Shown: positions 1 through 64,000 of the stretch, piece after piece
Position numbering within the stretch: the first letter of the stretch is position 1
How the letters are laid out: each line of letters starts with the position of its first letter
Assembly (NCBI GenBank): GCA_964475835.1
Contig: CAYYYL010000012.1
Span: 14,201-78,200 of the forward strand
Origin: an uncultured Verrucomicrobiota bacterium
GTDB taxonomy: Bacteria > Verrucomicrobiota > Verrucomicrobiia > JABWAM01
DNA length: 64,000 nt
Reading direction: 5' to 3'
Notes under the pieces: model-generated
The model's input: the letters and a program-made list of their open reading frames with translations, nothing else
Database searches by the model: none
What the model was told of the DNA's origin: nothing
Made by a program: the position numbers and the translations under genes

Positions 1-456
1 TTCCAAAAGCTTGAGACCCTCGTGCTTCAGTCCTTGAAACTCGTACGGGGAGGTGCGGGGTTTGAATGCCCCCCCGCGAAGGAAGGTGGCTCCCGCCTTT
101 TTCACTGCATGGGCCGTTTCGATAATCTGGAATTCGCTCTCCACGGAACAAGGACCGGCAATCACCTGGAATTTTTTCCCGCCAAACACATGACCGTTGA
201 CGGCGAGTTGGGTGCCTTTGCGATTGGTTTCACGGCTGACCAGCTTGTAACGGCGCTGAACCGGCATCACCTGATCCACTCCCTCCATGGAGGTCAGGGT
301 TTCCAGGGTATGATGCGCCCGTTCGTCGCCAATCGCGGCGATCACCGTTCGTTCCACCCCAATGATGGGATGCGGCTTGTAACCGAGTTTGCGAATTTCG
401 CGGACAACCGCGTCGATCTGGGCTTTCGAGGCTTTGGGCTTGAGAACTACAATCAT
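1..456 (-). CDS. aroF: 3-deoxy-7-phosphoheptulonate (DAHP) synthase, class I-beta type with N-terminal regulatory domain; N-terminal part only, gene runs off the left edge
   Basis: Absent from the ORF track because it is open at the window edge. Manual minus-strand translation from ATG 456..454 gives MIVVLKPKASKAQIDAVVREIRKLGYKPHPIIGVERTVIAAIGDER...FQVIAGPCSVESEFQIIETAHAVKKAGATFLRGGAFKPRTSPYEFQGLKHEGLKLLE with no stop. GPCSVES and RGGAFKPRTSPY.FQG are hallmark DAHPS motifs. Confidence 0.85.
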   Translation of the reverse strand, partial: MIVVLKPKASKAQIDAVVREIRKLGYKPHPIIGVERTVIAAIGDERAHHTLETLTSMEGVDQVMPVQRRYKLVSRETNRKGTQLAVNGHVFGGKKFQVIAGPCSVESEFQIIETAHAVKKAGATFLRGGAFKPRTSPYEFQGLKHEGLKLLE

Positions 457-478
457 AAAAGGGGTAGGTGCAGAACGC

Positions 479-1414
479 TTATCCTTGCCTGTTTTTAAGC
501 CTTGGTTCAAGCGCTGTTTTCACGTCTTCGACCGATACCGAGTGAAGATCCGTCCCCTTCCGAATCAAGACCACATCCCTGCCCTTGGGAGCCCAAAGCA
601 AGGGGTCCGTGGGACCAAAAAGCACCACGGATGGAACTCCCACGGCCGCAGCAAGATGGCTCACCCCGGAATCGTGTCCGAGAAAGACCGTGCCCTGATC
701 CATGACGCCCGCGAGCACGGGTAAAGGTTCGTTCTCGAGACACACCACATCCGATTCCTGAATATGCCGAAAAAATTCGCGCTGGGGTTCCAGATCCGCC
801 GGACCGAGTACCATCAGGGGGCGGATTCCGCGCTCCTTCATCCATCCCACCAGCTCCACAAAACGTTCCACCGGCCAGCGTTTGGAAGCCGCTCCGCTCC
901 CGATATGAATCACCACGCGTGGCCACGATACGCCTTTCAGCCGTTCCGAACTGTTCGCACGCCATTCGGGGGGGATTTCGATTCTGGGATCCCCCACAGG
1001 CTCCTTGATTCCCAACTCCCTCAGCCAGCCGGAAAGATGCAGGATCGCGTGTTTATCCCGTGTCGGAGTTCCATCCGCCCGGATCAATCTCCTGACTCCG
1101 GCCCGTACCAGATTTCCGCTAAAAATGGAATCCGGATCGTACAACCAGCTCACCACCACTTCAAACGAGGCGAAATAGGCCGAAAGTTCAGGATCAAGAT
1201 CCCCCCGAGCGGCAAAGAATCCGGCTACGGTCCGATGTTCAATGGAACGCACCGCCTGGACAAGAGAACGATTGTTCGCCAGGGAGGCGATGTGCGTGTA
1301 TCCCATGACTTCCATCCGGGCTTCGGGAAACCGGTTCCGAACCGCCTGAAACGCCGGCAACGTGAGAATGAAATCACCCAGCGCCCCTCCGCGAATGAAA
1401 AGGATCGATTTCAA
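479..1414 (-). CDS. glycosyltransferase family 9 (heptosyltransferase-like)
   Basis: ORF 479..1528. KSILFIRGGALGDFILTLPAFQAVRNRFP and GHDSGVSHLAAAVGVPSVVLFGPTDP match GT9 signature regions. I moved the start to TTG 1414..1412, which overlaps the upstream stop (TTGA); the ATG at 1528 would overlap the upstream gene by 118 nt. Confidence 0.8.
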   Translation of the reverse strand: MKSILFIRGGALGDFILTLPAFQAVRNRFPEARMEVMGYTHIASLANNRSLVQAVRSIEHRTVAGFFAARGDLDPELSAYFASFEVVVSWLYDPDSIFSGNLVRAGVRRLIRADGTPTRDKHAILHLSGWLRELGIKEPVGDPRIEIPPEWRANSSERLKGVSWPRVVIHIGSGAASKRWPVERFVELVGWMKERGIRPLMVLGPADLEPQREFFRHIQESDVVCLENEPLPVLAGVMDQGTVFLGHDSGVSHLAAAVGVPSVVLFGPTDPLLWAPKGRDVVLIRKGTDLHSVSVEDVKTALEPRLKNRQG

Positions 1415-1980
1415 TGGGCCATCAATCCAAGGGCAATCAAGACAAATCCAAACAGAATCTTTGCCCGTGCCCCCAACAACCACCTCTCCGGGGTTTTCTT
1501 CCAGAAATCGATCGCATCCCGAAGCCAATGTGGAGCGGAAACAATGCAGATGCCCCAGACAATCCAGGTATAAGCGAGCACCACCATCACCAATTTGACC
1601 CTCTCATCGTGCAGAAAGCAGATCCAAAGAATGGGCTTGGCTACAAGGATCAGGAAGAGGCCGATGCTTCGCGCCCCAAGGTAGTGGTCCACATAGAAGA
1701 TCACAAACCCGTAGACCGTCAATCCACCCAGCCACCAATGGTGGACAAAAATCCCAAGAAAGCCTCCGAACCCGGCACCTCGTAGAAACCCGATCTCCAT
1801 CTTGTCCAGAAGGTAGATCGACCAACATGCATCCACCAGCATTAGCACACGTCCAAAACCAACACTCCGCGGAATCCGGGCGACCGTCAACCTGGACGAT
1901 TCTGGAGACGAAAGACACCACCACCCCACCCCAATGGCCACCACCCCGATCGAAACGAAAAGAAGTTGAACATCATTCAT
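1411..1980 (-). CDS. hypothetical polytopic membrane protein
   Basis: ORF 1411..2076. Several hydrophobic helices (LLFVSIGVVAIGVGWW, GGLTVYGFVIFYV, IGLFLILVAKPILWICF, LVMVVLAYTWIVWGICIV, ILFGFVLIALGLM). Start placed at MNDVQLL (1980), because the upstream extension is translated from the heptamer repeat. Confidence 0.5.
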   Translation of the reverse strand: MNDVQLLFVSIGVVAIGVGWWCLSSPESSRLTVARIPRSVGFGRVLMLVDACWSIYLLDKMEIGFLRGAGFGGFLGIFVHHWWLGGLTVYGFVIFYVDHYLGARSIGLFLILVAKPILWICFLHDERVKLVMVVLAYTWIVWGICIVSAPHWLRDAIDFWKKTPERWLLGARAKILFGFVLIALGLMAH

Positions 1981-1993
1981 GCGACCAAAGAAG

Positions 1994-2150
1994 TTGAGAG
2001 ATGAGGGTTGAGAGTTGAGAGAAGGCTTTCCGTGGCACCCTTCAAGGATAAGAGGTTCATGAACGACACCCTCCACTGAATTGTTCCCATATCAGCCATT
2101 CCAGTCGCAAAAGCATTCCATACTCTCAACTCTCAGCGCTCAACTCTCAA
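1994..2150. repeat. 28-nt inverted repeat built from four tandem heptamers (TTGAGAG-type arm 1994..2021; CTCTCAA-type arm 2123..2150), 101-nt spacer
   Basis: The reverse complement of 1994..2021 (ctctcaactctcaaccctcatctctcaa) matches 2123..2150 (ctctcaactctcagcgctcaactctcaa) at 25 of 28 positions by manual alignment. An extra partial copy lies at 2164..2169. Confidence 0.85.
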
Positions 2151-2159
2151 CTGTGTTTT

Positions 2160-2906
2160 TCAACTCTCATCACGTTTCCACTGCATCTTGGAAATAGGGG
2201 CGGTAACCTCCCCAGTGGCACGCCGGGCGAAATTTTTGGCGGTGGTGAAACGCTCGTTGTCAGCCCGGATTCGGCTTCCGAGAAACCGGTTCATCGAAAT
2301 TAAGAATCGTGAGGCCACATCTGGATTCTTCTCCACAATGCTCTCCAACCCCTTCTTGCTGAGCTTTAACAAGGTACAATCCTTGTTTGCAGTCACATCA
2401 GCGGAACGAGGCCCTTCATCCAGCAAGGCAAGCTCCCCAAAAAAATCACCCACGGAAAGCACCGCGATCATATCCTCCTTTCCGGAATTGACCACTGAGA
2501 CCCGAGCCTCCCCCTCCAGTATCAAGTACATCGAGTCCCCATGCTCCCCCTGCTTGACGATGGACGTATAAGCCCTGACCTTCACCTTTTCCACCAGTCC
2601 CAAAAACTGGTCGATGTGCGCATCCGTCATGTCCGCAAAAAGACGGATCCGACGAAGCTGGCCTGCCTTCAAACCCGCCCCCGGAGCCGAAGCGTGAAGT
2701 TTAGAGGTATCACTCAATGCAAGCAGCGACTTGATCGCTTCAACCCCCTCCGCTCGTGTCCAGGAATCCGATCCCTCATGGTACACCCATGTTTGCGGAG
2801 ATAGATGCCGGTCCGTTGCCCATTCCTGCAACAACTTCGTATCCGCCGGGCCATAGGTGTGACGGTCGTCGGCAAAAACAAAATATTTTTCAGGCGATTC
2901 AGACAC
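2160..2906 (-). CDS. GYF_2 (DUF4339)-like N-terminal domain plus cyclic-nucleotide-binding domain protein
   Basis: N-terminus YFVFADDRHTYGPADTKLLQEWATDRHLSPQTWVYHEGSDSWTRAEGV has a GYF_2-like pattern. C-terminus GDSMYLILEGEARV...GDFFGELALLDEGPRSADVTA is the canonical cNMP-binding (FGE.AL...RSA) motif. Confidence 0.8.
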   Translation of the reverse strand: MSESPEKYFVFADDRHTYGPADTKLLQEWATDRHLSPQTWVYHEGSDSWTRAEGVEAIKSLLALSDTSKLHASAPGAGLKAGQLRRIRLFADMTDAHIDQFLGLVEKVKVRAYTSIVKQGEHGDSMYLILEGEARVSVVNSGKEDMIAVLSVGDFFGELALLDEGPRSADVTANKDCTLLKLSKKGLESIVEKNPDVASRFLISMNRFLGSRIRADNERFTTAKNFARRATGEVTAPISKMQWKRDES

Positions 2907-3068
2907 CCCCCGCTTGTATCAACTGTCCGCTACAAATTCCATGAGAAAGACATGTCTGTCCCCCTCCTCTCCAACTCGACGCCGACTTCCCAAAAAATTC
3001 TAATATGGCGTATAAATGACAAAAAATGGTTAGTCACTCCTTAAGGGAACATCCTAGGGTGAGTTCTT

Positions 3069-3938
3069 ATGACGAACTCATCCCTTTCAAAGAAACTGTT
3101 CGGCCTGACCACGTACCTTTTCCTTTGCGCTGCCGCGGTGAGCTGGGGCGAGGACTGGAAAACCAACACCATTTCCCCCGTCACCAACCCCATCTTCTTT
3201 GAAAACCCTCAGATCCAGAGCGAGATACGTCCGATTTTCATGTATCACAATGTGGATAAAAGTTTTCTTACCCAGGGGGGCGACCTTCAAGTCTATGCCG
3301 CCCAACTACGATGGGCAGCCACGGATCGACTTGCCGTGATCGCTACCAAGGATGGGTACATTGATTTTAATCCAACCGCCGCCCTTCCCCACGACGAAGG
3401 ATTTGCCGATCTTGCTCTGGGACTGAAGTTCGCCACCATCGACAATAAGGAGGAGCAATTCATCCTCACCCATGGCATCAAAATTGAACTTCCCACTGGA
3501 AACAAAGGCGTTTTCCAGGGCAACGGCTCGGGAGAAGAGGATCTTTTTGTCTCAACCTCGAAGGGGTGGGGTAAATTCCACGCCATCGCCAGCGCAGGCT
3601 TCCGGGTTCCGAATGACACCGATGTGGAAACAGCCCAATTTCATACAAGCCTCCATCTGGACTATTTCCTTCACCGTTTTCTCATTCCCTTCATCTCCGT
3701 CAACTCTTTCACAATGTTGAACGATGCGAACCAACTTCCCTTGAATACCGAGGGATATGATTTGATTAATTTCGGTTCATCGAATGTTCGTGGAAGAACC
3801 CAGGCGGCCGTTGGCGGTGGTTTCCGTTCCCGTCTCTTCCCCAACATTGATCTCGGGTTTGCCTATGAAGCTGGCATCACCGATCCCAAGGGATTGTTCG
3901 ATGACCGCTTCACAGTCGATTTGATCTATCGCTTCTGA
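3069..3938 (+). CDS. putative outer-membrane beta-barrel protein (transporter/MetA-like family guess)
   Basis: Signal-like N-terminus (LFGLTTYLFLCAAAVSWG), alternating amphipathic pattern, C-terminal beta-signal ending ...FTVDLIYRF. Confidence 0.55.
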   Translation: MTNSSLSKKLFGLTTYLFLCAAAVSWGEDWKTNTISPVTNPIFFENPQIQSEIRPIFMYHNVDKSFLTQGGDLQVYAAQLRWAATDRLAVIATKDGYIDFNPTAALPHDEGFADLALGLKFATIDNKEEQFILTHGIKIELPTGNKGVFQGNGSGEEDLFVSTSKGWGKFHAIASAGFRVPNDTDVETAQFHTSLHLDYFLHRFLIPFISVNSFTMLNDANQLPLNTEGYDLINFGSSNVRGRTQAAVGGGFRSRLFPNIDLGFAYEAGITDPKGLFDDRFTVDLIYRF

Positions 3939-4030
3939 GAACCCCATCTTAGTGGGTTAAATTCTAACTTGGTTTCCTTTTGGGGGAAACCTCTTGAATA
4001 CGGCGCCGCAGCCCCTACAGTCGGCGTTTT

Positions 4031-4690
4031 ATGGGTTCATCTGTCGAAGCTTTTTATGATGAGTACTGGGGTTCGAAAGGAAATCGTTCTCCCGACACTC
4101 CGAAATTTACTTTGGCAGAGGCCCAAACTTACTGGAAAATCTGGGATTCGTTTTATCGGAATGCAAAAAAAGGTGTTTTGGTGGATCTCGGATGTGGGGA
4201 AGGCGATTTTCTCGAAACCACCAAGGAACGTTATGGTTTTGAGAAAGGCATCGGACTGGATGTCAGCTCCTTTGTGATGGCCTCCGCGCGAAAGCAACAT
4301 CCCCAGCTTGAATTTCATGTCTGCGACGCAGAATTCATTCCCCTGCCGGATCAAAGCGCGGATTTTGTCCAATCAATTTCGGTGCTCGAACACGTTCTTA
4401 ACCCCGGGAAAGTTCTTCGAGAAGTTGCTCGAATCCTGAAGCCTGGCGGCTTTTTTGCATGTTACACCACGGATTTTAACCTGCCGAAACAACTGATCAT
4501 CGCGTTGTTTTATTGGGAACGATACTTTGATCCGATGTCGCCACACATTCGGTATTTCAAACGTCAAACCCTTGTTCCCCTGCTTAACTCTGCGGGACTT
4601 CAAGAGGTGCATTATAAATGGCATCGAAGCTACTACGGACTCATGCCTCATGGAATGTGTCACGTCAGCCGTAAAGGCACCGCGGGATGA
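4031..4690 (+). CDS. class I SAM-dependent methyltransferase
   Basis: Motif I VLVDLGCGEGDF, post-I GLDVS, and ISVLEHVLNPGKVLREVARILKPGGFF, typical of the Methyltransf_11 type. Confidence 0.8.
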   Translation: MGSSVEAFYDEYWGSKGNRSPDTPKFTLAEAQTYWKIWDSFYRNAKKGVLVDLGCGEGDFLETTKERYGFEKGIGLDVSSFVMASARKQHPQLEFHVCDAEFIPLPDQSADFVQSISVLEHVLNPGKVLREVARILKPGGFFACYTTDFNLPKQLIIALFYWERYFDPMSPHIRYFKRQTLVPLLNSAGLQEVHYKWHRSYYGLMPHGMCHVSRKGTAG

Positions 4691-4755
4691 CCTTGCAACG
4701 GTTTCCTTTCTGGAGCGTTAATTCATCGCCTCCCTGAACCCCGAGGGAATCCCGG

Positions 4756-7700
4756 TCACTGCCAATAGACCGCTCCCGGTCCTCCCAGATGCCCCATGTC
4801 ATTTCGGCTCGTCCCTACTGCAGGGGGAAGGACGGCGTCATTGGAACCCGACGCTGGATTTCCTGCGTCCACGGTGGGTGAATTGGTGAGCATTCGGTAG
4901 CTTCCATCAAAAACAGGATCCTCTTCAATATTTCCTATTGCATTGAAACCTCCCTGCACGTCGCTGTATTCGACCTTCATATCGCCTGAAATTTGAGCGT
5001 CCCAGGTGGGCATAAGATAGCTGATTTTGATGCAACGACTGCCCTCGGCCGGATTGCGCTTGGAGGAGTCGCTCAAACTCATCGCCGACGTGTTTCCCAT
5101 CCAACCGGAGGGGACGTATTGGTCGTGGACATCTTTATAAATCCAAAACGGAAGAACTGGGGTAGGCGGGGTGGTCGGCAAGGGTGCCAGTCCCCCGTTA
5201 TCATAGACTATATCATCGAGATAGAAGGTCGCGCCCCCAGGGTTATCAGCCTTTGCAATGATAAAGGAAAACCCTCCGATCACGTCGCTTAAATTCATGC
5301 CCGCGAGATTGATTTCATACGACTGCCACGCCGTGCCGAGCGTCAAAACAGGCGTTTCTGCCCGGAATGTGTCGGGGAACGGGCCAGCGATCCCGCCTGC
5401 CACAAATTTCACCTTCACTCCGGCCATCGCCCCACGCGCCATGAATTTTACCTTGGCCGCTCCAGTCAGATTATAACCGGCGCGAAAGATGGTTCCCCAA
5501 TTGTCATCCGGATTTTGCCAGTAGATCCCAGCCCAGCCATTGGTGATGGACAACGCCGCTGAATAGTCCACTCGAATGCTTTGGGTGCCTGAGCCCGGCG
5601 TCGAGGTATCGACGGCGCTGAATTGCAAGGCACCCGCATCCCCCATCCATCCGGAGGGAAGATAATATCGATCGTGCGCCTCTTTATAGATCGCATGAGG
5701 CAGGGGAAGCGCCGGCACGGAATTCGTCGGGCCAGCCGCTCCACCATTGTCGATCATGATGTTGTCGACATAAAACACCCACCCGGTTGGATTGGACGCC
5801 GCGTTGTCCGCCCATGTGTACACAAACCCAAACCCCCCGCTCACACGGCTCAAATCCTTTCCCGTGAAATCGAGCTCATATTGCTTCCAGACATTGGTCA
5901 GTGTAATGAAACCAGTCGACAATTTCGGCAATGTGTCGGGATAGGCCCCAGTGATTCCCCCTGCAAAAAATTCCAGAGAAATACCCGGAGTCTCTCCTCG
6001 CGCCATGAATTTCAATTTCTTCGCACCCGTCAAATTTAATCCACCATTCGGAACGCTTCCCCAATTGTTCATGGGACCCTGCCAGTAAATTCCGGACCAG
6101 CCCCCCGGATAGTTATGGCTCACTTCATTGTTGAAATAGAAAATGGAATTCACCACCTCCGCCCCCCCGTGATCGTTATGAACCGCGGGCGCAGTCTTAT
6201 TGCCGATAAAGCTGCAATTTGCGGCGTACATCCCACCGGTAGATACACACAAGGCGCTTCCGAGAATCATCTTCCGTCCTCCAGCGATCAGATCGTTTCG
6301 AGCAAAAAGATCATTGAACAACGTCAGGATTCCTGAATCCTGATAAACCGCTCCCCCGGAAGCAAAACTCCAGTCGGGAGTGCTGGGGCCCGCGTTTACA
6401 TAACAAGCGTTATCGAGAAAAGAACAGCCACGGAACGAGTTGGTTCCTCCACCTGCCCAAATGGCTCCACCCTGGGCGTAACGACCAGTGGCTGCATAAA
6501 TCGTCAGGGCACGAGCCTGGTTGTTGCTGAAATCACATCTCGTCAATATGGAACTTCCAAAAACCCTCACCGCTCCGCCCTGGGTATCCACATAGGGCGT
6601 GAACGCAGGATCGGTCATGTTACCGCGAAATACACAGTGATCCGCAGTAAAGGTACCATTGCTTAACACCGCACTTATGGCCCCTCCCGCGGCAAAGGCG
6701 GTGTTGTTGGTGAAGGTGCAACCTGGAAGATTCAGATCTCCCTTCGACAAAACGAGGTCGATCGCCCCGCCACGATTCTCTGAACTATTGTTAAAAAAGC
6801 TGCAATGATCGATGACCGGCACATTTTCCACCAAGCGCAAGGCGCTATTGGAAGCACCCTTGAACACGCACCAATGAAACTCACTCCCTGGAATGGTGTT
6901 CTGAAATAATAGTCCCTGCCACGACACCGAATTGGTACCCGCCGCCTGGAAAACGATGGGTTGAGACTGGGTTCCCAACGCTTTGATCACGCCATTCACA
7001 CGAACAGCGGTGTTGCTCTGGAATTGGATCGTGACCCCAGGTTGGATTTCCAGGTCATTGATGAGAAGGTCGTTTGTCACAAGAACCGGTGACATCGACG
7101 CATCCCAGAACTGACCCGCGATCGTCCCCCCCACCGGCGTGGGACCGCGGGCCGGCACCGTCAATACCGCCTCAGGACTCGTAATCGAACCCACCCCATT
7201 ACTCACAATCACCCGATACGTGCTGCCACTATCGGCAAAAAACAAGGGGGGCGTGACATAGGTCGCCTGGGTCGCCCCAGGGATATTCACCCGGTTCTTC
7301 TGCCACTGGTACGACAATGGCAAATCACCCCCCGTCACAATCCTCCACGTGGCACTCCTTCCCAGGGCCACCGCCTGCGATTCAGGGGGTGACACAATCA
7401 CAGGAGCACCCCCATTCCAATCAATGGCTCCAGGACCACCAAAGTGTCCCATATCATTGCGAACCGACCCGAGTGACGGGGGAAAGAGGGTGTCATTGTA
7501 GGCGGGAGCGGGATTTCCCGCGTCAATCGTCGGCGAAGGCGCCACGGGACGATTCTGACCATCCAGTGCAGGATTTAAATGGATGTTCCCAGTCCCCGGT
7601 GCCATTCCATACACATCACTGAAATCCACCTGTACCGAACCGGAAATCTGGGGTCCGTTACTGTTGTTAAAATAAAAAATGCTGTTCTGCGCCATCGCCG

Positions 7701-10254
7701 TTCCTCCCTGGTTGTGAATGACCGGGGCGGCCTGATTCTTAAAGAAGGTACTATTCTGGACCGCGAGACTTCCTGCTGAAACATACACGGCACTGCCGAG
7801 CATCTGATTTCGGCCCCAAGCCATCAAATTCTGATCGGTAAAAAGGCAGTTGATGAGATTCAATACGCCGGATCCCTGATACATCGCACCGCCATGGGCA
7901 AAACTCCAATCCGGAGTACTCGGTCCCGGCATCAGATAGCATTGGTTGGCGCCAAAAGAACAGGCCCGGAAGGAATTGGTTCCGGTATCACACCACACCG
8001 CCCCCCCACGCGCATAGCGCCCCGGTGCAGTGAAAATGGTATAGGCGTCCGCCTGGTTGTTCTGAAACCGGCAGCGGATGAAGGAGGAATTTCCCGAAAT
8101 TTTCACCGCCCCTCCGGCGGTGTCGATTCCTGAAGTAAACGAGGGGTTCAAACTGTTGCCCTCGAAAACCCCATCCTGAACGTTCAAACTTCCCTTGCTC
8201 ATCACCGCCTTTATCGCCCCGCCGCCATACACCGCGGAGTTGTTGGTGAAATCGCAGCTTTGAAGATTGAGATCACCCTGCTTGAAGGTGGCATGAATAG
8301 CTCCTCCGTCGTCTGTTGACCGGTTATTGTAAAATCGGCAGCTCTTGATGACAGGAACGCCATCCTGAAGTCGTAGCGCTGTGCGCGTGGCCCCTTGAAA
8401 GACACATCCTTGCAGAACACTCCCCGCCAGCGCGTTGGTGAGGACCATCCCCTGCCAGCCATTCGAATTCCCAGGAGCAGGTTGGAAAAGGACAGGCTTG
8501 TCCGACTGTCCCTGAACTTTCAGCAATCCCGAGGCTTTGATCCCACTGTTCGTTTGAAAGAGAACGATCACACCGGGATCAATCGTCAGGTTGCTGACCA
8601 CGAGATCTCCCGTCACAAGGTACGGGGACGTTGACTCCGACCAGACCTGCCCATTCACGACGCCACTCACCAGCGTGGGTGCACGCACCACGACCGTCAC
8701 CGTCGCTACAGCGGAGTCGGCACGTCCGTCATTCGCCTTATACGTAAAAGTATCGGTCCCAACGTAACCCGCCACCGGAGAATAAACAAAATCAGTTCCC
8801 GTTCCTGAAACGGTTCCATGCACAGGAGGACTCACCACCCCGTATGTCAGGACATCCAGATCGCTGTCGGTTCCCGAGACGCGAATCGTGACGGAAGCCC
8901 CCATACCCGTGCTTGCACTGCGGGCAAGCGCCACAGGAGGGTGATTTCCGGCAACCCCAACCTCGGAAAACACCACCTGCGTGGAATTCGTTCCCGTATT
9001 GGCGCTCACTTGAACAAGGTTCGTCCCAAAGCCCAACCCAAGTTTGAGATAAGCCGATACCACGCCGTTCGTTGAAGTCCGCACAATGAGAGTCGTCCCC
9101 GGCGTGGAATCGGGCGTGACAGCGAGTTGAGCTCCCCCCTGGGTGACACTGAATTTCACCGGGGCATTATTGAGATTCGCGCCCGCAACAACCGCCTTGA
9201 CCGTAAGTGGAAGCATTAGAAAGGAATTGGTCGGAGCCACCTGGCGATCCCCTCCCACAACACTCAAGACGGGAACCACTCCGTTGAAATAGTCCGTGGG
9301 GTCACTGGCACTCTGAAACTCCTGCAGATTGGAACGACCATCTCCATCCAAATCTCCAACGGGATCGACGCTCAGGGTCTGAAAATATCGAAGTCTCCAA
9401 CTATCCAGCATGCCCAGGGAACCCGTGTCCCCATCAAAATCACCCGTACCCACAATCTGCCATTGTCCGGGAAGGACAGACCCCGGAACCCAGCTGATGC
9501 CCGAAAGGACCGTGGTCCCATTCATGAATGTCACCGCACGATCCCCCGTTAACGCGTTCTGCCAGATCAGATCGGGTTTGCCGTCCTGATTTAAATCCCC
9601 TACGGCCGCAACCTGCCAGGAAGGGGGAACTGTGCCCACCGGAATCAAGCCGCCGGGAACCAGATTGTTGAAAAGCTGAAGACTGACATCCCCCGTCCCA
9701 GCATGCTCCACCACCAGATCCAGAAAGCCGTCCCCATTAAAATCCCCACATCCCTTGACCTGAAGAGCCACCGGCCAGGTGGCAAAAACCATGCTGTTTG
9801 TAATCTGCCCACCGCTCATGAAGGAAAAAATGCGCCCCCCCGTTGTCGTGTTTTGCCAGACAAGTGTGGTGCTTACATCCCGGCGAAAATCCCCAGCCGC
9901 CGCAATCTGCCATTCCGTGGGCACATTCGCGACATAGACCGCATTGCTTGCGACACACCCCGACATCAACAAGCCCCACCGATCCCCGGTCGTTGTGTTC
10001 TGAACAAGGATATCAGGACTTGGATCGGTATTCAGACGGCCAACCCCCGCGATTTTCCATTCGGGCGGAAGGGTGGCAAATGGAACGGCCACCGTGGAGG
10101 TCGTTCCATTCATGATCGTGACAAAACGCTCCCCTGTGGAGGTGTTTTCCCAAAGGACATCCGTCCTCCCATCCCCGGCAATCGCGTTCCACACCATCGA
10201 AAGGTGAATGAAAACCAGAAAGGTCCGAAAGCACAAAACAGGCCTGAAACTCAT
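4756..10254 (-). CDS. giant secreted mosaic surface protein: FG-GAP/VCBS-like repeats, Ig-like domains, two Pmp-type beta-helix units, inserted CBM-like modules
   Basis: ORF 4756..10296; start placed at MSFRPVLCFRTFLVFIHLSMVWNAIAG (10254, signal-like). Repeats of the type DILVQNTTTGDRW / TLVWQNTTTGGRI / DLIWQNALTGDRA are FG-GAP/VCBS-like. DLDGDGRSNLQEF is a Ca-binding-like motif. Many GGAI/GGAV plus F..N repeats point to a polymorphic-membrane-protein-type beta-helix. PLSYQWQKNRVNIPGATQATY...STYRVIVSNGVGS is I-set Ig-like. Confidence 0.85.
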   Translation of the reverse strand: MSFRPVLCFRTFLVFIHLSMVWNAIAGDGRTDVLWENTSTGERFVTIMNGTTSTVAVPFATLPPEWKIAGVGRLNTDPSPDILVQNTTTGDRWGLLMSGCVASNAVYVANVPTEWQIAAAGDFRRDVSTTLVWQNTTTGGRIFSFMSGGQITNSMVFATWPVALQVKGCGDFNGDGFLDLVVEHAGTGDVSLQLFNNLVPGGLIPVGTVPPSWQVAAVGDLNQDGKPDLIWQNALTGDRAVTFMNGTTVLSGISWVPGSVLPGQWQIVGTGDFDGDTGSLGMLDSWRLRYFQTLSVDPVGDLDGDGRSNLQEFQSASDPTDYFNGVVPVLSVVGGDRQVAPTNSFLMLPLTVKAVVAGANLNNAPVKFSVTQGGAQLAVTPDSTPGTTLIVRTSTNGVVSAYLKLGLGFGTNLVQVSANTGTNSTQVVFSEVGVAGNHPPVALARSASTGMGASVTIRVSGTDSDLDVLTYGVVSPPVHGTVSGTGTDFVYSPVAGYVGTDTFTYKANDGRADSAVATVTVVVRAPTLVSGVVNGQVWSESTSPYLVTGDLVVSNLTIDPGVIVLFQTNSGIKASGLLKVQGQSDKPVLFQPAPGNSNGWQGMVLTNALAGSVLQGCVFQGATRTALRLQDGVPVIKSCRFYNNRSTDDGGAIHATFKQGDLNLQSCDFTNNSAVYGGGAIKAVMSKGSLNVQDGVFEGNSLNPSFTSGIDTAGGAVKISGNSSFIRCRFQNNQADAYTIFTAPGRYARGGAVWCDTGTNSFRACSFGANQCYLMPGPSTPDWSFAHGGAMYQGSGVLNLINCLFTDQNLMAWGRNQMLGSAVYVSAGSLAVQNSTFFKNQAAPVIHNQGGTAMAQNSIFYFNNSNGPQISGSVQVDFSDVYGMAPGTGNIHLNPALDGQNRPVAPSPTIDAGNPAPAYNDTLFPPSLGSVRNDMGHFGGPGAIDWNGGAPVIVSPPESQAVALGRSATWRIVTGGDLPLSYQWQKNRVNIPGATQATYVTPPLFFADSGSTYRVIVSNGVGSITSPEAVLTVPARGPTPVGGTIAGQFWDASMSPVLVTNDLLINDLEIQPGVTIQFQSNTAVRVNGVIKALGTQSQPIVFQAAGTNSVSWQGLLFQNTIPGSEFHWCVFKGASNSALRLVENVPVIDHCSFFNNSSENRGGAIDLVLSKGDLNLPGCTFTNNTAFAAGGAISAVLSNGTFTADHCVFRGNMTDPAFTPYVDTQGGAVRVFGSSILTRCDFSNNQARALTIYAATGRYAQGGAIWAGGGTNSFRGCSFLDNACYVNAGPSTPDWSFASGGAVYQDSGILTLFNDLFARNDLIAGGRKMILGSALCVSTGGMYAANCSFIGNKTAPAVHNDHGGAEVVNSIFYFNNEVSHNYPGGWSGIYWQGPMNNWGSVPNGGLNLTGAKKLKFMARGETPGISLEFFAGGITGAYPDTLPKLSTGFITLTNVWKQYELDFTGKDLSRVSGGFGFVYTWADNAASNPTGWVFYVDNIMIDNGGAAGPTNSVPALPLPHAIYKEAHDRYYLPSGWMGDAGALQFSAVDTSTPGSGTQSIRVDYSAALSITNGWAGIYWQNPDDNWGTIFRAGYNLTGAAKVKFMARGAMAGVKVKFVAGGIAGPFPDTFRAETPVLTLGTAWQSYEINLAGMNLSDVIGGFSFIIAKADNPGGATFYLDDIVYDNGGLAPLPTTPPTPVLPFWIYKDVHDQYVPSGWMGNTSAMSLSDSSKRNPAEGSRCIKISYLMPTWDAQISGDMKVEYSDVQGGFNAIGNIEEDPVFDGSYRMLTNSPTVDAGNPASGSNDAVLPPAVGTSRNDMGHLGGPGAVYWQ
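4999..6126 (-). other. 376-aa cassette of two ~180-aa CBM-like modules in shifted phase, inserted within beta-helix unit 2
   Basis: Order is C-terminal module part (6126..5737), full module (5700..5188), N-terminal module part (5154..4999). Module motifs GIYWQ.P..NWG, NLTGA.K.KFMARG, W..YE..L.G..LS.V.GGF match the modules of the gene at 25459..31731. Confidence 0.8.
6127..7146 (-). repeat. beta-helix unit 2, main body (its 80-aa tail lies at 4759..4998, after the inserted cassette)
   Basis: aa 1051-1390 ending NSIFYFNN. Tail aa 1767-1846 (AQISGDMKVEYSDV...RNDMGHLGGPGAVYWQ) aligns with the unit 1 tail (PQISGSVQVDFSDV...RNDMGHFGGPGAIDWN). Confidence 0.8.
7426..8682 (-). repeat. beta-helix unit 1 of the giant protein (paralogous to unit 2)
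   Basis: aa ~539-957. This unit aligns along its whole length with unit 2 (e.g. SPYLVTGDLVVSNLTIDPGVIVLFQ vs SPVLVTNDLLINDLEIQPGVTIQFQ; PSTPDWSFAHGGAMYQGSGVL vs PSTPDWSFASGGAVYQDSGIL; NSIFYFNN in both). Boundaries are approximate. Confidence 0.8.
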
Positions 10255-10373
10255 AGGGGGAGCACCGATCCTACCCCCACGGACCCCCCATCTCAATCAA
10301 ATGACAGGACCCACATTCGCAAGTCTAATACCAGCGACTAAAACCTCCCTTGGACACCGCCAAAAAATTCGCC

Positions 10374-11180
10374 TTACGTCAGAAGTTTTAACACGTTCTG
10401 AGCCGCAAGATTGCCATGGGAAACCGCCGAAACCGCAGCCCGGTTCAAGATACCATTCTTTGCCAGATTTGTGCTTTCCTCTGCAAAATCAACATCCGAA
10501 ATCCGTGAATTGGCCTGAATCGTATTCAGCCGCTCCGACTGAATGTTTCCCGAGGTGTAACTGAGCGCAGCCACATCGGCATTCACCTTCGCCCGACTCG
10601 AGGCAATATTCTGAATGGAGGAGCTGATCTGGCTGATGGCCAATTGGGCCGCATCCGGCGTCAACACATTGCTCGTACTGATTCCGGATACATCACTCCC
10701 GGCATCCGCAATCGACAGCGTGTACACATTGGATCCGGAAGCATCCACCGCCGTTCCCACATTCTGACTGGCATCAAAAACCCGGGTTCCATTGAAGGAT
10801 GCATTCTGAACCTCGTTGTTGATCTGGTCGCGCACCTTGGAGAACTCCTCATTCAATGCGGTGCGGTCATCGGCATTCAAAGTCCCATCCTTGGCCCTTA
10901 CAGCAAGCTCGCTCAAGCGACCCAATTGCCCCTGAATCACATTCAAAAATCCATCCGCCGTCTGAGCAAATGAGGTGAGATTCTGGACCCCCTCCGAAGC
11001 CGCACTCAAACTCCGGGTTGCCGCATCCAGCTTGCTGGAAACCGCCGCCGCGGTCGGATCGTCCGAAGGATCCGCAAATTTTTTTCCCGAGGCCAAACGC
11101 TTCCCCGACTTCTGCAAACCATCGTTTGTCAATCGCAGATAGTAGAGGGCATTCTGGGATGAAATTTCAGATAAACTCAT
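10374..11180 (-). CDS. flagellin-family protein (minimal D0/D1-only flagellin or FlgL-like), 268 aa
   Basis: Start at MSLSEISS (11180), preceded by GGAGG. The N-domain LASGKKFADPSDDPTAAAVSSKL...LGRLSELAVRAKDGTLNADDRTALNEEFSKVRDQI...FNGTRVFD and the C-domain RAKVNADVAALSYTSGNIQSERLNTIQANSRISDVDFAEESTNLAKNGILNRAAVS...NVLKLL follow the flagellin_N/flagellin_C pattern. Confidence 0.7.
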   Translation of the reverse strand: MSLSEISSQNALYYLRLTNDGLQKSGKRLASGKKFADPSDDPTAAAVSSKLDAATRSLSAASEGVQNLTSFAQTADGFLNVIQGQLGRLSELAVRAKDGTLNADDRTALNEEFSKVRDQINNEVQNASFNGTRVFDASQNVGTAVDASGSNVYTLSIADAGSDVSGISTSNVLTPDAAQLAISQISSSIQNIASSRAKVNADVAALSYTSGNIQSERLNTIQANSRISDVDFAEESTNLAKNGILNRAAVSAVSHGNLAAQNVLKLLT

Positions 11181-11264
11181 GGTAAACCTCCAATGGATGG
11201 TTGGATTCGATGGGCCATGCCCCTCCCGGGGTATTTGGGTGAGAGACACTCTCTTGACTCCCAC

Positions 11265-11293
11265 AATATCCACCCGTTTTGCACACTTGTCAA
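11265..11293 (-). promoter_or_regulatory. sigma70-like promoter candidate upstream of the flagellin-family gene
   Basis: The minus strand reads TTGACA - 17 nt (agtgtgcaaaacgggtg) - GATATT, about 85 nt upstream of the ATG at 11180. Confidence 0.4.
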
Positions 11294-11368
11294 TGGGTGT
11301 ACAATTGAGAACTCAGGCAATATTTGCATTTTGCAATTCCGACAAACTCCCCCTAAAATCAAGGTCTT

Positions 11369-11743
11369 ATGTCAGATTTTAGGATGAAACGAGTGAATGA
11401 GCAGGTGAAGCGAGAACTCAGTGCCCTGATTCGGGAATACCTGCCAGTGGAAGACCATGGGGTGATTTCCGTGACCGACGTGGATGTCTCCAAGGATCTC
11501 CGAACGGCAAATGTTTACTTCAGCATCGTGGGAATGCCAAGGCACGAGGAAAACGCCATCGAAGCCCTGGAAAAAGTCCGGGGAAGCCTCCAGCATGATC
11601 TCTCCCGAAAGGTGATGATGAAGTACACCCCCTGCCTTGTGTTCAGACACGATCGGGGGCTGGAACGCGGAGAACGAGTGACCCGCATTTTGGACGATCT
11701 GGAACGGGAATCCCCAACCTCCCATGACGACTCTGGGGAGTAA
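11369..11743 (+). CDS. rbfA: ribosome-binding factor A
   Basis: MKRVNEQVKRELSALIREYL...VISVTDVDVSKDLRTANVYFSIVG...LSRKVMMKYTPCLVFRHD is the classic RbfA pattern. Confidence 0.9.
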   Translation: MSDFRMKRVNEQVKRELSALIREYLPVEDHGVISVTDVDVSKDLRTANVYFSIVGMPRHEENAIEALEKVRGSLQHDLSRKVMMKYTPCLVFRHDRGLERGERVTRILDDLERESPTSHDDSGE

Positions 11744-11839
11744 CATTCGCCACGAATAAGGACTTCGTATAAAAATTGAAATGAATTCTTGTGTGACTCA
11801 GCTCCTTTGTGTTTCTTGGGTCAAACACGACAGCACTGT

Positions 11840-12712
11840 ATGAAAATCTACATCGACGGAAAATTCTATGGCGAGAAAAACGCGAAGATTTCCGTATTCG
11901 ATCATGGCCTCCTGTACGGAGATGGTGTGTTTGAAGGTATTCGCGCCTACAACGGACGGATCTTTCGCCTGGAGGAACACATCGACCGCCTCTTCCTCTC
12001 CGCCAAGGCAATATTGCTTGAAATTCCCCTTTCCAAGCCGGACCTGATCGAGGCCGTGGCCAGAACCTGCGCCGCAAACAAACTGCGTGACGGCTATATC
12101 CGCCTCGTGGTCACACGCGGAATCGGAAATCTCGGACTCAACCCCTTTAATTGCAAAAAACCCACCATCATCATCATTGCCGACAAAATCACCCTCTATC
12201 CGGCGGAAATGTATCGCAAGGGCCTTGATCTGATCACCGTCCCCACCACCCGTGTCGCCGCCTCGGCCTTCAACCCCGCCATCAAGTCCCTCAATTACCT
12301 TAACAACGTCCTTGCCAAAATCGAAGCGATCCAGGGGGGCGTTCTTGAGGCCGTGATGCTCAACCACCATGGCTATATCGCGGAATGCACGGGAGACAAC
12401 ATCTTCATCGTTCGCGGAGGCCGGATCGTGACCCCCCCCACCTCCGCAGGAGCCCTTGCGGGCATTACCCGCCAGGTGGTTTTCCAGCTCGCACGCGAAC
12501 ACCTCGGCATGGATGTGTGTGAGGAAAATCTCACACGCTATGACGTTTTTACCGCAGACGAATGCTTCCTGACAGGCACTGGCGCCGAAATCATCCCCGC
12601 CGTGAAACTCGACGGTCGCGTCATTGGCACCGGCAAACCCGGCGAGATCACGGCTCGCCTGATGGAACAGTTTCGCGAGACCACCCTTCACGAAGGCCAC
12701 CCCATCCGATGA
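11840..12712 (+). CDS. ilvE: branched-chain amino acid aminotransferase (class IV PLP enzyme)
   Basis: Start at MKIYIDGKF (11840). ISVFDHGLLYGDGVFEGIRAYNGRIFRLEEHIDRL, IRLVVTRG, KSLNYLNNVLAK and AECTGDNIFIV are typical of IlvE/DAAT-fold enzymes. Confidence 0.85.
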   Translation: MKIYIDGKFYGEKNAKISVFDHGLLYGDGVFEGIRAYNGRIFRLEEHIDRLFLSAKAILLEIPLSKPDLIEAVARTCAANKLRDGYIRLVVTRGIGNLGLNPFNCKKPTIIIIADKITLYPAEMYRKGLDLITVPTTRVAASAFNPAIKSLNYLNNVLAKIEAIQGGVLEAVMLNHHGYIAECTGDNIFIVRGGRIVTPPTSAGALAGITRQVVFQLAREHLGMDVCEENLTRYDVFTADECFLTGTGAEIIPAVKLDGRVIGTGKPGEITARLMEQFRETTLHEGHPIR

Positions 12713-13215
12713 AATGTGACGTATGCAAAGAGGCTGAGGCCACCGTCCACCTGACCCAGATCGTCAGCGGGGCGATGCAGAAAATCGACCTCTGCGAATC
12801 CTGCGCAAAAGCCAAGGGAGTTTCCGACCCCACCGGTTTCTCTCTTGCAGACCTCCTCCTCGGTCTCGGACAGGAAAGCGCCAGCCCCACCGCACTCGCC
12901 GTGGAAACCCGCTGCCCCGGCTGCGGTATGACCCAAAGCGATTTCAAGAAATCAGGTCGCCTCGGCTGCGCCCAGTGCTATGATACCTTTTCCGAAGGAC
13001 TCTCGCCGCTCCTCAAAAGCATGCACAAAGGAGAGCAGCACATCGGGAAAACCCCTCCCGGACATTCCGAAAATCTCGCATTCGCTGAACGCCTCAAGAT
13101 CCTCAAACGTGATCTCGAACATGCCGTGAAGGCGGAAAACTTCGAGGCCGCGGCAAGTCTGCGCGACCGAATCAAAAAATTGGAACAGGAAAGCCGTGCC
13201 AAAATCAAAACCTGA
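12709..13215 (+). CDS. mcsA: protein arginine kinase activator McsA (UvrB/UvrC-motif zinc-finger protein)
   Basis: Start MKCDVCK overlaps the ilvE stop (ATGA at 12709..12712). CxxC pairs (CDVC, CESC, CPGC, CAQC) are followed by a UVR motif ENFEAAASLRDRIKKLE. Confidence 0.85.
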   Translation: MKCDVCKEAEATVHLTQIVSGAMQKIDLCESCAKAKGVSDPTGFSLADLLLGLGQESASPTALAVETRCPGCGMTQSDFKKSGRLGCAQCYDTFSEGLSPLLKSMHKGEQHIGKTPPGHSENLAFAERLKILKRDLEHAVKAENFEAAASLRDRIKKLEQESRAKIKT

Positions 13216-14311
13216 ACACTCGTCCTCCGGAACACCGCCATCGGGAGATCTCCCCGATAATATCGTCATTTCCAGTCGAGTACGCCTCGCCCGCAACCTC
13301 CAGGGACACCCCTTTCCCGGTTGGGCTAAGAAACCCGATCGTCTTCGCGTGGTCGAGGTGATCCGCCCCGTTGTCCACGAAACCTCCGACATGGAGGGCG
13401 GTTTCTGTGAAACCATGGACAATCTCTCGGCCATCGAAAAACAGGTCCTCGTGGAACGCCACCTCATCAGTCGCGAACACGCAGCCAAGAATGTCGGCAG
13501 CGCCATCGTCATCAACCGCCCCGGCACCATTGCCGTGATGATCAACGAAGAGGATCACATGCGGATGCAGGCCATCATGCCGGGGTTCCGCCTTCATCAG
13601 GTCTACGAAATGATCGACCAGCTCGACACCAAACTCGGCACCAAACTCCCCTTTGCCTTCTCCCCCAAACTCGGGTTCCTCACCGCCTGCCCCACCAACG
13701 TCGGCACCGGCATGCGGGCCTCCTCCATGATCCATCTTCCAGCCCTGGTGCTGACCGATCACATCAACAAGATCGTCCAGGCCGTCAACAAACTGGGTCT
13801 CGCCGTTCGAGGACTGTACGGTGAGGGTACGGAAGCCCTGGGCAACCTCTTCCAAATTTCCAACCAAACCACGCTTGGCGAAAAGGAGTCCGACATCATC
13901 GACCGTCTCGTCAAAGTCATCGCCGAAATCGTGAAGCACGAACAGAACGCCCGCCTGACCCTCATTGAAAAAAATCCACGCATGGTCTACGATCACGTGG
14001 GACGCGCGTACGGGATCCTCGCCAATGCACAAACCATCACCTCCAAGGAGACCATGAACCTCCTCTCGATGCTGAGCCTTGGAATCGATCTTGGCCTGTT
14101 CGATGAATTGACCCACAGCACCGTGGACCAGTTATTCATGGACACCCAACCCGCACACCTTCAGCGGAATCACAATAGTCAGAAAATGTCGGCGGAGGAT
14201 CGTGATGGTTTGAGAGCCGACTACATTCGTGCTAAACTTCTGGGAATCAAACGCCCCAAATTTGCACCCATCCCCAAAAAGCCCCAGGATGATAAAGAGG
14301 AAACCAAATGA
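13196..14311 (+). CDS. mcsB: protein arginine kinase McsB (ATP:guanido phosphotransferase family)
   Basis: ISSRVRLARNLQGHPFP, INEEDHMRMQ, FLTACPTNVGTGMRASSMIHLPAL and SNQTTLGEKE are guanidino-kinase catalytic-domain motifs. Confidence 0.9.
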   Translation: MPKSKPEHSSSGTPPSGDLPDNIVISSRVRLARNLQGHPFPGWAKKPDRLRVVEVIRPVVHETSDMEGGFCETMDNLSAIEKQVLVERHLISREHAAKNVGSAIVINRPGTIAVMINEEDHMRMQAIMPGFRLHQVYEMIDQLDTKLGTKLPFAFSPKLGFLTACPTNVGTGMRASSMIHLPALVLTDHINKIVQAVNKLGLAVRGLYGEGTEALGNLFQISNQTTLGEKESDIIDRLVKVIAEIVKHEQNARLTLIEKNPRMVYDHVGRAYGILANAQTITSKETMNLLSMLSLGIDLGLFDELTHSTVDQLFMDTQPAHLQRNHNSQKMSAEDRDGLRADYIRAKLLGIKRPKFAPIPKKPQDDKEETK

Positions 14312-16794
14312 ATAACTTCACCCCCCGCGCCCAACAGGTTCTCGCTCTCGCACGCAAGGAGGCAGACCGATTCAACCACAACTACGTGGGAACCGAGCAT
14401 CTTCTGCTCGGAATCATCAAACTCGGTCAGGGTGTCGCCGTTAGCGTTCTCAACCGCCTCGGACTCGAACTTGAGACCGTTCGAATGGAAGTGGAAAAAC
14501 AAGTGGGCACCGGCCCCGACCAGAAAATGGTCGGAAACATCCCCTACACGCCTCGCGTCAAAAAGGTCCTCGCCCTCGCCAGCAAGGAGGCAAAAGCCCT
14601 CAACCACAGTTACGTGGGCACGGAACACATTCTGCTGGGCCTCCTCCGTGAAGGGGATGGCGTCGCCGCCCGCGTCTTGAAGAGCCTCGATGTCGACATC
14701 GAACGCGCCCGTCAGGAAATCCTTAAAGAGCTCGATCCCAATCTCCAGGAAAATGTGGAAAACGAGCCCATTGGCTCCGGTGCGCCCAAGGAGGAAAAAA
14801 AGGGGGAGGTCAAAACCCCCGCCCTCAAAGCCTTCGGACGCGATCTCAACGAGCTTGCCAAACAAAACAAACTCGATCCCATCATCGGCCGCCGCAACGA
14901 AATCGAACGGGTCATTCAAATTCTCTGCCGCCGCACAAAGAACAACCCCGTTCTTATCGGTGAAGCCGGTGTGGGTAAAACCGCCATCGTGGAGGGACTC
15001 GCCCAGGAAATCGTGGCGGGAAATATTCCAGAAATCCTTCGCGACAAACGCGTGGTCACCCTCGACCTCGCCCTCATGGTCGCCGGCACCAAATACCGCG
15101 GACAATTCGAGGAACGCATCAAGGCCGTGATGGAGGAAATCCGGAAAACCGGAAACGTCATTCTTTTCATCGACGAACTCCATACCCTGGTGGGCGCAGG
15201 CTCGGCGGAAGGAACCATGGACGCCTCGAACATCATCAAACCCGCCCTCGCCCGCGGGGAACTGCAGTGCGTGGGCGCCACCACGATGAACGAGTACCGG
15301 AAATACATCGAAAAAGATTCCGCCCTTGAACGCCGGTTCCAGATCGTCCGTGTGGAAGCCCCATCCGTGGAGGAAACCATCGAGATTTTGAAGGGCCTCC
15401 GCCCCAAATACGAAGCCCATCACAAGGCCAAACTCACTGACGAAGCCCTTGAAGCCGCAACCCGACTCTCCGACCGTTATCTCACAGGGCGCTTTCTTCC
15501 CGATAAAGCCATCGACGTCATGGACGAGGCAGGTGCTCGGGCACGAATCGGCGCCATGACCCGCCCCCCCGAGGTTAAGGATCTGGAGAAGGAGATCGAA
15601 CAGATCAAAAATGAAAAGGAAAAGTCCATCAAGGGACAGGATTTTGAAAAAGCCGCCTCGCTCCGCGATCGGGAAAAGCAGACCCGCGAAAAAATCGAAA
15701 AGCTGATCGCGGAATGGAAAAACAAGCGCGAGGAGAAGGAAGTCGTCGTCACCGATGAGGATATCATGAACGTGATCGCCAAGGTCACGGGAATCCCCCT
15801 CACCCGCATGGAGAAGTCAGATTCCGAAAAACTGTTGAACATTGAGAACGAATTGCGGAGCATGGTCGTCGGTCAGGAGGAGGGCGTGGAGGCCATCTCC
15901 AAGGCTCTTCGCCGCTCCCGCGCCGACCTTCGCGATCCAAAACGTCCCATCGGCTCGTTCCTCTTCCTCGGCCCAACCGGCGTGGGAAAGACCCTGCTCG
16001 CCAAGGCCATGGCCGAAATCATGTTCGGCGATCGTGAAGCCCTCCTCCAATTCGACATGTCCGAATACATGGAGAAGTTCAATGTGTCGCGGCTCGTTGG
16101 TTCGCCTCCCGGCTACGTCGGCTACGAAGAGGGCGGACAGCTTTCAGAAGCGGTACGTCGCCGCCCCTATTGCGTGGTGCTCTTCGATGAAATCGAAAAA
16201 GCGCACCCCGACATCACCCATATTCTTCTTCAGATTCTTGAGGAGGGAAAATTGACCGATTCCCTCGGACGGAAAGTCGATTTCCGCAACACCATCATCA
16301 TCCTCACATCGAACATCGGAGCCGATCTTCTCAAACGCCAGACCTCCATGGGATTTGGCGCCAGCTCCAATGACAGCTCCTACGACAAGATGAAGGAGAA
16401 GATTCTTGAAGAGGCCAAGAAGCTCTTCAAACCGGAATTTATCAACCGACTCGATGACCTCATCGTCTTCCGCGCCCTGAACAAGGAAGATGTGATGAAA
16501 ATCGTCGACATCGAATCCGCAAAGGTCACGAAGCGCCTCAAACAGCATCGGGAACTCACTCTCGAACTCTCAAAGGAGGCGAAGGAATTCCTTGTGGAAA
16601 AAGGCTACGATCCCGCCCTCGGAGCCCGTCCCCTGCGCCGGGCAATCGAACGGTTCCTGGAGGATCCCCTTGCCGAGGAAATTCTTAAGGGAAACATCCA
16701 TGCCCACGATTCCATTGTCGTCTACCTGGCAAACGATCATTTGATCTTCAAACAGGCAGCCGACGCCCCACCCGCCCAAACCCCACAAGGCTGA
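14308..16794 (+). CDS. clpC: ATP-dependent Clp protease ATP-binding subunit ClpC
   Basis: ATGA overlap with mcsB. Clp_N repeats ([24 protein letters not shown]), two AAA+ modules (GEAGVGKTA; GPTGVGKT) and a middle-domain UVR motif [11 protein letters not shown]. Confidence 0.95.
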
Positions 16795-16876
16795 TTCCAG
16801 GTTCTCCCGTTCTTCCCAGGCGAAGGCTGGTGATTCAGGCTTGCGGCATCCAAACTGCTCTGATAGGTGCTCCCAT

Positions 16877-17713
16877 ATGAACGACCTCAAACCCGATGCC
16901 GTCGAATTCCAGTTTGATTTCAACGAGTGCGCCGTCCGGGACTTCTGTGAGGTGTTTCAAATCGATTCCGTCACCGCAAAGTACCTTTTTGAATACCGGC
17001 TAGAGTCAATGCATGTGTTCAAGTTTCAGCAGTTGCTGAAACTCAAGGGAATCACCGAGGAATCCTTGCAACACATTTCTGATCCTAAACCGGGCCTTGA
17101 ACCCAATGTTGAATTGCAAAAATCCCTTCAGCTCGAAGGCGATAAACTAGTACCCCTCACCCAGCTCCTTGAAGCAGCTTGTGAGGCCACCGACGCCACA
17201 GGATGCCTTCTTACTACTCGCAGGGGCCAGAAAGTTGGTCAATTTCCAGAGGGCGATGCTCTATTTGATAAACTTGCCCCCCAGGTACCCGAATTCATCA
17301 ATGTTACCCAGGATGATCTCCTTGAGTTGAAAAGCTCCCCTGCCAAAGTTCAAGTCACCCGGTTCGAAGCCAATGAATTGATTTTTGTCCCGGCGGGAGC
17401 CCTCTACCTCACCACCCTGATCGCACCCGGAAAAATCAAACCCGCCGCCCTCAAACTCTGGCAAACCATCGCAAACGAAATACGAAGACGCTATCCGCCG
17501 CGGGCTTATATCAATAATCATGCCTCCGCGACCGCAAACGACATCGCCTTTGATTGTCCCCAGTGCCACCTGCGCATCCTTATCGACAAAGCTGGAGTCG
17601 ACATGAATGTTCACTGTCCCCGTTGCAAGCTCAAGCTCACTGTGCCCCGCGAGACAACGTCCCTCTCGTCCTTTAAATCCGCGGAACAGATGGGGCCCAC
17701 CCGTTGGGCCTAG
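16877..17713 (+). CDS. hypothetical protein with C-terminal zinc ribbon (possible HhH and Roadblock/LC7-like regions)
   Basis: ORF 16841..17713; start guess MNDLKPD. The C-terminus FDCPQCHLRILIDKAGVDMNVHCPRCKLKLTVP is a CxxC...CxxC ribbon. Other domain guesses are weak. Confidence 0.55.
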   Translation: MNDLKPDAVEFQFDFNECAVRDFCEVFQIDSVTAKYLFEYRLESMHVFKFQQLLKLKGITEESLQHISDPKPGLEPNVELQKSLQLEGDKLVPLTQLLEAACEATDATGCLLTTRRGQKVGQFPEGDALFDKLAPQVPEFINVTQDDLLELKSSPAKVQVTRFEANELIFVPAGALYLTTLIAPGKIKPAALKLWQTIANEIRRRYPPRAYINNHASATANDIAFDCPQCHLRILIDKAGVDMNVHCPRCKLKLTVPRETTSLSSFKSAEQMGPTRWA

Positions 17714-17802
17714 AAAGCGTCTCCTCATCGGGAAGTTCATTTTTTCGAGCCGGCTTTCTGCCTTCCTGGTTTGAGTTGGCGGATAACCTCTCTTGAGGTA
17801 GG

Positions 17803-19341
17803 ATGCTGCCGATGGATGAGCCCGAAACCACGCTCACGGATGCCCCTCCTCGCCAGTTGATGGAATCAAAAATGACGCCCATGGGATCGCCGTTGGAACC
17901 CAAAAAAGAGAAACATCCCGGAGAGACCGTCCTCATCCTTCTGCTCGCGGTTTACTGCATCACCTTTTTCACCTGGACACCCTTCCGAAAGGTGAATGAG
18001 CTCGCCTTTCGCACTCTCCTAAATCCCTTACGAACCTATCTTCCATCAGGACCTCAAACCGAACCTCCTTCCACCTCTTCAACCAAACTCGCCGAACGTG
18101 CGCGAAGCATGGAGTTCCGGATTCAGGAATTTCGAATCCATGCCGCTTCCCTCGAAACGTGGCTGAATGAATGGAAATGCAGCCCCCTTGAAGAAGTCAC
18201 GCTCCTGCGTTTCCTCCTGACTCAACTTCCGGAGGCGGGAACACGCGAAGCGGCGGCAGGACAACGAAAGGATGTCGTTCAAGCCATCACCATCCTCTCC
18301 TCAAGGATTCGAAAAAGTCAGCCCGACAATGCGTTTTCCTATCTCGCCGACGCCCTCGTCCTATTCTATCTCGGGCAGGATGGCCAGGCGATCCAGGCAC
18401 TCCGTCAGGGCCAGCAAGGTCCCCACATGAATCTTGGCCTGGACGAGCTCAATCGCTCCGAGCTCTCCCTCTGGCGCCAGGAGAAACACGGGAGGTCTCC
18501 CTTCCCAGTCCCTCCCCGTCATTGGAATCTGGATCTGGAACGCCCCCTCCAGGCTCTCAGTAGGGGACTTCTGATTCAGGAAAAAACCCTCCTCCAGAAA
18601 TATAATTTCGAGCGGGGCATTGATCTCACTATGGTCCATCTCGGACTTGCCGCCCAGCTTTCCGAAAGCGCATGGAATCCATCCGATTTCGCCACCGCCC
18701 ACGCCATGGCCCGACGAGCCCTTGAACCCTACTGGACCGCGGGACCTCCCTATCCCGATCTTCAGACCCTGGCCCGGAATTTTTATAATTTTCTGGATGA
18801 TCAGGGCGACCGCCTCTCCTCTTCCAAAATCAAAGCTTGGAGCGAAAATTGGGAGAGCCAACAGCGCTCAATCAAACAGAATCTTCGGCACTGGAGAAGG
18901 GCCCAGGCCCTCGCCGTATGGAATGTATCCAGCGTCGCTTCCAGCGTTTTCCTACAAACCTGCAGCTTTCTTCTGGTATGGCTGACTCTCCTCCTGTTTC
19001 CCCGCCCCCCATCCCCCTCCAATCCCATCACCCGATTCAAATTTCAAAGCATGACCCTTTTCGTGATTCCGATCCTCTGGGCGTTTCTTGGCTGGCCCCC
19101 AGGCACCAACTACCTGATCGCCGGCACCTGTCTGACCTGGCTCATGTGGAGCGTTGTTGCCCTCTCCCAGAAGCAAAACAATGAAACTTTTGTATTACGT
19201 GGACAGCTCGTTCAAAGCTTGCTCCTACTCCTCATCACCCTGACCCTCATCACGACCACGGCAACCGGGGCGTGGATCTTCCGGGAACAGGTTTTTCAGA
19301 AAATCGCAGTTTCCGGATGGACCCGATCGCTCATGGACTAG
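17803..19341 (+). CDS. hypothetical membrane protein (N-terminal TM, soluble helical middle, C-terminal multi-TM)
   Basis: 512-aa ORF. TM segments VLILLLAVYCITFF, FLLVWLTLLLF, LFVIPILWAFLGW, LIAGTCLTWLMWSVVAL, LLLLLITLTLITTT. No recognisable family. Confidence 0.6.
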   Translation: MLPMDEPETTLTDAPPRQLMESKMTPMGSPLEPKKEKHPGETVLILLLAVYCITFFTWTPFRKVNELAFRTLLNPLRTYLPSGPQTEPPSTSSTKLAERARSMEFRIQEFRIHAASLETWLNEWKCSPLEEVTLLRFLLTQLPEAGTREAAAGQRKDVVQAITILSSRIRKSQPDNAFSYLADALVLFYLGQDGQAIQALRQGQQGPHMNLGLDELNRSELSLWRQEKHGRSPFPVPPRHWNLDLERPLQALSRGLLIQEKTLLQKYNFERGIDLTMVHLGLAAQLSESAWNPSDFATAHAMARRALEPYWTAGPPYPDLQTLARNFYNFLDDQGDRLSSSKIKAWSENWESQQRSIKQNLRHWRRAQALAVWNVSSVASSVFLQTCSFLLVWLTLLLFPRPPSPSNPITRFKFQSMTLFVIPILWAFLGWPPGTNYLIAGTCLTWLMWSVVALSQKQNNETFVLRGQLVQSLLLLLITLTLITTTATGAWIFREQVFQKIAVSGWTRSLMD

Positions 19342-19834
19342 GAGCGTCCATCGACGTCACCCTCGACACCCTTCCATCGAAGAGCTCTCCCACCTTGTCA
19401 TCGACAAAAATGTCGATCAACCGCCATTTGTCACCCGGACGATAGTAACTGAAACGCCACCTCAATGGAAAATTTTCCGACCAGCTGAGGCATACTACCT
19501 GCATCAAACTCATTCCCACGCGCTTCTGTTCGATGATCTCAAACCCAAGAATCGGACCATAGGTTCCCACAGCGTCGTGCGTCTGCTTCTTTAAGGCCTT
19601 CACCTCATCTTCGCGGCCCTTGATTTTCGTATTGGTGAGAACCACGTCATACGCGGCATCCACCTTGTCTGCTTTTAATAAGCCAAAGAAATCTGTGATC
19701 GCCTTCTGAATCTCCGGGGGAGGTGGTGGTGGTGCCGCCTGAGAACTTCCTGAAGTTAGTCCAAAAACAAGTGCCAAAAACAATAGCCTGAGGCCGAAAC
19801 ATGGGTGAAATACAGGTCGAACCATATTCCCCAT
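19331..19834 (-). CDS. hypothetical secreted protein
   Basis: Signal-like LRLLFLALVFGLTSGSSQAA followed by a poly-Pro linker. Start uncertain (ORF extends to 19882). No family recognised. Confidence 0.5.
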   Translation of the reverse strand: MGNMVRPVFHPCFGLRLLFLALVFGLTSGSSQAAPPPPPPEIQKAITDFFGLLKADKVDAAYDVVLTNTKIKGREDEVKALKKQTHDAVGTYGPILGFEIIEQKRVGMSLMQVVCLSWSENFPLRWRFSYYRPGDKWRLIDIFVDDKVGELFDGRVSRVTSMDAPSP

Positions 19835-19887
19835 GTTCCCACGCAACCCTGCAATGACAAGAGAAAACCGAACGATTACCAAATTGA

Positions 19888-21006
19888 CTAATTTGCAATT
19901 TCGGTGAGAAAACCCGTATGCCGCACCTGATCGTAGTTGTAGAGAACATAACCGGACATGCCCGCATCACGACAAAGGGCAATTTGCTGGTTCATCTGGG
20001 AAGGGCGGTCCAAAAGATAGGAACCAATTCCTGCATAAATCGGCACCCGTCCATTCACAAGCCGCCGCTGCTTTTCAAGCCATCGGACAAATTGATTATT
20101 GTCCGTCGTATAGTTCATCGGCACGACGAAATCGAGATATCCATCCTCCACCCAGCTCAACCAATCCTGGGCGTATTCATCCAAGGCCACGTCTGGACTG
20201 TGCCAAACCGCTGCCGACACCTTGACCGCGGGGTTGGCCCGACGCACCGCCACGCTCACATCCCGAACCACCGACGAAATCAAATCCGTCCTCCATCGAT
20301 GATAAGTCTCCCGATACTTTCCACGGGTGACATCCGAAGGCCAGTTCTTGACCTTGATCCCTTTTGCCTGCTCAAAAGCAGCCCGGGATGAGGCACAATA
20401 ATCCACATTGGCACTGAAATATCGGATATAATCAAATTGCACCCCACTGAGATCATATTTGCTTACCAATTCCACCATCGCCCGTTGCTCGAGTTCACGA
20501 TTTGAAGCCAACGCCGGGGTCCGGACAGGAACATTGTAAGTCGGTCGCAAAGCCCTCCCTTTTGCATCCCTCATCACTTTTCCTGTCTTGATGGCCGTCT
20601 CCACTTCCGACCGGGGAGCATAATGCATCATAAAACAAACGTGCCACGCGTGAATCTGAAGTCCATATTTGCGACCCGCCGCAACGTAAGCGGCCGCGAA
20701 ATCCTGATCCGTTCCCGGAGCCGTCGGGAGAACCGAACTCGGATAGTAAGCCGCTCCCGCAGAGCTCAAACGCACAAAAACCGCATTAAACCCAGCATCC
20801 TTCAACGTACGAACCACCTCATCAGGATCAAACAGCCTGGGATCATATACCCATGCTCCTCGAAACTCCCGGGAAGGGGATGATGCCTTTGAGCGGGTAG
20901 CCCCCACCCAACGGCCCGATTCTGCTGTCGATCCTGTTTGCGCCGTCTCACACGAGGTGAGAAGTAGGACCGCCAGAAGAACAAAGGTGGTAAATCCAAG
21001 TTTCAT
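19888..21006 (-). CDS. glycoside-hydrolase-like GHL10 (DUF187) family lipoprotein
   Basis: Lipobox LLLTSC. EFRGAWVYDP...AGFNAVFVRLSSAGAAYYPSSVLP, GLQIHAWHVCF, GVQFDYIRY and YLDFVVPMNY match the GHL10/YngK-like pattern. Confidence 0.75.
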   Translation of the reverse strand: MKLGFTTFVLLAVLLLTSCETAQTGSTAESGRWVGATRSKASSPSREFRGAWVYDPRLFDPDEVVRTLKDAGFNAVFVRLSSAGAAYYPSSVLPTAPGTDQDFAAAYVAAGRKYGLQIHAWHVCFMMHYAPRSEVETAIKTGKVMRDAKGRALRPTYNVPVRTPALASNRELEQRAMVELVSKYDLSGVQFDYIRYFSANVDYCASSRAAFEQAKGIKVKNWPSDVTRGKYRETYHRWRTDLISSVVRDVSVAVRRANPAVKVSAAVWHSPDVALDEYAQDWLSWVEDGYLDFVVPMNYTTDNNQFVRWLEKQRRLVNGRVPIYAGIGSYLLDRPSQMNQQIALCRDAGMSGYVLYNYDQVRHTGFLTEIAN

Positions 21007-21093
21007 TCTTTACTTAAGGAATCGGCACAATATCCGCCAATGTTACCTGCAACTTGGTCTTCCGTCCTTGGATGGACCTGCCAAATGGCCAAA

Positions 21094-21360
21094 TCATTGA
21101 CGTGAAGGCTTTGGCGCGAAATCGCTGATGACACAGACATCGCCAAGGACCTCAACCTCCCCTGGAAGGCGAAATTGCCTGGGCTTATCCTTCAAAAGCA
21201 ACCTCTCAAGCCCCGAGCGCGGACTCAGATTCTCAAGACCTTCAACAATTTCAATCGGTCCCGAAAGGAGAATACCAAATTTTCGAGCTGATTTTTTCAA
21301 GTTTGCAAACTTGCCGATCTTGATCTTCTTTTTTTCGATGAGGAATTCGACGGTAGGCAT
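21094..21360 (-). CDS. hypothetical small protein (88 aa)
   Basis: Only an ORF in an otherwise empty gap. No recognisable motif. Confidence 0.3.
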   Translation of the reverse strand: MPTVEFLIEKKKIKIGKFANLKKSARKFGILLSGPIEIVEGLENLSPRSGLERLLLKDKPRQFRLPGEVEVLGDVCVISDFAPKPSRQ

Positions 21361-21466
21361 GGAAACAACGCTTCAAGAATTAAGCCAGCATTGAGTCCGG
21401 CGCAACTCCGGAATTCGATTTCTTTTCTGCATTGACGCCTCCCATCCCGGATTCCACCTTCGCTGG

Positions 21467-23047
21467 ATGAACCCCGCATTGCTGCTTCCATGGGTCGCTG
21501 CCACGACTTCAGGCGTCATGATGGCCCTCAGCTTCGAACCGTGGAACTTAAGCGCCCTGGCTTGGTTCGCTTGGATTCCTCTTCTCAGCCAGCTGATGCG
21601 ATCAACGGATAACCAAGCCCGCCCCAGGCCCACCCCCTTTTCCCTGGGCTGGCTCGCCGGAGTCACCTTCTGGTTGATTTCAATCTTCTGGATCCGACAC
21701 GTCTCCTGGCTGGGAATGATGGGTCTTTCGATGTTTCTCGCCCTCTATTTCGCCATATGGAGCCATTTTGTGGCAGCCGCGCGCACACGCTGGCCGGACA
21801 TTCGTGGACTTACCCATGTTGGTATCGCCCTCCTAAGCGCATCCTCCTGGGTCGTCTTGGAATGGTTTCGTGGTTGGGTTTTGGGGGGATTCCCATGGAA
21901 CACCGCAGCCGTCAGCCAGGTCCGAAACATTGCCCTCATTCAAATCGTATCCTGGACGGGAACCCATGGCCTTTCGTTCGTCATCCTCTTTTTCAACACC
22001 GCTCTATGGCTCGCCTGGTGCCGCATGCGACACGAACGCTTTGGCTCCCGAACCTGGCGGTATGAGTTCTCCCTCGCACTCTTCCTTGTGGTCTCCCTTT
22101 CCCTCACGGGAATCCGAATCCTTCTTCTGAGACAACCATCCCCCCATGCACGCACCCTCAAAGTCGCCCTGATTCAACCGAATATACCCCAGGATGTGAA
22201 GTTCGAGGCCCTCAGTCTTTCGAGACAACTTCAGAGATTGGAGGACCTCACCCGGCAGGCGGCCGTATTCCACCCGGATCTGATTTTGTGGCCGGAAACC
22301 GCCCTCGTGGATCCGCCCACCACCCACACCACGATCCAACAATGGCTCCAACGACTATTGCTTGCGATCCGAACGCCCATCCTTCTCGGTTGCACAGATG
22401 AAATTGTGGATCAGGCACCAGGCGAAAAAAAATCAAACCCCACCTACTTTAATGCGGCTGCCTTCGCCCGCCCAGGCGCTCCACTTGGCCCCCTTTACCA
22501 CAAACTTCATCTGGTACCCTTCGGAGAATATATTCCTTTCGAACAAATCCTTCCTTGGATGAGATTCCTGACCCCCATTTCAGTTAACATGTCACCTGGC
22601 AAGCAATCAGTCCTGTTTCCCTTCGAAAAGGAACATCTCGGAGTGTTGATTTGCTTTGAAGATACCTTCCCAAGCCTGGCCCGAAACTTGAGTTTGCAGG
22701 GAGCCGACGTCTTCGTGAACCTCACCAACGATGCATGGTTTAAAACCTCACCCGGCGCGGCCATGCATGCCGCAAACGCGGTGATGCGATGCGTGGAAAC
22801 CCGGCGTCCCATGTTGCGTTGCACCAATCACGGCCTCACCCTGACGATCAGCCCCTACGGACAAATCCTGGATTCTTTTGAACCGTTTCAAACAGGCTAC
22901 AAGTGCACCAACCTGACTCTGGATCCTGACAAGCCCATGACCTTTTATACCCTTCACGGTGACTGGTTCGCATATGCCTGCATGGGCCCTGTCGTTTTTG
23001 GGCTGATCTTTCTCCTGAGGTATCGTAAACAAACGAGCAAGCCATGA
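21467..23047 (+). CDS. lnt: apolipoprotein N-acyltransferase
   Basis: N-terminal multi-TM region followed by a nitrilase-fold domain with LIQPNIPQ, LILWPETA, GVLICFEDTFP and NLTNDAWF. Confidence 0.9.
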   Translation: MNPALLLPWVAATTSGVMMALSFEPWNLSALAWFAWIPLLSQLMRSTDNQARPRPTPFSLGWLAGVTFWLISIFWIRHVSWLGMMGLSMFLALYFAIWSHFVAAARTRWPDIRGLTHVGIALLSASSWVVLEWFRGWVLGGFPWNTAAVSQVRNIALIQIVSWTGTHGLSFVILFFNTALWLAWCRMRHERFGSRTWRYEFSLALFLVVSLSLTGIRILLLRQPSPHARTLKVALIQPNIPQDVKFEALSLSRQLQRLEDLTRQAAVFHPDLILWPETALVDPPTTHTTIQQWLQRLLLAIRTPILLGCTDEIVDQAPGEKKSNPTYFNAAAFARPGAPLGPLYHKLHLVPFGEYIPFEQILPWMRFLTPISVNMSPGKQSVLFPFEKEHLGVLICFEDTFPSLARNLSLQGADVFVNLTNDAWFKTSPGAAMHAANAVMRCVETRRPMLRCTNHGLTLTISPYGQILDSFEPFQTGYKCTNLTLDPDKPMTFYTLHGDWFAYACMGPVVFGLIFLLRYRKQTSKP

Positions 23048-23643
23048 CCCTTGCCAACATTGTCACGCTGACCCGGATCGGACTTATTCCGTGTTTTGTG
23101 GTTGCCGTCGTTTACTATGCTCAAAGCGTCAAACTTGGCATGCCTAATCCATGGCAACACACGCTCGCAGTCACTTTTTTCGTCATCGCCGCCTCGACGG
23201 ATGCCCTCGACGGCTACCTCGCCCGTCGATTAAATCAGAAAAGCCGGTTTGGCAGCATTCTCGATCCCATCGCCGACAAAGCCCTTCTCCTCACCTCCAT
23301 CGGCCTTCTCAGCTGGAATCATGGAGATGCGTTCGACCAACTCCCACTCTGGTTTCCGATCGTCATTTTGAGTCGCGACGTCATTGTCGTGCTCGGAGTT
23401 GTCATTGTCTTCATGATGGGCAAGGGCTTTGACATCGAACCCCATTGGATTGGAAAAGTGGCCACCGTCCTTCAGATGATCACCGCCGGACTTGTTCTCG
23501 TTCGGGTCCCCGAGGGGTACTGGACGACCCCCATGTGGATTTCAGGAGTTCTCACCGTGGTTTCAGGCATCATCTACGTTATCGAGGGAAGTCGGAAAAT
23601 GACCCATGACGACCTCCATCAATCGGGCCGCTCCCGATCGTAA
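23044..23643 (+). CDS. pgsA: CDP-alcohol phosphatidyltransferase (phosphatidylglycerophosphate synthase-like)
   Basis: ATGA overlap with lnt. DALDGYLARRLNQKSRFGSILDPIADK matches the D-G-x2-A-R-x8-G-x3-D-x3-D motif. Confidence 0.85.
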   Translation: MTLANIVTLTRIGLIPCFVVAVVYYAQSVKLGMPNPWQHTLAVTFFVIAASTDALDGYLARRLNQKSRFGSILDPIADKALLLTSIGLLSWNHGDAFDQLPLWFPIVILSRDVIVVLGVVIVFMMGKGFDIEPHWIGKVATVLQMITAGLVLVRVPEGYWTTPMWISGVLTVVSGIIYVIEGSRKMTHDDLHQSGRSRS

Positions 23644-24443
23644 CTCCATCCCCTCACCTTTTCGACCTTTACGAGACGCGCACTCACAGTTCCCACCGAA
23701 AGATGGGACACCACCTTGAGCGGAATTCGATATTCATCCCGACTTACCCATGCGGTCATCTTCCCTTTTTTTACGAATCCCTCGAGATAGTCTGACGTTG
23801 GTTCCACTTTAAATGCTGGAATGGATTTGAAGTCCGGCAGGGTTATCTGTTCCTCACTGATTTTTCGGATCGTAACTTCATAATTTCCCTTATCATTTGC
23901 AAGGATGGCACTGGCCGAGTCGCGCCCGGTCCAATCCAGACTTCGCATGAAGTAGATCAACGAAAACTTGTCCTGCACCCCTGCACCCGGAATTTCAAAC
24001 CATTGGGCTTCACCGGTCGTATACGACTGGACACCGCCAAGTTTTCTTTCGGGAAAAAACCAGCTCTCCTCCCAGGTCACCCGCCCCCGTTCGGAACGCT
24101 TTTGCAGAAAGCGAAGTGAGGTTCGATTTACAGAGTCATATTCGCTCTCCATGTGCGCAAACACCGGATAGAGCGTGGAAACGAAATCATTGGATTTCGC
24201 TTCAATCACAAATCGAAATCTACCGGTTTTCATCCCCTCAAAAACCTCAAACACCCCACGGCCCACCATGAATGGTCCCCAATAAAAGTGATAGGTCAAC
24301 CTCTCCCCTGCCTGAAATGGGTTCTCAGCCCTCAAATCCTGAAAAATCCCAAACAAAACCCAACCAAGGAACAACCAGAAGAGAAAACATCTCTCTAATC
24401 GGTTTTGTGACTTTGTATTCCACCGCATGCCTGACCTCAGCAT
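23619..24443 (-). CDS. DUF3108-like secreted protein
   Basis: Signal-like N-terminus. GERLTYHFYWGPFMVGRGVFEV and the C-terminal beta-rich pattern resemble DUF3108. The 3' end overlaps pgsA by 25 nt (convergent). Confidence 0.6.
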   Translation of the reverse strand: MLRSGMRWNTKSQNRLERCFLFWLFLGWVLFGIFQDLRAENPFQAGERLTYHFYWGPFMVGRGVFEVFEGMKTGRFRFVIEAKSNDFVSTLYPVFAHMESEYDSVNRTSLRFLQKRSERGRVTWEESWFFPERKLGGVQSYTTGEAQWFEIPGAGVQDKFSLIYFMRSLDWTGRDSASAILANDKGNYEVTIRKISEEQITLPDFKSIPAFKVEPTSDYLEGFVKKGKMTAWVSRDEYRIPLKVVSHLSVGTVSARLVKVEKVRGWSYDRERPD

Positions 24444-24475
24444 GCGGGACTCAATCGAAATTGCCAGCCTGAATC

Positions 24476-25273
24476 CTAATACATTCCTGGATTATGACCT
24501 GGAACGACATTTTTCTCCTTGATCGTTCCTTTCTTCAAAGTGGCAACATGACCATCACAAAACAACGCATTGGCGTTATTTCGATGGCGATACCGGAGAT
24601 TCGATCGATTGCCTGCAGCAAGTCCATCCTGGTCCAAACCTGTATTGGCAGCCGTATCCTGGGTTGCACTCGTCCTTGCAAAGTTAACACCCATGGCTCC
24701 TGCCCCCACAGAATCCTGAAAAGTGTTGCCCGGCAATGCATCCATCGTATCCAGCTGCATGGCATCTCCCACAAGAATCGTTTCCGAGCCCCGCCACATG
24801 GTGGATGCCTTGGTCAGGGTGGTAAGTGCTGCAGGGGTAAAAGTCGCCGGCGTATTTCCAGACCAGGTTGCCACATTGGGACAAATTCCCTGATGAATCG
24901 AATACGTGGAAATATTGTTTCCATGAGTCTTCATGGTCCGCGAGGGACATAAAAATACAGTGGGCCGAACGGTAATGGAACCTCCCAAATAGGGTGAGAT
25001 GGCATAATCCCATTGATCAGGCAGCCCTGCAACCGGGGCCGCAACCCCACTCCAAGGATAATATCCCGCATTCTCCGACACATAGATCTGCATTGCCACC
25101 CCGATCTGTTTCAAGTTGGACATGCAGGAAGCCGATCGAGCCGACTCACGAGCCCCTGAAATTGAGGGAATGAGCATGGCTGCCAGAATTGTGATAATGG
25201 CCATCACGACAATCAATTCCAACAGGGTAAAAGCCCTTCCTGACGAAGTGGATGACGATCCGAATCGCGTCAT
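24476..25273 (-). CDS. prepilin-type N-terminal cleavage/methylation domain protein with H-X9-DG (DUF1559) C-terminus
   Basis: GRAFTLLELIVVMAIITILAAMLIPS is the prepilin motif. NALFCDGHVATLKKG is the H-X9-DG-type ending that is abundant in Planctomycetes/Verrucomicrobia. Confidence 0.9.
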   Translation of the reverse strand: MTRFGSSSTSSGRAFTLLELIVVMAIITILAAMLIPSISGARESARSASCMSNLKQIGVAMQIYVSENAGYYPWSGVAAPVAGLPDQWDYAISPYLGGSITVRPTVFLCPSRTMKTHGNNISTYSIHQGICPNVATWSGNTPATFTPAALTTLTKASTMWRGSETILVGDAMQLDTMDALPGNTFQDSVGAGAMGVNFARTSATQDTAANTGLDQDGLAAGNRSNLRYRHRNNANALFCDGHVATLKKGTIKEKNVVPGHNPGMY

Positions 25274-25382
25274 AAAAGATAGCGTAACCTACAAACCTTC
25301 TCTTGCAAAGTCAAACAGCCCAATTCGGTTCAAAAAACAATCGATCCCCGTTCAAAATTCTCATCCCGGTTTGATCCGGGAA

Positions 25383-25423
25383 CAAAAAACCTGTATCCAG
25401 TCGTCCCCACGACTGGATACAGG
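25383..25423 (-). terminator. rho-independent terminator downstream of the 2090-aa gene
   Basis: Perfect 14-bp stem (25390..25403 cctgtatccagtcg / 25410..25423 cgactggatacagg) with a 6-nt loop, followed on the minus strand by TTTTTTG (25389..25383). Confidence 0.85.
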
Positions 25424-25458
25424 CCTTTCACTTGCATCCCCAAAATGGGGTCGGATAC

Positions 25459-28400
25459 CTATTCGTAACGAATATTATCCAGATAGAACGTGGCGCCTGA
25501 TGGATTGTCGGTTTTGTTAAACACACAACAGAAACCACCCACCACACGGGTTAGATCCTTGCCAGCAACACTCATCTGATATTGCTGCCAGGCACTCGTG
25601 AGGGTGATCACAGGCGTGACTGTCTTGAATGAATCCGGGTAAGGCCCGGAAATTCCACCCGCAATGAACTGAACCTTTTCACCACCCACCTGACCACGAG
25701 CCAGGAATTTGATGGTGGTCGCACCCGTCAGATTCAATCCACCGTTCGTCACCGTTCCCCAATTTCCATTGGGATTCTGCCAGTAGATTCCCGACCAATT
25801 ATTGCCTAGTGTGGCATCGCCACTGTAGACAATCTTTATGCTCTTGGTCCCCTCACCCGGATTGGACGTATCCGTATCCGAAAACGTCAGATCCGTGTAA
25901 TCCCCCATCCAACCCGTCGGCCCGTATTTGTCGTGTGCATCGCCAAAAATAACCAGAGGCAACACGGTTTGAGGAGGAGGAGGAGGAGGAGGGGTAATCG
26001 TAGGTGCCGTTCCCGTATCCACATCGATATAGTCGAGGTAGAAGGTTGCCCCACTCGGATTGTCCGTCTTGTTCAAAACAAAGGCGAAACCACCCACCAC
26101 ACGAGTCAGATCCTTGCCGGTCAGGTCCAGGGTGTATTGCTGCCATGCCGAGGTGAGAGTCACCACCGGACCCTGGGACTTGTAGGTATCTCCATAAGGT
26201 CCAACAATTCCACCACTGATAAACTGAACCTTCTCCCCTCCCACCTGGCCTTTGGCCCAGAAATGGACCGCTTTGCCACCCGTCAGATTTAGACCCCCAT
26301 TGGTCAATGTTCCCCAGTTTCCATTGGGGTTCTGCCAATAGATGCCAGCAAACCCATTTCCGCCAATACCACTGTAGGCAATTTTGATACTATTGAACCC
26401 TTCTTTCGGACTGGTCGTGTCCGAATCCGAGAACGTAAGGGAAGTCACGTCTCCCATCCACCCCGTGGGTCCATACTTATCATGGGCATCCTTGTAAATA
26501 AACAGGGGCAGGGTTTGAACGGGTCCGGGAGGGGGATCCACCGGCGGGGGCGTCCCGTTATCGAAGTAGATATTATCCAGATAGAACTTCGCCCCGGTGG
26601 GGTTGTCCGCCTTGGTTGCCGCGAACGCGAATCCACCCACCACGCGGGTCAGATTCTGTCCGGCAAGATTCAATTCAAAATTTTGCCACGCCGTGGTCAG
26701 GGTCACCGTCGGCCCAGTCACCTGATACGTGTCACCATAGGTGCCGGCGATTCCTCCGCTGATGAATTGAACCTTCTCCCCTCCAATCTGCCCACGTGCC
26801 TGGAACTTCACCTTCAGGGCGCCCGTTAGATTATACCCAGCCGTGGAGTTTGTCCCCCAATTGTTCGCTGGGTTCTGCCAATAGATTCCGCCAAAGGCAG
26901 GGGCCGTGGGCGATGAAGGGGTGTATTGCACGCTGATGCAGGCAAAACCGCCGCCGGTATTTGTGAGTACTGCATCGTCCAGCGTCAATCCGACGATATC
27001 CCCCATGTATCCGCTCGGAGCATATTTATCATGGGAATCCTTGTAGATGTAGAAGGGCCACGAGGCTGGAGTCGGAAGCGTCGGAACCGAAATCGAACCG
27101 TTCTCATAGCGAACGCTGTCGATGAAGACAGTCGCCCCGCTGGGAGAAAGGGACTTCAAGAAGCCGATTGCGAAACCATCCACCACGCGACCCAATTCCT
27201 GGCCGGTGAGGTCGATTTCGAAATCCTGCCATGCCGTTCCGACAGTCAGAATGGATGACAACACCTTGAAGTTGTCGCCATACGGTCCATCCACGCCACC
27301 GGCAAGGACTACAAACTGCTCCCCGCCAACAAGACCGCGGGCCTGGAATTTCACGCGACGAGCCCCGGTCAGATTATAACCTCCGTTGGGATCGGTTCCG
27401 AGGTTGTTCGCCGGATTCACAAAAGGCACTACAGCGAAGCCTTGTCCGGCACTCACCGCTCCAGAATAAGTGAAGCGCACACATTTGGTGCCCTCACCCG
27501 GATTCACGGTCTCTTCACTGGCGCCCATATCTCCGATATCCCCCACCACCGTCGGGAAATATTGATCCACGCCATCGCGATAGATGTAAAATGGCCATGA
27601 AGCAGGGGTCGGCAACGGAGTTGTAATCCCATTGTCGTACCGCATGTTATCCACATAGACCGTCGCACCTGCAGGATTCTGGGCCTGAACAAGACCCACA
27701 CCAAATGCATCCACAACGCGGGACAAGTCCAATCCTGTCAGATCGAATTCGAAGGACTGCCAGGCGGTGGTGAGCGTCACCTGACCGGTGGTGAAAAGGG
27801 TGTCGCCATAAGGAGCCCCCACAAGGCCTCCCAGAAGGAAGATCACCGTTTCACCGCCCACTTTTCCACGAGCCATGAATTTCATCTTCTTGGCCGCACG
27901 CAGATTAAATCCTCCGTTGGGATCACTACCAAATCCATCCTTCGGATTCTGCCAGATCGCGACGCCAAAGCCCTGGCCGCTGGAAGCTGCAGCCGAGTAT
28001 TGAACCTTGATCGATTTCGTTCCCTCTCCAGGGTTGGTGACATCGTTTTCATCGATCAGGAAGTCGCCCGTATCACCCACCACACTTGAGGTGTATTGAT
28101 CCACGCTGTCCTTGTAGATATAGAACGGCCATGAACCAGGCACCGGCCGCAGAATAGGCAACGTCGGCGTGTTAAGAATCCGGATGTTATCCAGATAGAT
28201 GGTGCCACCCGTCGGATTGTCCGCTTTCGTCACGGTGAACGCAAATCCACCGAGCGCATGGGTCATATCCTTGCCCGTCAGATCGATTTCATACTCCTGC
28301 CACGCCGTGGTCAGAGTCAACAACGAGGTCTGGGACTTGTAGGTATCGGGATAGGTTCCAACAATACCACCTGAGATGAAGGTTGCCTTCACGCCTGGAG

Positions 28401-31400
28401 CCCCGCCACGAGCGAAGAAACGCAGTTTGGTGGCCCCAGTCAGGTTTAATCCACCATTCGATACTGTTCCCCAGTTGTCAGCAGGATTCTGCCAGTAGAC
28501 TCCGGCAAAATTATTGGTGCTGAAGGTCGTGTTATACACAATCTTGATCGACTTCAAACCTTCCTGCGGATTTGTGGTGTCAGTATCCGTAAAGGTCAAA
28601 GTGTTCACATCCCCCATGAAACCCGTGGGAAGATACTTGTCGTGAGCATCCGTATAGATGTTCACCGGCCACGATGCAGGAAGTGGTGAAGGGGGACGAA
28701 CCGGGGGAACCGTTCCGTTGTCGTAGTAGATGTTATCCACAAAGAATGTGCCACCCAGCGGATTATCCGTCTTGGTAACCGTGAATGCAAATCCACCCAG
28801 AACGTGGGTCAGATCCTTGCCGGCAAGGTCAATCTCGAACGACTGCCATGCCGTGGTCAGGGAAAGAACCGCCGTCTGGGACTTGTAAGTATCCGGAAAG
28901 GTCCCTGCAATACCACCCCCCTGGAATTGAACCTTGGTTCCAGCCACTGCAGCACGGGCCATGAACTTAAGCTTAGTAGCACCCGTCAGATTGAATCCAC
29001 CATTACTTACTGTTCCGAAGTTGTTGGCGGGATTCTGCCAGAAAATTCCGGCAAATCCGTTAGTTCCCGCACCGCTGTACTGAACGCGGAAACTCTGGAA
29101 ACCTTCACCAGGATTGTTGGTATCGTCCGCCACGGTAAGGGACGTGACGTCACCAAAAAACCCGCTCGGAACATAACTCACACTGGTGTCCTTGTAGACA
29201 TAGACCGGCCATGAAGCAGGTACAGGCGACGGAGGTCGGGTCGGGATGACCGAACCGTTGTTGTAATAGATGTTATCCAAAAACAACGTCGCACCAGCAG
29301 GATTATCCACCTTGGCGAGCGTGAAGGCGAAGGCGCCAATCACACGACTGACATCCTTGCCAGCCAGGCTCACCTGGAAGGTTTGCCACGAGGTGGTCAG
29401 AGTGATGTTGGTCTGGACCAGAAATGAATCGGGATACGCTCCGGTCACCCCACCCCCTGTGATGGTGGCCTTCACTCCATTGGCGGAAGCTTTGGCCATG
29501 AAGTTCAAGGTTGTGGCACCCGTGAGATTGTATCCACCATTGCTGACGGTGCCAAAATTATTGGCAGGGTTCAGCCAATAGACACCTGCAAATCCATTCG
29601 TACTGGTAGCCGCATTGTACTGAATCTTGATGTTCTGCGCACCTTCACCTGGGGCGGCCGTGTCGGTATCCGAAAACGTGAGCGAGTTGAAATCACCGAA
29701 GAAACCGCTCGGCGCATAAGGTCCTTCCACATCCTTGTAAATATAGAATGGCCACGAGGGCGGCGTTGGCAACACGGGAGGAGTGGAAACCGTTCCGTTA
29801 TCATAACGGATATTGTCGAAAAACACGGTCGCTCCAGTCGGATTGTCCGCCTTGCTCATCGCAAAGGCAAAGGCTCCCACCACACGACTTAAATCCTTGC
29901 CTGCGAGATCGATCTCAAAGTTCTGCCAGGCGGTTGTCAGAGTGGTCAGCGGAAGGGCAGACTTGAAGGTGTCCTGGAAGTTAAACGAGGTCTGATAGCT
30001 CCCCGTCACACCACCGGCCACAAACTGCACCTTGGCCCCGGCAACCGAAGCGCGGGCCATGAATTTCAACTTCAGGGCACCCGTCAGATTGAAACCTCCA
30101 TTGGTCAGTGTTCCAAAGTTGTTCGCAGGATTCAACCAGTAGACTCCGGCAAACGTGTTGGGGCCCGTCGGAGTATATTGAACCTTGATATCCGCAAATC
30201 CTTCACCGGGATTGATGGTGTCTGTGTCCGTAATCACCACATCACTGGTATCTCCAAAATACCCGCTCGGAGCATAAGAACCCTCCGAATCCTTGAAGAT
30301 ATAGAAGGGCCATGTCGGGGGAGTCGGAAGGGCCGGGAAGGTGGGGGTCACACTGCCGTTATCATAGCGAACGTTATCCACAAAAACGGTTCCACCCGTG
30401 GGATAGTCCGTTTTTGCCACCACAAACGCGAATCCACCGATGACGCGGGTCAGATTTTTACCCGCCAGATCAATTTCATAATTCTGCCAAGCAGAGGTCA
30501 GGGTAACCGAAAGAGGGGTGACACTGAAGGTGTCTGCAAAGGCACCCGTGATTCCACCCGCGAGGAATTGAATCTTTTCCCCACCCACCTGACCGCGCGC
30601 CATAAACTTCAATTTGGTCGCACCAGTCAGATTCAGACCGCCATCAATGGTTCCAAAATTATTCGCGGGATTCTGCCAGTAAACACCAGCAAACCCCTGG
30701 GCTCCCGCACCGCTATACTGGATCCTGACGCAGGCAAAACCCTGACCAGGAGTGGTCTGGTTTGCATCATCCAGAACCAGCGAGGTGGTGTCTCCGAAAT
30801 AACCACTGGGTGCGTAGGGACCTTCCGCGTCTTTATAGACATAAAGAGGCCACGAAGGAGGAATCGTCACCGCTGTAATTCCTACAGCCGCCTTTGCTGC
30901 AGCAGTGGAGGTCGCAGTCGAGGAATTGGCCTTGGCGGGATCCGTTCCATTCAAAAATTCCTGACGGTTGGACACCCCGTCATGATCAAAGTCATCATCA
31001 CCCGACTGATTCAAATTGCCAAAATAATGAAGTTCCCACGCATCCGCCAGGCCATCATGATCCGCATCCACAAACGTCGCACCCTTGACCGAAACATGAT
31101 CGAATGTCGATGCATTCAAAACATGGGTTTGATGACTGCAAACCACAAGCCCCACCAACGCCTGACCCGCAAACGAAACTGAATCGCTCCCCACAAGCTT
31201 CCAACGAACTCCATCCGAGGATACAAACGCCTGAACCTCATTCCCCGAACGCGAAAGCTTCAACCAGACCGGCGCCTTGCTTTTTCCGCCGGATACCGAC
31301 TTCGTCTGGGCACCCGAATTCAAACGGCGCATAAAGGAGACGCCACTGCCAGGCGTCACCACAATTGAAGCATGTCGCGCGTTGGCATCCAGTGATTCTC

Positions 31401-31731
31401 GAATCATCAAACCCGCTTTTGCAAAAGTATGAGTCCCCTGAATAGTTGCGATGCGGGCCACGATTTCGCCATTCGCAGGCAGTGACTGATAAACAAACTG
31501 AAACGCATCCGTGCGACCCCAGATATCAGCCCCGGAACCGGAAACCGAAAATAGATCCCCCTCAATCGTTGCCGAACCCGCCTTCCCAACCCGACCCACA
31601 TCCTGGTTTGTCCAGAGCTCAATCGCGGAGGATTCAGCATGAGCCACATTGGAAAACAGGACAACGGAGACGAAACAGAACAGGAAGAGACGGGAACACC
31701 AGCGACGAAATCCGGCAGATGATTGAGTCAT
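25459..31731 (-). CDS. giant secreted protein: ConA-like lectin (DUF1349-like) domain, Ca-binding TSP3-like motifs, ten tandem ~180-aa CBM-like modules
   Basis: ORF 25459..31869; start placed at MTQSSAGFRRWCSRLFLFCFVSVVLFSNVAHA (31731, signal peptide). aa 80-262 (W..QDVG..G.A...G..F.V.GSGADIWG..D.F.FVYQ...G...ARI......FAKAGLMIRE...LSRSGN.V.AF.S.DG..W) fit a ConA-like pattern. DADHDGLADAWE...DDDFDHDGVSNRQEF are the Ca-binding motifs. The repeat array follows. Confidence 0.9.
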   Translation of the reverse strand: MTQSSAGFRRWCSRLFLFCFVSVVLFSNVAHAESSAIELWTNQDVGRVGKAGSATIEGDLFSVSGSGADIWGRTDAFQFVYQSLPANGEIVARIATIQGTHTFAKAGLMIRESLDANARHASIVVTPGSGVSFMRRLNSGAQTKSVSGGKSKAPVWLKLSRSGNEVQAFVSSDGVRWKLVGSDSVSFAGQALVGLVVCSHQTHVLNASTFDHVSVKGATFVDADHDGLADAWELHYFGNLNQSGDDDFDHDGVSNRQEFLNGTDPAKANSSTATSTAAAKAAVGITAVTIPPSWPLYVYKDAEGPYAPSGYFGDTTSLVLDDANQTTPGQGFACVRIQYSGAGAQGFAGVYWQNPANNFGTIDGGLNLTGATKLKFMARGQVGGEKIQFLAGGITGAFADTFSVTPLSVTLTSAWQNYEIDLAGKNLTRVIGGFAFVVAKTDYPTGGTVFVDNVRYDNGSVTPTFPALPTPPTWPFYIFKDSEGSYAPSGYFGDTSDVVITDTDTINPGEGFADIKVQYTPTGPNTFAGVYWLNPANNFGTLTNGGFNLTGALKLKFMARASVAGAKVQFVAGGVTGSYQTSFNFQDTFKSALPLTTLTTAWQNFEIDLAGKDLSRVVGAFAFAMSKADNPTGATVFFDNIRYDNGTVSTPPVLPTPPSWPFYIYKDVEGPYAPSGFFGDFNSLTFSDTDTAAPGEGAQNIKIQYNAATSTNGFAGVYWLNPANNFGTVSNGGYNLTGATTLNFMAKASANGVKATITGGGVTGAYPDSFLVQTNITLTTSWQTFQVSLAGKDVSRVIGAFAFTLAKVDNPAGATLFLDNIYYNNGSVIPTRPPSPVPASWPVYVYKDTSVSYVPSGFFGDVTSLTVADDTNNPGEGFQSFRVQYSGAGTNGFAGIFWQNPANNFGTVSNGGFNLTGATKLKFMARAAVAGTKVQFQGGGIAGTFPDTYKSQTAVLSLTTAWQSFEIDLAGKDLTHVLGGFAFTVTKTDNPLGGTFFVDNIYYDNGTVPPVRPPSPLPASWPVNIYTDAHDKYLPTGFMGDVNTLTFTDTDTTNPQEGLKSIKIVYNTTFSTNNFAGVYWQNPADNWGTVSNGGLNLTGATKLRFFARGGAPGVKATFISGGIVGTYPDTYKSQTSLLTLTTAWQEYEIDLTGKDMTHALGGFAFTVTKADNPTGGTIYLDNIRILNTPTLPILRPVPGSWPFYIYKDSVDQYTSSVVGDTGDFLIDENDVTNPGEGTKSIKVQYSAAASSGQGFGVAIWQNPKDGFGSDPNGGFNLRAAKKMKFMARGKVGGETVIFLLGGLVGAPYGDTLFTTGQVTLTTAWQSFEFDLTGLDLSRVVDAFGVGLVQAQNPAGATVYVDNMRYDNGITTPLPTPASWPFYIYRDGVDQYFPTVVGDIGDMGASEETVNPGEGTKCVRFTYSGAVSAGQGFAVVPFVNPANNLGTDPNGGYNLTGARRVKFQARGLVGGEQFVVLAGGVDGPYGDNFKVLSSILTVGTAWQDFEIDLTGQELGRVVDGFAIGFLKSLSPSGATVFIDSVRYENGSISVPTLPTPASWPFYIYKDSHDKYAPSGYMGDIVGLTLDDAVLTNTGGGFACISVQYTPSSPTAPAFGGIYWQNPANNWGTNSTAGYNLTGALKVKFQARGQIGGEKVQFISGGIAGTYGDTYQVTGPTVTLTTAWQNFELNLAGQNLTRVVGGFAFAATKADNPTGAKFYLDNIYFDNGTPPPVDPPPGPVQTLPLFIYKDAHDKYGPTGWMGDVTSLTFSDSDTTSPKEGFNSIKIAYSGIGGNGFAGIYWQNPNGNWGTLTNGGLNLTGGKAVHFWAKGQVGGEKVQFISGGIVGPYGDTYKSQGPVVTLTSAWQQYTLDLTGKDLTRVVGGFAFVLNKTDNPSGATFYLDYIDVDTGTAPTITPPPPPPPQTVLPLVIFGDAHDKYGPTGWMGDYTDLTFSDTDTSNPGEGTKSIKIVYSGDATLGNNWSGIYWQNPNGNWGTVTNGGLNLTGATTIKFLARGQVGGEKVQFIAGGISGPYPDSFKTVTPVITLTSAWQQYQMSVAGKDLTRVVGGFCCVFNKTDNPSGATFYLDNIRYE
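25462..30852 (-). repeat. tandem array of ten protein-coding ~540-nt (178-186 aa) modules
   Basis: Module starts (W/L of the WP.YIYKD motif) at nt 30852, 30312, 29754, 29211, 28671, 28131, 27597, 27060, 26511 and 25962. The array ends with the stop codon. Consensus: WPFYIYKD..D.Y.PSG(F/Y/W)(F/M)GD...IK(I/V)QY...FAG(I/V)YWQNPANN(F/W)GT..NGG.NLTGA.KLKFMARG..GG.KVQF.AGG..G.YPDT(F/Y)....LT.AWQ..EIDL.GKDL.RV.GGFAF...K.DNP.GAT.(F/Y).DNI.YDNG. Confidence 0.9.
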
Positions 31732-32065
31732 GGAAGAGCCTTTTGAGTTATGAGTTGCGTTTGAAAGAGTACGGGGAATAGTACGATAGTAGTATAGATT
31801 TGGTTGAGGAGTGTCAAGGCGGCGAAAAAAAAAAGCTCCAGCCTTATAAGGCCACCTTATTTCACACATTTTGAGGGTGTTTTCCCTTCACCACCCCCTC
31901 CCACTTCTGCCCCATTGGAGGGAAGCAGGAACGCATTTGTTGTATGACAAGAAATATCTAAAATCAGCAATACCACACTCATACAAATCATTTATATTCA
32001 ATGGGTTGTGAAAATTTTCTCATCCACACCTTGATTGCCTTTTCTCGAGCTGATATTCTACCTCC

Positions 32066-32512
32066 ATGAGATTTCTTTTCTTCTTATTAAGCCTTTCCAT
32101 CGCCACGTTTGCCGGGGCTGCAGAGGATGCTGCGGAACGCGCGAAGGAATTCAAGAACCTGCCCAAGGACAAAATTCACACCACGGATTCAGGACTCCAA
32201 TACATTGACGTCAAGAAAGGCACAGGTGCATCACCTCGGACCAATTACCCGGTGGCCGTCCACTATACCGGCTGGCTTCTTGATGGAACTAAATTCGACA
32301 GCTCGGTCGACCGGGGCAAGCCGTTCATGTTTCTCATTGGCGTGGGAGAAGTGATTCCCGGTTGGGACGAAGGTGTGTCCACCATGAAAGTCGGGGGAAA
32401 ACGCAGGTTGATTGTTCCCGCGAAATTGGCGTATGGGGAAGCGGGCGCTGGGGCTGTCATTCCACCCAACGCAACCCTCGTTTTTGACGTGGAATTGCTC
32501 GACGCAAAATAA
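32066..32512 (+). CDS. FKBP-type peptidyl-prolyl cis-trans isomerase, secreted
   Basis: Signal peptide FFLLSLSIATFAGA. VHYTGWLLDGTKFDSSVDRGKPF.F.IGVGEVIPGWDEGVSTMKVGGKRRLIVPAKLAYGE...IPPNATLVFDVELL is a canonical FKBP domain. Confidence 0.9.
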   Translation: MRFLFFLLSLSIATFAGAAEDAAERAKEFKNLPKDKIHTTDSGLQYIDVKKGTGASPRTNYPVAVHYTGWLLDGTKFDSSVDRGKPFMFLIGVGEVIPGWDEGVSTMKVGGKRRLIVPAKLAYGEAGAGAVIPPNATLVFDVELLDAK

Positions 32513-32557
32513 CCCCTCCCAATTTCCCGCCGATTCCCATCAGGATTTGAACTCGAC

Positions 32558-33013
32558 ATGGTGGCGTTGTTCGCCAAAATTTGGCTTCGTTCTATGCCCT
32601 CACGCCTGTGCCGGTATTCCTTTTCCGTTCTAGTCGTCCTCTTCCCGTTTCTCACCTCCTGCGAAACCCTTGATTCCGCAGGCCATTCCCCACACCCCAT
32701 CGCCCATGTGGTTGTCTGTTGGTTGAAAAACGCCGGAGACACCGATGGCCGAAACAAACTCGTCGCGGCTTCTCAAACCTTCCGTGAAATTCCCGGCATC
32801 CTCTCCATCAGCGCGGGGCCGGTTCTCCCGGGGAAAAGAACCGGACTGGACGCGAGCTTTGACGTCGCCCTCGTGATCACATTTGAAGATGCCCGGGCCC
32901 TTGAGAACTACGAAAAGCACCCCCTGCATCTCCAACGTGTGAAAGACACCCTCCTTCCTCTTGTGAAAAAATTTACAACCTACGATTTTGAAATTCAGAA
33001 TTCTGCCGATTGA
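32558..33013 (+). CDS. Dabb (stress-responsive alpha/beta barrel) family lipoprotein
   Basis: Lipobox FLTSC. HVVVCWLKN...FDVALVITFEDARALENYEKHPLHL..V fits a Dabb-domain pattern. Confidence 0.65.
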   Translation: MVALFAKIWLRSMPSRLCRYSFSVLVVLFPFLTSCETLDSAGHSPHPIAHVVVCWLKNAGDTDGRNKLVAASQTFREIPGILSISAGPVLPGKRTGLDASFDVALVITFEDARALENYEKHPLHLQRVKDTLLPLVKKFTTYDFEIQNSAD

Positions 33014-33019
33014 ATCCTT

Positions 33020-33853
33020 ATGATCATTCGAGAGACTCCAGCTGAAGCGCGCGTCCTGGTCGCCGCCTGTCTCGCCACCCAGCTCGGATCCTTCGGAAGC
33101 TGGCACACGGTCGCCTATGACGAATTTTACCTCGTCACCGAAGGCTCCATCTACGCGGGACTGGCTGAAGAGAAGGTGAAGATTGCCCCCGACACCCTTA
33201 TTCTGGTCCACAATGGGGAATCCCGCGGTTTCTGGAATGTTTCAAATCAAAATCCCAAACTCTGGACCCTTCTCTTTACCCCGGGGGCTCAGCCTTACGA
33301 GGGGCTTCCGGCTCTCCGCGAAACCGACCCCCGCAAGCGGATCTGGAAATTGACCCCCGACCAGGTCCTTACTTTCAAAAGCCTGTTTGTAAAAATTGCG
33401 GCGGAGCGCTCCTCCAAGCGAACCGCCAACGCCATCGCCGAAACCGCCTGGCTGCGGCTACTCATGGTCATGCTCCAACGTTGGACGGAAGCCAGGCCCA
33501 AGGAGGTCGCCGCTCAATCCGCCGGATCCGATCTTTTGAACCTATGGCAAAAAATCAATGACAGCATCTGGCAACCCGCCAGCACCAGGACCCAACTCTA
33601 TGCCGATATGCCGAACTACGACAGCTTGAGGCATCGCTTTCGGAAAACATTTGGCTCCTCCCCCCAGAAACTCCTCATGTCGATGCGCATGGATCAGGCC
33701 AAAAGCCTCCTTCTGGAATCCTCCAATACCATCAAGGAAATCGCCCTTCGCCTCGGTTACGCCAGACAACATGAATTCGCACGGGCTTTTCACAAATACG
33801 TCGGCTGCAGTCCCACCAAATGGCGCCAGGACCCCTTCTTTCCCGTTCGTTGA
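33020..33853 (+). CDS. AraC family transcriptional regulator
   Basis: C-terminal double HTH: YDSLRHRFRKTFGSSPQKLLMSMRMDQAKSLLLESSNTIKEIALRLGYARQHEFARAFHKYVGCSPTKWR. Confidence 0.85.
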   Translation: MIIRETPAEARVLVAACLATQLGSFGSWHTVAYDEFYLVTEGSIYAGLAEEKVKIAPDTLILVHNGESRGFWNVSNQNPKLWTLLFTPGAQPYEGLPALRETDPRKRIWKLTPDQVLTFKSLFVKIAAERSSKRTANAIAETAWLRLLMVMLQRWTEARPKEVAAQSAGSDLLNLWQKINDSIWQPASTRTQLYADMPNYDSLRHRFRKTFGSSPQKLLMSMRMDQAKSLLLESSNTIKEIALRLGYARQHEFARAFHKYVGCSPTKWRQDPFFPVR

Positions 33854-34162
33854 GCGCGGTTCGGAAATCCGACCCAAATTTCAGCTGCCGGGCACAAGGG
33901 GTAAAGCAACCCAACCCAAAATCAACACCCCAAGGCCCGGCAGCCTCCATCCCATCAAGGCCAGGTACTTGACCCCATCCGATCAAGCTGACCTATGGAA
34001 ATTCTTGTTTTGATGGTCCAAGCTAATACCAGTTCGCCTTTTTGGATTTAGCTTTTTTGGAAAAAAATTTCGCATAAACGGATCTTTCTTTCATTACTTC
34101 TCCTTCTTTAAACCCACAGGCTTTACTCGACCCTCAACACCCTTTTTACTTAACGACCTCCA

Positions 34163-35566
34163 ATGAAACTCACCATTCACGGCGCGGCGCGAACGACTAC
34201 CGGATCGATGTATCTCCTTGAAGCGTGTGGAAAACGCATTCTTTTCGAGTGTGGATTTTTCCAGGGAAAACGAAAGGAGTCGATGGACCGGAATCGAGAC
34301 TTCCCCTTTGCACCCTCTCAAATTGATGTGATGCTGCTTTCCCACGCCCACATTGATCACAGCGGAAACATTCCCAATTTAGTGCGCAAGGGCTTTCAGG
34401 GGCCGATTTTCTGCAACCACGCCACGCGTGACCTCGCCACGCTCATGCTTGAGGACAGCGCCCATATTCAGGAGTCCGATTGCGCGTTCATTAACCGTCG
34501 TAACGAAAAACTCGGAAAGAAAAACATTCCCCCAGCGGAACCCCTCTACACGCGCCTCGATGCGCAGAAGGCCGCCAAGCAATTCATGTCCGTCGCCTAC
34601 GATCATTCCTTCGACATCGCGGAGGGAGTCACTGTCACCTTCTGCGACGCGGGTCACATCCTGGGTTCCTCCGAAATCATCTTTGACCTGCGGGAAAACG
34701 GACGTCACGTACGTCTGGTCTTCAGTGGGGATCTTGGCCGGGGTAACAACGATATCCTGCGGGATCCCACACCATTCGAGGACGCCGATGTCCTGATCAT
34801 GGAATCCACCTATGGGGGGCGGCTCCACGAACCCCAGGATCAGGCCAACACCCGTCTGGGTGAGATCATCAACCGGGCTCTGCAACGCGGAGGCAAGGTA
34901 ATCATCCCGGCATTCTCCGTGGGGCGCACCCAGCAACTCGTCCACTCCCTGCACGATCTGACCGAGCAGAAGATCCTTCCGAAGATTCCCGTTTTTGTCG
35001 ACAGTCCACTCTCTATCAACGCCACCGAGGTGTTCCGCCTCCATCCGGAATGCTTCAACCAGGCAACCTACGAGATGCTTCGTCACCACGAAAACCCCTT
35101 CGGGCTCCGACATCTCACGTATATCCGCAGCTCCGATGAATCCAAACAACTCAATGGCCGCCAGGAACCGTGCATCATCATCGCCGCATCGGGGATGTGC
35201 GAGGCCGGTCGGATCCGGCATCATCTGCGCAACAATATTTCAGATCCCCGCAACACCGTATTGATGGTGGGATTTTGCGCCCCCAACACGCTTGGCCGGG
35301 CCCTATACGAACGACATCCCAAGGTCGCCATCTTCGGCGAGGAATACGATGTGCGGTGCCAGATCGAATCCATTGATGCCTTCAGCGCCCACGCCGATCG
35401 AAATGAGCTTCTCGGCATCCTCAAACAGAGCACAGGCACGTTTCAAAAAATTCTTTTTACTCACGGTCAGGAGGATCAGTCGGAAGCCATCGCCGCCACG
35501 GTGAGGGAGATGCACCCTCACTCCCAGGTTGTCATTCCGAGTCTTCACGATAGTATTGATCTGTAA
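34163..35566 (+). CDS. MBL-fold beta-CASP family ribonuclease/hydrolase
   Basis: LLSHAHIDHSGNIP (HxHxDH), DAGHILGS, ESTYGG, beta-CASP-like IIPAFSVGRTQ and C-terminal FSAHAD...THGQ. Confidence 0.85.
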   Translation: MKLTIHGAARTTTGSMYLLEACGKRILFECGFFQGKRKESMDRNRDFPFAPSQIDVMLLSHAHIDHSGNIPNLVRKGFQGPIFCNHATRDLATLMLEDSAHIQESDCAFINRRNEKLGKKNIPPAEPLYTRLDAQKAAKQFMSVAYDHSFDIAEGVTVTFCDAGHILGSSEIIFDLRENGRHVRLVFSGDLGRGNNDILRDPTPFEDADVLIMESTYGGRLHEPQDQANTRLGEIINRALQRGGKVIIPAFSVGRTQQLVHSLHDLTEQKILPKIPVFVDSPLSINATEVFRLHPECFNQATYEMLRHHENPFGLRHLTYIRSSDESKQLNGRQEPCIIIAASGMCEAGRIRHHLRNNISDPRNTVLMVGFCAPNTLGRALYERHPKVAIFGEEYDVRCQIESIDAFSAHADRNELLGILKQSTGTFQKILFTHGQEDQSEAIAATVREMHPHSQVVIPSLHDSIDL

Positions 35567-35576
35567 CCCCGCCCGC

Positions 35577-36731
35577 ATGGATCTTTTTGCCGACATCGTT
35601 CAACCCCAGAAGCCCCCGGAACCCCCTAAGTCCGGCTCCACCGATACTTCGCCCTCCCACGAGCCCTCGAACAAGACAGGGACTTCTCTTTCTCCCAATC
35701 CTCCCCTCTTTTTCTCGAATCCCTTCGAACCCGATTCCCGTTACTGGCGTCGGGTGTTTGCCGCCTTCGTCATTTCCGTTCTCCTCAACCTGCTCCTTTT
35801 CTGGATGGCCACGATGGCGCAACAGCTCCATGGGTTCTCATTCAAGGCCCATCCCCTGCCAAAGAAAGAGATCACCGAACTGGTCCTACTTCCACAACCA
35901 CCCCCTCAAAAAGCAGTTCGTCGATCCCCGGTATTTCTGGAAACAGATCCCAGTCAGGCCGTCAAAGATCGGCCCCAGGACGCCCCTTTCTACTCAGAAC
36001 ACAATACCCGTGCCACCCAGACCGCGTCATCCCCGGTGATTTCCGACGAACTTCCCAAAATGGATGGCAAAAACACCAAAACCATGGCGACGGAAACCGT
36101 TCTCCCCAGCAAATCCAGCCCACCACCCTCCCCGGCAACACCCGATACCCCCAAAACCCCAACCGAGACCGCCACCTCCCAGCCTCAAACGCAGCCCAGG
36201 GATCCAGTCGATACCCCCCCAGCAGGAGACCTCGCTCTTCTTAAAAAGCCAAAGGATCGCCCGTTCCCCCGAACGGAATCCCCCACGGAAAACACCCACC
36301 CCAACCCCCAACCTCCCTCCCACGCGCCGCCGACACCCCCCGCTCCCGATTCCAGTCGTCAGGTTCTGGCGTCCCAGACCAAAATCGCAGGTGGTGTCCC
36401 TCTCGTCGGCAAAGCATACGCGTTCAACTCAGCTGAGTCCCCTTTCGCCGGCTATGACAAAAAAATCATCGGCAAGATCGGCACCTATTGGCAATACCAG
36501 GTGATGAACAAGTTTTACGGGGAAAAAATCGGAGAAGTGGAGATCTCCTTCAAACTCATGGCCGATGGACGGGTCACCGAAGTCCAGGTCTCACGGAACA
36601 CGGCCGGCCCGGTGCTCGCGGGGTGGTGCCTCCAGGCCATTCAGAAATCAGCCCCGTTTGATCCCTTCCCGGAGTCGATGAAAGCCATTGCCGGGGAATT
36701 CCGTGAGGGTGCCATCACATTCGCGTACTAA
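35577..36731 (+). CDS. TonB-like energy transducer (Pro-rich periplasmic linker, TonB_C-like end)
   Basis: Start guess MDLFADIV (35577). One TM (VFAAFVISVLLNLLLFW), a long Pro-rich region, and C-terminus GEVEISFKLMADGRVTEVQVSRNTAGPVLAGWCLQAIQKSAPFDPFP. Confidence 0.65.
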   Translation: MDLFADIVQPQKPPEPPKSGSTDTSPSHEPSNKTGTSLSPNPPLFFSNPFEPDSRYWRRVFAAFVISVLLNLLLFWMATMAQQLHGFSFKAHPLPKKEITELVLLPQPPPQKAVRRSPVFLETDPSQAVKDRPQDAPFYSEHNTRATQTASSPVISDELPKMDGKNTKTMATETVLPSKSSPPPSPATPDTPKTPTETATSQPQTQPRDPVDTPPAGDLALLKKPKDRPFPRTESPTENTHPNPQPPSHAPPTPPAPDSSRQVLASQTKIAGGVPLVGKAYAFNSAESPFAGYDKKIIGKIGTYWQYQVMNKFYGEKIGEVEISFKLMADGRVTEVQVSRNTAGPVLAGWCLQAIQKSAPFDPFPESMKAIAGEFREGAITFAY

Positions 36732-36747
36732 ACCATGTCCGCGGAAT

Positions 36748-38379
36748 TCAGACCTCTTTTTTGAAAACGACCGACTTTGCACGCGACGGCGGCAACGGCC
36801 GGGCCACCCGTCCATGAGGTTCCGGAGGCGGACTATCCGTCAAAGGTTCGTCCAGCTCCACCTTGCCCTTGGTCGCCCTGCGCATCTCCTTGGTCTGTTT
36901 TTGACCAAGACCAAAAAAGTTGAAATCCTTCAAGTGCCCTAGCACACGCATTCCCCCCCGCACGAGATATTTCACATCCTCCACGTTTCGAACGGATGAA
37001 ATCTGATTCCAGATAAACCGGGGCGTAAGGAAACTGTTGTAGATGCCACGCGTCATATCAAGAAGCTCCTCGTCCGGAATCGGGCACTTCATGATCGGAT
37101 CGCGCATGCCATAATCATCCCAATCCTCGGTTCGAAGCAATCCCTGCTCCTTGCACTCCTTGAAAAGTGGCGTCCCCGGATACGGCATGCAAATCGTCGC
37201 CTGCAGCGTATCGATGTAGCCCTTGTCAAACAGGCTGCGCGTCCGATCAATCGTTCGCTGGGCATCCTCCTTCGACTCCCAGGGATATCCCACCATGCAT
37301 GTGACGTGGGGCATTAACCCACCTTCCTTCGCCCAGCGCATCGATTCCTCCAACTTGTCCGCCTGTCCCAGCTTGTGAAGCCGGTCCAGGGTGGACTGAT
37401 TCGCCGATTCGAGTCCGAAAAGCATAAACCGGAAATTCGCCCTCCCCATCAAATTGTAATCCTCCTGGGAAAGAACTCCCGGGATCATGTTGCATCCCAA
37501 CGTGATTTTCTTGTGGTACCCACGCTTGATCACCTCGGTGCAAAACTCCTTCAGCCAGCCTCCCGCAGGGAAGGTTCCTGTGTCATCAAACACTTCGCGC
37601 ACACCGAGATCAATCAAGTGTCCGATTTCATCCGCATGCTGTTGGGCGGTTCGACAGCGAAAATTGGTGAAGGTCGTCGTCCAGGAGCAAAAGGTGCAGC
37701 GTCCCCACCAGCAATCACGCCCAACCATCGTGTAGGTGCCGGGGAGATATTTGAAATTTCCATTCTCCTTCGCGTAAAGATGCCACTTCGTCAGCTCACG
37801 ATCGATCATCGGCAGAACGTCGAGACCGTGCTTCAATTCAAAACGTCCCGTGGAAAGAATCTTGTCAGTATCATCACGCTTCCCATCCCGCCAATAATAG
37901 ACCCCAGGCTCGAGGTCGACGCCCTTGTCCAGATGCGCACAAAGGTTCTGCAGGGCAAAATCAAAGTCGCCGCCCGTGATGCAGTAGTCCACCAGGCAGT
38001 TACGCAAGGATTCCTCCGGCAAAGCGGTGATGTGATCCCCCATCAACACATAGGTGGTCTCCGGATAAAGCGATTTCAACTTGTCGATGTACTTCCAATA
38101 GCGTTTCACGACAGGCGTTTTCACTTCAATCGCGAGCACATCGGGCCGGATCTGCCCAAAACGCCTGTCCCAATCCTCAACTCCATCGAGCTGGGCGACT
38201 CCATCCTCCCAATAAACATCATGCCCCGACTGCTTCAGGAGCGTCGCCGCATACGCCGGAACACATGGATAGATGAACGTCGGCTTGTTGAACCACTGAA
38301 ACTGGCGGTTTTGCGAAATCAACGGCACCCCTTTTTTGTCGGGGAGCGGCGGATAGGCGATCATGACTTTCAGGGGCAT
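36748..38379 (-). CDS. B12-binding-domain radical SAM protein
   Basis: The N-terminal Rossmann-like region (VMIAYPP...AATLLKQSGHDVYWED, LMGDHITALPEE) is B12-binding-like. The cluster motif is GRDCWWGRCTFCSW (CX4CX2C as read). Downstream, a radical SAM core pattern (GVREVFDDTGTF, MLFGLESAN). Confidence 0.8.
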   Translation of the reverse strand: MPLKVMIAYPPLPDKKGVPLISQNRQFQWFNKPTFIYPCVPAYAATLLKQSGHDVYWEDGVAQLDGVEDWDRRFGQIRPDVLAIEVKTPVVKRYWKYIDKLKSLYPETTYVLMGDHITALPEESLRNCLVDYCITGGDFDFALQNLCAHLDKGVDLEPGVYYWRDGKRDDTDKILSTGRFELKHGLDVLPMIDRELTKWHLYAKENGNFKYLPGTYTMVGRDCWWGRCTFCSWTTTFTNFRCRTAQQHADEIGHLIDLGVREVFDDTGTFPAGGWLKEFCTEVIKRGYHKKITLGCNMIPGVLSQEDYNLMGRANFRFMLFGLESANQSTLDRLHKLGQADKLEESMRWAKEGGLMPHVTCMVGYPWESKEDAQRTIDRTRSLFDKGYIDTLQATICMPYPGTPLFKECKEQGLLRTEDWDDYGMRDPIMKCPIPDEELLDMTRGIYNSFLTPRFIWNQISSVRNVEDVKYLVRGGMRVLGHLKDFNFFGLGQKQTKEMRRATKGKVELDEPLTDSPPPEPHGRVARPLPPSRAKSVVFKKEV

Positions 38380-38391
38380 TCCATGTCCAAT

Positions 38392-39342
38392 CTAGGAGGT
38401 TTCCTCGGGGAGACGAGCGGAGATCAACCCTCGCAGGAAAGAGATACCATACACCACATGACTTAGAAAAGCCACTCCCAGGGCGGGAATCACAATCCAT
38501 AAGGGCCTGCCGACGAGACTCGCCGTGAGAAGGGTTCCATAAAGCGCGAAAAGCACGGCCAGCACGATGGCCGCCCCCGAACACCCCCACCCCACCATCA
38601 TCAAAAGCACCCCACCCGCCAGCACGGCAAGCGAGGGCACGAAATACACCAGTCTCCGCGACGTCTCCGGGTACCTTTTCACAAAATACCCACGATGCAA
38701 ACCGTAGTTACCCAACTGGATGAAGTGTTTCTTCAACGACGGGCGACGATGGTGATCAATCACGGCCTCCGGCTCGTAACAGATGCGGTATCCCTGTTTC
38801 ACCAGCGAGAGGCAAAACTCGGTGTCCTCCCCCGGCCAGAAGTCCGTTCGAAATCCACCCACCTGCTCAAAAGCCGAGCGACGGACGATGAGATTGCAGC
38901 TCGGGAAATCCATGACATCCCGGGCAACACCCGGACGGTAACGATAAAACTCCGTTCCCGAAATCATCCACGACTCGTACACCACTCCACCCACCTGGGC
39001 CCAATATGGATCATCCCTGGGAGTGATGGAGGGCCCCCCCACCGCCGCCACATTTGCAGATTCGAACGGTTTCAGGGCCGCCGACAACCAGCCGGGGCTC
39101 GGCCTTGTATCATCGTCAATAAACGCCACGATGTCTCCATGGCTGATTTCCACCCCGCGATTGCGTTTTCGCGCTGGCGAAACCACCCCCGTCACCTCCA
39201 CCACAATGCGCGAATCATGCCACGGGAGCGGCGCGTCCGGAAGGACGATCACCTCAATTTCCTTTCCCTGAAGAAAACATGCATCTATGCAGGCCTTCAA
39301 ATAGCCCTGATCCCGCCGCAGTGGAATGATGATGCTGATCAT
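38392..39342 (-). CDS. family 2 glycosyltransferase with C-terminal transmembrane helices
   Basis: Start at MISIIIPL (39342). IVAFIDDDTRP (DxD), WPGEDTEFCLSL and the HHRRP region match GT2. The C-terminal hydrophobic helices are VYFVPSLAVLAGGVLLMMVGW, IVLAVLFALYGTLL and WIVIPALGVAFLSHVVYGISF. Confidence 0.8.
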   Translation of the reverse strand: MISIIIPLRRDQGYLKACIDACFLQGKEIEVIVLPDAPLPWHDSRIVVEVTGVVSPARKRNRGVEISHGDIVAFIDDDTRPSPGWLSAALKPFESANVAAVGGPSITPRDDPYWAQVGGVVYESWMISGTEFYRYRPGVARDVMDFPSCNLIVRRSAFEQVGGFRTDFWPGEDTEFCLSLVKQGYRICYEPEAVIDHHRRPSLKKHFIQLGNYGLHRGYFVKRYPETSRRLVYFVPSLAVLAGGVLLMMVGWGCSGAAIVLAVLFALYGTLLTASLVGRPLWIVIPALGVAFLSHVVYGISFLRGLISARLPEETS

Positions 39343-39353
39343 AGGTGTGCATC

Positions 39354-41231
39354 TCACTTTAGAAAACGCATCAACACGTACAAAGCCCAAAAACACGACC
39401 AGTGGGCCCGTCTGCTTTCATAATCCCTCTTCCAAATCTTCAACCGGGTGCGATCCAAAAACCGGGTCCACACTCCGCCCTCCTCCAGGCGACGGTCAAA
39501 ATCATGACTCACCCTGCCACGCAGCCACTCCTCCCATGGAAACACAAAGCCCTGCTTCGGACGGCACACCACATCCCCGGGGAGGGGCCGTTTCAATCCC
39601 TGTCGAAGGAGCCATTTCGGCCAGCCATCCCCCTTTACCGGATGAGCCAGCCCACGAAAGGCCGCCCGGGCCACCTCCACATCAACCAACGGCGTCCGAA
39701 CCTCCAGACCGTGAGCCATCGACATCACATCGGTGTCCCGCAACAACTGATTGCCCATGTACCGGGTGAATTCCAGCCCTCCCACTTTCACTTCATCCGT
39801 CAGGGCCTTGTCCAACACCCAGGCCGTCTCATCCAAAAAGCGCACCTGGGCCTCATGGGCATGGATCTTCATTTCAGGCGTGAAAAGCTCCTCCAGGTGT
39901 TCCCCCGCAAAAAGACCGCGGCACGCGAGCCAGCCACTTCTCAAATCGGGTGGCCCGGTTCGGAATATTTCGGCGATCCGGTTGCGGGCTGAATTGGGGC
40001 CGCGCGCCCGAAGCAGCATCGCAGCCGTCCCACGCCCGACACATCCACCTCGCGACGCCATACGAATCATATGGGCGAGCTGAGGGATGCGTTGGAATGT
40101 GTAGTAACCAGCAAAAAGCTCATCGCCACCCACCCCGGATAAAGCAACCGTCAATCCCGCCCGCCGTGCCGCCTTTGAAACCATGAAGGTGTTGAACCCA
40201 TCAATGCTCGGAAGGTCCAGGTGCTGAAAAAAAAGGTCGAGATCCCTCTCAAACTCCGTCTGATCGAGCTTCACCTCGGTGTGAACCGTCTGGTAAATCC
40301 CTGCGGTCTGAAGGGCATAGGCGCTTTCGTCCAACGAATGCCCGGGCAATCCCACCGAAACGGTGTGAACCCGCTGCGACGTCACCTCGGACGCCAGGCC
40401 AGCAAGGGTCCCACTATCGATGCCGCCACTCAAAAAAACTCCAATCGGCACATCGCTGGCGAGGTGCTTTGACACCGAATCCCGCAGAATCCCCCCCATC
40501 TCTTCGGGCGAAATCATGGAGGCTCCGGCAGTTTGTGCACAAAACCGGGGAATGAGCGGGTCCCATTCGGAAACCAAGGTTCCCTTGTGACGTCGGATCA
40601 CCTCCCCAGGGCGTAAGGCCCGCACTCGTGAATCCAACGTCCGGGGTGAGGGAATCGAACCCAAAAGCAGGAAATCGGCGATGCCAGAGGGGTCGACCGC
40701 CACTTTCGAATGCAATCCGGCGAATGCGCGCACCTCAGAGGCAAAGGCAAACCAGTCTTCATCCTCGTAAACATAAAGCGGTTTGATCCCCATGGGATCA
40801 CGCGCCAACTCCAACCCTCCTGATTTCAAATCAACCACCACCGCGGCGTACATCCCCCGCAATCTTCCCCAGGCAGAAGCACCAAATTCCTCCATCGCAT
40901 GAAGGACCGTCTCTGAATCGGAATGGGATACGTAACGGTGCCCCAACCTCCCGAGTTCCGCGCGGAGTTCCGGATGATTGTAGATCTCTCCATTCACCAT
41001 CACGACACGGGTTCGATCCTCATTGAACATTGGCTGACGCGCCGCAGGGGAAAGATCGAGAATCGAGAGGCGACAATGCCCCAGCGCCAGTCCATGGACC
41101 TTCTCGAGATGCATGCCTTCATCATCCGGTCCGCGATGGCGCATCGCCCGCATCATCCCGCGACAAAGACGCTCGATCTCCTCGATGGGAACACGCGCGC
41201 GTTTCGACTGAATCCCACAAATGGCACACAT
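39354..41231 (-). CDS. asparagine synthase (glutamine-hydrolysing) family amidotransferase
   Basis: N-terminal nucleophile MC-AICG, HRGPDD, GHCRLSILD, NGEIYNH, SDSETVL, and PP-loop FLSGGIDS. Confidence 0.9.
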   Translation of the reverse strand: MCAICGIQSKRARVPIEEIERLCRGMMRAMRHRGPDDEGMHLEKVHGLALGHCRLSILDLSPAARQPMFNEDRTRVVMVNGEIYNHPELRAELGRLGHRYVSHSDSETVLHAMEEFGASAWGRLRGMYAAVVVDLKSGGLELARDPMGIKPLYVYEDEDWFAFASEVRAFAGLHSKVAVDPSGIADFLLLGSIPSPRTLDSRVRALRPGEVIRRHKGTLVSEWDPLIPRFCAQTAGASMISPEEMGGILRDSVSKHLASDVPIGVFLSGGIDSGTLAGLASEVTSQRVHTVSVGLPGHSLDESAYALQTAGIYQTVHTEVKLDQTEFERDLDLFFQHLDLPSIDGFNTFMVSKAARRAGLTVALSGVGGDELFAGYYTFQRIPQLAHMIRMASRGGCVGRGTAAMLLRARGPNSARNRIAEIFRTGPPDLRSGWLACRGLFAGEHLEELFTPEMKIHAHEAQVRFLDETAWVLDKALTDEVKVGGLEFTRYMGNQLLRDTDVMSMAHGLEVRTPLVDVEVARAAFRGLAHPVKGDGWPKWLLRQGLKRPLPGDVVCRPKQGFVFPWEEWLRGRVSHDFDRRLEEGGVWTRFLDRTRLKIWKRDYESRRAHWSCFWALYVLMRFLK

Positions 41232-41235
41232 AAGC

Positions 41236-42957
41236 CTACAAACGCCTCACTTCATGGTGTTCCATAAAAAGAACATCCATGTTCGCCTGAAGAAAACATT
41301 GGATCGCATCCTCGGGAGTGCACACCATGGGTTCGCTGTCGTTGAATGAGGTGTTGATGATCAAGCCGGTTCCTGTGAGTTTTTTGAATTCGGAAATCAA
41401 TTCATAATAAACCGGATTCTGCTCCCGATGGACAGTCTGGAGACGTCCCGTCCCGTCCACATGCAACGCGCCAGGGATTTTTGAAATCTGATCGGATCGC
41501 GCTTTGAAAACGAGCAGCATGAAAGGGGAAACATCCCCCCGCTCAAAAAAATCAGCCACATCCTCCCCGAGCACCGACGGCGCAAAGGGCCGGAAGGATT
41601 CCCGATGCTTGACCCTTGCATTGAGAATTTCCTTCACCCCTGCCCTGCGGGGATCCGCCAGAATGCTCCGATTTCCAAGGGCCCGGGGTCCGAATTCCAT
41701 CCTTCCCTGAAACCAACCCACCACACTTCCCTCCGCGATGCATCGTGCCGCATCCCGCTCGGGATGGTCCACCCGGCGGACTTTCAGATTTTTCCCAAGC
41801 AGGGCTTTCAGTATCTCCTCCTCCCCAAATGAAGGCCCCCATGACGCATGCTTCATTTCGAAGGAACGCTTTTTGCCACATAATTGATGTTGAACATAAA
41901 ACGCCGCACCCAGGGCCGTTCCATCGTCTCCTGCCGCGGGTTGAATGTAGAGTTGTTTGAAGGGAGTCTCCGGGGAGATGCGCCTGTTGACGACACTGTT
42001 CAGAGCCACGCCACCGGCATAACAAAGTCGTGTTTCACCCGTAAGATCTGCAAGATGCCCCGCGAGTTTCAAAACCACCTCCTCCAGATGCGCCTGCATG
42101 GAAGCCGCCACATCGAGAAATCGGACATCCAGCGGTTCATCGATTTTTCGGGGTGGCCCCAGCAACCGGATCAGTTTGTCGCTGTAAAGTTCCCCCACCA
42201 TCGGAGATCCCTCGCTCCAGGTCATCGCCACGCCGCGGGTATGATGCGTGAAATAATCCAATCCCAGACGAATCAATCCATCGGGATCAAACCCCATCAA
42301 CCTGCGCATTTCCTCCATGCGGGTGGGCTTTCCGAGAGAGGCGAGCGCCATCACCTTGCCCTCATCTCCATAGTGGGGAAATCCGAGAAATTGCGTCAGG
42401 GCTGTGTAAAAAATCCCCAGGGAATGGGGAAAGTGGATTCGTTGCAGGACACGGATACGACTTCCCTCCCCCATCCCAATCAATCCGCTGCAAAAATCCC
42501 CGAATCCATCGAGGGTAAGGATGGCGCTGCGCTCAAAAGGTGAGACAAAAAAAGCACTGGCCGCATGGGCGAGATGATGTTCCACGTTATGAAGCCGCAC
42601 ATGTGCTGGCAATCCTCCCGGGTGAAGCTCCTCAAAACGAGCGCGCACAGAGCTCACGGCAAGGGTGCTCCCGGCGGACTTCCAGGTATTCCTTCGCAAC
42701 CAGAGTCCGGAGAGCAGAACATGCCGGAGTTTGCTGGAGAGATTCGCCCATGGTTTGCGGGACACCGCCACATGATCAAGATCGCCCAACCCGATCCCCG
42801 CTTCGTGAAGGCAATAGCCCACCGCATGCCTCGGAAATCCTGCGCAATGTTTGTGACGATTGAAGCGCTCCTCCGCCGCAGCGGCAACCAGCCGGCCATC
42901 CACCAGCAATGCCGCCGCCGCATCGCCATGATATGCGTTCAAACCCAGAATCTTCAT
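41236..42957 (-). CDS. carbamoyltransferase (NodU/CmcH family)
   Basis: MKILGLNAYHGDAAAALLVDGRLVAAAAEERFNRHKHCAGFP, NVEHHLAHAASAF, AGGVALNSV and the C-terminal NTSFN region are typical of NodU/CmcH carbamoyltransferases. Confidence 0.9.
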   Translation of the reverse strand: MKILGLNAYHGDAAAALLVDGRLVAAAAEERFNRHKHCAGFPRHAVGYCLHEAGIGLGDLDHVAVSRKPWANLSSKLRHVLLSGLWLRRNTWKSAGSTLAVSSVRARFEELHPGGLPAHVRLHNVEHHLAHAASAFFVSPFERSAILTLDGFGDFCSGLIGMGEGSRIRVLQRIHFPHSLGIFYTALTQFLGFPHYGDEGKVMALASLGKPTRMEEMRRLMGFDPDGLIRLGLDYFTHHTRGVAMTWSEGSPMVGELYSDKLIRLLGPPRKIDEPLDVRFLDVAASMQAHLEEVVLKLAGHLADLTGETRLCYAGGVALNSVVNRRISPETPFKQLYIQPAAGDDGTALGAAFYVQHQLCGKKRSFEMKHASWGPSFGEEEILKALLGKNLKVRRVDHPERDAARCIAEGSVVGWFQGRMEFGPRALGNRSILADPRRAGVKEILNARVKHRESFRPFAPSVLGEDVADFFERGDVSPFMLLVFKARSDQISKIPGALHVDGTGRLQTVHREQNPVYYELISEFKKLTGTGLIINTSFNDSEPMVCTPEDAIQCFLQANMDVLFMEHHEVRRL

Positions 42958-43021
42958 CGAATGAAGTCAGACGTACAGGATTCCCTGCCGCGTGTGAAAT
43001 AGATTCATTGATAGAGGATGT

Positions 43022-43102
43022 TGTAGCGACCCCCGATGAGCGCCGACCGGCAATCACTCGCCTCGCCGAAGCCTCCGGCGTAGCGCGGGTAGACCGCCGC
43101 TG
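43022..43102 (+). repeat. 81-nt GC-rich structured dispersed element, copy 1
   Basis: 72 of 81 positions are identical to 62603..62683 in the same orientation by manual alignment. The last 49 nt differ at one position. Confidence 0.85.
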
Positions 43103-43157
43103 AAAAACAGATCCTCGACAACCCTTCCCAAAATGAGCTCTGATGAAATGAAATCCC

Positions 43158-45107
43158 ATGGTTCCGCGTGTTTTTCACCTCCTGCTGGCGTGCGCGCTCG
43201 TCGCGGGTTGCAGCAACGATCCGCATCCTCCGCCTTTTCACGAAAAACGTCCCGATGGCACACCCTGGCAGGTTTCCTTCCGGCCGTTTCCGGACGATCC
43301 GCGCTCGCTCGACCCCCAATTCAGTTACGACACCGTCAGCCATTCCATCATCTGCCTTATTTACGAAGGCATGCTGCAATACCACCCGTTCAAAACCGAT
43401 CCCTACGAATTGATCCCCTGCCTTGCGGAAAAGATGCCCGAACGCGTCCTCACTCCGGACGGACATCCCGCATATCGATTTCAAATCAAACGCGGCATCT
43501 CCTTTGAGGCCGATTCGTGTTTCCTTTCCTCCCAGGGAAAAGGCCGTGAGCTGACCGCCTCGGACATGGCGTACACCTTTCATCGCATCGCCGACCCGAA
43601 GGTGGAATGCCCCGTCTTTTCAACGCTTGCCGAATACATCGTAGGCCTCCAATCCTGCAATGAAGAGGCCAGGAAAACCGGTTCCTACGACTATTCGAAA
43701 CCTTTTCCCGGCATTCGCATCCTCGACGACCACACGTTCGACATCGTCCTGCTGAAACCCTTTCCCCAGTTGCTCTATTGGATGGCCATGCCCTTCACGG
43801 CCCCCGTGGCCCGCGAAGCCGTGGAATATTATGACGGAAAGACCCACGACGGAATCGTCCGGGAACAGTTCAAGTTCAAGCCCGTCGGCACGGGCCCGTT
43901 TCATCTGGTCGAATGGAAAAAAGGACTCTCGTTGAGGCTGGTCCGGAATGCGGACTATTCGGCCACACGATTTCCAAAAGATGGATGGCCTGTTTCCGAA
44001 GCCGCACGCTATGAGGAAATGGCGGGAAAACCGATCCCTTTCCTTGATGAAATGAATTTTCGCATCATTCGCGAAAGCATCCCCGCATGGCTACTTTTCC
44101 GACAGGGCTTTCTCGAAGGCGCCGGCGTGGGCAAGGATGTCTTCGATACCGCCGTCAGTGCACGCCAGGAGTTGACATCTGAATATCAGAAACGTGGCGT
44201 CTGGCTTTACAAAGACGCGGAACCCTCCACCTACTATTTTCTCTTCAACATGCAGGATCCCGTCGTCGGAAAAAACCGGAAGCTGCGACAAGCCATCTCC
44301 GCAGTCTATGACATGGAGCTGGAGAATGATATTTTCATGAATGGCATCTACCTCAATGCCCAGCAACTTCTTCCACCGGGCGTCTATGGATACCAACCCG
44401 GATTCCAGAATCCCTATCGTCAAAACAATCTCGAGCAGGCAAAACGGCTTCTCGCTGAAGCTGGTTATCCCCGTGGTTACGATGCCAAAACAGGCAAGCA
44501 GCTGCAATTGACACTCGACATGACAGTTGATGATGCGGAATCCCGTCAGCACGCGGAGTTTCAAAAGGAGCAGATCGAAAAACTGGGCATCAAGGTGAAA
44601 ATCGAGGAGAACCTGTGGGCCGCCCAGCAGGACAAGGTAGATCGTGGCAATTTTCAATTCACAGCCTATGGATGGCACGCAGACTATCCTGATCCGGAAA
44701 ACTTTTTTTTTCTTTTTTACGGAAAAAACGCGGCTCCCGAAGGCAACAACTACTGCCGATACTCAAACGCCGAGTTTGACACGTTGTTCGAACAGATGCG
44801 CGCCATCGAAAACTCTCCCCAACGACTTGATCTCGTTCATCGCCTGAACTCCATGCTCGTGGAGGATTGCCCATTCATTCCACTCTACTATCCCGTCGTT
44901 TTTCGGCTCAGCCAGCCCTGGGCCCCACGCGTGGTGTTGAACCCGCTTGTCTTTAGCGGACCGAAATACACCCGGATCGATCCCATCCTCCGAAAACAAA
45001 AACAGGAGGAATGGAATCGCAAGCCCCTGTGGCCCCTCGGCATCCTCGCCGCAACCCTGGTGATCGCAGGGCTTTTTGCCTATAACTGGAGCCAACGCCA
45101 TGGCTAG
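43158..45107 (+). CDS. ABC transporter substrate-binding lipoprotein, family 5 (peptide/nickel type)
   Basis: Lipobox LLLACALVAGCS. 649 aa. Family-5 SBP-like regions (DPQFSYDTVS, YEGMLQY, GTGPFHLVEWKKG, WHADYPDPENFF). Heads an operon with two permeases and two ATPases. Confidence 0.8.
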   Translation: MVPRVFHLLLACALVAGCSNDPHPPPFHEKRPDGTPWQVSFRPFPDDPRSLDPQFSYDTVSHSIICLIYEGMLQYHPFKTDPYELIPCLAEKMPERVLTPDGHPAYRFQIKRGISFEADSCFLSSQGKGRELTASDMAYTFHRIADPKVECPVFSTLAEYIVGLQSCNEEARKTGSYDYSKPFPGIRILDDHTFDIVLLKPFPQLLYWMAMPFTAPVAREAVEYYDGKTHDGIVREQFKFKPVGTGPFHLVEWKKGLSLRLVRNADYSATRFPKDGWPVSEAARYEEMAGKPIPFLDEMNFRIIRESIPAWLLFRQGFLEGAGVGKDVFDTAVSARQELTSEYQKRGVWLYKDAEPSTYYFLFNMQDPVVGKNRKLRQAISAVYDMELENDIFMNGIYLNAQQLLPPGVYGYQPGFQNPYRQNNLEQAKRLLAEAGYPRGYDAKTGKQLQLTLDMTVDDAESRQHAEFQKEQIEKLGIKVKIEENLWAAQQDKVDRGNFQFTAYGWHADYPDPENFFFLFYGKNAAPEGNNYCRYSNAEFDTLFEQMRAIENSPQRLDLVHRLNSMLVEDCPFIPLYYPVVFRLSQPWAPRVVLNPLVFSGPKYTRIDPILRKQKQEEWNRKPLWPLGILAATLVIAGLFAYNWSQRHG

Positions 45108-46074
45108 TTATCTAATCCGCCGCATTCTCTACATGATTCCGATCATTTTCGGCGTCATGTTGATCACGTTCCTCCTCTTTTTCGTGATCCAGTCCCCCAA
45201 AGCCATGGCGCAGAGGATCCTCGGCCCGAAAGCCAAACCGGAAGCCCTTCAGAACTGGCTTCACAACCGGGGCTATGACAAGCCCCGCTTCATCAACACG
45301 CAACCGGGTCAACCCTTATGGGACTCCCAGTTCGTCCATCAGATGAAGTCGCTGGCCACGTTCGACCTGGGCTATTCGGATGCCACCGGCGAAAGCATCG
45401 CCAACATGTTCAAACGGGGAGCCATCCCCTCGCTCATGATCACAGTACCGAGTTTTATTTTTGGATTTCTGTTGTCCTTAAGTCTTGCCCTGTTTTTCGT
45501 TTTTGTTCGCCATTCCCGAATCGATCTGACGGGGATCATCACCTGCGTCGCCATGATGAGCATCCCGATCCAGGTCTATGTGATTTTCGGACAGTGGCTC
45601 ATTGCCGTTAAAACATCTTATTTCCCGGCCTTTGGCTTCTATCCCGCAGGCCTTTCCACGGCAAAATTTCTACTCCTGCCGGTGCTTGTCTATACCATTG
45701 CGGATCTGGGGGGTGAAGTGCGCCTATTTCGCACCATTTTTTTGGAGGAAATCCAGCAGGAGTACATCAAGACCGCGCTGGCCAAGGGGGTCTCTCCCTT
45801 GCGGCTGCTCTTCGTTCATGTGCTCAAAAACGGAATGATTTCAATCATCACCCTGGTGGTCGCCTCGCTTCCCTTTCTCATCATTGGCTCCCTCGTACTG
45901 GAAAACTTTTTCGGCATTCCAGGACTTGGGAATCTCACGGTGAATGCCATCCGAACCTCGGACTTTGCCGTGGTCCGTGCCACCGTTTACCTTGGATCCC
46001 TTCTCTATCTCCTGGGCCTTCTCCTGACGGATATTTGTTACGCTGCGGTGGACCCACGCATTCGTTTCCAATGA
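45100..46074 (+). CDS. ABC transporter permease (DppB/OppB-like)
   Basis: Start MASYLIRRILYMIPIIFGV (overlaps the SBP stop). YIKTALAKGVSPLRLLFVHVLKNGM is the conserved permease loop. Confidence 0.85.
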   Translation: MASYLIRRILYMIPIIFGVMLITFLLFFVIQSPKAMAQRILGPKAKPEALQNWLHNRGYDKPRFINTQPGQPLWDSQFVHQMKSLATFDLGYSDATGESIANMFKRGAIPSLMITVPSFIFGFLLSLSLALFFVFVRHSRIDLTGIITCVAMMSIPIQVYVIFGQWLIAVKTSYFPAFGFYPAGLSTAKFLLLPVLVYTIADLGGEVRLFRTIFLEEIQQEYIKTALAKGVSPLRLLFVHVLKNGMISIITLVVASLPFLIIGSLVLENFFGIPGLGNLTVNAIRTSDFAVVRATVYLGSLLYLLGLLLTDICYAAVDPRIRFQ

Positions 46075-47084
46075 CCTCTCCATGGCTTGAAAATTTCGCG
46101 GTATTTCTCCTCGTCCTCTCGATGGGCGGAGCGTTCTGGTTCATGGCCCGGTCACCCCGTTGGGAGCGCGCTACACGTCGCTTCCGCAAAGACCGAATCG
46201 GGCTGATCTCCGCATGCGTGATCGGAATTTATCTTTTCATCGGCCTGCTTGACTCCATCCAGGTTCCCACAGAGCCCCACAACCAGCGTACCGTCCTCGA
46301 TTGGTTTTTCCACAACACCCCAAGGGAACGTTCCTACAGCGCCCCGCTGGCACGGACCACCTATTCCTCCACTCGCCCCCAACCCCTTCAGGGAAAACAC
46401 CTCCTCGGCACGGACGTCCTCGGAAAGGATGTCCTGCTACAAACCCTCAAAGCCTGCCGGACCACTCTGATCATCGGCGGCCTCACCAGTCTCATCTACA
46501 TTCCGCTTGGAACCCTTTTGGGTGTGCTGGCGGGCTACCACCGGCGACGGGTCGACGATCTGATTCAATACATTTACAGCACGCTGGCCACCATCCCCAG
46601 CATTCTCCTTCTGATTGCGATCATCATGGCGCTTGGAAAAGGGCTTCCCCAAATTTCCGTCGCTCTGGGTATCACGGCATGGGTGGGGCTTTGCCGGTTG
46701 ATCCGGGGCGAGACCATGCGTCAATGTGAACGTCCCTACGTGGAGGCAGCCCGTGCGCTGGGACAAAACAGCCGCCAGATCATCTGCAGACATATCCTTC
46801 CGAATGTAATGCATCTCGTGATGATCAATTTCATTCTCGGATTCTCGGGATTCGTCATGACGGAATCGATCCTCAGCTATCTCGGGGTGGGAGTCCCCGT
46901 GGGAACCCCATCCTGGGGCCAGATGATCGATTCGGCGCGCATGGAACTCGCCCGTGAACCCGCCGTCTGGTGGAATCTGACCGCCGCAGCCTCCGCCCTT
47001 TTCCTCCTCGTTCTTGCTCTCAACCTTCTCGGTGACTCCTTGCGCAAGGCCTTCGATCCACGAGGCACCTCGGTTTCACGCTAA
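46071..47084 (+). CDS. ABC transporter permease (DppC/OppC-like)
   Basis: ATGA overlap with the preceding permease. YVEAARALGQNSRQIICRHILPNVM is the conserved loop. Confidence 0.85.
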   Translation: MTSPWLENFAVFLLVLSMGGAFWFMARSPRWERATRRFRKDRIGLISACVIGIYLFIGLLDSIQVPTEPHNQRTVLDWFFHNTPRERSYSAPLARTTYSSTRPQPLQGKHLLGTDVLGKDVLLQTLKACRTTLIIGGLTSLIYIPLGTLLGVLAGYHRRRVDDLIQYIYSTLATIPSILLLIAIIMALGKGLPQISVALGITAWVGLCRLIRGETMRQCERPYVEAARALGQNSRQIICRHILPNVMHLVMINFILGFSGFVMTESILSYLGVGVPVGTPSWGQMIDSARMELAREPAVWWNLTAAASALFLLVLALNLLGDSLRKAFDPRGTSVSR

Positions 47085-47159
47085 ACATTAAAATGGCAGA
47101 CACCCCCATGACTTTATCGAAAATACAAATTTGAAACCCAATAAGAGTGAACGACATGT

Positions 47160-47357
47160 ATGAATCTTAAATCCATTACCTTCCTCGCCGTCATCGGTCA
47201 GATCATCGAACTGGTCTATTGGCAATCGACCTCTCTTTTTCATCTTTACAGGGTTTTTGGGGAAGGATTCCTGCAATTGTTTGGCCTGCTTGTCGCCGTG
47301 GTCGGGCATGGCAGCCTGATCCTTTTTCTCTTCACCCTTTACTCCAGACAGAAGTAA
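47160..47357 (+). CDS. hypothetical small membrane protein (65 aa)
   Basis: Two hydrophobic segments. The stop lies 3 nt before the next ATG. No homology recognised. Confidence 0.4.
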   Translation: MNLKSITFLAVIGQIIELVYWQSTSLFHLYRVFGEGFLQLFGLLVAVVGHGSLILFLFTLYSRQK

Positions 47358-47360
47358 TCC

Positions 47361-48188
47361 ATGTCCGACGACATCTATTCCATTTTGGGCATTGAGAAAG
47401 AATCCCCAACCAAAAGGTCGAATACTGCCCCGACAGCTTCGCCACTTTCACAACCAGAAGCGCCTTCTCAGACACCGACGGACGAGGAAGTGGAGACCTT
47501 CAAAAAAACATGCAATTGGTTTGTCGTGGGTGAGAATTCGACGGGACGATGGTTTTGTACCAAAAAGGAATTTGCGGATATTTTCCGAAGGAATATTCTC
47601 GAAGGCACATTTACAGCCGCCTGTACCGTGGACGTGCATGTTAAAACAAAGGATGGGAAGTGGAACAAAACCAGCTCATCCCTTGCCCAGTTTGCGAAAA
47701 GGCACTTTAAAATTGGGGTATTGTACGAACCGGTTTGGAGTCACGCGATGGCAGGCCTGAAGTGGGGTGCTTTGAGTGGAATTGTCCTGAAGTACCTGGA
47801 CACCCTGTTTTTACTGGGTTCGATCGACCCTCGGATGGCGTTTTTGTTTTTGGTGGTAACGGGGGTATGCGTTATTCCCCGCCTGGGCATGCCATTGGTA
47901 ATTGTCGTTTCCATTTCCCTATACAGATTCACCAAAGCGAACCTTTTTATCACGCTTCTTGCGGTCATGTTGTTCGGTTCGATCCTTGGCTGTTTGCCCG
48001 GCATGGCGATTGGCGGAGCGATCGGATTTCTCCGCAGAAAGAACCTCCCTGTCGCTTCGGATGCCACACCGGAACGAAGTGGATTGGTGTGGAAGGTCAT
48101 GGTGCTCCCCTTGCTTGGAAGCGTGATTATTTTGGGTGGCTACTTCGGTGTCGTTAACCCCTGGTTCCAACAGATTTTGAGTAAATAA
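47361..48188 (+). CDS. hypothetical membrane protein with soluble N-terminal domain
   Basis: 275 aa. The N-terminal ~130 aa are soluble (DIYSILGI start, WFVVGENSTGRWFCTKKEF region). The C-terminal part has about four TM helices. Embedded between ABC permease and ATPase genes. Confidence 0.55.
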   Translation: MSDDIYSILGIEKESPTKRSNTAPTASPLSQPEAPSQTPTDEEVETFKKTCNWFVVGENSTGRWFCTKKEFADIFRRNILEGTFTAACTVDVHVKTKDGKWNKTSSSLAQFAKRHFKIGVLYEPVWSHAMAGLKWGALSGIVLKYLDTLFLLGSIDPRMAFLFLVVTGVCVIPRLGMPLVIVVSISLYRFTKANLFITLLAVMLFGSILGCLPGMAIGGAIGFLRRKNLPVASDATPERSGLVWKVMVLPLLGSVIILGGYFGVVNPWFQQILSK

Positions 48189-48283
48189 TCATGCTTCATT
48201 GTCACCCCCATTCCCTCAACACCCCGCATAAACTTTCGAATTCTCGCTTTTTCCTCACAAAATCCCTGCTAGATTGAAGTTCC

Positions 48284-49135
48284 ATGACTGCGCTTCTCGA
48301 CGTTCGCAATCTCCGCATCCAATTCCGCACGGAGGACGGCGATGTCCAGGCAGTCGATGATATCAGCTTCTCCGTTCAGACCGGTGAAACCGTCGCGCTC
48401 GTCGGGGAAAGCGGAAGTGGGAAAAGCGTGACGGCTCTTTCCCTTTCGCGACTGGTTCCCACGCCACCCGCGCACTACCAGGGTGGACAGATCCTGTTCG
48501 AAGGCGGGAATGTGCTCGATTTTTCGAAACACCAGCTGCAGAAACTTCGCGGTGGGAAAATCGCCTATGTTTTTCAGGAACCGTCCACCTCGTTGAATCC
48601 TGTCTATCGCATTCGTAATCAGATCGCTGAGGCCATTCACCTGCATCGCCCGGAGGTGAAGGATATTCGTGAGGAAATTCACAAACTCCTCGATCTGGTC
48701 GGCATTCGCGATCCCGCCCGAAGCATGGAATCGTACCCTCACCAGTTATCCGGCGGCATGCAGCAGCGGGTGATGATCGCCATGGCGCTGGCATGCCAGC
48801 CCAAACTGCTTGTCGCCGACGAACCCACCACGGCATTGGACGTCACGATCCAGGCGCAGATCCTCGACCTGCTGCGCGATCTCCGCAAAAAGAATGACAT
48901 GTCCGTGCTGCTCATCACCCACAATTTCGCCATCGTTTCCCATCTCGCCGATCGGGTGCTGGTGATGTACCGGGGCAAAATTGTGGAACAAGGGCCCACA
49001 CAGGAGGTGCTGCGTCAGCCAAAACATCCCTACACGCAGGCGTTGCTCGCATGCATTCCGAAACTCGGCGGATCCCAACCTCGTTTGACCACCATCGATC
49101 ACGAGGCTCTTTCCGGAAGGCAACCCGTCTCATGA
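48284..49135 (+). CDS. ABC transporter ATP-binding protein (OppD/DppD-like)
   Basis: Walker A GESGSGKS, signature LSGGMQQRV, Walker [13 protein letters not shown]. Confidence 0.9.
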
Positions 49136-49935
49136 CATCCTCCCCATCATCTCCACTCCTCGAGGTTCGGGACCTCAAAGTGCACTATCCCGTCCGGGGT
49201 GGAATCCTTTCCCAGGTCCGAAGCATGGTCAAGGCGGTGGACGGAGTCAGCTTTGCCATTCACGAGGGGGAAACCGTCGGGCTTGTGGGTGAAAGTGGAA
49301 GTGGAAAAACCACCGTGGGACGTGCCTTGATCCGGCTCGCTCCAGTCACGGAAGGCGATATCCTCTGGAAAAACCGCGTCATCACCCGGCTCAACGAAAA
49401 GGAGTTCCGTCCCCTGCGAAAAGAGATCCAGATGATTTTTCAGGATCCCTTCGGTTCATTGAATCCACGCCTCACCATCGGAACAATTGTGGGCGAAGCC
49501 CTGGAAATCCATTTTCCTGAAATGGATGCGGCCCAGCGTTCCCATCGTGTCGCCGAGCTGCTCAAGCAGGTGGGACTATTGCCGGAACATATGCGTCGTT
49601 ATCCCCATGAATTCAGCGGCGGCCAGCGCCAGCGCATCGGCATCGCGCGCGCGCTTGCGGTCAACCCGCGACTCCTGATCTGCGACGAACCCGTGAGTGC
49701 GCTCGACGTCTCCGTCCAGGCCCAGATCATCAATCTGTTGCAGGACCTTCAGGAACAGCTTGGGCTTGCGTACCTGTTCATCGGCCACGATCTGGGTGTG
49801 GTCCAGCACATGAGCGATCGCGTACTCGTGATGAACGAAGGGAAAATTGTGGAAGCAGGGGATTGCGAAACCCTCTATCGGACCCCAAAACATCCCTACA
49901 CACAAAAGCTTCTGGCGGCAGTTCCCACGATCTAA
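49132..49935 (+). CDS. ABC transporter ATP-binding protein (OppF/DppF-like)
   Basis: ATGA overlap with the previous gene. Walker [10 protein letters not shown], signature FSGGQRQRI, Walker [13 protein letters not shown]. Confidence 0.9.
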
Positions 49936-49969
49936 CGGGTTTCTAACTGCCTTCCATCATCTCATTCCC

Positions 49970-50845
49970 ATGCGCTTCTCCGCACACAAACATCCGGACG
50001 AAGTGTTGATCGATCCCCACTCCCACAGCAAGTTTTCTGATGGGCTTTCCACCCCGCGGCGGATGTTTCTCCATGCGAAACGACGGGGCTTGCGTGGACT
50101 TATCCTGACCGACCACGACACCGTCCAGCACTGGGAGGAAAGTCTGGAGGCGGCACGCCGCATGGGAATGGCCACCACACCGGGGGTGGAAATTTCAACC
50201 GCCCAGGGTCACATCCTTGCCTACTTTGATGGCACCACCCCGGCAAGGAAGGTTGCACGCGCCCTCAAACTCGACCAGGGGGTGATCCACTATCTCGATG
50301 CCGATTCGGTCATCCGAAGGGTCGGCGACCTTGGCGGCATCCTCGTGGTTCCCCACCCCTTCGGCCCCTTCTACCCTATGGGAAGCCGGTTTCTCGACAA
50401 GGTGGAGGGCATTGAGGAATATAATTCCTGGATCTTTCAGGACACCCGAAGGTATCGAAATGCCTTTGACTATGCGAAAAGGCATCACATCGCCGCCTTG
50501 GGCGGCAGTGACAGCCACTATCCCTACACCATCGGTTTCGGCGCGACCGCGGTTCCCAAGGACACCGACTTCACCAAATCAGACTGGTTTCTGCAATGCG
50601 TCCGTCATCGAAAAACCCGCCCCATCGTACAACAGCGCCCGCTCCATCGCCGGATCAATTTCCTCAAATCCACGGTCAGCATTCCTCTGAACATGCGATA
50701 CAACGTCAAATTCTTTCGCAGCAAGTGGCAAAACTACTGGCGTCAAAACTACCGGGAACTCCTTCAGCGCGGAATCTTCAGAGGGCCTGAGGAACGGGAA
50801 TCTCCTCCAGCGTCCGCTTCGAAAAGGGACGGACATCCGGAATAA
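49970..50845 (+). CDS. PHP-domain metal-dependent phosphoesterase
   Basis: Start MRFSAHK. IDPHSHSKFSDG, LILTDHDT, GVEIST, VVPHPF and GGSDSH are PHP-family metal-binding motifs. Confidence 0.75.
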   Translation: MRFSAHKHPDEVLIDPHSHSKFSDGLSTPRRMFLHAKRRGLRGLILTDHDTVQHWEESLEAARRMGMATTPGVEISTAQGHILAYFDGTTPARKVARALKLDQGVIHYLDADSVIRRVGDLGGILVVPHPFGPFYPMGSRFLDKVEGIEEYNSWIFQDTRRYRNAFDYAKRHHIAALGGSDSHYPYTIGFGATAVPKDTDFTKSDWFLQCVRHRKTRPIVQQRPLHRRINFLKSTVSIPLNMRYNVKFFRSKWQNYWRQNYRELLQRGIFRGPEERESPPASASKRDGHPE

Positions 50846-52334
50846 CACGATCGAGAAGCTTCGCGCTGCTGAGCACCCCAGGCAGTCCCGCCCCGGGATG
50901 AGTCCCCGCCCCGACAAAATAGAGTCCATCCACATCCTCGCTCACATTATGCGGCCGGAACCAGGCGGATTGCGTCAGTAGAGGTTCCACCTGAAATGCC
51001 GTTCCGAGGTAGGCATCCAGTTCCGTCTCGAAATCCTTCGGTGTAAAGATCAGTCGTGAGACAAGATGCTTGCGCAAGTCGGGCACCAGATCCTCCTTAT
51101 CAAGGAAGGCGAGAATCCGATCCGCATACTCCTCCTTGATCTGATCCCAGTCCTGCCCTCCTCCAAGATGTGGCACGGGGGAAAGCACATAAAAACATTC
51201 ATGTCCTGCAGGCGCCACGGATGGATCGCTCCGGGTCGGGGCATGCAGATAGAGCGAAAAATCTTTGGCCACGATTCGACGATGAAAGATGTCGTTCAAC
51301 AAGCCCTCATAGCGCGGTCCCATGACGATCGTATGATGAGCCAGATGGGGATACGTGCGATTGGTCCCGAAATAGATGATAAAAAGCGACATCGCATACC
51401 GCATCTTCTCAATCCTGGTATTCGTCCACTTGCGGCGAAACTCAGGTTTCAGCAATTTGCGGTAGGTGTTCGCAAGATCCCCGTTGGAGACGACAACCTG
51501 AGCAGGGTATCGGGTTCCATTCGAAGTTCGGACCAGTCTTGCCTGGGGACGCCCCTCCGACATCCGCGCACATTCAATCTCCTCCACCCGTGTGTTCAGC
51601 TTCAAAACACCTCCCAGCTCTTCGAAAAGTCGTACCATTGCCTGGACGAGCGCCCCAGTCCCCCCAAGCACGGAATAGACACCCCATGTTTTCTCAAGAT
51701 GATGAATCATCGAATAGATGGAGGAGGCCTGAAGGGGATTGCCACCGATCAGGAGGGGATTGAAACTGAACACCTGACGCAGGCAGGGATCACGAATATA
51801 TCGCGCGGCCGCCTGAAAGACGGATTTGTCGGCTCGAAGACGGATCAAATCCGGGGCAACCCGCATCATGTCCCAGAAACTCGAAAACGGCTGGTCCGCA
51901 AGCTCGGTAAACGCCTTGTCATAGATGCGCGAGGTCAGACGAGCAAACTTGCGATATCCCTCCACATCGTCGGGATTGAATTTCTGGATCTCACGCTCAA
52001 TCTCATCCTGACTGCCCGTGTAATTGAACACCCGGCCGTCATGGAATCGAATGCGATAAAACGGACGGCAATCGATGAGTTTCACATAATCGCTGAAGGT
52101 CCGTCCCGCCATCGAAAAAAGCTCCTCAAGAACAAAGGGCACCGTGACGATGGTCGGGCCTGCGTCATAGGTGAACCCCTTGTCCTGATAGACATAGGCA
52201 CGCCCCCCGGGCTTGTCGCGTGCTTCAAGCAGCGTCACCTTCCAGCCCCGGGCCTGGAGTCGAATCGCAGCTCCAAGGCCTCCAAAACCCGCCCCGATCA
52301 CCACCGCCTTTCCCGTTCCCTGTTCGTTTTTCAT
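50778..52334 (-). CDS. crtI: phytoene desaturase (CrtI family)
   Basis: End-to-end resemblance to bacterial CrtI as I recall it: VIGAGFGGLGAAIRLQARGW.V.LLE.RDKPGGRAYVY.D.GF..DAGPT, FNP.DVEGYR.F, RQ.FSF..LL.GGNP...SSIY..IH.LE..WGV, FSLYLHAP...D.S.AP.G....YVL.PVPHLG, SAF.VEP.LTQSAWFRPHN, L..VGAGTHPGAG.PGV. The 3' end overlaps the PHP gene by 68 nt. Confidence 0.9.
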   Translation of the reverse strand: MKNEQGTGKAVVIGAGFGGLGAAIRLQARGWKVTLLEARDKPGGRAYVYQDKGFTYDAGPTIVTVPFVLEELFSMAGRTFSDYVKLIDCRPFYRIRFHDGRVFNYTGSQDEIEREIQKFNPDDVEGYRKFARLTSRIYDKAFTELADQPFSSFWDMMRVAPDLIRLRADKSVFQAAARYIRDPCLRQVFSFNPLLIGGNPLQASSIYSMIHHLEKTWGVYSVLGGTGALVQAMVRLFEELGGVLKLNTRVEEIECARMSEGRPQARLVRTSNGTRYPAQVVVSNGDLANTYRKLLKPEFRRKWTNTRIEKMRYAMSLFIIYFGTNRTYPHLAHHTIVMGPRYEGLLNDIFHRRIVAKDFSLYLHAPTRSDPSVAPAGHECFYVLSPVPHLGGGQDWDQIKEEYADRILAFLDKEDLVPDLRKHLVSRLIFTPKDFETELDAYLGTAFQVEPLLTQSAWFRPHNVSEDVDGLYFVGAGTHPGAGLPGVLSSAKLLDRVIPDVRPFSKRTLEEIPVPQAL

Positions 52335-53446
52335 GTGTGTGCCGAAGGTGCCGGTGCCAGCGTCATCTGACGCATGTACCGCAGGAGCTCCTTGAGCCCC
52401 TCCTGTTGTTCAAAAGTGAAATCGGAAGCTTCAAGCGTTTGTCGAGCATCATCAAACAGAACCTCCACCTGTCGTTGAAGATCGCTGAACGCGCTGGACT
52501 GAATGATCAGCTGGCGGATGCGCTGGATCACCTGACTCGTCAGGCGCTTGGCGTTAAAACACGTTTGAAGAAAGAGTTGATCCACCCGTCCCACCCGATC
52601 GTAGGCATAGCGCAGAAGCAGCGTCTTTTTGCCTTCCATGAAATCGCTGATAAGAAGCTTGCCGTTCGCCGCGCCGTCGGCAAATTCGATCAGGTCATTT
52701 TGAATCTGAAAGGCGAGCCCGATTGGATAGGCAAACGCCCGAAGCTGCTGGATGCAGGGGGCGCTCACTCCCGCGAGCCTGCCTCCGAGAACCATGGGGC
52801 ACTCGAACGTATACTTCGTTGTTTTGAGAAAATAGGTGCGTCGGATGTCCTCCAGCTCCACCCGCGTGATCTCCCGGCTGCTGTGGAGAATGTCATACAT
52901 TTCGCCTGCGCCGGTCTCCCCCACACAATCCAGAAATTCATGAAGCGCCGCTTCCTTTCGCTCCAGTGGAAGCCGGGTCTTCAGAATGGTTTCACAAGCC
53001 AACGCAAAAAGGAGATCCCCCATCACAATCGAGAGATTCATGCCCGTGCGTGCCCCGTCCTTCATGAAATCCATCCGCTTCTCCACCATCCGATGAAGCG
53101 TCGGTTTGCCTCGTCGCTGATCGGAACGATCAATCACATCATCATGCACGAGGATGAAGGAATGGAACAACTCCAGGGCGGCCGCCATCTGGATCAGATC
53201 CTGGGTTGAAACCCGTCCCTTCCCATTCAAAACACGATATGTGAGAAGAAATAGAAGCGGACGGATCCTCTTCCCCTTGCGCCGAACAAATTCCGACAGG
53301 TCGGAATAGATCGCCTCCAGGCCGTTCTCAAAGAGTCCGGCCATCCGGTGCTTCTTCAACACCTCACGGAGATAGAGCTCCAGACCGCGACGCAACTCGG
53401 GGACACCGAGCATCATGTCGCGGGATTGAATCAAGGCACTTTTCAA
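52331..53446 (-). CDS. polyprenyl synthetase family protein with atypical second Asp-rich motif
   Basis: GKRIRPLL, first motif LVHDDVIDRSDQRRGKPT, GDLLF, GEMYD, KTTKYT and SDFMEGKKTL are canonical. The second motif reads GLAFQIQNDLIEF instead of FQI.DD..D. ATGA-type overlap with crtI. Confidence 0.8.
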   Translation of the reverse strand: MKSALIQSRDMMLGVPELRRGLELYLREVLKKHRMAGLFENGLEAIYSDLSEFVRRKGKRIRPLLFLLTYRVLNGKGRVSTQDLIQMAAALELFHSFILVHDDVIDRSDQRRGKPTLHRMVEKRMDFMKDGARTGMNLSIVMGDLLFALACETILKTRLPLERKEAALHEFLDCVGETGAGEMYDILHSSREITRVELEDIRRTYFLKTTKYTFECPMVLGGRLAGVSAPCIQQLRAFAYPIGLAFQIQNDLIEFADGAANGKLLISDFMEGKKTLLLRYAYDRVGRVDQLFLQTCFNAKRLTSQVIQRIRQLIIQSSAFSDLQRQVEVLFDDARQTLEASDFTFEQQEGLKELLRYMRQMTLAPAPSAHT

Positions 53447-53506
53447 TGGCCTGTGATTCTATCAGGAGGTGATGGAAAATTCCAACTACCGGATTTTCCA
53501 AGGATT

Positions 53507-55675
53507 TTAGTTCGAGCGTGCAGGAGCCTTGCCTTGGGCACTTGCGAGAGCTCCACCCTTTTGATCGGGGGCCTCACCGCCAGCCTGGGCGTCACGCTCC
53601 GCCATGGCCGCTTTACGGCTCAGACGGACGCGCCCCTTCTCATCCACACCGATGCACTTGACCCACATATCCTCACCAATTTTACACACGTCCTCAACCT
53701 TGTTGACGCGCATGTTGGCCAGTTCGGAAATGTGAACCATGCCATCGCGGCCCGGCATCACTTCCACGAAACAGCCGAAGTCCTTGATGCTCACCACACG
53801 ACCCCGATAGGTCTTGCCGACCTCGATATCGCCTGCGATTCCTTCGATGAAGGACGCCGCCTTGTCGATGGCCTCCTGACTCGAGCTGTAAATTTTCACC
53901 TCACCGGAGTCGTCGATTGAAATCTCGGCACCGGTTTCCTCCTGAATCTTGCGGATCATCTTGCCACCAGGCCCGATGACGGCGCCGATCTTGTCCGGAT
54001 TGATGCGCACCAGCTTGACTTTCGGAGCGTAAGCCGAGAGCTGGGAACGGGGCTGGGAAATAACCTGGTCCATCACATCTAGGATCTGCATCCGAGCCTG
54101 TCGTGCGGCGGCAATCGCCTCCTTCATGAGAGGGAACGGAAGACCCGCGAGCTTGAGATCGAGCTGGAATCCCGTGATGCCTGCGCGCGTACCGGCAACC
54201 TTGAAATCCATGTCGCCGAAGGCGTCTTCAGTTCCAAGAATATCCGTCAGAAGCACCGCACGCTCATCCTCTTTCACCAATCCAATGGAAATCCCGGCCA
54301 CGGGCGCCTTCATCGGCACACCGGCATCGAGCATGGCAAGCGTTCCCCCGCAAATGGAGGCCATGGAGGTCGAACCATTCGATTCCATGATTTCAGAGCT
54401 CAGACGAATCGTGTACGGGAACTCGGGGCCCTTCGGAACCATTGGCTCAATGGAGCGCTCTGCAAGCGCACCATGCCCGATTTCACGACGGCCGGGCGAA
54501 CCGAAACGTCCGGTCTCGTTCACACTGAACGGAGGAAAGTTATAGTGCAGGATGAAACTCTTGGAATTTTCACCGCCACCGTAATTGTCCATCTCCTGGG
54601 TGTCCTCAGGGGAGCCAAGGGTGGCCAACACCACCGTCTGAGTCTCACCTCGCTGGAACATTGCGGAACCGTGCGAACGGGGAAGGAAGCCCACCTCGCC
54701 GGAAAGGGCACGAAGCTGGTTGGTGGCACGGCCATCGCAACGTTTGCCCTGGTTGATGATCGAATCACGAATGGCCCGCTTTTGGATGTATTCAAAGGCC
54801 TGCCCGATTTCAAACGGTGTGATGTCGGGATATTTCGGCGTCAGGGTGGCGATCACCTCGTCACGAAGAGCGGAAACCTGGCCTTCACGGTCAAGTTTGC
54901 TGGGCGTCATGAGAGCCGGAACGATCCGCTCCCCAATGAGCGCGCGCGCCTCCTCAAGAATGCTTTCGCGGGGAAGACGCAACACCGGGGTGCGCTTCGC
55001 TTTTCCAGCCTGCTGGGCGAGTTCGCGCTGCATCGCCACCATCTGCTTCACATGCGTGTGCGCAAATTCCATGGCGCGATAAAAATCGTCCTCGGTGATT
55101 TCATCCGAAGCGCCTTCGATCATGAGAATGTCGTTCTCGGTGCCGACGTAGACGAGGTCGAGCGTGCTGTCGAGCATCTCAGAGTGCGTGGGATTCACCA
55201 CAAACTGATCGTGAATCCGGCCCACGCGCACCGCACCGATGGGTCCGTTCCACGGAATGTCGGAAACCATCATGGCCGCGGAAGCGCCATTGATGGTGAG
55301 GATATCGGGATCAATCTCGCCATCCGCGGAAAGAAGAATGCCAATTACCTGGGTTTCATTCATGAAGCCCTTGGGGAAGAGCGTCCGGAGGGGACGATCA
55401 ATCATGCGACTGGTCAAAATTTCCTTTTCAGTGGGACGACCTTCACGTTTGAAGTAACCGCCCGGAAATTTTCCGGCGGCAGCAGCTTTCTCACGATAGT
55501 CCACGGTGAGAGGAAACCAATCCTTGTCGGTGGGCTTGGTGGCGGCTACGGCGGTAACGACCACGATGGTGTCGCCGGAACGAACCGTCACCGAACCATC
55601 CGCCTGCTTGGCAAAACGACCGGTTTCGATGGTGATATCACGCTGACCGATAAGGCGGGAGATGGATGTAGGCAT
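53507..55675 (-). CDS. pnp: polyribonucleotide nucleotidyltransferase (PNPase)
   Basis: 722 aa. Two RNase PH domains ([35 protein letters not shown]), a KH domain ([25 protein letters not shown]) and an S1 domain ([25 protein letters not shown]). Confidence 0.95.
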
Positions 55676-55730
55676 AGATCTTGGGTGCGACAGCCGAACC
55701 CTTTGCCCACGGACACCGGCAGGAGAACAT

Positions 55731-55761
55731 CACGAAACCCAGATCCGTTTCGGGTTGCGTG
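55731..55761 (-). promoter_or_regulatory. hairpin in the rpsO-pnp intergenic region (candidate pnp leader/processing stem)
   Basis: cacgaaaccc / gggttgcgtg form a 10-bp stem (one mismatch) with an 11-nt loop, ~55 nt upstream of the pnp ATG. The position is analogous to the E. coli pnp leader hairpin. Confidence 0.35.
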
Positions 55762-55805
55762 ATGTGCTCGTGCCTCAAGACCGTGGAAAACGAACCGGCT
55801 GACGC

Positions 55806-56069
55806 TTACTTTCTTAGGTTGAGTTTTTTGATAAGCTTCTGATAGCGGGAGGAATCGGTGCGGTTGAGATAGTCCAACAGCGTCCGGCGCTGGCTGACCA
55901 TGCGAAGCAGACCACGGCGCGAGCTGTGATCTTTAAGATTCTTCTGCAAATGGCCCGTCAACTCGTTGATGTGCTCGGTCAACAAAGCAATCTGCACATC
56001 GGCAGAGCCCGTATCACGGTCATGCAACTGATATTCCTTCGCTACCTGCTTTTTAGTTTTTGCTTCCAT
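55806..56069 (-). CDS. rpsO: 30S ribosomal protein S15
   Basis: 87 aa. [43 protein letters not shown] is the canonical S15 pattern. Confidence 0.95.
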
Positions 56070-56080
56070 ACTTGCTTCAC

Positions 56081-56108
56081 GAAAACCCCTGCCGACTACA
56101 CGTCGGGG
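56081..56108 (-). promoter_or_regulatory. GC-rich hairpin plus U-tract in the rpsO 5' leader (attenuator/autoregulatory candidate, or terminator of upstream transcription)
   Basis: The minus strand reads ccccgacgtgtagtcggcagggg followed by ttttc, ending 11 nt before the rpsO ATG. A TTGCTT-17-TATGAT promoter-like site lies upstream at 56127..56155. Confidence 0.35.
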
Positions 56109-56266
56109 AATTCACGTGGGATGGAGATCATATGGAAGAAGACCGGCAGAAGCAAGCGGCATTTTTTAACGGCCTCTGCCAACGTCGAGGGAAACAAAAA
56201 AACGAGTGATTGGGGCAATTCAATTTTTAACCCCCTTTGCTCTGTCTTCGCTATGCAAACCAAGGC

Positions 56267-56358
56267 ATACCTCCCCCAAGCCCCTCCTTTGCAGGAGGGG
56301 AGAAGATAACCTGGGGCAGATGCCCCCCCTCCTGCAAAGGAGGGGCTGAGGGAGGTAT
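56267..56358. repeat. 33/34-nt imperfect inverted repeat with nested self-complementary cores, 25-nt spacer
   Basis: Left arm 56267..56300 (atacctcccccaagcccctcctttgcaggagggg). Right arm 56326..56358 (cccctcctgcaaaggaggggctgagggaggtat). The inner 22 nt are perfectly complementary. Each 20-nt core (cccctcc-6 nt-ggagggg) is itself a hairpin. Confidence 0.85.
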
Positions 56359-56376
56359 ATCCGAAAACACTGGATC

Positions 56377-56571
56377 CTATACAACATCCAAAAAATGATA
56401 GAATACGCACGACCACCAAAAATCAAACATCGACAAAAGCCCAAAGGCGACTCCCTCGACAAAAAGTGCAAGACCCAGTCCACGGGAAATATAAGACGAG
56501 GATCTATAGAACCGCCGGCACAACACGAATACACACGCAGCCCAGATCAAGGTAAGAATGGTGGGAATCAT
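56377..56571 (-). CDS. possible small two-TM membrane protein (64 aa)
   Basis: MIPTILTLIWAACVFVLCRRF...GLGLALFVEGVAFGLLSMFDFWW. Supported only by hydrophobicity. It lies in a 757-nt gap between the cyclase and rpsO. Confidence 0.25.
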   Translation of the reverse strand: MIPTILTLIWAACVFVLCRRFYRSSSYISRGLGLALFVEGVAFGLLSMFDFWWSCVFYHFLDVV

Positions 56572-56826
56572 GACCTCGTACGGATGTCCGTGAAGGCACG
56601 GAAAACCGAAAGCCGGGATAAAAGAGCCTGCAAAACAAGGGGTGACAGGCGGATCCCCGTCTTGTACGCCCCACGGGGCAGGCAAAGCGAGAGCACAGCG
56701 GCAATGCTACCTGAAGTCGCTCCGATCCTGAACAATGTAGAATACCCGTTCATCTTCTTCCAATTAAAAACACATTGGAATCGCTTTCATTATAATGATT
56801 TAAACATTGTAATCGTAAACATACGA

Positions 56827-59280
56827 TTAATGCTTGGTCTGACGCACAAACTCCCCTTTCCATGAATCGGGAGGGGGATGAACCATAAACTCCTGAACGC
56901 GGTGAAGGAAAACAAAGGCTGGGGCGTCCTTGGGAAATTCCTTTAAAATATCGGCAAACGCGTCATGAGCCTGAGTCCATTGACGTTCCCAATAGAGTTT
57001 GATGGCATTTGAAAAGGATTCTGCCAAGCGAACATCCTCGGGCTTTGTCATCCAGCGCGGTTTCATCAACTCGTAAACCAATTCAGGCTCGGTCTTTCCT
57101 TGAACGACAATTTTATCCAGAGGGCGCGCTAGGACTTCATCCTTAGCGAGGTCGTATGTGGCCTTTCCAATCAGAATACGAACCCCATAATCCTTGGCCG
57201 CAGGCTCAAGACGCGCAGCAAGGTTCACCTCATCCCCCATTACCGTGTACTCGTATCGGGCCTTCGAACCCATCATTCCCACGGAAACCGTCCCGGAGTT
57301 CAACCCCATGCGAACCTTGAGCCCAACCCGATATTTTTTTTGAAAATGATCCCGGATCTCATCAATCACCGCCTGTTGTTCCAATGCCGATAGACAGGCC
57401 TGAACCGCATGATCGGACTGTCGATCTGGAACCCCCCAGACCGCCATGATCCCATCTCCGGCGAACTTATTGAGATAACCGTCGCGTTTCAAAATCAGAT
57501 CTGCCATCGGTGTCAGGTAATCGTTTAACACCTGACTCAATTGCTCGGGTTCCAATTTTTCTGAAATCGTTGTGAAACCGGCAACGTCCGAAAAAAACAT
57601 GGTCGCCTCCGCACGCTGTCCGCTCAGGGACTCAGGATGTTCCTCCATGAATCGAAGCACTCGCGGCGACACCATGGCTGAAAACTTTTTACGAATGGCC
57701 ACCCTCTCCTTTTGCTCGGTATTGTAGCGGTAGAGGTAAATGAATCCGAAGGCCCACATCACCGACACCCCCGGCAGCACCATGGGAATCGATATCTGGA
57801 AGAAGAAGAGAAGGAATGGCGCCACCTGGGTCGCCCCCAAAAGCCAGAGTTCCGCAAAGGCTGAAAAGCGCGGATCGGTAAATGCATTCAACACCCACAT
57901 CACCAGCATCAAACCGAGGATGTACACCGCCGTTCCCATCGGGGACATCACATGCAAAAAACTCTGTCGCAGAATATTATCGATCGCCGTCATGTGAATG
58001 AAGACCAGGGGCGTGTTCGAATCCACCGCGCAGGGTCCGATATCGCTCGCCCCGGTGAACGTCAAACCCGCAAGGACAATCCGATCCGAAACCATATCCC
58101 GCAATGCCTCCGCCTTTTGAATCCCCCGCCTGACTTCCGGATCGCTGGCAAGGGACGGATCCTTTTCGACTTTGGAAACAAAACTGTCTCCTTTCAGCAA
58201 ATCGATATACGAAAACTGCCGGAAATCATGAATGGTCCCCTCAAAATTCAGGGTCATATTCCCATATCGATCAATCGGGATGCGCCAGGTCTTCCCTCCC
58301 CGATGCAACGCAATCTCCTTTCCAAACACGATGGAGAGATCTTCCCTTGCACGCCCCCTTTCCAGGCTGGACAGGTCGATCCCCAACTTCAACAAGCACG
58401 ACTGGAGGGAAAACGATGGAAGAAAAATCAGGGATCCATTCCCCTTCGGATCCCGAAACGCCATGACCAGGGGGATTTTTCGGACATTTCCATCGCTGTC
58501 GCGAGGCACATTCACAAACCCCAGATGAACCGGTCCTGAAGGGAGCGGGTCGAACGGAAGAACCCCACTATCCGCCACTGCAACATCCTGTGGAATTTGT
58601 TCCAGGCATTCCGGAGGTATCTCCCTGTTCCTTAAATGAGCGATTCGCTCATCATCCCGGCCGGAAACCCAGGGCGTGGCGTGGTCGTGATCCTTCGACG
58701 TTAGGGTGAACGCCGTCACCAAATTAAGCCCGGTGCTCCCACTCTCCCGCGCATCCTGCAAAGCGTAGATCTGATTCCCCAGATTTCCATTTCCAGCCGC
58801 ATCAACCAGATTCAAAAATTCCGCCGATGGGAAAAGCTCCTCATGCACGATTTGAGACAGGGGCTTGTTGTGTTGCTTGAGAAAACGGTCCACCGCATTT
58901 TCATCGGAAACCCTTTCAGACCTGTTTGGAATCAGAAGGACATCGAGGGCAAAAACGGAGGGCTTGTAGTAGAACGCCATCGGCCTCAGTGCCTCCGTCC
59001 AGTTTTCCCGTGTCAGCCAGCGTCCCACCCCCCACCGGTCGGAAAACTCCGAATACCGTGGATCAATCGAATCCTGATCCACCGCCGCAAGAACCACCTG
59101 ATCGGAAACATGAATCCTGTTCCACTTTTGTCGCAGGGCATGACGCACCCGAAACCGTACATCCACCGTGGTCTCCTCCATCGACTGTGCCCAGTTCAAC
59201 ACACTGGCAACCAACGCCACGCACCCGATCGATCCGCAAATCAACAACAAGGCCAGAATGGAGCTTTTTCTGCCAGACAT
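56827..59280 (-). CDS. CHASE2 sensor domain-containing class III adenylate/guanylate cyclase
   Basis: N-terminal TM, a large periplasmic CHASE2-like region, a cluster of TM helices, then FFSDVAGFTTISEKL...FAGDGIMAVWG.P...GLNSG...G...R.EYTVMGDEVNLAARLE (cyclase homology domain) and a C-terminal helical tail. Confidence 0.85.
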   Translation of the reverse strand: MSGRKSSILALLLICGSIGCVALVASVLNWAQSMEETTVDVRFRVRHALRQKWNRIHVSDQVVLAAVDQDSIDPRYSEFSDRWGVGRWLTRENWTEALRPMAFYYKPSVFALDVLLIPNRSERVSDENAVDRFLKQHNKPLSQIVHEELFPSAEFLNLVDAAGNGNLGNQIYALQDARESGSTGLNLVTAFTLTSKDHDHATPWVSGRDDERIAHLRNREIPPECLEQIPQDVAVADSGVLPFDPLPSGPVHLGFVNVPRDSDGNVRKIPLVMAFRDPKGNGSLIFLPSFSLQSCLLKLGIDLSSLERGRAREDLSIVFGKEIALHRGGKTWRIPIDRYGNMTLNFEGTIHDFRQFSYIDLLKGDSFVSKVEKDPSLASDPEVRRGIQKAEALRDMVSDRIVLAGLTFTGASDIGPCAVDSNTPLVFIHMTAIDNILRQSFLHVMSPMGTAVYILGLMLVMWVLNAFTDPRFSAFAELWLLGATQVAPFLLFFFQISIPMVLPGVSVMWAFGFIYLYRYNTEQKERVAIRKKFSAMVSPRVLRFMEEHPESLSGQRAEATMFFSDVAGFTTISEKLEPEQLSQVLNDYLTPMADLILKRDGYLNKFAGDGIMAVWGVPDRQSDHAVQACLSALEQQAVIDEIRDHFQKKYRVGLKVRMGLNSGTVSVGMMGSKARYEYTVMGDEVNLAARLEPAAKDYGVRILIGKATYDLAKDEVLARPLDKIVVQGKTEPELVYELMKPRWMTKPEDVRLAESFSNAIKLYWERQWTQAHDAFADILKEFPKDAPAFVFLHRVQEFMVHPPPDSWKGEFVRQTKH

Positions 59281-59371
59281 CGGCGCGACACTATCACTTC
59301 AGCCGCGATATGTGAAATGAAGAAAACAGCAGGTAATGGCCCAGTTTGAGTGGGACGTAGATTGTGGAAAT

Positions 59372-59399
59372 GGAGGGCGACGCTCTGTCGTCGCCCTCC
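59372..59399. repeat. perfect 11-bp-stem palindrome
   Basis: ggagggcgacg (59372..59382) - ctctgt - cgtcgccctcc (59389..59399). Confidence 0.85.
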
Positions 59400-59436
59400 A
59401 GAAAGCTGAATGAGGACACTAAAGCGAAGGAAGGGT

Positions 59437-59528
59437 TGTCATCCTGAGGCGAAGCCGAAGGATCTCTCCGCTCCGCCATCACGCAGAGAGATTCTTCGCC
59501 TTCGCCTACGCTCAGGCTCAGAATGACA
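59437..59528. repeat. imperfect inverted repeat (32-nt and 43-nt arms)
   Basis: Left arm tgtcatcctgaggcgaagccgaaggatctctc. The reverse complement of the right arm is tgtcattctgagcctgagcgtaggcgaaggcgaagaatctctc. The two differ by 3 mismatches plus an 11-nt insertion. The loop is 17 nt. Confidence 0.75.
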
Positions 59529-59586
59529 GAAATTGGTAGTGGCTCCGTTTGAAATTATTTTTAAGTCGTGACTAAAACCAGGGACT

Positions 59587-59623
59587 GGTAGCAGGTCCGG
59601 GCGCAGGGACGCGCCCGGCTACC
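59587..59623. repeat. GC-rich hairpin ~40 nt downstream of the caspase-like gene
   Basis: ccgggcgc (59597..59604) / gcgcccgg (59611..59618) with an outer ggtag/ctacc stem. No adjacent U-tract, so terminator function is uncertain. Confidence 0.7.
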
Positions 59624-59660
59624 TTTATCTGGCTACGCAAAAGACCTTGGACGTTAGCAA

Positions 59661-60467
59661 CTATTCTACCCCAGATCGCGTGGGATGCTGCACTTTCGCC
59701 TGACGCACTTGTTCATCATATCGGTCCCTCTGTCTCAAGATCCCGTTCCAGAACTCCTCCAGATCCATGATCCCCCGGGGTGGCGTCCTCAACGCCGCTT
59801 GGAGCCCCATCAACCCAAAAAAACTCATCCCTGGAGGATCCCACCCCCAGTGGCCGCGAAGCCATTCCCGACCGGGTCTGGCGAAATCCTCCAGACCTGC
59901 AGGCCCCCTCGCAAAATCAACATCCACAGCCTCCTCCGACGCCGCACTGGCATAAAACCGGCTCACATTCCCGCAAAACTCCCCTCCAAATTCCAGCGCG
60001 GCGGCGTGGCAACTGTCGTTTACCAACAGAACCCTGGCATATCGCTCGGCAACCTGATTCACGGCGTTTACCAGTCGATCAGGAGGGAGGTCCTCACCCT
60101 CTGAAAACTTCAGGCGTCCATCCCGTTTTTGATGCGTCGCCAGGTAGAGGATCAGACAGGTGTTCGTGGAATACGGTTTCAGTTGCTGCATCCACTGCAG
60201 AAAATCACCGCTCGATCCATTCGACCACTCATGAACCCGCGCCTGGGAATCCATCTGCCGGATGGTGCGCTGAAGCAGAAGACATGTGTTGGTCGTCAGC
60301 GGAAGATCGCTCACCCAGTCAAAACGGGTACAAACCGCCGAGGCAAACTCGAGAGGAACGCCATTCCCATGTTCCTCCGCCATCCCAGCGAATGCAGAAA
60401 ATAGAAAACCGCACAGACAAAAGGAAAGTCTTCTCATTCCCGGGAAAACACGGGGAGCACTTCCCAT
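59661..60467 (-). CDS. secreted caspase/CHAT-like (clan CD-like) protein
   Basis: Signal-like RRLSFCLCGFLFSAFAG. A hydrophobic strand plus His (CLILYLATHQKRDG) and a hydrophobic strand plus Cys (RVLLVNDSCHAAAL) occur in caspase-fold order and spacing (~50 aa). The start overlaps the upstream stop (TGATG at 60469..60465). Confidence 0.55.
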   Translation of the reverse strand: MGSAPRVFPGMRRLSFCLCGFLFSAFAGMAEEHGNGVPLEFASAVCTRFDWVSDLPLTTNTCLLLQRTIRQMDSQARVHEWSNGSSGDFLQWMQQLKPYSTNTCLILYLATHQKRDGRLKFSEGEDLPPDRLVNAVNQVAERYARVLLVNDSCHAAALEFGGEFCGNVSRFYASAASEEAVDVDFARGPAGLEDFARPGREWLRGHWGWDPPGMSFFGLMGLQAALRTPPRGIMDLEEFWNGILRQRDRYDEQVRQAKVQHPTRSGVE

Positions 60468-61531
60468 CAGCGGGGAATCATCGTCGGGCGGGAAGCCCCG
60501 GGATCCATGTTCCGACGAAACGTGTCGCGAATGACATCGCGATTGAACAACTCCTTCCGGCGAGCCGTTGCCGCCCCGGCCCGACGATCGAGCTCACGTT
60601 CCAACTGCTCGATCTCACCCCCGGTCAAGCCCTGCGCCTTTGCCTTCTCCAACATCAGCTTCGCCTCCCCCTCGTTTTCGGCAAGGTCGAGATATTCGGA
60701 CAGAAGCTTGGACAGTTTCGCATCCCCGGACACATCATGCGCTTCCCCTCCATCCAGGATGTAACCTTTGCCCCCATGGACTTTCACCGCCACTTGATCC
60801 GCCCCGCTGTCCCGCTCCTGCGCCACACGAACAGCCTTGTCACTTGGAATCTCAAACTGGTTCTTCTCACTCCCAAAAGCTGCTTCCAATGATCCCCCTT
60901 TTGCGGTCAGCCGCGCATAAGAATTCTCCTTACCCGGCTCCACCGTGGCGCTCAACGACTGTCCTTTTTGGATTTTCGGAATCTTGAAACTTCCATCCTG
61001 AGTGGACTCGGCAAAAATGGTTCCTTTGTCGCACTGAAAGGTATTTTGAAGACCCCCATCATATTCGACTTCAAATTGAGTCCCCACGGCGCCACAGACT
61101 GCGGTCGGCGTCTGCACCTTGAACTGGTGGTTTTCGGGGAATTTGTCGAGCTGCGCATCCACCTTCCCCTTCGTCAGTTTGAGATCCACCACTTTTCTGA
61201 AACCACCACTCATACTGGTTGTACGAATCTCCACCTCGGTTTTTGGCAACAGTCGAAATCGATTATTCTCATCAAACGCCACCGTAAACATCGATTCAGA
61301 TCCTGTCCTTCCCGACGTTCCGGATTTTTCAACCGCCCCCTTTACCGCCGGTTTCCATCCCGGTTCTCCGCTGGATCGAACCTCACAGACGTTTCCTGAA
61401 ATTTTGTCGATCGTGAAGGTTTCGAAGGGCTCCGCAAACACACCCGGGACCAGACAACAACACCCGATCAAACCAAACGAAAGGAATTTAAACCGTGTGG
61501 AAAACATGAAACCTTTGGGAAAGAAAATCAC
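60467..61531 (-). CDS. FecR-domain secreted protein with C-terminal coiled-coil region
   Basis: Signal-like FKFLSFGLIGCCCLVPGVFA. G.V.V......W..AVKGA......RTG..S...V.F....FRLLP.T.V.I and FKVQTPTAVCGAVGTQFEV match the FecR (PF04773-type) pattern. Confidence 0.65.
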   Translation of the reverse strand: MIFFPKGFMFSTRFKFLSFGLIGCCCLVPGVFAEPFETFTIDKISGNVCEVRSSGEPGWKPAVKGAVEKSGTSGRTGSESMFTVAFDENNRFRLLPKTEVEIRTTSMSGGFRKVVDLKLTKGKVDAQLDKFPENHQFKVQTPTAVCGAVGTQFEVEYDGGLQNTFQCDKGTIFAESTQDGSFKIPKIQKGQSLSATVEPGKENSYARLTAKGGSLEAAFGSEKNQFEIPSDKAVRVAQERDSGADQVAVKVHGGKGYILDGGEAHDVSGDAKLSKLLSEYLDLAENEGEAKLMLEKAKAQGLTGGEIEQLERELDRRAGAATARRKELFNRDVIRDTFRRNMDPGASRPTMIPR

Positions 61532-61537
61532 TCCAGA

Positions 61538-62500
61538 CTAGAATGCAATATCACAACTCAATCGCAACGTGTACGCGGAGAAGCTTTCGTACCCTTCCTG
61601 GGAATCAAAACCAAGCTTCAGGCCCAGTTGATCCGTCGGGTAATAACTGAGGCGGGGCCCGATGTCGTAATAGTCGTCATCGCGGGGCGCAATTCCAAAG
61701 AAGGTGTCCTGCAACACATAGTTGTAGTAGGAGAAAGCTGCCCCCAAGGTCCATTTCTTCGAGATATCATAACTTAAAGTTCCTCCCCAACCAAATCGAC
61801 CCGTCTGGATGGTTTGCCTAAAGTCATAGTCGTCATTCACATAACCGAAGGACGTGGTGGTGGACCATCCCCACTTTCCCCGTTTGTCGCTGATCCCCGC
61901 AAGGAGGGTATAGCCATCCGAACTTCGATCAAGATTACTCTTTACGGCCCGAGTGAGCCGGTGCTCGGCCTCCCCATGATTGTAGGAAAGGCCCAGGTTT
62001 AAAATGTTAAACAGACGTTTCGCAAAGTAGAGGGAAACACCATCGGAATCGAGATGTTCGCTGACTCCGATTTCATTGGAAGCTTCGCGATGGGAGTGCT
62101 GGTAAAGCAGACCGGCAATCAAACCGTCATAAATATCGGCATCAAACGCCAGGTCTCCACTCAATTCATTTCCCCCAAACCCACCAAATGTGGAATCGTG
62201 GGTGGCACGATAGGAAAAACCCGGAACAAGAACGGGACTGCGAAATTGCAACCCCTTGGATCGTTCGGAACGGGAGGTAACACTTTGAAACGCCCCTGCC
62301 ACGGAGTTCATCTGTCCAAAAGCCGTGTTATTCATCGGTTGAACAACTGAAGCCTCCTGGTCTTCAACATACGCCTGGGTCTGACTCACCAATGTGAACA
62401 AATTCGCGGCACCGAAGGAAAGAAGAAGAACCCGTTGATTTGAAACAAACATCAGAACAAGCGACAGAAGGGAAAGCAGAACGACTTTGAAACGCTTCAT
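61538..62500 (-). CDS. outer-membrane beta-barrel protein (autotransporter-beta-domain-like)
   Basis: Signal peptide FKVVLLSLLSLVLMFVS, alternating beta-strand pattern with aromatic girdle residues, C-terminus LRLSCDIAF. Confidence 0.6.
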   Translation of the reverse strand: MKRFKVVLLSLLSLVLMFVSNQRVLLLSFGAANLFTLVSQTQAYVEDQEASVVQPMNNTAFGQMNSVAGAFQSVTSRSERSKGLQFRSPVLVPGFSYRATHDSTFGGFGGNELSGDLAFDADIYDGLIAGLLYQHSHREASNEIGVSEHLDSDGVSLYFAKRLFNILNLGLSYNHGEAEHRLTRAVKSNLDRSSDGYTLLAGISDKRGKWGWSTTTSFGYVNDDYDFRQTIQTGRFGWGGTLSYDISKKWTLGAAFSYYNYVLQDTFFGIAPRDDDYYDIGPRLSYYPTDQLGLKLGFDSQEGYESFSAYTLRLSCDIAF

Positions 62501-62602
62501 GAATCGGAGCTTAGGAAAAAAAACGGCCGAATCAATTCCTTTTTCTCAGTCCTTTTAATATTCAAGTTCTCTACGAGATTGGGGCGCGTAGGATCCTTCG
62601 GC

Positions 62603-62683
62603 TGTAGCGGCGCTCTACGAGCGTCGACCGGCGGTCACTCGCCTCGCCGAAGCCTCCGGCGTAGCGCGGGCAGACCGCCGCTG
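62603..62683 (+). repeat. 81-nt GC-rich structured dispersed element, copy 2
   Basis: See copy 1 (43022..43102). This copy has a 10-bp terminal stem, tgtagcggcg / cgccgctgca (one T-G pair). Confidence 0.85.
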
Positions 62684-62747
62684 CAACCCCATCGTTAAAA
62701 CACTTCCAACCGTTGTTACTTCTTCAACAACCTGTTAAACACCCTTC

Positions 62748-64000
62748 ATGCGTGAGAACTTACGAAAGAGCATCGTTTTTGCGCTTTCTGCACTCGCGTT
62801 CCTCGCTCCCCTTAAATTCACCCAGATCGTTCAACTCGATTCCCTCACCCCCTGGCCCCACGGACTGGAATGGCTCACCCATCTCTGGCCCAGTTCCGCG
62901 TTCTATGCCATCCATCTTCTTCTCCTTGGTCTTTCTATTCCGCTTTGGAAGCAGTCCCTCCCCACCCGCCGAATGCCCATTGGACTCGCTTGGGTTTTCC
63001 TCCTCATCCAAATTCTCGCCACGCTCGGAAGCATGAACCGGGCCGCCAGTTTTCATGTTCTCGAGTTTTTTTTCTCCATAACCGTCGCGTTTACACTCGG
63101 ACAGATCGCCATTCAAACACACGAGGATCTCGAGTGGATCACGTTCGCCTGGGTGGCCGCCACCGTGGTGACCGTCTGGCTGGGCTGGCTTCAAGTGACC
63201 GGGGGACGGGAGCAAGCACTGATCCAGCTGCTGCATCAACCCGATTTGATCACTCAAAATCCTCTCATCCGGGACTGGGCCGAGAGTGATCGCATTTATG
63301 CCGCATTCGTCACACCCAATGCGCTAGCGGGCTATCTGGTCGCCGCACTCTGCATCCTGCCCGCATGGCTGTTCCTCAACACCTCTCCCGGCGCCAAGAA
63401 ACCCGTCCTTACCCTCAGCTTCCTCGTCCTTCTGGCTCTTGCCGTGCTTTTTTGCCTCTGGCGCACCCAATCCAAATCGGGATTCCTGATCCTGGTCATC
63501 ACCTCCCTTCTCGCTGCTTTCCTTCTGTCGGCAACGCGCCGACGTGCAATCATGGCCATGGGAGTCCTCATCGTCGCAGCCCTCCTCCTCTTCGCGCTCG
63601 GCTACATGCGCCCCGCCGGACCTGGAAGGGTTCCCCGAAATCTTCTCGATCAACTCGACATCGCCCCGCACAAACGACAACCCGCGCTCGAACGTGGCGC
63701 CCAAAGCCTGCACACGCGCCTGGCATTCTGGAATGCAGCCCTCAAAATCACCCGCGACCATCCCCTTCTGGGAAGCGGTCCGGGTACCTTCGGAATTCTT
63801 TACCCAAACTATAAAAAGCCTGAGGACCTAAGCACGCGCCTCGTCCACAACAGCTACCTTCAAATGGCCACCGAAAGCGGAGTCCCGGGGTTCTGCAGCT
63901 ATCTCGCCTGGTTTGGAGGCGCCCTCTGGATGGGGTGGCGGCGCATCCGACAGACAAGGAACGCCGTCTCCACGCTCCTCTGGTGCGCCTGTTTCAGTTT
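62748..64000 (+). CDS. O-antigen ligase (Wzy_C) family membrane protein; C-terminus beyond the right edge
   Basis: Absent from the ORF track because it is open at the window edge. Manual translation from ATG 62748 gives MRENLRKSIVFALSALAFLAPLKF... with no stop through 64000. It is polytopic and contains WRTQSKSGFLILV and LVHNSYLQMATESGVPG, typical of the O-antigen ligase/Wzy_C region. Confidence 0.75.
   Translation, partial: MRENLRKSIVFALSALAFLAPLKFTQIVQLDSLTPWPHGLEWLTHLWPSSAFYAIHLLLLGLSIPLWKQSLPTRRMPIGLAWVFLLIQILATLGSMNRAASFHVLEFFFSITVAFTLGQIAIQTHEDLEWITFAWVAATVVTVWLGWLQVTGGREQALIQLLHQPDLITQNPLIRDWAESDRIYAAFVTPNALAGYLVAALCILPAWLFLNTSPGAKKPVLTLSFLVLLALAVLFCLWRTQSKSGFLILVITSLLAAFLLSATRRRAIMAMGVLIVAALLLFALGYMRPAGPGRVPRNLLDQLDIAPHKRQPALERGAQSLHTRLAFWNAALKITRDHPLLGSGPGTFGILYPNYKKPEDLSTRLVHNSYLQMATESGVPGFCSYLAWFGGALWMGWRRIRQTRNAVSTLLWCACFS

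Follow-up and report, generated by a model that had tools for sequence, protein, structure and literature searches.

How can a beta-helix accommodate a domain whose parts come in the wrong order along the chain, and what do the pieces at the two ends of such an insertion form? The question is raised by two large genes in the window (the whole 64,000-nucleotide stretch analysed here). The protein encoded by gene 1 contains FG-GAP/VCBS repeats, a Big_9/cadherin-like domain and two PMP-type right-handed beta-helix units, which are separated by an Ig-like domain. It exceeds the Pfam gathering thresholds for Chlam_PMP, with 53.4 bits against a cut-off of 20.6, and for Beta_helix, with 44.5 bits against 25.9, and a sequence search of the PDB with unit 1 gave zero matches. 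Judged by eye from MSFRPVLCFRTFLVFIHLSMVWNAIAG, the N-terminus resembles a signal peptide, and the protein is likely to be secreted.

The two beta-helix units, compared by BLASTP (ORF aa 536-1045 against aa 1046-1846), are 46% identical over 419 aa, a segment ending with NSIFYFNN, which is present twice in gene 1 (aa 871-878 and aa 1383-1390). A second segment starts from QISG and is 54% identical over 78 aa. Between the two segments, unit 2 holds an extra 376 aa (aa 1391-1766, nt 6126..4999), equal to about two module periods of 188 aa and inserted in frame into a turn of four residues close to the C-terminus of the unit. The host site without insert reads NN-x(4)-QI.G, in unit 1 as well as in the homologues P0001, P0005, P0137, and P0138. 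The arrangement is that of a domain insertion: on either side of the insert the beta-helix sequence continues without a break and keeps its homology, and uninserted homologues exist.

Table 1 Features of the two genes and of the insert (positions in the window; residue numbers of gene 1 refer to the ORF).
Feature	Position	Strand	Remarks
Gene 1, host protein	ORF 4756..10296	(-)	uninterrupted translation
Gene 1, likely start, giving 1832 aa	ATG at 10254 (ORF aa 15); coding 4756..10254	(-)	
Beta-helix unit 1, reference copy without insert (aa 536-960)	7417..8691	(-)	...NSIFYFNN-SNGP-QISGSVQVDFSDV...
Beta-helix unit 2, pre-insert part (aa 1046-1390), last residues NSIFYFNN	6127..7161	(-)	BLASTP against unit 1
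Junction peptide EVSHNYPGG and C-fragment (aa 1391-1520), HMM ~51-168	5737..6126	(-)	150 bits
Linker 1 (aa 1521-1532), Pro-rich, weakly conserved	5701..5736	(-)	40% identity to P0133
Complete middle module, native order (aa 1533-1704), HMM 2-168	5185..5700	(-)	246 bits
Linker 2 (aa 1705-1714), weakly conserved	5155..5184	(-)	23% identity to P0133
N-fragment (aa 1715-1766) and junction peptide LMPTWD, HMM 1-47	4999..5154	(-)	40 bits
Beta-helix unit 2, post-insert C-terminal part (aa 1767-1846), AQISGDMKVEYSDV...GGPGAVYWQ	4759..4998	(-)	homologous to unit 1 aa 883-960
Gene 2	25459..31731	(-)	signal peptide, DUF1349 domain, ten in-phase tandem module copies

The insert is composed of the module that is repeated in gene 2, where ten full-length HMM matches (ORF aa 341-2136, nt 25462-30849) provide the in-window reference for native phase. 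The HMM, built from modules, matches gene 1 at aa 1375-1519 (HMM 34-168), aa 1534-1702 (HMM 2-168), and aa 1716-1762 (HMM 1-47); when the insert is scored alone, the match of the C-fragment is HMM 51-168. Relative to canonical homologues, the C-terminal part precedes the N-terminal part (HMM 51-168, 2-168, 1-47), which is the order of a circular permutation, and the chain runs from strands 5-end through a linker, a whole module, and another linker to strands 1-4. In particular, the C-fragment (~120 aa of module) covers the strands from beta5 (WSGIYWQ) through the final one (FYVDNIMIDNGG), and the N-fragment (~50 aa of module) spans strands beta1-beta4 (FWIYKD ... CIKISY). The cut is located in the variable-length, indel-rich beta4-beta5 loop, between strand ..IKIxYS and strand WAGIYWQ. 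The N-fragment stops at HMM 46-47 and the C-fragment begins at ~51-54, so that the two sum to one module with a single cut site, likewise in the homologue P0133. The fragments retain the PSGWMG motif and every family-invariant residue of the C-part. A preliminary description of the locus had claimed that unit 2 is interrupted relative to unit 1 at NSIFYFNN, that the insert is the gene 2 module in shifted phase, that its terminal fragments total about one module, and that its points of entry into and exit from the host helix are adjacent residues; the flanking BLASTP segments, the HMM coordinates, and the uninserted sites bear out all four points.

The module belongs to a family of >2,500 related, unannotated proteins, which is common in Omnitrophota, Verrucomicrobiota, and relatives. 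Most members are stand-alone secreted proteins of ~200 aa or ~390 aa from Omnitrophota and related phyla. The best Foldseek matches of the predicted insert model are CBM30, CBM11, CBM22, CBM4, and CBM8 (1wzx_A, TM 0.66, rmsd 3.9; 6r31_A, TM 0.62; probability 1.00), and the module profile has a weak match to CBM4-2 in the PDB. According to the predicted structure, the module is a divergent CBM11/CBM30-like beta-sandwich. Taken individually, the modules of genes 1 and 2 are below the Pfam gathering thresholds for CBM30 (PF21582) and CBM_11 (PF03425) (best E = 0.029), and the 32.4 bits of whole gene 2 for CBM30 are a summed score, with zero individual stretches passing. Other family members pass the CBM30 / CBM_11 thresholds (P0286, 40.8 bits; P0305, 31.7 bits), and fusions of family members with GH17 or GH2 domains occur. 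The fold and these domain associations in other proteins suggest a putative role of the modules in carbohydrate binding. In P0229, a whole module is nested in the loop of another module almost without linker; the termini of the module are adjacent.

The phase-shifted insert is known so far from two proteins, gene 1 and P0133. The latter is encoded on a separate 144-kb NCBI contig and is 51% identical to gene 1, with the same two junctions and conserved junction peptides. The C-fragment is 63% identical between the two proteins, the N-fragment 56% (its junction 67%), and the middle module 58-63%; the corresponding values for beta-helix unit 2 are 62% before the insert and 65% after it, and those for the linkers are given in Table 1. 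This pairwise comparison shows that the insertion predates the split of gene 1 and P0133, with all three module pieces under the same constraint. Because so distant a relative keeps the same cut, the permutation is a real and natural one. P0083, considered as an independent permutant (C-part then N-part), was rejected, as the gene call lies within a frameshifted P0003-like gene. No orthologous loci were obtained from genome contigs, for which unit 2 of gene 1 and P0133 served as queries, or from metagenome contigs, for which the queries were P0133 and the gene 1/P0133 alignment. Gene 1 and P0135 were also looked up as exact sequences, with no match. With flagellin as synteny anchor, only loci 41-48% identical were found, all without gene 1; with a shortened ClpC anchor, relatives of gene 1 or gene 2 are encoded at 0 among the 165 loci listed, which do not include the closest genomes (JABDCI01, 96% ClpC identity).

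The source contig is metagenome-assembled and repeat arrays are difficult to assemble, so the insert might be an assembly or gene-calling artefact, produced by repeat collapse or by a chimeric join of gene 1 with a gene-2-like array. However, the insert modules are 41-55% identical to gene 2 modules in protein, and at the DNA level identity is confined to patches of 64-79% (mostly 64-74%, maximum 79% over 38 nt), the frame is open, composition and GC are uniform along gene 1, and P0133 has the same junctions on its own contig. Chance and assembly collapse are excluded because of the 150-, 246-, and 40-bit matches, the divergent copies, the uniform composition, and the arrangement in P0133; an artefact of either kind is hardly credible, and the junctions placed at ~6126 and ~4999 in the preliminary description are genuine. 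Alternatively, only the middle module might be functional, the ends being eroding leftovers of three modules that serve as long disordered or partly folded linkers. The short N-fragment, with just 40 bits, is in line with such decay. However, the fragments are conserved like the whole module across the 51%-identity divergence, whereas the true linkers are not, and together the fragments make up one module, neither overlapping nor leaving a gap other than the loop. In the AlphaFold2 model of the insert (mean pLDDT 85.9), both are confidently predicted as beta-strands (C-fragment, 87-96; the four strands of the N-fragment, 80-84; middle module, 84-98; linker 1, 75-79; linker 2, 57). Independent erosion that halts at the same loop from both sides is improbable as well, and we consider a decaying remnant very unlikely. 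The fragments are related to the module, as their HMM scores show, and their pLDDT values speak against disorder.

More weight has to be given to the question of which halves pair. In the reading we prefer, the middle module would fold independently and the two end fragments would join into a second complete sandwich, which is split and circularly permuted. The new termini of the split sandwich would be adjacent residues of one loop, which would allow the cassette to use a single helix turn for both entry and exit. The whole would amount to a three-level nest, with the intact module at the old termini of the split permuted module, itself in a turn of the beta-helix. Alternatively, aa 1391-1584 and aa 1585-1766 might each form a sandwich of their own, as two tandem circularly permuted domains. 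Such a fold is the domain-swap isomer of the nested one; it is sterically feasible, with all chain ends meeting at the helix turn, and is expected if one permuted module was inserted first and duplicated afterwards. Comparison of the full-insert model with a deliberately permuted control construct (C-fragment and middle N-part, aa 1383-1584) speaks for nesting. The full-insert model is matched to the CBM30 entry 1wzx_A in native order and at full length (189 columns), as against 123 columns and TM 0.33 for the control, and the first strands of the N-part have pLDDT values of 84-95 in the full model and 60-67 in the control. Since the full-length native-order match is absent from the control, the middle module is probably intact and the ends probably pair; this difference in Foldseek length and TM is an indirect sign that the model keeps the middle module whole, in which case the end fragments would complement each other into one complete sandwich. 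In the underlying alignment, the middle module is covered by ~50 single-module rows in native order and the fragments by only 10-30 rows, so the AlphaFold2 model is biased towards an intact middle module. On the other side, the control is itself modelled as a single compact domain (pTM 0.80, mean pLDDT 80), indicating that a 17-residue linker can close the sandwich; in addition, the tandem pairing would have a lower contact order and could form earlier as the chain is translated. Mean-field DCA for matching N-parts with C-parts, trained on 459 modules (cross-validation 79-96% on two-module proteins and 68% on held-out Verrucomicrobial arrays), shows no preference for gene 1 and P0133: the pairing difference is -5 to +9, compared with a native margin of 171 +/- 105. 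Among the four single pairings, the top score belongs to the middle N-part with the C-fragment, while the sums for the two folds do not differ. In the tree, all four C-parts from gene 1 and P0133 group in one weak clade (bootstrap 19), but the C-fragment is 52% identical to the middle C-part versus up to 55% to gene 2 modules, which gives no sign of recent internal duplication. We regard two tandem permutants as possible but rather unlikely. That the end fragments form one sandwich, as proposed in the preliminary description, is favoured indirectly by AlphaFold2 confidence, conservation, and the Foldseek control, with DCA neutral and the alternative pairing compact too. It is doubtful that the cassette is naturally bistable (a nested pair or two tandem permutants) or obligately complemented, closing only with cassette and helix turn assembled. 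If closing were obligate, the folding of the beta-helix cap would be coupled to the binding modules, and the cassette would be a 'split-domain clamp' of natural origin, maintained by selection from a time before the two known lineages diverged.

A nested cassette of this kind would have originated through permutation by duplication. A tandem array may have been copied out of phase and then inserted, or a two-repeat circle may have been excised from a tandem array and integrated via a single breakpoint. Integration of a circle would give an integer repeat number automatically; this origin is speculation, and the junctions are strongly diverged. Tandem or canonical relatives able to serve as precursor are gene 2 (ten copies), P0134 (eight), P0135 (four), and >100 two-module proteins. 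Neighbour-joining trees of N-parts and C-parts gave no position for the donor; apart from the orthologous pairs of gene 1 and P0133, all groupings have <20% support. The modules of the insert fall outside the gene 2 array (weak basal clade, bootstrap 19) and are no closer to gene 2 modules than gene 2 modules are to one another. Module shuffling between the two giant genes, suggested in the preliminary description, is therefore not upheld in that form.

As to function, the prediction is that two glycan-binding modules are mounted rigidly alongside the beta-helix, in an extracellular protein that would be adhesin-like or active on polysaccharides. The account as a whole, an inserted two-period cassette with intact middle and complementing ends that arose through permutation by duplication and binds glycans, is in our judgement probable, with modest confidence. 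The permutation-by-duplication model predicts intermediates that retain a redundant middle copy, but natural permutants in this state are rarely seen. An intermediate-like state that is embedded and conserved argues for a stable end-point rather than a transient one. For engineering, the cassette offers a template in which a putative beta-sandwich binding module tolerates new termini in the beta4-beta5 loop, carries its own copy at the old termini, and is mounted at two points on a beta-helix turn. In addition, a large unannotated CBM11/CBM30-like family is defined, the ligand of which is worth finding.

The cassette is a real, rare natural case in which domain insertion has produced a circular permutation; it is no system of a new kind and does not reveal a new biological system. 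The module shares its beta-jelly-roll with CBM11, CBM30, CBM4, and CBM22 (PDB 1wzx, 6r3m, 1k42, and 4xup) by Foldseek, with TM up to 0.66, but sequence identity is just 13-18%. The engineered Bacillus GluXyn-1 (PDB 1axk) shows that a jelly-roll can be circularly permuted and can carry a further domain at a loop or at its old termini, with both folded; unlike the cassette, it is man-made, enzymatic, and of another family, and its Foldseek match is weak (TM 0.21, rank 20). Among known systems, swaposin comes closest; it is the plant-specific insert found in aspartic proteinases of plants (Ponting and Russell 1995, as summarised in the review PMC3320104). In both cases, the domain is canonical or tandem elsewhere (prosaposin; gene-2-type arrays) and permuted as an insertion in an unrelated host domain, and both are explained via permutation by duplication, for which there is precedent as a mechanism (PMC3320104). 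Swaposin is a four-helix bundle, whereas the cassette is built from a ~170-aa beta-sandwich in a beta-helix turn, is bacterial, and comprises two repeat-lengths, with an intact copy between the halves of the permuted one. In the latter respect it resembles the permutation-by-duplication intermediates described for DNA methyltransferases (Jeltsch 1999, as cited in PMC3320104), in which a tandem duplicate is also truncated at both ends at corresponding positions and a redundant middle copy remains. In the cassette, however, the truncation is due to embedding in another domain and not to start and stop codons that arose anew, and the 'intermediate' has persisted over a long divergence.

The two beta-helix units of gene 1, the host ORF, taken as aa 536–1045 for unit 1 and aa 1046–1846 for unit 2, align in a BLASTP comparison with 46% identity over 419 aa up to NSIFYFNN, and again from QISG onward (54% identity over 78 aa). 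Aa 1391–1766 (nt 6126..4999) separate the two aligned segments in unit 2, and unit 1 has only SNGP at this site. A MAFFT alignment of the modules, together with their HMM, resolves the insert by module phase into a C-fragment, a complete middle module, and an N-fragment, connected by two linkers. The module is cut in the loop that joins strand ...IKIxYS to strand WAGIYWQ, which is the sole length-variable place in the N-terminal half among the ten aligned copies of the second giant gene (gene 2). At 376 aa, the insert is twice as long as the local period, the 188 aa that separate one W.GIYWQ motif from the other. The preliminary description of a phase-shifted insert in the second beta-helix is correct in all details.

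Coordinates of the genes and insert pieces, and identities between gene 1 and its homologue P0133
Feature	Position	Strand	Description	Identity, gene 1 vs P0133
Gene 1 ORF	4756..10296	-	1846 codons	
Flagellin gene	10374-11273	-	Flagellin_N + Flagellin_C; same strand as gene 1	
ClpC-type ATPase	14308-16794		96% identity to one in JABDCI010000007.1	
DUF3108 gene	23619-24443	-	downstream of gene 2, after prepilin-like gene	
DUF1559/N-terminal-methylation (prepilin-like) gene	24476-25273	-	directly downstream of gene 2	
Gene 2	25459..31869, probable start 31731	-	DUF1349 domain + ten tandem ~180-aa modules	
C-fragment (insert piece 1)	module positions ~51-168	-	HMM, 150 bits	63%
Linker 1				40%
Middle module (insert piece 2, complete)	module positions 2-168	-	HMM, 246 bits	N-part 58%, C-part 63%
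Linker 2				23%
N-fragment (insert piece 3)	module positions 1-47	-	HMM, 40 bits	56%
Flanking helix				62-65%

HMMER, run exhaustively against 1.84 billion representative proteins, finds one true homologue of gene 1 beyond its own protein P0132, namely P0133 (2073 aa; 51% overall identity), encoded on another NCBI contig (144 kb vs 79 kb). P0133 is collinear with gene 1 over the entire unit 2, insert included. Its HMM pattern (51-169, 2-169, 2-58) matches that of the insert, and its junctions are the same (NSILFLNN/QVEHNFVSAAWAGVYW and CIRVGYLVPTWG/PQVSGNFKIEYSDV). The family-invariant residues are retained in both end fragments. The remaining high-scoring proteins are beta-helix proteins without the insert or in-phase tandem arrays. 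In DNA, the insert matches gene 2 at best in short patches of 64–79% identity; repeats inside the gene share ~74% identity, and GC and GC3 are even along gene 1. At the protein level, gene-1 modules are 41–55% identical to gene-2 modules and, among themselves, 52% (C-parts) and 41% (N-parts) identical. The shared junctions, the modest DNA matches, and the uniform composition argue against the assembly artefact that the preliminary description had allowed for. Judged from these comparisons, the insertion is genuine and old, postdating the helix-unit duplication and predating the split of the gene 1 and P0133 lineages.

Searching a 5.8-billion-sequence collection with a profile of 17 modules yields relatives in >2,500 proteins, the majority of ~200 aa (one module) or ~390 aa (two modules) with a signal peptide and typically ending exactly at ...FYLDDIxYE. 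The hosts are Omnitrophota, Endomicrobia, Planctomycetota, and other MAGs, with one- and two-module secreted proteins of Candidatus Omnitrophota dominating. The family has no Pfam annotation or informative name, and neither Pfam nor NCBIfam has a model for it. The module is fused to glycoside hydrolase family 2 in P0006 and P0305, to GH17 in P0286, and to a C-terminal domain of unknown function, which we tentatively take to be glycosidase-like, in P0003, P0004, and P0008. P0286 reaches the Pfam threshold of CBM30 (40.8 bits) and P0305 that of CBM_11 (31.7 bits); single modules of the window stay below both (best E = 0.029). In the PDB, a weak match of the module profile (E = 0.013) falls on the CBM4-2 module of a Rhodothermus xylanase. 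Foldseek matches of the insert's AlphaFold2 model, each with probability 1.00, are CBM30 (1wzx, TM 0.66), CBM11 (6r31, TM 0.62), CBM22, CBM4, and CBM8. We place the module, hitherto undescribed, near the CBM11/CBM30 group as a divergent relative with putative carbohydrate binding. The flagellar sheath protein FlaA1 (PDB 9cyn) is among the weaker structural matches (TM 0.44–0.46), probably through generic jelly-roll similarity. P0083 (locus L166, JBFMAF010000004.1, Acidobacteriota MAG, 1501-3459), a candidate permutant with C-part before N-part, is a gene-calling artefact; together with the gene called after it, P0083 makes up a single P0003/P0004-like gene, broken by a frameshift, with two modules and a C-terminal alpha/alpha-type domain.

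The insert could form a nested pair, with the middle module intact and the end fragments complementing each other, or two tandem circular permutants, one from the C-fragment and the middle N-part, the other from the middle C-part and the N-fragment. The chain ends all meet at one point in either case, so both fit insertion in a turn. The AlphaFold2 model of aa 1383–1774, built with 61 natural sequences (~60 alignment rows on the middle module, 10–30 on the fragments), has a mean pLDDT of 85.9 and a pTM of 0.61. The pLDDT is 87–96 in the C-fragment, 84–98 in the middle module, and 80–84 in the N-fragment; linker 2 has 57. The N-fragment shows the same four strands as the middle-module N-part. 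A sequential aligner covers a full-length native-order CBM only if the model holds a native-order domain, which provides an indirect test. The full-insert model aligns with 1wzx_A (target 175 aa) over 189 columns (TM 0.66, rmsd 3.9 Å), whereas a contiguous permuted control (aa 1383–1584, modelled likewise) aligns over merely 123 columns (TM 0.33); the best overall E-values are 1.5e-7 and 2e-3, respectively. By this indirect test, the full-insert model holds an intact middle module. Both end fragments are modelled confidently as beta-structure, and their pairing is then the simplest interpretation.

The control itself folds compactly into a single domain (pTM 0.80, mean pLDDT 80, 60–86 in the N-part strands), which shows that the tandem permutants are sterically feasible. 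Trained on 459 modules of the family, a mean-field direct-coupling score tells native from swapped pairings in 79–96% of cross-validated adjacent modules, but in just 68% of the Verrucomicrobial arrays held out from training. It separates the two topologies of gene 1 and P0133 by only −7 to +9, against a typical native margin of 171 ± 105. Thus, the earlier proposal that the terminal fragments form one sandwich is favoured by the model but tempered by the uneven depth of its alignment, the control, and the coupling scores; we regard the nested pair as reasonably probable and the tandem permutants as a possible but doubtful alternative. In P0229 (1038 aa), aa 72–430 comprise a complete module (aa ~216–393) within another of the same family, almost linker-free, at the loop at HMM position ~130 of the outer module. 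Here one module is truly nested in another, independently of gene 1. This lends separate support to the nested pair, for it shows that the two termini of the module lie side by side and that nesting is tolerated in the family.

Neighbour-joining trees group every insert piece with the corresponding piece of P0133 (bootstrap 93, 61, and 57) and put the insert modules outside the array clade of gene 2, P0134, and P0135 (the latter two with 8 and 4 modules), in a poorly supported basal group (bootstrap 19). Therefore, the reading of the insert as a record of shuffling between the two giant genes is unproven; they have a module subfamily in common, nothing further. Overall, the observation is real, conserved, and rightly described, and the preliminary interpretation finds partial support. 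The gene-2 modules are in phase, and the gene also carries a DUF1349 (concanavalin-like) domain (aa 108–262 of the ORF); the last strand of module 10 is its exact end. Divergence is greatest in modules 6 and 7, which both lack the PSGWMGD Trp/Gly pattern; module 7 also lacks the YWQNP motif.

Gene 1 lies 77 nt downstream of the flagellin gene. Its likely start is the ATG at 10254 (Met15), giving 1832 aa with a signal-peptide-like N-terminus. The public protein P0132 (1813 aa) begins at Met34 (nt 10197) and loses this hydrophobic segment, and Met15 looks preferable. Pfam identifies FG-GAP/VCBS repeats, a Big_9/cadherin-like domain (aa 451–535), Chlamydial-PMP/right-handed beta-helix repeats in two regions, and a weak Ig_3 match (aa 965–1033). 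The window is part of a Verrucomicrobiota MAG, and DUF1559/prepilin-type and DUF3108 genes are typical PVC-group content. Among the matches listed, no fetched locus has relatives of gene 1 or gene 2.

Lifting a two-repeat segment out of phase from such a tandem array would give the observed pattern, as permutation-by-duplication predicts. Alternatively, a two-repeat circle excised by recombination between array repeats may have integrated at a single break, automatically making the insert twice the repeat period. Selection for foldable inserts would equally give this length, and the junctions are too diverged to choose. With two chain crossings as its anchor in place of a flexible tether, the cassette would hold two CBM-like sandwiches at the second beta-helix's C-terminal end, in a secreted protein rich in adhesin-type domains; this placement points to glycan recognition beside the helix. 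The phenomenon is of a known kind, circular permutation via tandem duplication, realised as domain insertion. Its form is unusual and apparently undescribed, in that the halves flank a retained intact copy, the fold is CBM-like, and the host is a beta-helix. The nearest documented analogue is the swaposin, a permuted saposin within plant aspartic proteinases that is related to the tandem saposins of prosaposin, likewise a permuted domain in a host with tandem-array relatives (PMC3320104).

Follow-up and report, generated by a model that had tools for sequence, protein, structure and literature searches.

A ten-copy array of an undescribed CBM-like module in a secreted protein of an uncultured Verrucomicrobiota bacterium, with beta-glucan as its probable target

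Results

Molecular structure of the array gene and its surroundings

Examination of a 64,000-nucleotide stretch of contig CAYYYL010000012.1 (hereafter the window, meaning the whole of the DNA analysed) revealed an open reading frame on the minus strand (25459..31869) in which an ATG at 31731 opens a coding sequence of 2090 codons (25459..31731, stop codon included), a product of the same length as protein P0268 stored in our protein collection. All features of this gene given below lie on the minus strand. A predicted Sec signal peptide (aa 1-32, MTQSSAGFRRWCSRLFLFCFVSVVLFSNVAHA, cleaved before ESS; 31636..31731) was read by eye from the translation, with a basic n-region, a 12-residue hydrophobic core and an AHA cleavage motif. 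It is followed by a DUF1349 domain (Pfam PF07081; aa 62-216, 31084..31548) whose 34.4 bits exceed the cut-off of 32.4, and the ConA-like GH43_C2 family matches the same region weakly. NCBI/JGI annotators label DUF1349 as belonging to the concanavalin A-like superfamily, in agreement with the ConA-like N-terminus proposed in an earlier, sequence-only reading of this DNA. An acidic TSP3-like motif (DADHDGLADAWELHYFGNL...DHDGVSNRQEFLNGTDP, aa 222-265, 30937..31068) comes next; Pfam TSP3_bac (E 0.25) and NCBIfam Amuc_1099_fam (E 0.012) match it weakly. Residues 294-2090, or 86% of the secreted protein as that reading had stated, consist of ten tandem modules.

An intrinsic-terminator-like hairpin with a 15-bp perfect stem and a T-run (25383..25423, minus strand) lies 35 nt past the stop codon of the array gene. 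On the plus strand, divergent from it, is a gene for an AraC-family protein (33020..33853; Pfam HTH_18/HTH_AraC), a candidate regulator. The immediate neighbours code for an FKBP, a Dabb-like lipoprotein, a DUF1559 pilin-like protein and a DUF3108 protein and are uninformative on sugars; no GH17 or GH158-like gene was found within the window.

Conservation and divergence of the ten modules

All ten module starts claimed earlier are in frame. Modules 1 to 5 occupy 30313..30852 (aa 294-473), 29755..30312 (aa 474-659), 29212..29754 (aa 660-840), 28672..29211 (aa 841-1020) and 28132..28671 (aa 1021-1200); the divergent modules 6 and 7 occupy 27598..28131 (aa 1201-1378) and 27061..27597 (aa 1379-1557), and modules 8 to 10 occupy 26512..27060 (aa 1558-1740), 25963..26511 (aa 1741-1923) and 25462..25962 (aa 1924-2090). 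Their length is 178-186 aa, with short Pro/Thr-rich linkers visible between them in the translation, except that module 10, for lack of a linker, is shorter (167 aa); it stops at ...YLDNIRYE, exactly at the stop codon as first described. Many stand-alone members of the family likewise end at, or 1-2 residues from, ...YLDxIxYE.

The ten-copy alignment contains 27 invariant columns, with a mean column identity of 63%, and reproduced every conserved block proposed from the letters alone: WPFYIYKD, Y.PSG(F/Y/W)(F/M)GD, IK(I/V).Y, FAG(I/V)YWQNP.NN(F/W)GT, NLTGA.KLKFMARG, KVQF.AGG, LT.AWQ..EIDL.GKDL.RV.GGFAF and DNP.GAT.Y.DNI.YDNG. The reported divergence of copies 6 and 7 is also seen (SSVVGD/PTVVGD and FGVAIWQNP/FAVVPFVNP). 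These two copies cluster together in a tree and have lost the family-invariant residues G17, G55, Y57 and G139, together with W58 and Q59 in module 7; having lost several such residues, they may bind weakly, bind another ligand or serve as spacers only. Compared with the family consensus, W53 is replaced by F in nine of the window modules and the invariant Glu of the GGE motif is missing from modules 2-5. Modules 8-10 are nearest to the consensus, module 8 having the fewest departures (11 of 63 conserved family columns), and modules 9 and 10 form the closest pair (72% identity).

Pairwise identity among the modules is 41-72% for protein and 50-68% for nucleotides. Tandem Repeats Finder did not detect the array at the DNA level; a repeat finder placed ten copies in register, at a spacing of 531-561 nt and with 60-80% identity, the longest near-identical stretch between copies being 20 nt. 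Such low identity and short matches indicate that the array is old rather than recently expanded, as had been suggested, and that read assembly could have neither collapsed nor expanded it.

Ten is the highest copy count found in the family. The only other long-array protein found is an eight-module orthologue from an independent metagenome (P0121), which has the same DUF1349 head domain, keeps the TSP3-like motif and pairs one-to-one with the array protein over modules 1-4 (61% identity for module 1). At its locus (L081) an AraC gene is again adjacent and divergent, and a GH94 phosphorylase lies two genes away.

A permuted insertion in a second protein

The sequence-only reading had placed the same module in an 1832-aa protein 15 kb from the array gene (4756..10254, minus strand; ORF 4756..10296). 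The module is present there, not as a plain copy but as a permuted, out-of-register insertion. This protein carries FG-GAP repeats, a Big_9/cadherin-like domain, two paralogous beta-helix domains and an Ig-like region. Alignment of the beta-helix paralogues (52% identity) places a 375-aa insert (5002..6126, minus strand) in the second of them, between SIFYFNN and QISG. The block is two module lengths long and comprises the C-terminal two-thirds of a module (strands 5-11, 6126-5710), one full module (5709-5155) and an N-terminal third (strands 1-4, 5154-5002). An AlphaFold2 model of the insert reached a pLDDT of 89.6 and a pTM of 0.76. The gene lies directly downstream of a flagellin gene (10374-11273).

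Fold and family identity of the module

The claim that the module has no named family holds, since no sequence model from Pfam, NCBIfam or the PDB covers it at threshold. Single copies gave no significant Pfam match (best CBM30, E 0.034; Mann_GBD, 0.042; CBM_11, 0.08), a Pfam domain covers the module in none of 76 family members, and a profile search of PDB sequences with the module found nothing. The AlphaFold2 model of module 4 is an 11-stranded beta-sandwich (mean pLDDT 94.4, pTM 0.89), and its 13 top Foldseek matches in the PDB are all CBMs or enzymes that carry one (CBM30, CBM11, a mannanase CBM and CBM4-2), in line with the suggested likeness to CBM11-type beta-sandwiches. Proteins that do not bind glycans share this fold class too: the matches also include a MAM domain, the adhesin domain K2 of gingipain and FlaA1, a flagellar sheath protein of spirochaetes.

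CBM30 (PF21582; 1wmx, 1wzx and 2c24; CelJ/Cel9D-Cel44A of Clostridium thermocellum) is the best match (E 3e-7, TM 0.61-0.63). Like the module, it is a beta-sandwich of about 170-180 aa appended to glycoside hydrolases, and among Pfam families it alone passes its cut-off when scores are summed over the whole array protein (32.9 against 27 bits, from sub-threshold partial matches). Nevertheless, identity is 16-18%, the best single-module match covers about 70 of 170 profile positions, no CBM30 match covers the module in any of 66 homologues outside the window, and the motifs PSGWMGD, WAGVYWQNPANNWG, GGE and AWQxYxIDL are specific to the module family. Second is CBM11 (PF03425; 1v0a and 6r3m; E 3-6e-6, TM 0.58-0.60), which binds beta-1,3-1,4 and beta-1,4 glucans. 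In some family members a true CBM11-like domain precedes the module as a separate domain, and hhalign of that domain against the module profile gave only E 0.03 (probability 1.6%); by sequence, these are two distinct families. Judging from the model, the unnamed module family is structurally a remote relative of CBM30 and CBM11, the likeness being at fold level only (TM about 0.6, 16-18% identity).

Two other families were also compared with the module. Uk-C, which is attached to a GH17 enzyme of Vibrio vulnificus, is a beta-sandwich of about 150 aa; it binds laminarin and barley beta-glucan via three Trp residues (PMC9026390) and has a similar pattern (NLTG...F..KG...W..Y.I), but membership of the same family is not demonstrable (hhalign E 0.093, probability 0.6%, 60 columns). 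The choice-of-anchor J model NF038128, the only NCBIfam match, is weakly matched by 34 of 76 family members, window module 1 included (best E 2.7e-6), and the module shares with choice-of-anchor domains its occurrence with several different surface-sorting tails; the scores seen, 27.7 and 25.9 bits, all fall below the 30-bit cut-off, however, and the matches cover half its length (profile positions 70-161 of 162).

Distribution and partners of the family

The family comprises 3574 clusters (50% identity) at E<=1e-3 and 1119 at E<=1e-30. Its members are mainly secreted proteins of one or two modules in Omnitrophota and Elusimicrobiota, most commonly a stand-alone secreted protein of 200 aa; the family is thus no speciality of the PVC genomes, for which a distribution scan had been suggested. 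About 60 module positions are conserved at >=85% across phyla, with aromatic or polar residues at many of them (YWQNP, NNWG, AWQ).

Most domain partners are non-enzymatic (beta-helix, PKD, Big, FG-GAP, cohesin, PEP-CTERM and T9SS tails). Among multidomain representatives, Pfam Glyco_hydro_17 matched 15 of 49 and 1 of 33, and phmmer detected a GH17-like domain in 20 of 82, in both orders (GH17 before two modules or after them). The fused GH17 domains have a median identity of 38% among themselves, and that of P0127 matches the beta-1,3-glucanosyltransferase 4wtp (E 9e-31). A small number of ancestral events may have given rise to these fusions, which therefore do not count as 20 independent observations. 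Further partners are GH26, GH2_C, GH72, CBM48, CBM_4_9 and CBM_11.

In Omnitrophota, the module genes sit in a conserved sugar-ABC-transporter operon. Among the best 80 loci, the commonest layout is PilZ, solute-binding protein, two sugar permeases, module gene(s), ROK and LacI, with the solute-binding gene in 38 loci and permeases in 45. Flanking genes of this operon, at first without a name, share the motifs GNE(N/V) and xE(F/Y)G, and their profile matches GH158 best (9oro, E 2.7e-18; 6pal, E 2.4e-14). GH158 enzymes need beta-1,3 linkages at subsites -2 and -1 (PMC13195107). The recurrent catalytic partners are only beta-1,3-glucan-specific families, GH17 in fusions and GH158-like in the operon.

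Discussion

The array protein is probably a non-catalytic glycan binder, multivalent through modules of a CBM-like family that is so far undescribed, with beta-glucan as its likely target. This reading, for which we have reasonable though not high confidence, supports the multivalent binder proposed from the letters alone. As a CBM-like module found elsewhere beside or inside beta-1,3-glucan-degrading enzymes, it most likely makes the protein a many-armed binder of sugar polymers. Beta-glucan is the most likely ligand class and beta-1,3-glucan the leading candidate, a choice made from context because the module is fused elsewhere to GH17 and the Omnitrophota operon combines a sugar ABC importer with GH158-like enzymes.

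Big or FN3 repeats form stalks in other giant surface proteins. Here too the modules could be structural spacers or protein-binding adhesin units of a surface fibril, coat or adhesin, with DUF1349 as the working end and the ten beta-sandwiches as its stalk, which we regard as unlikely. The DUF1349 and TSP3-like head does occur in >100 giant secreted proteins with wholly different bodies (RHS, beta-helix, PQQ propellers, GH5, GH9), and family members carry varied surface-sorting ends or adjoin PKD, Big and cohesin domains. The sub-threshold choice-of-anchor J match, the fold matches to FlaA1, gingipain and MAM domains and the tolerated loss of invariant residues in modules 6 and 7 point the same way. 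However, some 60 positions so widely conserved would be unusual for pure spacers, the module cannot be a spacer in the stand-alone form that is commonest in the family, and the GH17 fusions and the operon point to carbohydrate.

Rather improbable is a glycan binder whose ligand is other than beta-1,3-glucan, for instance a beta-1,4 or mixed-linkage glucan, xyloglucan, a glycan of the cell's own envelope or one on the surface of prey or host cells. Beta-1,4 and beta-1,3-1,4 glucans are the ligands given in the PDB titles for CBM30 and CBM11, the closest folds, GH26, GH2_C, CBM48, CBM_4_9 and CBM_11 are also partners, a GH94 phosphorylase lies near the orthologue, and the window modules depart from the consensus at W53 and the GGE Glu. 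The beta-1,3 specificity of the recurrent catalytic partners, GH17 and GH158-like (PMC13195107 for GH158), argues against it.

Long repeats are a general concern in metagenome assemblies, but an assembly artefact or decaying pseudogene is highly improbable here: no evidence for either was found in this analysis, reads could not be misplaced among copies of such low identity, the frame stays open for 6.3 kb and every copy has the conserved motifs, the window is uniform in GC content, and the independent eight-module orthologue has the same gene neighbourhood.

For the glycan-binding reading, the best functional analogue would be Cf-SGBP, a surface glycan-binding protein from Christiangramia forsetii in which four 'CBMxx' modules that bind laminarin stand in tandem; it is elongated in shape, with clefts that differ between copies, and its affinity for soluble laminarin is not raised by extra copies (bioRxiv 10.1101/2023.09.07.556657). 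Both are non-catalytic secreted or surface proteins of tandem beta-sandwich CBMs or CBM-like modules, the ligand of Cf-SGBP being a beta-1,3-glucan. Cf-SGBP differs in having four copies rather than ten and in belonging to a Bacteroidota SusD/TonB-type system, and its solved module is absent from the top 50 fold matches of module 4.

After removal of the signal peptide, the array protein would present the DUF1349 head and TSP3-like motif followed by ten beta-sandwich modules on Pro/Thr linkers. We infer that a single module has weak affinity for a glycan chain and that ten in a row serve to add avidity and reach, so that the protein could keep a polymeric glycan, glycan-coated particles or cells near the bacterium.

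Architecture and age of the module array

The array protein carries, at record copy number, a domain whose kind is well known and whose family is new, large and unannotated. Its gene is found on the minus strand as an ORF of 2136 codons (25459..31869), and translation from the ATG at 31731 yields 2090 residues, the length also stored for this protein as P0268. The ten module starts proposed in the sequence-only reading are all in frame, at residues 294, 474, 660, 841, 1021, 1201, 1379, 1558, 1741 and 1924. The modules are 178-186 residues long, apart from module 10 (167 residues), which has no linker and, as had been claimed, ends at the stop codon (...YLDNIRYE then stop). Alignment of the ten modules revealed 27 invariant columns and a mean column identity of 63%, and all the conserved motifs proposed from the sequence were recovered, together with the deviant forms of modules 6 and 7.

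Pairwise identity between modules is 41-72% for protein and 50-68% for DNA, modules 9 and 10 being the closest pair. Tandem Repeats Finder did not detect the array because its copies are too diverged; a repeat finder identified ten in-register copies at a spacing of 531-561 nt, with 60-80% identity and near-identical stretches of at most 20 nt. This low DNA identity and the shortness of the near-identical stretches establish that the array is real and old, as had been judged by eye, and that its copy number could not have been miscounted by any assembler.

The ten modules were scored at 63 positions with at least 85% conservation in relatives outside the window. Modules 1, 5, 8, 9 and 10 show 11-13 departures from these positions, with the fewest (11) in module 8. 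In modules 2-5 the GGE motif is without its invariant Glu. G17, G55, Y57 and G139 are gone from modules 6 and 7, and module 7 lacks W58 and Q59 in addition. With these losses, the array does not consist of ten equivalent sites, and some copies may have a different affinity for the ligand or none.

GC content is uniform along the window. A perfect 15-bp hairpin with a T-run (25383-25423), located 35 nt past the stop codon of the array gene, makes a convincing intrinsic terminator; it was the sole convincing item in a promoter and terminator scan whose counts were no higher than in shuffled sequence. Upstream lies a divergent gene for an FKBP-type peptidyl-prolyl isomerase of 147 aa with a signal peptide (32066-32509, plus strand), which is the true gene at this place; an overlapping 164-aa ORF (32263-32757, minus strand) was rejected as spurious. 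A Dabb-like lipoprotein ORF (32558-33013) and an AraC gene come next. Given the hairpin on its 3' side and the divergent FKBP gene upstream, the array gene looks monocistronic. Directly 3' of it on the minus strand are genes for a DUF1559 protein with a prepilin N-methylation motif (24476-25273) and for a DUF3108 protein (23619-24443). DUF1559 proteins are typical of Planctomycetes and Verrucomicrobia. A weak match to the Amuc_1099 family was also noted in the array protein. Along with the named relatives of its head domain, this match and the pilin-like DUF1559 neighbour suggest an origin in Verrucomicrobiota.

Fold and affiliation of the module

With 76 sequences as input, AlphaFold2 modelled module 4 as a confident and autonomous all-beta fold of eleven strands (pLDDT 94.4, pTM 0.89). 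In a Foldseek search of the PDB with this single module, the best matches were CBM30 structures (1wmx, 2c24 and 1wzx; E 3.3e-7 to 8e-6, TM 0.61-0.63), with the CBM30 fold aligned over ~190 columns at 16-18% identity. CBM11 came second (1v0a, 6r3m and 6r31; TM 0.58-0.60), followed by CBM4-2, CBM8, CBM29 and CBM22. Sequence identity was 14-19% throughout, and the lower-ranked matches included proteins without a glycan role, namely FlaA1 (the flagellar sheath protein of spirochaetes), a gingipain adhesin domain and a MAM domain. This ranking bears out the CBM11-like beta-sandwich guessed from the sequence, and the modelled structure points to a remote member of the jelly-roll CBM fold class.

At the sequence level, single modules gave marginal matches only in Pfam (CBM30, E 0.034; Mann_GBD_bact, 0.042; CBM_11, 0.08). 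The CBM30 model (PF21582) matched two of the ten modules, its best partial match spanning profile positions 62-131 of 170; the CBM30 score summed over the whole array protein is 32.9 bits (cut-off 27), with every single stretch below the threshold. CBM11 (PF03425) matched one of the ten modules, and hhalign of the module profile against the CBM11-like N-terminal domain of the relative P0090 gave an E-value of 0.03 at a probability of 1.6%. A Pfam scan of 76 family members found none with a model match over the module; a few relatives do carry a CBM_11 or CBM30 flag, which sits on a separate N-terminal domain. The NCBIfam model NF038128 (choice-of-anchor J) matched 34 of the 76 members at E<0.01; the member with the best E-value (P0063, 27.7 bits) and window module 1 (25.9 bits) both score below the cut-off of 30, and both matches span only positions 70-161 of 162. 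A search of PDB sequences with the module profile returned noise only (E 0.75-0.87) and no member with a solved structure.

Three further candidates were rejected. The glucan-binding domain Uk-C of a Vibrio GH17 enzyme, whose sequence was taken from the supplement of PMC9026390, gave an hhalign E-value of 0.093, and CBM72, from the same supplement, showed no resemblance in a comparison by eye. A match of P0127, a GH17-fused family member, to 8zvk (AaBglC) lies in the Pro/Thr linker and was gone when the linker segment and module were searched alone. Literature searches on CBMs of Omnitrophota, new GH17-linked CBM families, choice-of-anchor domains and tandem CBMs of Verrucomicrobia found nothing on the module family. 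The claim that the module belongs to no named family agrees with these comparisons, no Pfam, NCBIfam or PDB-sequence model having been reached over it; judged against Pfam, NCBIfam, PDB sequences and Uk-C, the module appears to fall outside every named family, and a recently numbered CAZy family could still include it.

Distribution of the family

When 1.84 billion cluster representatives were searched with the module profile, 3574 proteins reached E<=1e-3, 1119 of them E<=1e-30, and 299 stretches in species-representative genomes were confirmed as module relatives. The best 80 of these 299 are all from metagenome-assembled genomes, mostly of Omnitrophota, then of Elusimicrobiota/Endomicrobia, Planctomycetia-labelled bins, Caldiserica, Verrucomicrobia and Brevinematales; in these 80 loci the module usually occurs behind a signal peptide as one copy (~200 aa) or two (~385 aa). 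A Methanophagales archaeon encodes a beta-helix protein with five copies. More than three copies are rare among the 150 best-scoring representatives listed, and the maximum there is eight (P0121). Three Elusimicrobiota/Endomicrobia loci (L012, L026 and L066) contain three to six consecutive paralogous module genes in place of a single multi-module gene, some coding for proteins of ~900 aa, which is a different route to multivalency.

Among the matches listed, the eight-module orthologue P0121 is the sole protein with the architecture of the array protein, to which it is 54% identical, DUF1349 head and acidic motif included. As at the array gene, a divergent AraC regulator and a beta-CASP gene adjoin it; the place of the DUF1559 and DUF3108 genes is taken by genes for a Big_7/fn3 protein and a GH94 phosphorylase. 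Between P0121 and the array protein, modules 1-4 correspond one to one (57-69% identity), and the distal modules cluster by lineage. By this pattern, the proximal array is older than the divergence of the two organisms, and the distal part expanded independently in each.

A permuted copy in a second protein

The module had also been reported from a second protein of the window (4756..10254, minus strand), encoded just downstream of a flagellin gene (10374-11273, minus strand). It is indeed present there, not as a plain copy but as an out-of-register block. The protein is of the FG-GAP/beta-helix type. Its two beta-helix domains are paralogues with 52% identity, and an insertion of 375 residues (5002-6126, minus strand) interrupts the second between SIFYFNN and QISG. 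In order, the insertion comprises module strands 5-11, a full module and module strands 1-4, with a linker at each of the two joints, so that its two end fragments together make up one module's worth of strands. Both end fragments are confident in the AlphaFold2 model of the insert (pLDDT 89.6, pTM 0.76), as expected if, at the point where insert and host loop meet again, they pack together as a single circularly permuted module. On this model, domain insertion may have produced a natural circular permutation, and the two-module insertion would be a neat natural case of such an event. The gene of this second protein directly follows the flagellin gene on the same strand, and FlaA1 is among the weaker fold matches of the module, which is probably a coincidence.

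Enzyme partners and operon context

Among 82 multidomain representatives (Pfam sets of 49 and 33), GH17 is the only recurrent catalytic partner: Pfam detected it in 15/49 and 1/33, and phmmer with one GH17 domain in 20/82. The fusions occur in both orders, GH17-M-M and M-M-GH17 (M, module), with a median identity of 38% between the GH17 domains, and the one in P0127 matches 4wtp, a beta-1,3-glucanosyltransferase of Rhizomucor (E 9e-31). GH26, GH72, GH2_C, CBM48, CBM_4_9 and CBM_11 were each found as partner in a single case, and many non-enzymatic surface-protein domains and sorting tails also accompany the module. In its GH17, GH26, GH2_C and GH72 fusions the module is a discrete fold contiguous within carbohydrate-active enzymes, as the structural definition of a CBM in CAZy has it.

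In the best 80 of the 299 loci, the commonest layout, found mainly in Omnitrophota (L006, L017, L031, L045, L053 and others, at ~4.8-13 kb in each locus), consists of genes for a PilZ protein, an extracellular solute-binding protein, two sugar permeases, a ~790-aa protein, the two-module protein, a ~430-aa protein, a ~550-aa protein, ROK, a coiled-coil protein and LacI. No Pfam match was obtained for the ~550-aa protein, which is helical; for the 430- and 790-aa proteins, none was found in the one protein scanned. The latter two contain GNE(N/V) and xE(F/Y)G motifs, which are typical of clan GH-A glycosidases. Their profile matches GH158 best (9oro, E 2.7e-18; BuGH158 6pal, 2.4e-14), then GH2-type barrels and GH72 glucanosyltransferase. 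Beta-1,3-glucans are the substrates of GH158 enzymes, which accept nothing but beta-1,3 linkages at subsites -2 and -1 (PMC13195107). The GH17 fusions and the GH158-like operon genes are two independent kinds of association that point to beta-1,3-glucan; a glycan binder with some other ligand is, beside them, quite unlikely. No GH17 or GH158-like gene is present in the window; in this organism the array protein would be a stand-alone binder.

Function of the array protein

The array protein is probably a secreted, non-catalytic and multivalent glycan binder whose ligand is a beta-glucan, with beta-1,3-glucan as the leading candidate, and putative glycan binding makes a coherent functional lead. 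Its ten linked modules would provide avidity and reach. A published analogue is a surface protein of Christiangramia forsetii with four laminarin-binding CBMs, in which extra copies brought no gain in affinity for soluble laminarin (bioRxiv 10.1101/2023.09.07.556657); by this analogy, avidity of the array is best held as a hypothesis.

The N-terminal head offers another reading. As had been claimed it is ConA-like, scoring 34.4 bits against the DUF1349 model PF07081 (gathering score 32.4) with aa 62-216 aligned to positions 18-177 of 179, and PF07081 is also precomputed on P0268. The head region (30937-31548, minus strand) has relatives (P0269-P0385) on more than 100 giant secreted proteins with unrelated bodies: RHS/YD repeats, beta-helix, PQQ propellers, GH5, GH9 and GH16, some with a TSP3-like motif. 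A small number have a named source organism, in Verrucomicrobia, Planctomycetes, Acidobacteria or Actinobacteria. The acidic linker motif of the array protein scores 11.7 bits (E 0.25) against bacterial TSP3 (PF18884, cut-off 25), and its apparent likeness to TSP3 is at motif level only. The DUF1349 domain has the look of a shared head or anchor, and its occurrence on so many unrelated proteins would suit a non-glycan adhesin or stalk with the head as working end; beside the GH17 partners of the module and its sugar-importer operon, we consider this unlikely. An assembly artefact or a pseudogene is highly improbable.

Returning to glycan binding, a wider reading is possible and is put forward tentatively, in which the module founds a family of beta-1,3-glucan CBMs that capture substrate for glucan operons with ABC importers. 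The stand-alone one- and two-module forms would be the extracellular capture component of glucan-utilisation operons in Omnitrophota and Elusimicrobiota, composed of an ABC importer (solute-binding protein and permeases), GH158-like enzymes and ROK/LacI regulators, and thereby a functional counterpart, outside Bacteroidota, of surface glycan-binding proteins. The array protein would be a ten-armed tether by which polymeric glucan, or cells with glucan walls, are held at the bacterium.

If the module binds glycan, a large CBM family wholly missed by current annotation would be added, of at least 3574 clusters at 50% identity and extending over Omnitrophota, Elusimicrobiota, Verrucomicrobiota, Caldiserica and even a Methanophagales archaeon. 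With the highest module count found, the array protein offers a natural test of avidity, reach and ligand diversity in the multiplication of CBMs. Glycan binding would also provide a first lead on what a conserved operon of poorly understood uncultured phyla does, and would improve the prediction of which organisms consume beta-glucans such as laminarin.

Follow-up and report, generated by a model that had tools for sequence, protein, structure and literature searches.

The window, a 64,000-nt stretch of DNA from an uncultivated Verrucomicrobiota bacterium, carries four open reading frames in series, all on the minus strand in the ORF list and its translations, which encode an outer-membrane barrel protein, a FecR-domain protein, a cysteine peptidase and a CHASE2 adenylate cyclase (Table 1). 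These coordinates agree with the run of four minus-strand genes claimed in an earlier sequence-only reading, as do the junctions it described: 6 nt lie between the TAG stop of the barrel gene and the GTG start of the FecR gene (with an in-frame ATG 24 nt inside from that start), and the FecR TGA and peptidase ATG overlap by one base (TGATG at 60469-60465). The FecR and CHASE2 genes are therefore on the same strand and one gene apart. A divergent Wzy_C (O-antigen-ligase-like) gene on the other side of the barrel gene is a possible associated gene. The signal-like N-termini noted earlier for the barrel, FecR-domain protein and peptidase are also present, each with a basic and then a hydrophobic stretch, as judged by eye from the sequences and ortholog alignments, and all three proteins are plausibly extracytoplasmic.

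Table 1. Genes and intergenic features of the cluster, in window coordinates.
Feature	Position	Strand	Basis
Outer-membrane barrel protein, 320 aa	61538..62500	-	ORF, structure model
FecR-domain protein, 354 aa	60467..61531	-	ORF, PF04773
C13-like cysteine peptidase, 268 aa	59661..60467	-	ORF, structure model
Structured spacer, 380 nt	59281..59660	-	RNA fold
CHASE2 adenylate cyclase, 817 aa	56827..59280	-	ORF, PF05226 + PF00211
Wzy_C membrane protein, divergent, runs off window	62748..64000	+	reading frame, Wzy_C E 1.7e-19

The barrel protein is predicted to be an autotransporter-type beta-barrel of 12 strands, preceded by a helix on its N-terminal side and with next to no passenger. Its AlphaFold model (pLDDT 81) places a helix at residues 59-76, followed by 12 strands within residues 90-319, and Foldseek matches it best to translocator domains, those from NalP, EstA, EspP, Hbp and BrkA (E 3e-12 to 3e-8), with a TM-score of 0.6-0.7 against NalP. 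The C-terminal residue is Phe, typical of outer-membrane proteins. A Pfam profile search of the window protein gave no match, and precomputed annotation places the autotransporter beta-domain (PF03797) in three of its homologues. The helix and 12-strand barrel are thus held in common with the type Va translocators NalP, EstA and EspP; unlike those autotransporters, the window protein lacks an exported N-terminal passenger domain, with at most ~35 residues separating the signal peptide from the helix.

The FecR-domain protein matches PF04773 in Pfam at residues 75-160 (E 9.8e-10, 39.2 bits, cut-off 24), and its layout consists of a signal-like N-terminus, the FecR beta-domain at ~75-160 and a C-terminal third that is helical, with a conserved R-P-T-x-I-P-R tail at the C-terminus in the ortholog alignment. 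We considered and rejected an anti-sigma factor: at 12.8 bits the match to the FecR equivalog NF007296 lies below its cut-off of 385, no anti-sigma domain occurs among the Pfam and NCBIfam profile matches, and the N-terminus is signal-like instead. The neighboring genes are the barrel, peptidase and cyclase, with neither an ECF sigma factor nor a TonB-dependent transducer among them. Descriptions of the Leptospira FecR-domain proteins LipL45 and Lsa33 class them as membrane lipoproteins or surface adhesins; in NCBIfam, the likeness of the window protein to these is confined to the FecR domain.

The third gene encodes a predicted secreted clan-CD cysteine peptidase, closest to GPI8/legumain (family C13), with putative catalysis. 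In its structure model (pLDDT 76), the top 50 Foldseek matches in the PDB all belong to clan CD (PIGK, caspases, MALT1 and legumain; E 1e-7 to 1e-5, TM ~0.55), led by PIGK (7wld_K, E 9.6e-8), and identity to characterized clan-CD enzymes is 8-17 % in the Foldseek alignments. PIGK is the best match in both sequence and structure: a weak phmmer alignment (E 0.33) pairs H112 with the His in 'MTGHGG' and C153 with the Cys in 'IDTCQGA'. From these alignments His112 and Cys153, the latter within a D151-x-C153 motif, are the putative catalytic residues, and across 41 family members C153 and D151 never vary and H112 is present in at least 90 %. Catalytic residues of clan CD directly follow beta-strands, and in the model the strands at 104-110 and 145-150 directly precede H112 and C153, respectively. 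The fold and this placement of His and Cys after consecutive predicted strands are shared with legumain and GPI8/PIGK, and PIGK also has an acidic residue two positions before the Cys ('IDTC'). Unlike PIGK and legumain, the window protein does not reach the C13 threshold in Pfam, is much smaller and is bacterial, with a predicted periplasmic location.

The family assignment differs from the one first proposed. The sequence-only reading called this protein caspase/CHAT-like; its fold and family calls stand for all four genes, and the clan-CD fold with a His-Cys pair is borne out by the structure model and by conservation, except that the CHAT or C14 family gives way to a C13-like one. In Pfam, the window peptidase matches neither CHAT (PF12770) nor Peptidase_C14 (PF00656) at E<=1, and both are absent from the top 25 of the 26 families matched by its 41 relatives (E<=0.01). 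Peptidase_C13 (PF01650) also has no match at E<=1 in the window protein and appears below threshold in three of the 41 relatives (E ~6e-4; P0018, for example, at 20 bits where the cut-off is 22.8), and we accordingly rejected a CHAT or C14 identity. The peptidase belongs to a rare, undescribed family with 46 representatives among 1.84 billion, and its distant relatives include fusions with TPR repeats and a transglutaminase-like domain.

The fourth gene encodes, by its sequence motifs, a complete class IIIb adenylate cyclase. Pfam identifies CHASE2 (PF05226, E 6.6e-31, 108.2 bits, cut-off 26.3) at residues 22-461 and Guanylate_cyc (PF00211, E 3.6e-27, 95.6 bits) at residues 557-733. Hydrophobic stretches read from the translation, one at ~6-28 and three between ~445 and ~520 ahead of the cyclase domain, predict the order N-terminal transmembrane segment, periplasmic CHASE2 domain, three transmembrane segments, class IIIb domain and short helical tail. 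The nearest solved structure to the cyclase domain is Pseudomonas aeruginosa CyaB (3r5g, E 1e-34), and the motifs FFSDvaGF, nKFaGDG and eYTvmGdeVNLAaRLE match in the alignment, so that the predicted metal-binding Asp pair, Lys/Thr substrate pair and Asn/Arg transition-state pair all correspond to those of CyaB. In class IIIb cyclases, the Lys and Thr pair is ATP-specific.

Between peptidase and cyclase, the spacer is exactly 380 nt long and contains three strong hairpins, in agreement with the palindromes reported earlier; its RNA folds with an energy of -139.6 kcal/mol (z = -4.4 against shuffles), and no T-tract terminator was found in it. Because the corresponding gaps elsewhere are 176 nt (L001), ~48 nt (L005), 15 nt (L006), 41 nt (L011) and 64 nt (L019), the long spacer is peculiar to the window genome and is not a feature of the family. 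Possibly it was inserted as an element or serves the cyclase as a regulatory leader, and it could separate the window cyclase transcriptionally.

To assess linkage, we counted gene neighbors across 11 distinct loci, all from Verrucomicrobiota. The FecR and peptidase genes adjoin in 11/11 loci and the barrel gene adjoins in 9/9 informative loci, while in six of ten informative loci the next gene downstream, on the same strand, is the CHASE2 cyclase, making it the most frequent downstream gene of the trio. It is missing from the cluster in the other four (L002, L009, L010 and L022), and the trio can therefore be encoded without it. These counts indicate a core of barrel, FecR-domain protein and peptidase with the cyclase as a frequent partner; the conserved four-gene module proposed earlier thus survives as a trio kept in the loci surveyed, but with the cyclase adjacent in 6/10 only. 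The gene set recurs in at least seven other distinct lineages at protein identities of ~40-70 %. A divergent Wzy_C gene occurs in 5/9 informative loci (including L002, L005, L006 and L022), about as frequently as cyclase adjacency. Beside the more distant peptidase relatives, the neighborhoods examined contained neither FecR nor CHASE2 neighbors.

The association of FecR and CHASE2 genes asserted in the sequence-only reading is real and already published (PMC5192318, PMC9239204, PMC5498481), and a literature search found no paper linking CHAT genes to CHASE2; what is new is the peptidase and the barrel. In Burkholderiales and P. aeruginosa, FecR genes cluster with those for CHASE2 histidine kinases (PMC5192318); there, in the Burkholderia 'BiofilmReg' operon and the PA4035/36-type pairs, a secreted FecR gene lies directly upstream of the CHASE2 sensor with tiny gaps. 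Output in these systems runs through a histidine kinase and a response regulator, whereas in the window it runs through a cyclase; LysM is part of their FecR protein, and their accessory gene is a DUF4136 gene rather than a peptidase or barrel (PMC5192318). FecR genes also cluster with CHASE2 cyclases in Campylobacterota (PMC9239204); that cluster resembles the window in pairing a CHASE2 adenylate cyclase with a FecR-domain outer-membrane protein, but contains a phosphodiesterase and a TPR protein in place of a cysteine peptidase or autotransporter-type barrel, and the shared pathway is the authors' proposal, from gene clustering alone (PMC9239204).

The closest comparison is with Sinorhizobium meliloti, whose chromosomal locus contains clr, cyaD1, smc02177 for a FecR-domain protein and smc02178 for a periplasmic protein (PMC5498481). 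Like the window, it combines a CHASE2 adenylate cyclase with genes for an extracytoplasmic FecR-domain protein and for a periplasmic protein, SMc02178, to which no fold is assigned. Unlike the window set, the S. meliloti locus encodes the Crp-type regulator Clr. In this species, NsrA, a beta-barrel protein of the outer membrane, works upstream of the CHASE2 cyclases, and a protein signal depends on it to reach these enzymes (PMC7529298, PMC13001267); NsrA is large, with its barrel portion given as residues 600-1200, whereas the window barrel is an autotransporter-type protein of 320 aa. S. meliloti is the only system where the role of a FecR-domain neighbor was tested: smc02177 and smc02178 are induced by cAMP/Clr and are dispensable for perception of the plant signal yet needed for the phenotype (PMC5498481), which points to an output or feedback role and not to gating.

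Caspase-fold domains have likewise been linked to CHASE2, with metacaspase domains fused to CHASE2 in cyanobacteria (PMC3501461, PMC2853523). The cyanobacterial metacaspase-CHASE2 and caspase-...-CHASE2 proteins (PMC3501461, PMC2853523, PMC8195603) share this linkage with the window, but their caspase domain is of the C14 type, fused and cytoplasmic, and therefore an output, whereas the window peptidase is separate, C13-like and predicted to be secreted, which would place it on the same membrane side as the sensor.

We tentatively favor, at somewhat under an even chance, a Verrucomicrobiota-specific envelope module built on the FecR-CHASE2 pairing, in which the FecR-domain protein and peptidase would switch the cyclase. 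The outer membrane would house the passenger-less autotransporter-type barrel, the FecR-domain protein and C13-like peptidase would be exported to the periplasm, and the CHASE2 adenylate cyclase would cross the inner membrane and expose its sensor domain to the periplasm. There, the FecR-domain protein would act as the periplasmic partner of the CHASE2 domain, as a co-receptor or tethered ligand, and might bridge to the outer-membrane barrel much as the periplasmic domain of FecR contacts FecA. The substrate of the peptidase would be the FecR-domain protein or else the barrel's short N-terminal segment, and a surface or envelope cue would thereby cause an irreversible change in CHASE2 occupancy and lead to cAMP synthesis. 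Regulated proteolysis is part of FecR signaling. A FecR-type periplasmic domain beside an outer-membrane barrel, and the concept of a relay from outer to inner membrane, are in common with Escherichia coli FecA-FecR-FecI, but the window set lacks the TonB-dependent transducer, the ECF sigma factor, the cytoplasmic anti-sigma domain and the FecR transmembrane segment of that system. In favor of the envelope module are the fold and family assignments, the retained catalytic residues of peptidase and cyclase, the tightly spaced linkage on one strand, the clustering of FecR with CHASE2 in other phyla and, as a precedent for a relay from the outer membrane, NsrA of S. meliloti. Against it stand the four loci whose trio has no cyclase beside it, the dispensability of smc02177 and smc02178 for perception, the distant peptidase relatives with neither FecR nor CHASE2 nearby, and the structured spacer ahead of the window cyclase.

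Among the alternatives, a possible though rather unlikely one makes the trio an envelope module for output, or one that is autonomous; it would modify or display a surface component and be regulated by cAMP or co-regulated with the cyclase. The GPI8-like enzyme would then be a transamidase or maturation protease acting on a FecR-domain protein with a conserved tail, which the barrel would anchor or expose, and the divergent Wzy_C protein would supply or handle a glycolipid. The similarity of the peptidase to PIGK, a GPI transamidase subunit, is consistent with this, as are the R-P-T-x-I-P-R tail of the FecR orthologues, the four loci with a complete trio and no cyclase, the recurrence of Wzy_C, and the standing of LipL45 and Lsa33 as lipoproteins or adhesins, to which the present analysis connects through NCBIfam names only. 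The S. meliloti genes also fit, since both smc02177 and smc02178 are targets of Clr/cAMP, and the phenotype, unlike perception, requires them (PMC5498481). Against it, the commonest downstream gene is the cyclase, which in six lineages follows on the same strand after a short gap; FecR-CHASE2 adjacency across phyla with kinase or cyclase outputs fits a sensor-side partnership better; and Wzy_C adjacency may reflect synteny inherited among related genomes.

We consider it improbable that the gene order is synteny inherited within one clade without functional coupling, the cyclase being an independent sensor that lies downstream by chance. A single phylum supplies all of the loci, the genes downstream in both the window and L005 include rpsO, pnp, polyprenyl synthase and phytoene desaturase, and a structured spacer precedes the window cyclase; however, proteins of most loci are only 40-50 % identical, the flanking genes differ in L001, L006, L011, L019 and L022, L001 retains all four genes in the permuted order FecR-barrel-peptidase-cyclase, and unrelated phyla also pair FecR with CHASE2 (PMC5192318, PMC9239204). 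Equally doubtful is a caspase-fold protein that serves as a non-catalytic scaffold or pseudo-enzyme bridging the FecR-domain protein and the barrel without proteolysis: the missing Pfam peptidase match, the 8-17 % identity to characterized enzymes and the moderate model confidence would suit it, but a dead enzyme is not expected to keep Cys153, Asp151 and His112 so conserved across 41 diverse members, directly after predicted strands and aligned with the PIGK motifs.

A more specific and unlikely reading makes the C13-like periplasmic peptidase or transamidase itself the CHASE2 switch: it would cut the FecR-domain protein or re-attach it at the barrel, possibly via the C-terminal tail, and CHASE2 would read the processed state. 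If this were true, CHASE2 would sense a proteolytically generated protein ligand rather than a small molecule, and the pathway would be the first in bacterial envelope signaling to be driven by a C13-type enzyme. More broadly, the gene set may offer a route to learning how CHASE2 sensors are switched on.

The six-frame ORF list confirms the four consecutive minus-strand genes described in the sequence-only reading, and the junctions are also as described: read on the minus strand, the TAG stop of the barrel gene is followed after 6 nt by the GTG start of the FecR-domain gene, and the TGA of the latter overlaps the ATG of the peptidase gene by a single base (TGATG at 60469-60465).

Features of the cluster and its surroundings in the window (extents of the four clustered genes from the six-frame ORF list)
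Feature	Positions	Strand	Length
Barrel, outer-membrane protein	61538-62500	minus	320 aa
FecR-domain protein	60467-61531	minus	354 aa
C13-like ("caspase-like") peptidase	59661-60467	minus	268 aa
CHASE2 adenylate cyclase	56827-59280	minus	817 aa
Non-coding spacer, peptidase to cyclase	59281-59660	minus	exactly 380 nt
Wzy_C (O-antigen-ligase-like) membrane protein	62748-64000	plus	
Non-coding gap, cyclase stop to rpsO	56070-56826		757 nt
Possible small protein	about 56377-56570	minus	
Protein with GYF_2 and cyclic-nucleotide-binding domain	2160-2906	minus	248 aa
Inverted repeat with 30-nt arms	1992-2152		

The nucleotide cyclase was correctly recognized, with a match to CHASE2 (E 6.6e-31, residues 22-461), flanked in the translation by hydrophobic segments, and another to the class III cyclase domain (E 3.6e-27, residues 557-733). 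The nearest solved catalytic domain is that of Pseudomonas aeruginosa CyaB (3r5g, E 1e-34). In this alignment the motifs FFSD..GF, KFaGDG, YTvmG and VNLAaRLE match, and they contain both aspartates that bind metal, the Lys/Thr pair that characterizes class IIIb enzymes specific for ATP, and the Asn and Arg of the transition state. From its sequence, we consider the 817-aa protein to be an active adenylate cyclase that senses through a CHASE2 domain in the periplasm. We know of no established activation mechanism for CHASE2. The Pfam description, as quoted in PMC5192318, gives the domain no defined ligand. A tblastn search of plasmids with the CHASE2 domain, for annotated neighbourhoods, gave no match. 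No Crp-type regulator adjoins the cluster; a candidate cAMP receptor is encoded 54 kb from the cyclase, a protein that combines a GYF_2 domain with one for cyclic-nucleotide binding (E 5.6e-23). An inverted repeat of GAGAG/TTGAG-rich units occupies 1992-2152, with arms 90 % complementary and 101 nt apart.

The FecR-domain protein matches PF04773 above the cut-off (39.2 bits versus 24), as had been proposed, and within NCBIfam it most resembles Leptospira LipL45 and Lsa33, in their FecR-domain region. It was rejected as a FecR anti-sigma factor (12.8 bits versus 385 for the FecR equivalog) and as part of a canonical FecIRA system, since sigma factor, transducer and anti-sigma domain are all absent. 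Eight orthologues have in common a signal-like N-terminus without a conserved lipobox Cys, and a lipoprotein was rejected since the "LIGC" of the window protein is not kept among them. Their conserved core comprises VQTPTAVCGAVGT.F.V and PGKENS, the C-terminal third is helical, and the terminal tail R-P-(T/P)-x-I-P-R (window 60467-60500) is conserved. Sequence searches of the PDB gave no match for this protein or for the barrel.

Pfam likewise returned no match for the window barrel protein, and PF03797 is present in 3 of 22 homologues. Its model (pLDDT 81) consists of a helix at residues 59-76 and twelve strands at 90-319, and the best structure matches are the autotransporter translocators NalP, EstA, EspP, Hbp and BrkA (E 3e-12 to 3e-8, TM ≤0.71), in agreement with the original call of a beta-barrel. 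There is no passenger; a short semi-conserved segment alone precedes the helix, and the C-terminal residue is Phe, as usual for outer-membrane barrels. Further copies occur elsewhere: two in tandem upstream of the cluster in locus L005 (2-1048 and 1061-2098), and a stand-alone copy beside an ABC transporter (L007, 2363-3286) in the same MAG as L001.

The third protein had been called caspase/CHAT-like, of which the caspase-type fold stands and CHAT does not. Pfam and NCBIfam assign it to no family. The AlphaFold model, built from five input sequences, is an alpha/beta sandwich (pLDDT 76, pTM 0.76), and its best 50 PDB structure matches all belong to clan CD, including the GPI transamidase PIGK (E 9.6e-8), caspases, MALT1 and legumains. 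By sequence, PIGK alone is found in the PDB, weakly (E 0.33), and a 41-sequence profile retrieves nothing meaningful there. In the weak alignment, His112 falls on the His of PIGK "MTGHGG" and Cys153 on the Cys of "IDTCQGA", which in human PIGK are the catalytic His164 and Cys206. Cys153 and Asp151 are invariant in the 41-sequence family alignment and His112 is present in at least 90 %, while three relatives give sub-threshold Peptidase_C13 matches. Assignment to CHAT or C14 was rejected, with no match for the window protein (E ≤1) or among the best 25 of 26 families in the 41 relatives. From the clan CD structures, the PIGK alignment, the conserved residues and the sub-threshold C13 matches, the family is C13-like.

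This peptidase family is very rare. A word-indexed search of 5.8 billion proteins found only four homologues, and 46 members came from searching 1.84 billion representatives exhaustively; that locus scans with the family alignment yielded only four loci in genomes and two in metagenomes indicates that the rarity is genuine. Distant relatives (~24 % identity, ~260 aa) occur in Planctomycete-like contexts at four loci (L012-L015), with no FecR or CHASE2 neighbours; each follows a gene for a protein of 141-187 aa of unknown function, and at L012 and L013 a divergent upstream gene encodes a giant WD40-repeat protein. Four distant relatives from the representative library (P0028, P0031, P0033 and P0036; 560-660 aa) carry an N-terminal peptidase domain, then Transglut_core2 (transglutaminase-like), then TPR repeats.

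To follow the linkage of these genes, loci were gathered through peptidase and barrel homologues, duplicates were collapsed to 11 distinct loci including the window, and ORFs were assigned by phmmer, with the four window proteins as queries, and from ORF lists.

Gene order at the 11 distinct loci
Order	Loci
barrel-FecR-peptidase-cyclase	window, L005, L006, L011, L019
FecR-barrel-peptidase-cyclase	L001
barrel-FecR-peptidase, then formate/nitrite transporter (unrelated)	L002
barrel-FecR-peptidase, then convergent gene (unrelated)	L009
barrel-FecR-peptidase, then retropepsin-like protease with ankyrin repeats (unrelated)	L022
FecR-peptidase, then convergent gene	L010
FecR-peptidase, then contig end	L017

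All loci with an organism title derive from Verrucomicrobiota MAGs. The expectation that these families are neighbours in other genomes holds fully for the trio, with FecR adjoining the peptidase in 11/11 loci and the barrel adjoining in 9/9 informative ones, and partly for the cyclase, which is next in line in six of ten. At the cyclase's place, L022 encodes a protein of 539 aa (10270-11889) that combines ankyrin repeats with an aspartic protease domain of retropepsin-like type. The peptidase gene of L010 is split (ORFs 1328-1684 and 1775-2173), which may reflect a frameshift, a pseudogene or an assembly error. The window shares with L002, L005, L006 and L022 a divergent Wzy_C gene upstream of the barrel; in L006 and L022 this gene has a PAP2 gene next to it.

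The spacer between peptidase and cyclase is as rich in palindromes as initially described, with three hairpins: one GC-rich, one imperfect with 25-nt arms (59447-59507) and one perfect of 12 bp (59371-59400). Its predicted RNA fold (-139.6 kcal/mol, z = -4.4) is far stabler than those of shuffled sequences. No T-tract terminator occurs within it, promoter and terminator matches across the region show no excess over shuffled expectation, and Rfam gave no match above threshold over 55500-64000. A repeat or MITE origin is unsupported, because the window has no copy of the long hairpin arm beyond the two arms of that hairpin itself, which lie on opposite strands, and none of 18 collected loci matches a degenerate hairpin pattern. 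The spacer is peculiar to the window genome, since the gap measures 15-176 nt in the other loci with a cyclase. Beyond the cyclase, the gap to rpsO has a counterpart of about 107 nt in L005; it contains an inverted repeat (arms 56274-56300 and 56326-56352, 27 nt, 93 % complementary) with sub-threshold miRNA-like matches only in Rfam and, inside an ORF at 56377-56685, the possible small protein, which has a pair of hydrophobic segments ("MIPTILTLIWAACVFVLC...GLGLALFVEGVAFGLLSMF...").

The association of FecR-domain genes with CHASE2 sensors is already known as a gene-neighbourhood observation, published in three settings. These include Burkholderiales and P. aeruginosa, where a LysM-FecR protein lies beside a CHASE2 histidine kinase (PMC5192318), Campylobacterota, where a FecR-domain protein is encoded in a cluster with a CHASE2 cyclase (PMC9239204), and the Sinorhizobium meliloti locus clr-cyaD1-smc02177-smc02178, encoding a FecR-domain protein and a periplasmic protein without predicted fold (PMC5498481). 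The suggested link of CHASE2 to neighbouring FecR and CHAT genes has published backing for FecR, and among the papers searched there was none on CHASE2 together with CHAT and nothing relevant on CHASE2 with Leptospira; the reported ties of caspase-fold domains to CHASE2 are all fusions, with a C14 domain that is cytoplasmic (PMC3501461, PMC2853523, PMC8195603). What is new is the obligate trio of passenger-less autotransporter-type barrel, FecR-domain protein and rare C13-like peptidase, and its joining to a CHASE2 adenylate cyclase in most lineages (6/10 informative loci).

The sequence-only reading proposed that an outer-membrane component and a periplasmic FecR/protease pair gate the cyclase; its domain and fold calls and the conserved gene set hold, CHAT does not, and the cyclase accompanies the trio in six of ten informative loci. 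The main interpretation is supported in part. We tentatively prefer to see the cluster as an envelope-spanning sensory module, in which the exported barrel would occupy the outer membrane, the FecR-domain protein would contact the CHASE2 domain in the periplasm and bridge it to the barrel, the peptidase might act on the FecR-domain protein or on an N-terminal segment of the barrel, and the outcome would be turned into cAMP by the cyclase. Folds, catalytic residues and the conservation of the gene set are established here; export, contacts, substrate and the direction of signalling are inferred. The CHASE2 cyclases of S. meliloti receive a protein signal, ribosomal protein uL2, via the outer-membrane barrel NsrA (PMC7529298, PMC13001267). 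A further result from that species bears on gating itself: cAMP/Clr induces smc02177 and smc02178, and both are needed for the downstream phenotype but not for perceiving the tested signal (PMC5498481).

These genetics indicate an output role and lend weight to the main alternative, somewhat unlikely in our judgement, that the trio forms an output module or an autonomous one for surface maturation; consistent with it, four loci have the trio without a neighbouring cyclase, Wzy_C is about as frequent a neighbour as the cyclase, and the peptidase resembles GPI transamidase. It is improbable that the caspase-fold protein, with its catalytic residues retained, is a catalytically dead scaffold. Mere synteny is just as improbable: flanking genes are unlike in most loci, protein identities between loci are about 40-70 %, and the permuted L001 keeps all four genes, which argues for selection on the gene set.

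CHASE2 is a widespread bacterial sensor domain whose recurrent FecR-domain neighbour has been repeatedly noted and never explained. To this pairing the cluster adds two parts with testable function, an enzyme with an obvious site for point mutation (Cys153) and an outer-membrane barrel; with them, a proteolytic relay becomes a concrete hypothesis that a heterologous host could put to the test, and there is a handle on how CHASE2 becomes activated. Within the reach set by a tiny peptidase family and, so far, uncultivated carriers only, the analysis delimits two families: a bacterial branch of the legumain/GPI8 peptidases that is very rare, and passenger-less autotransporter-type barrels in Verrucomicrobiota.
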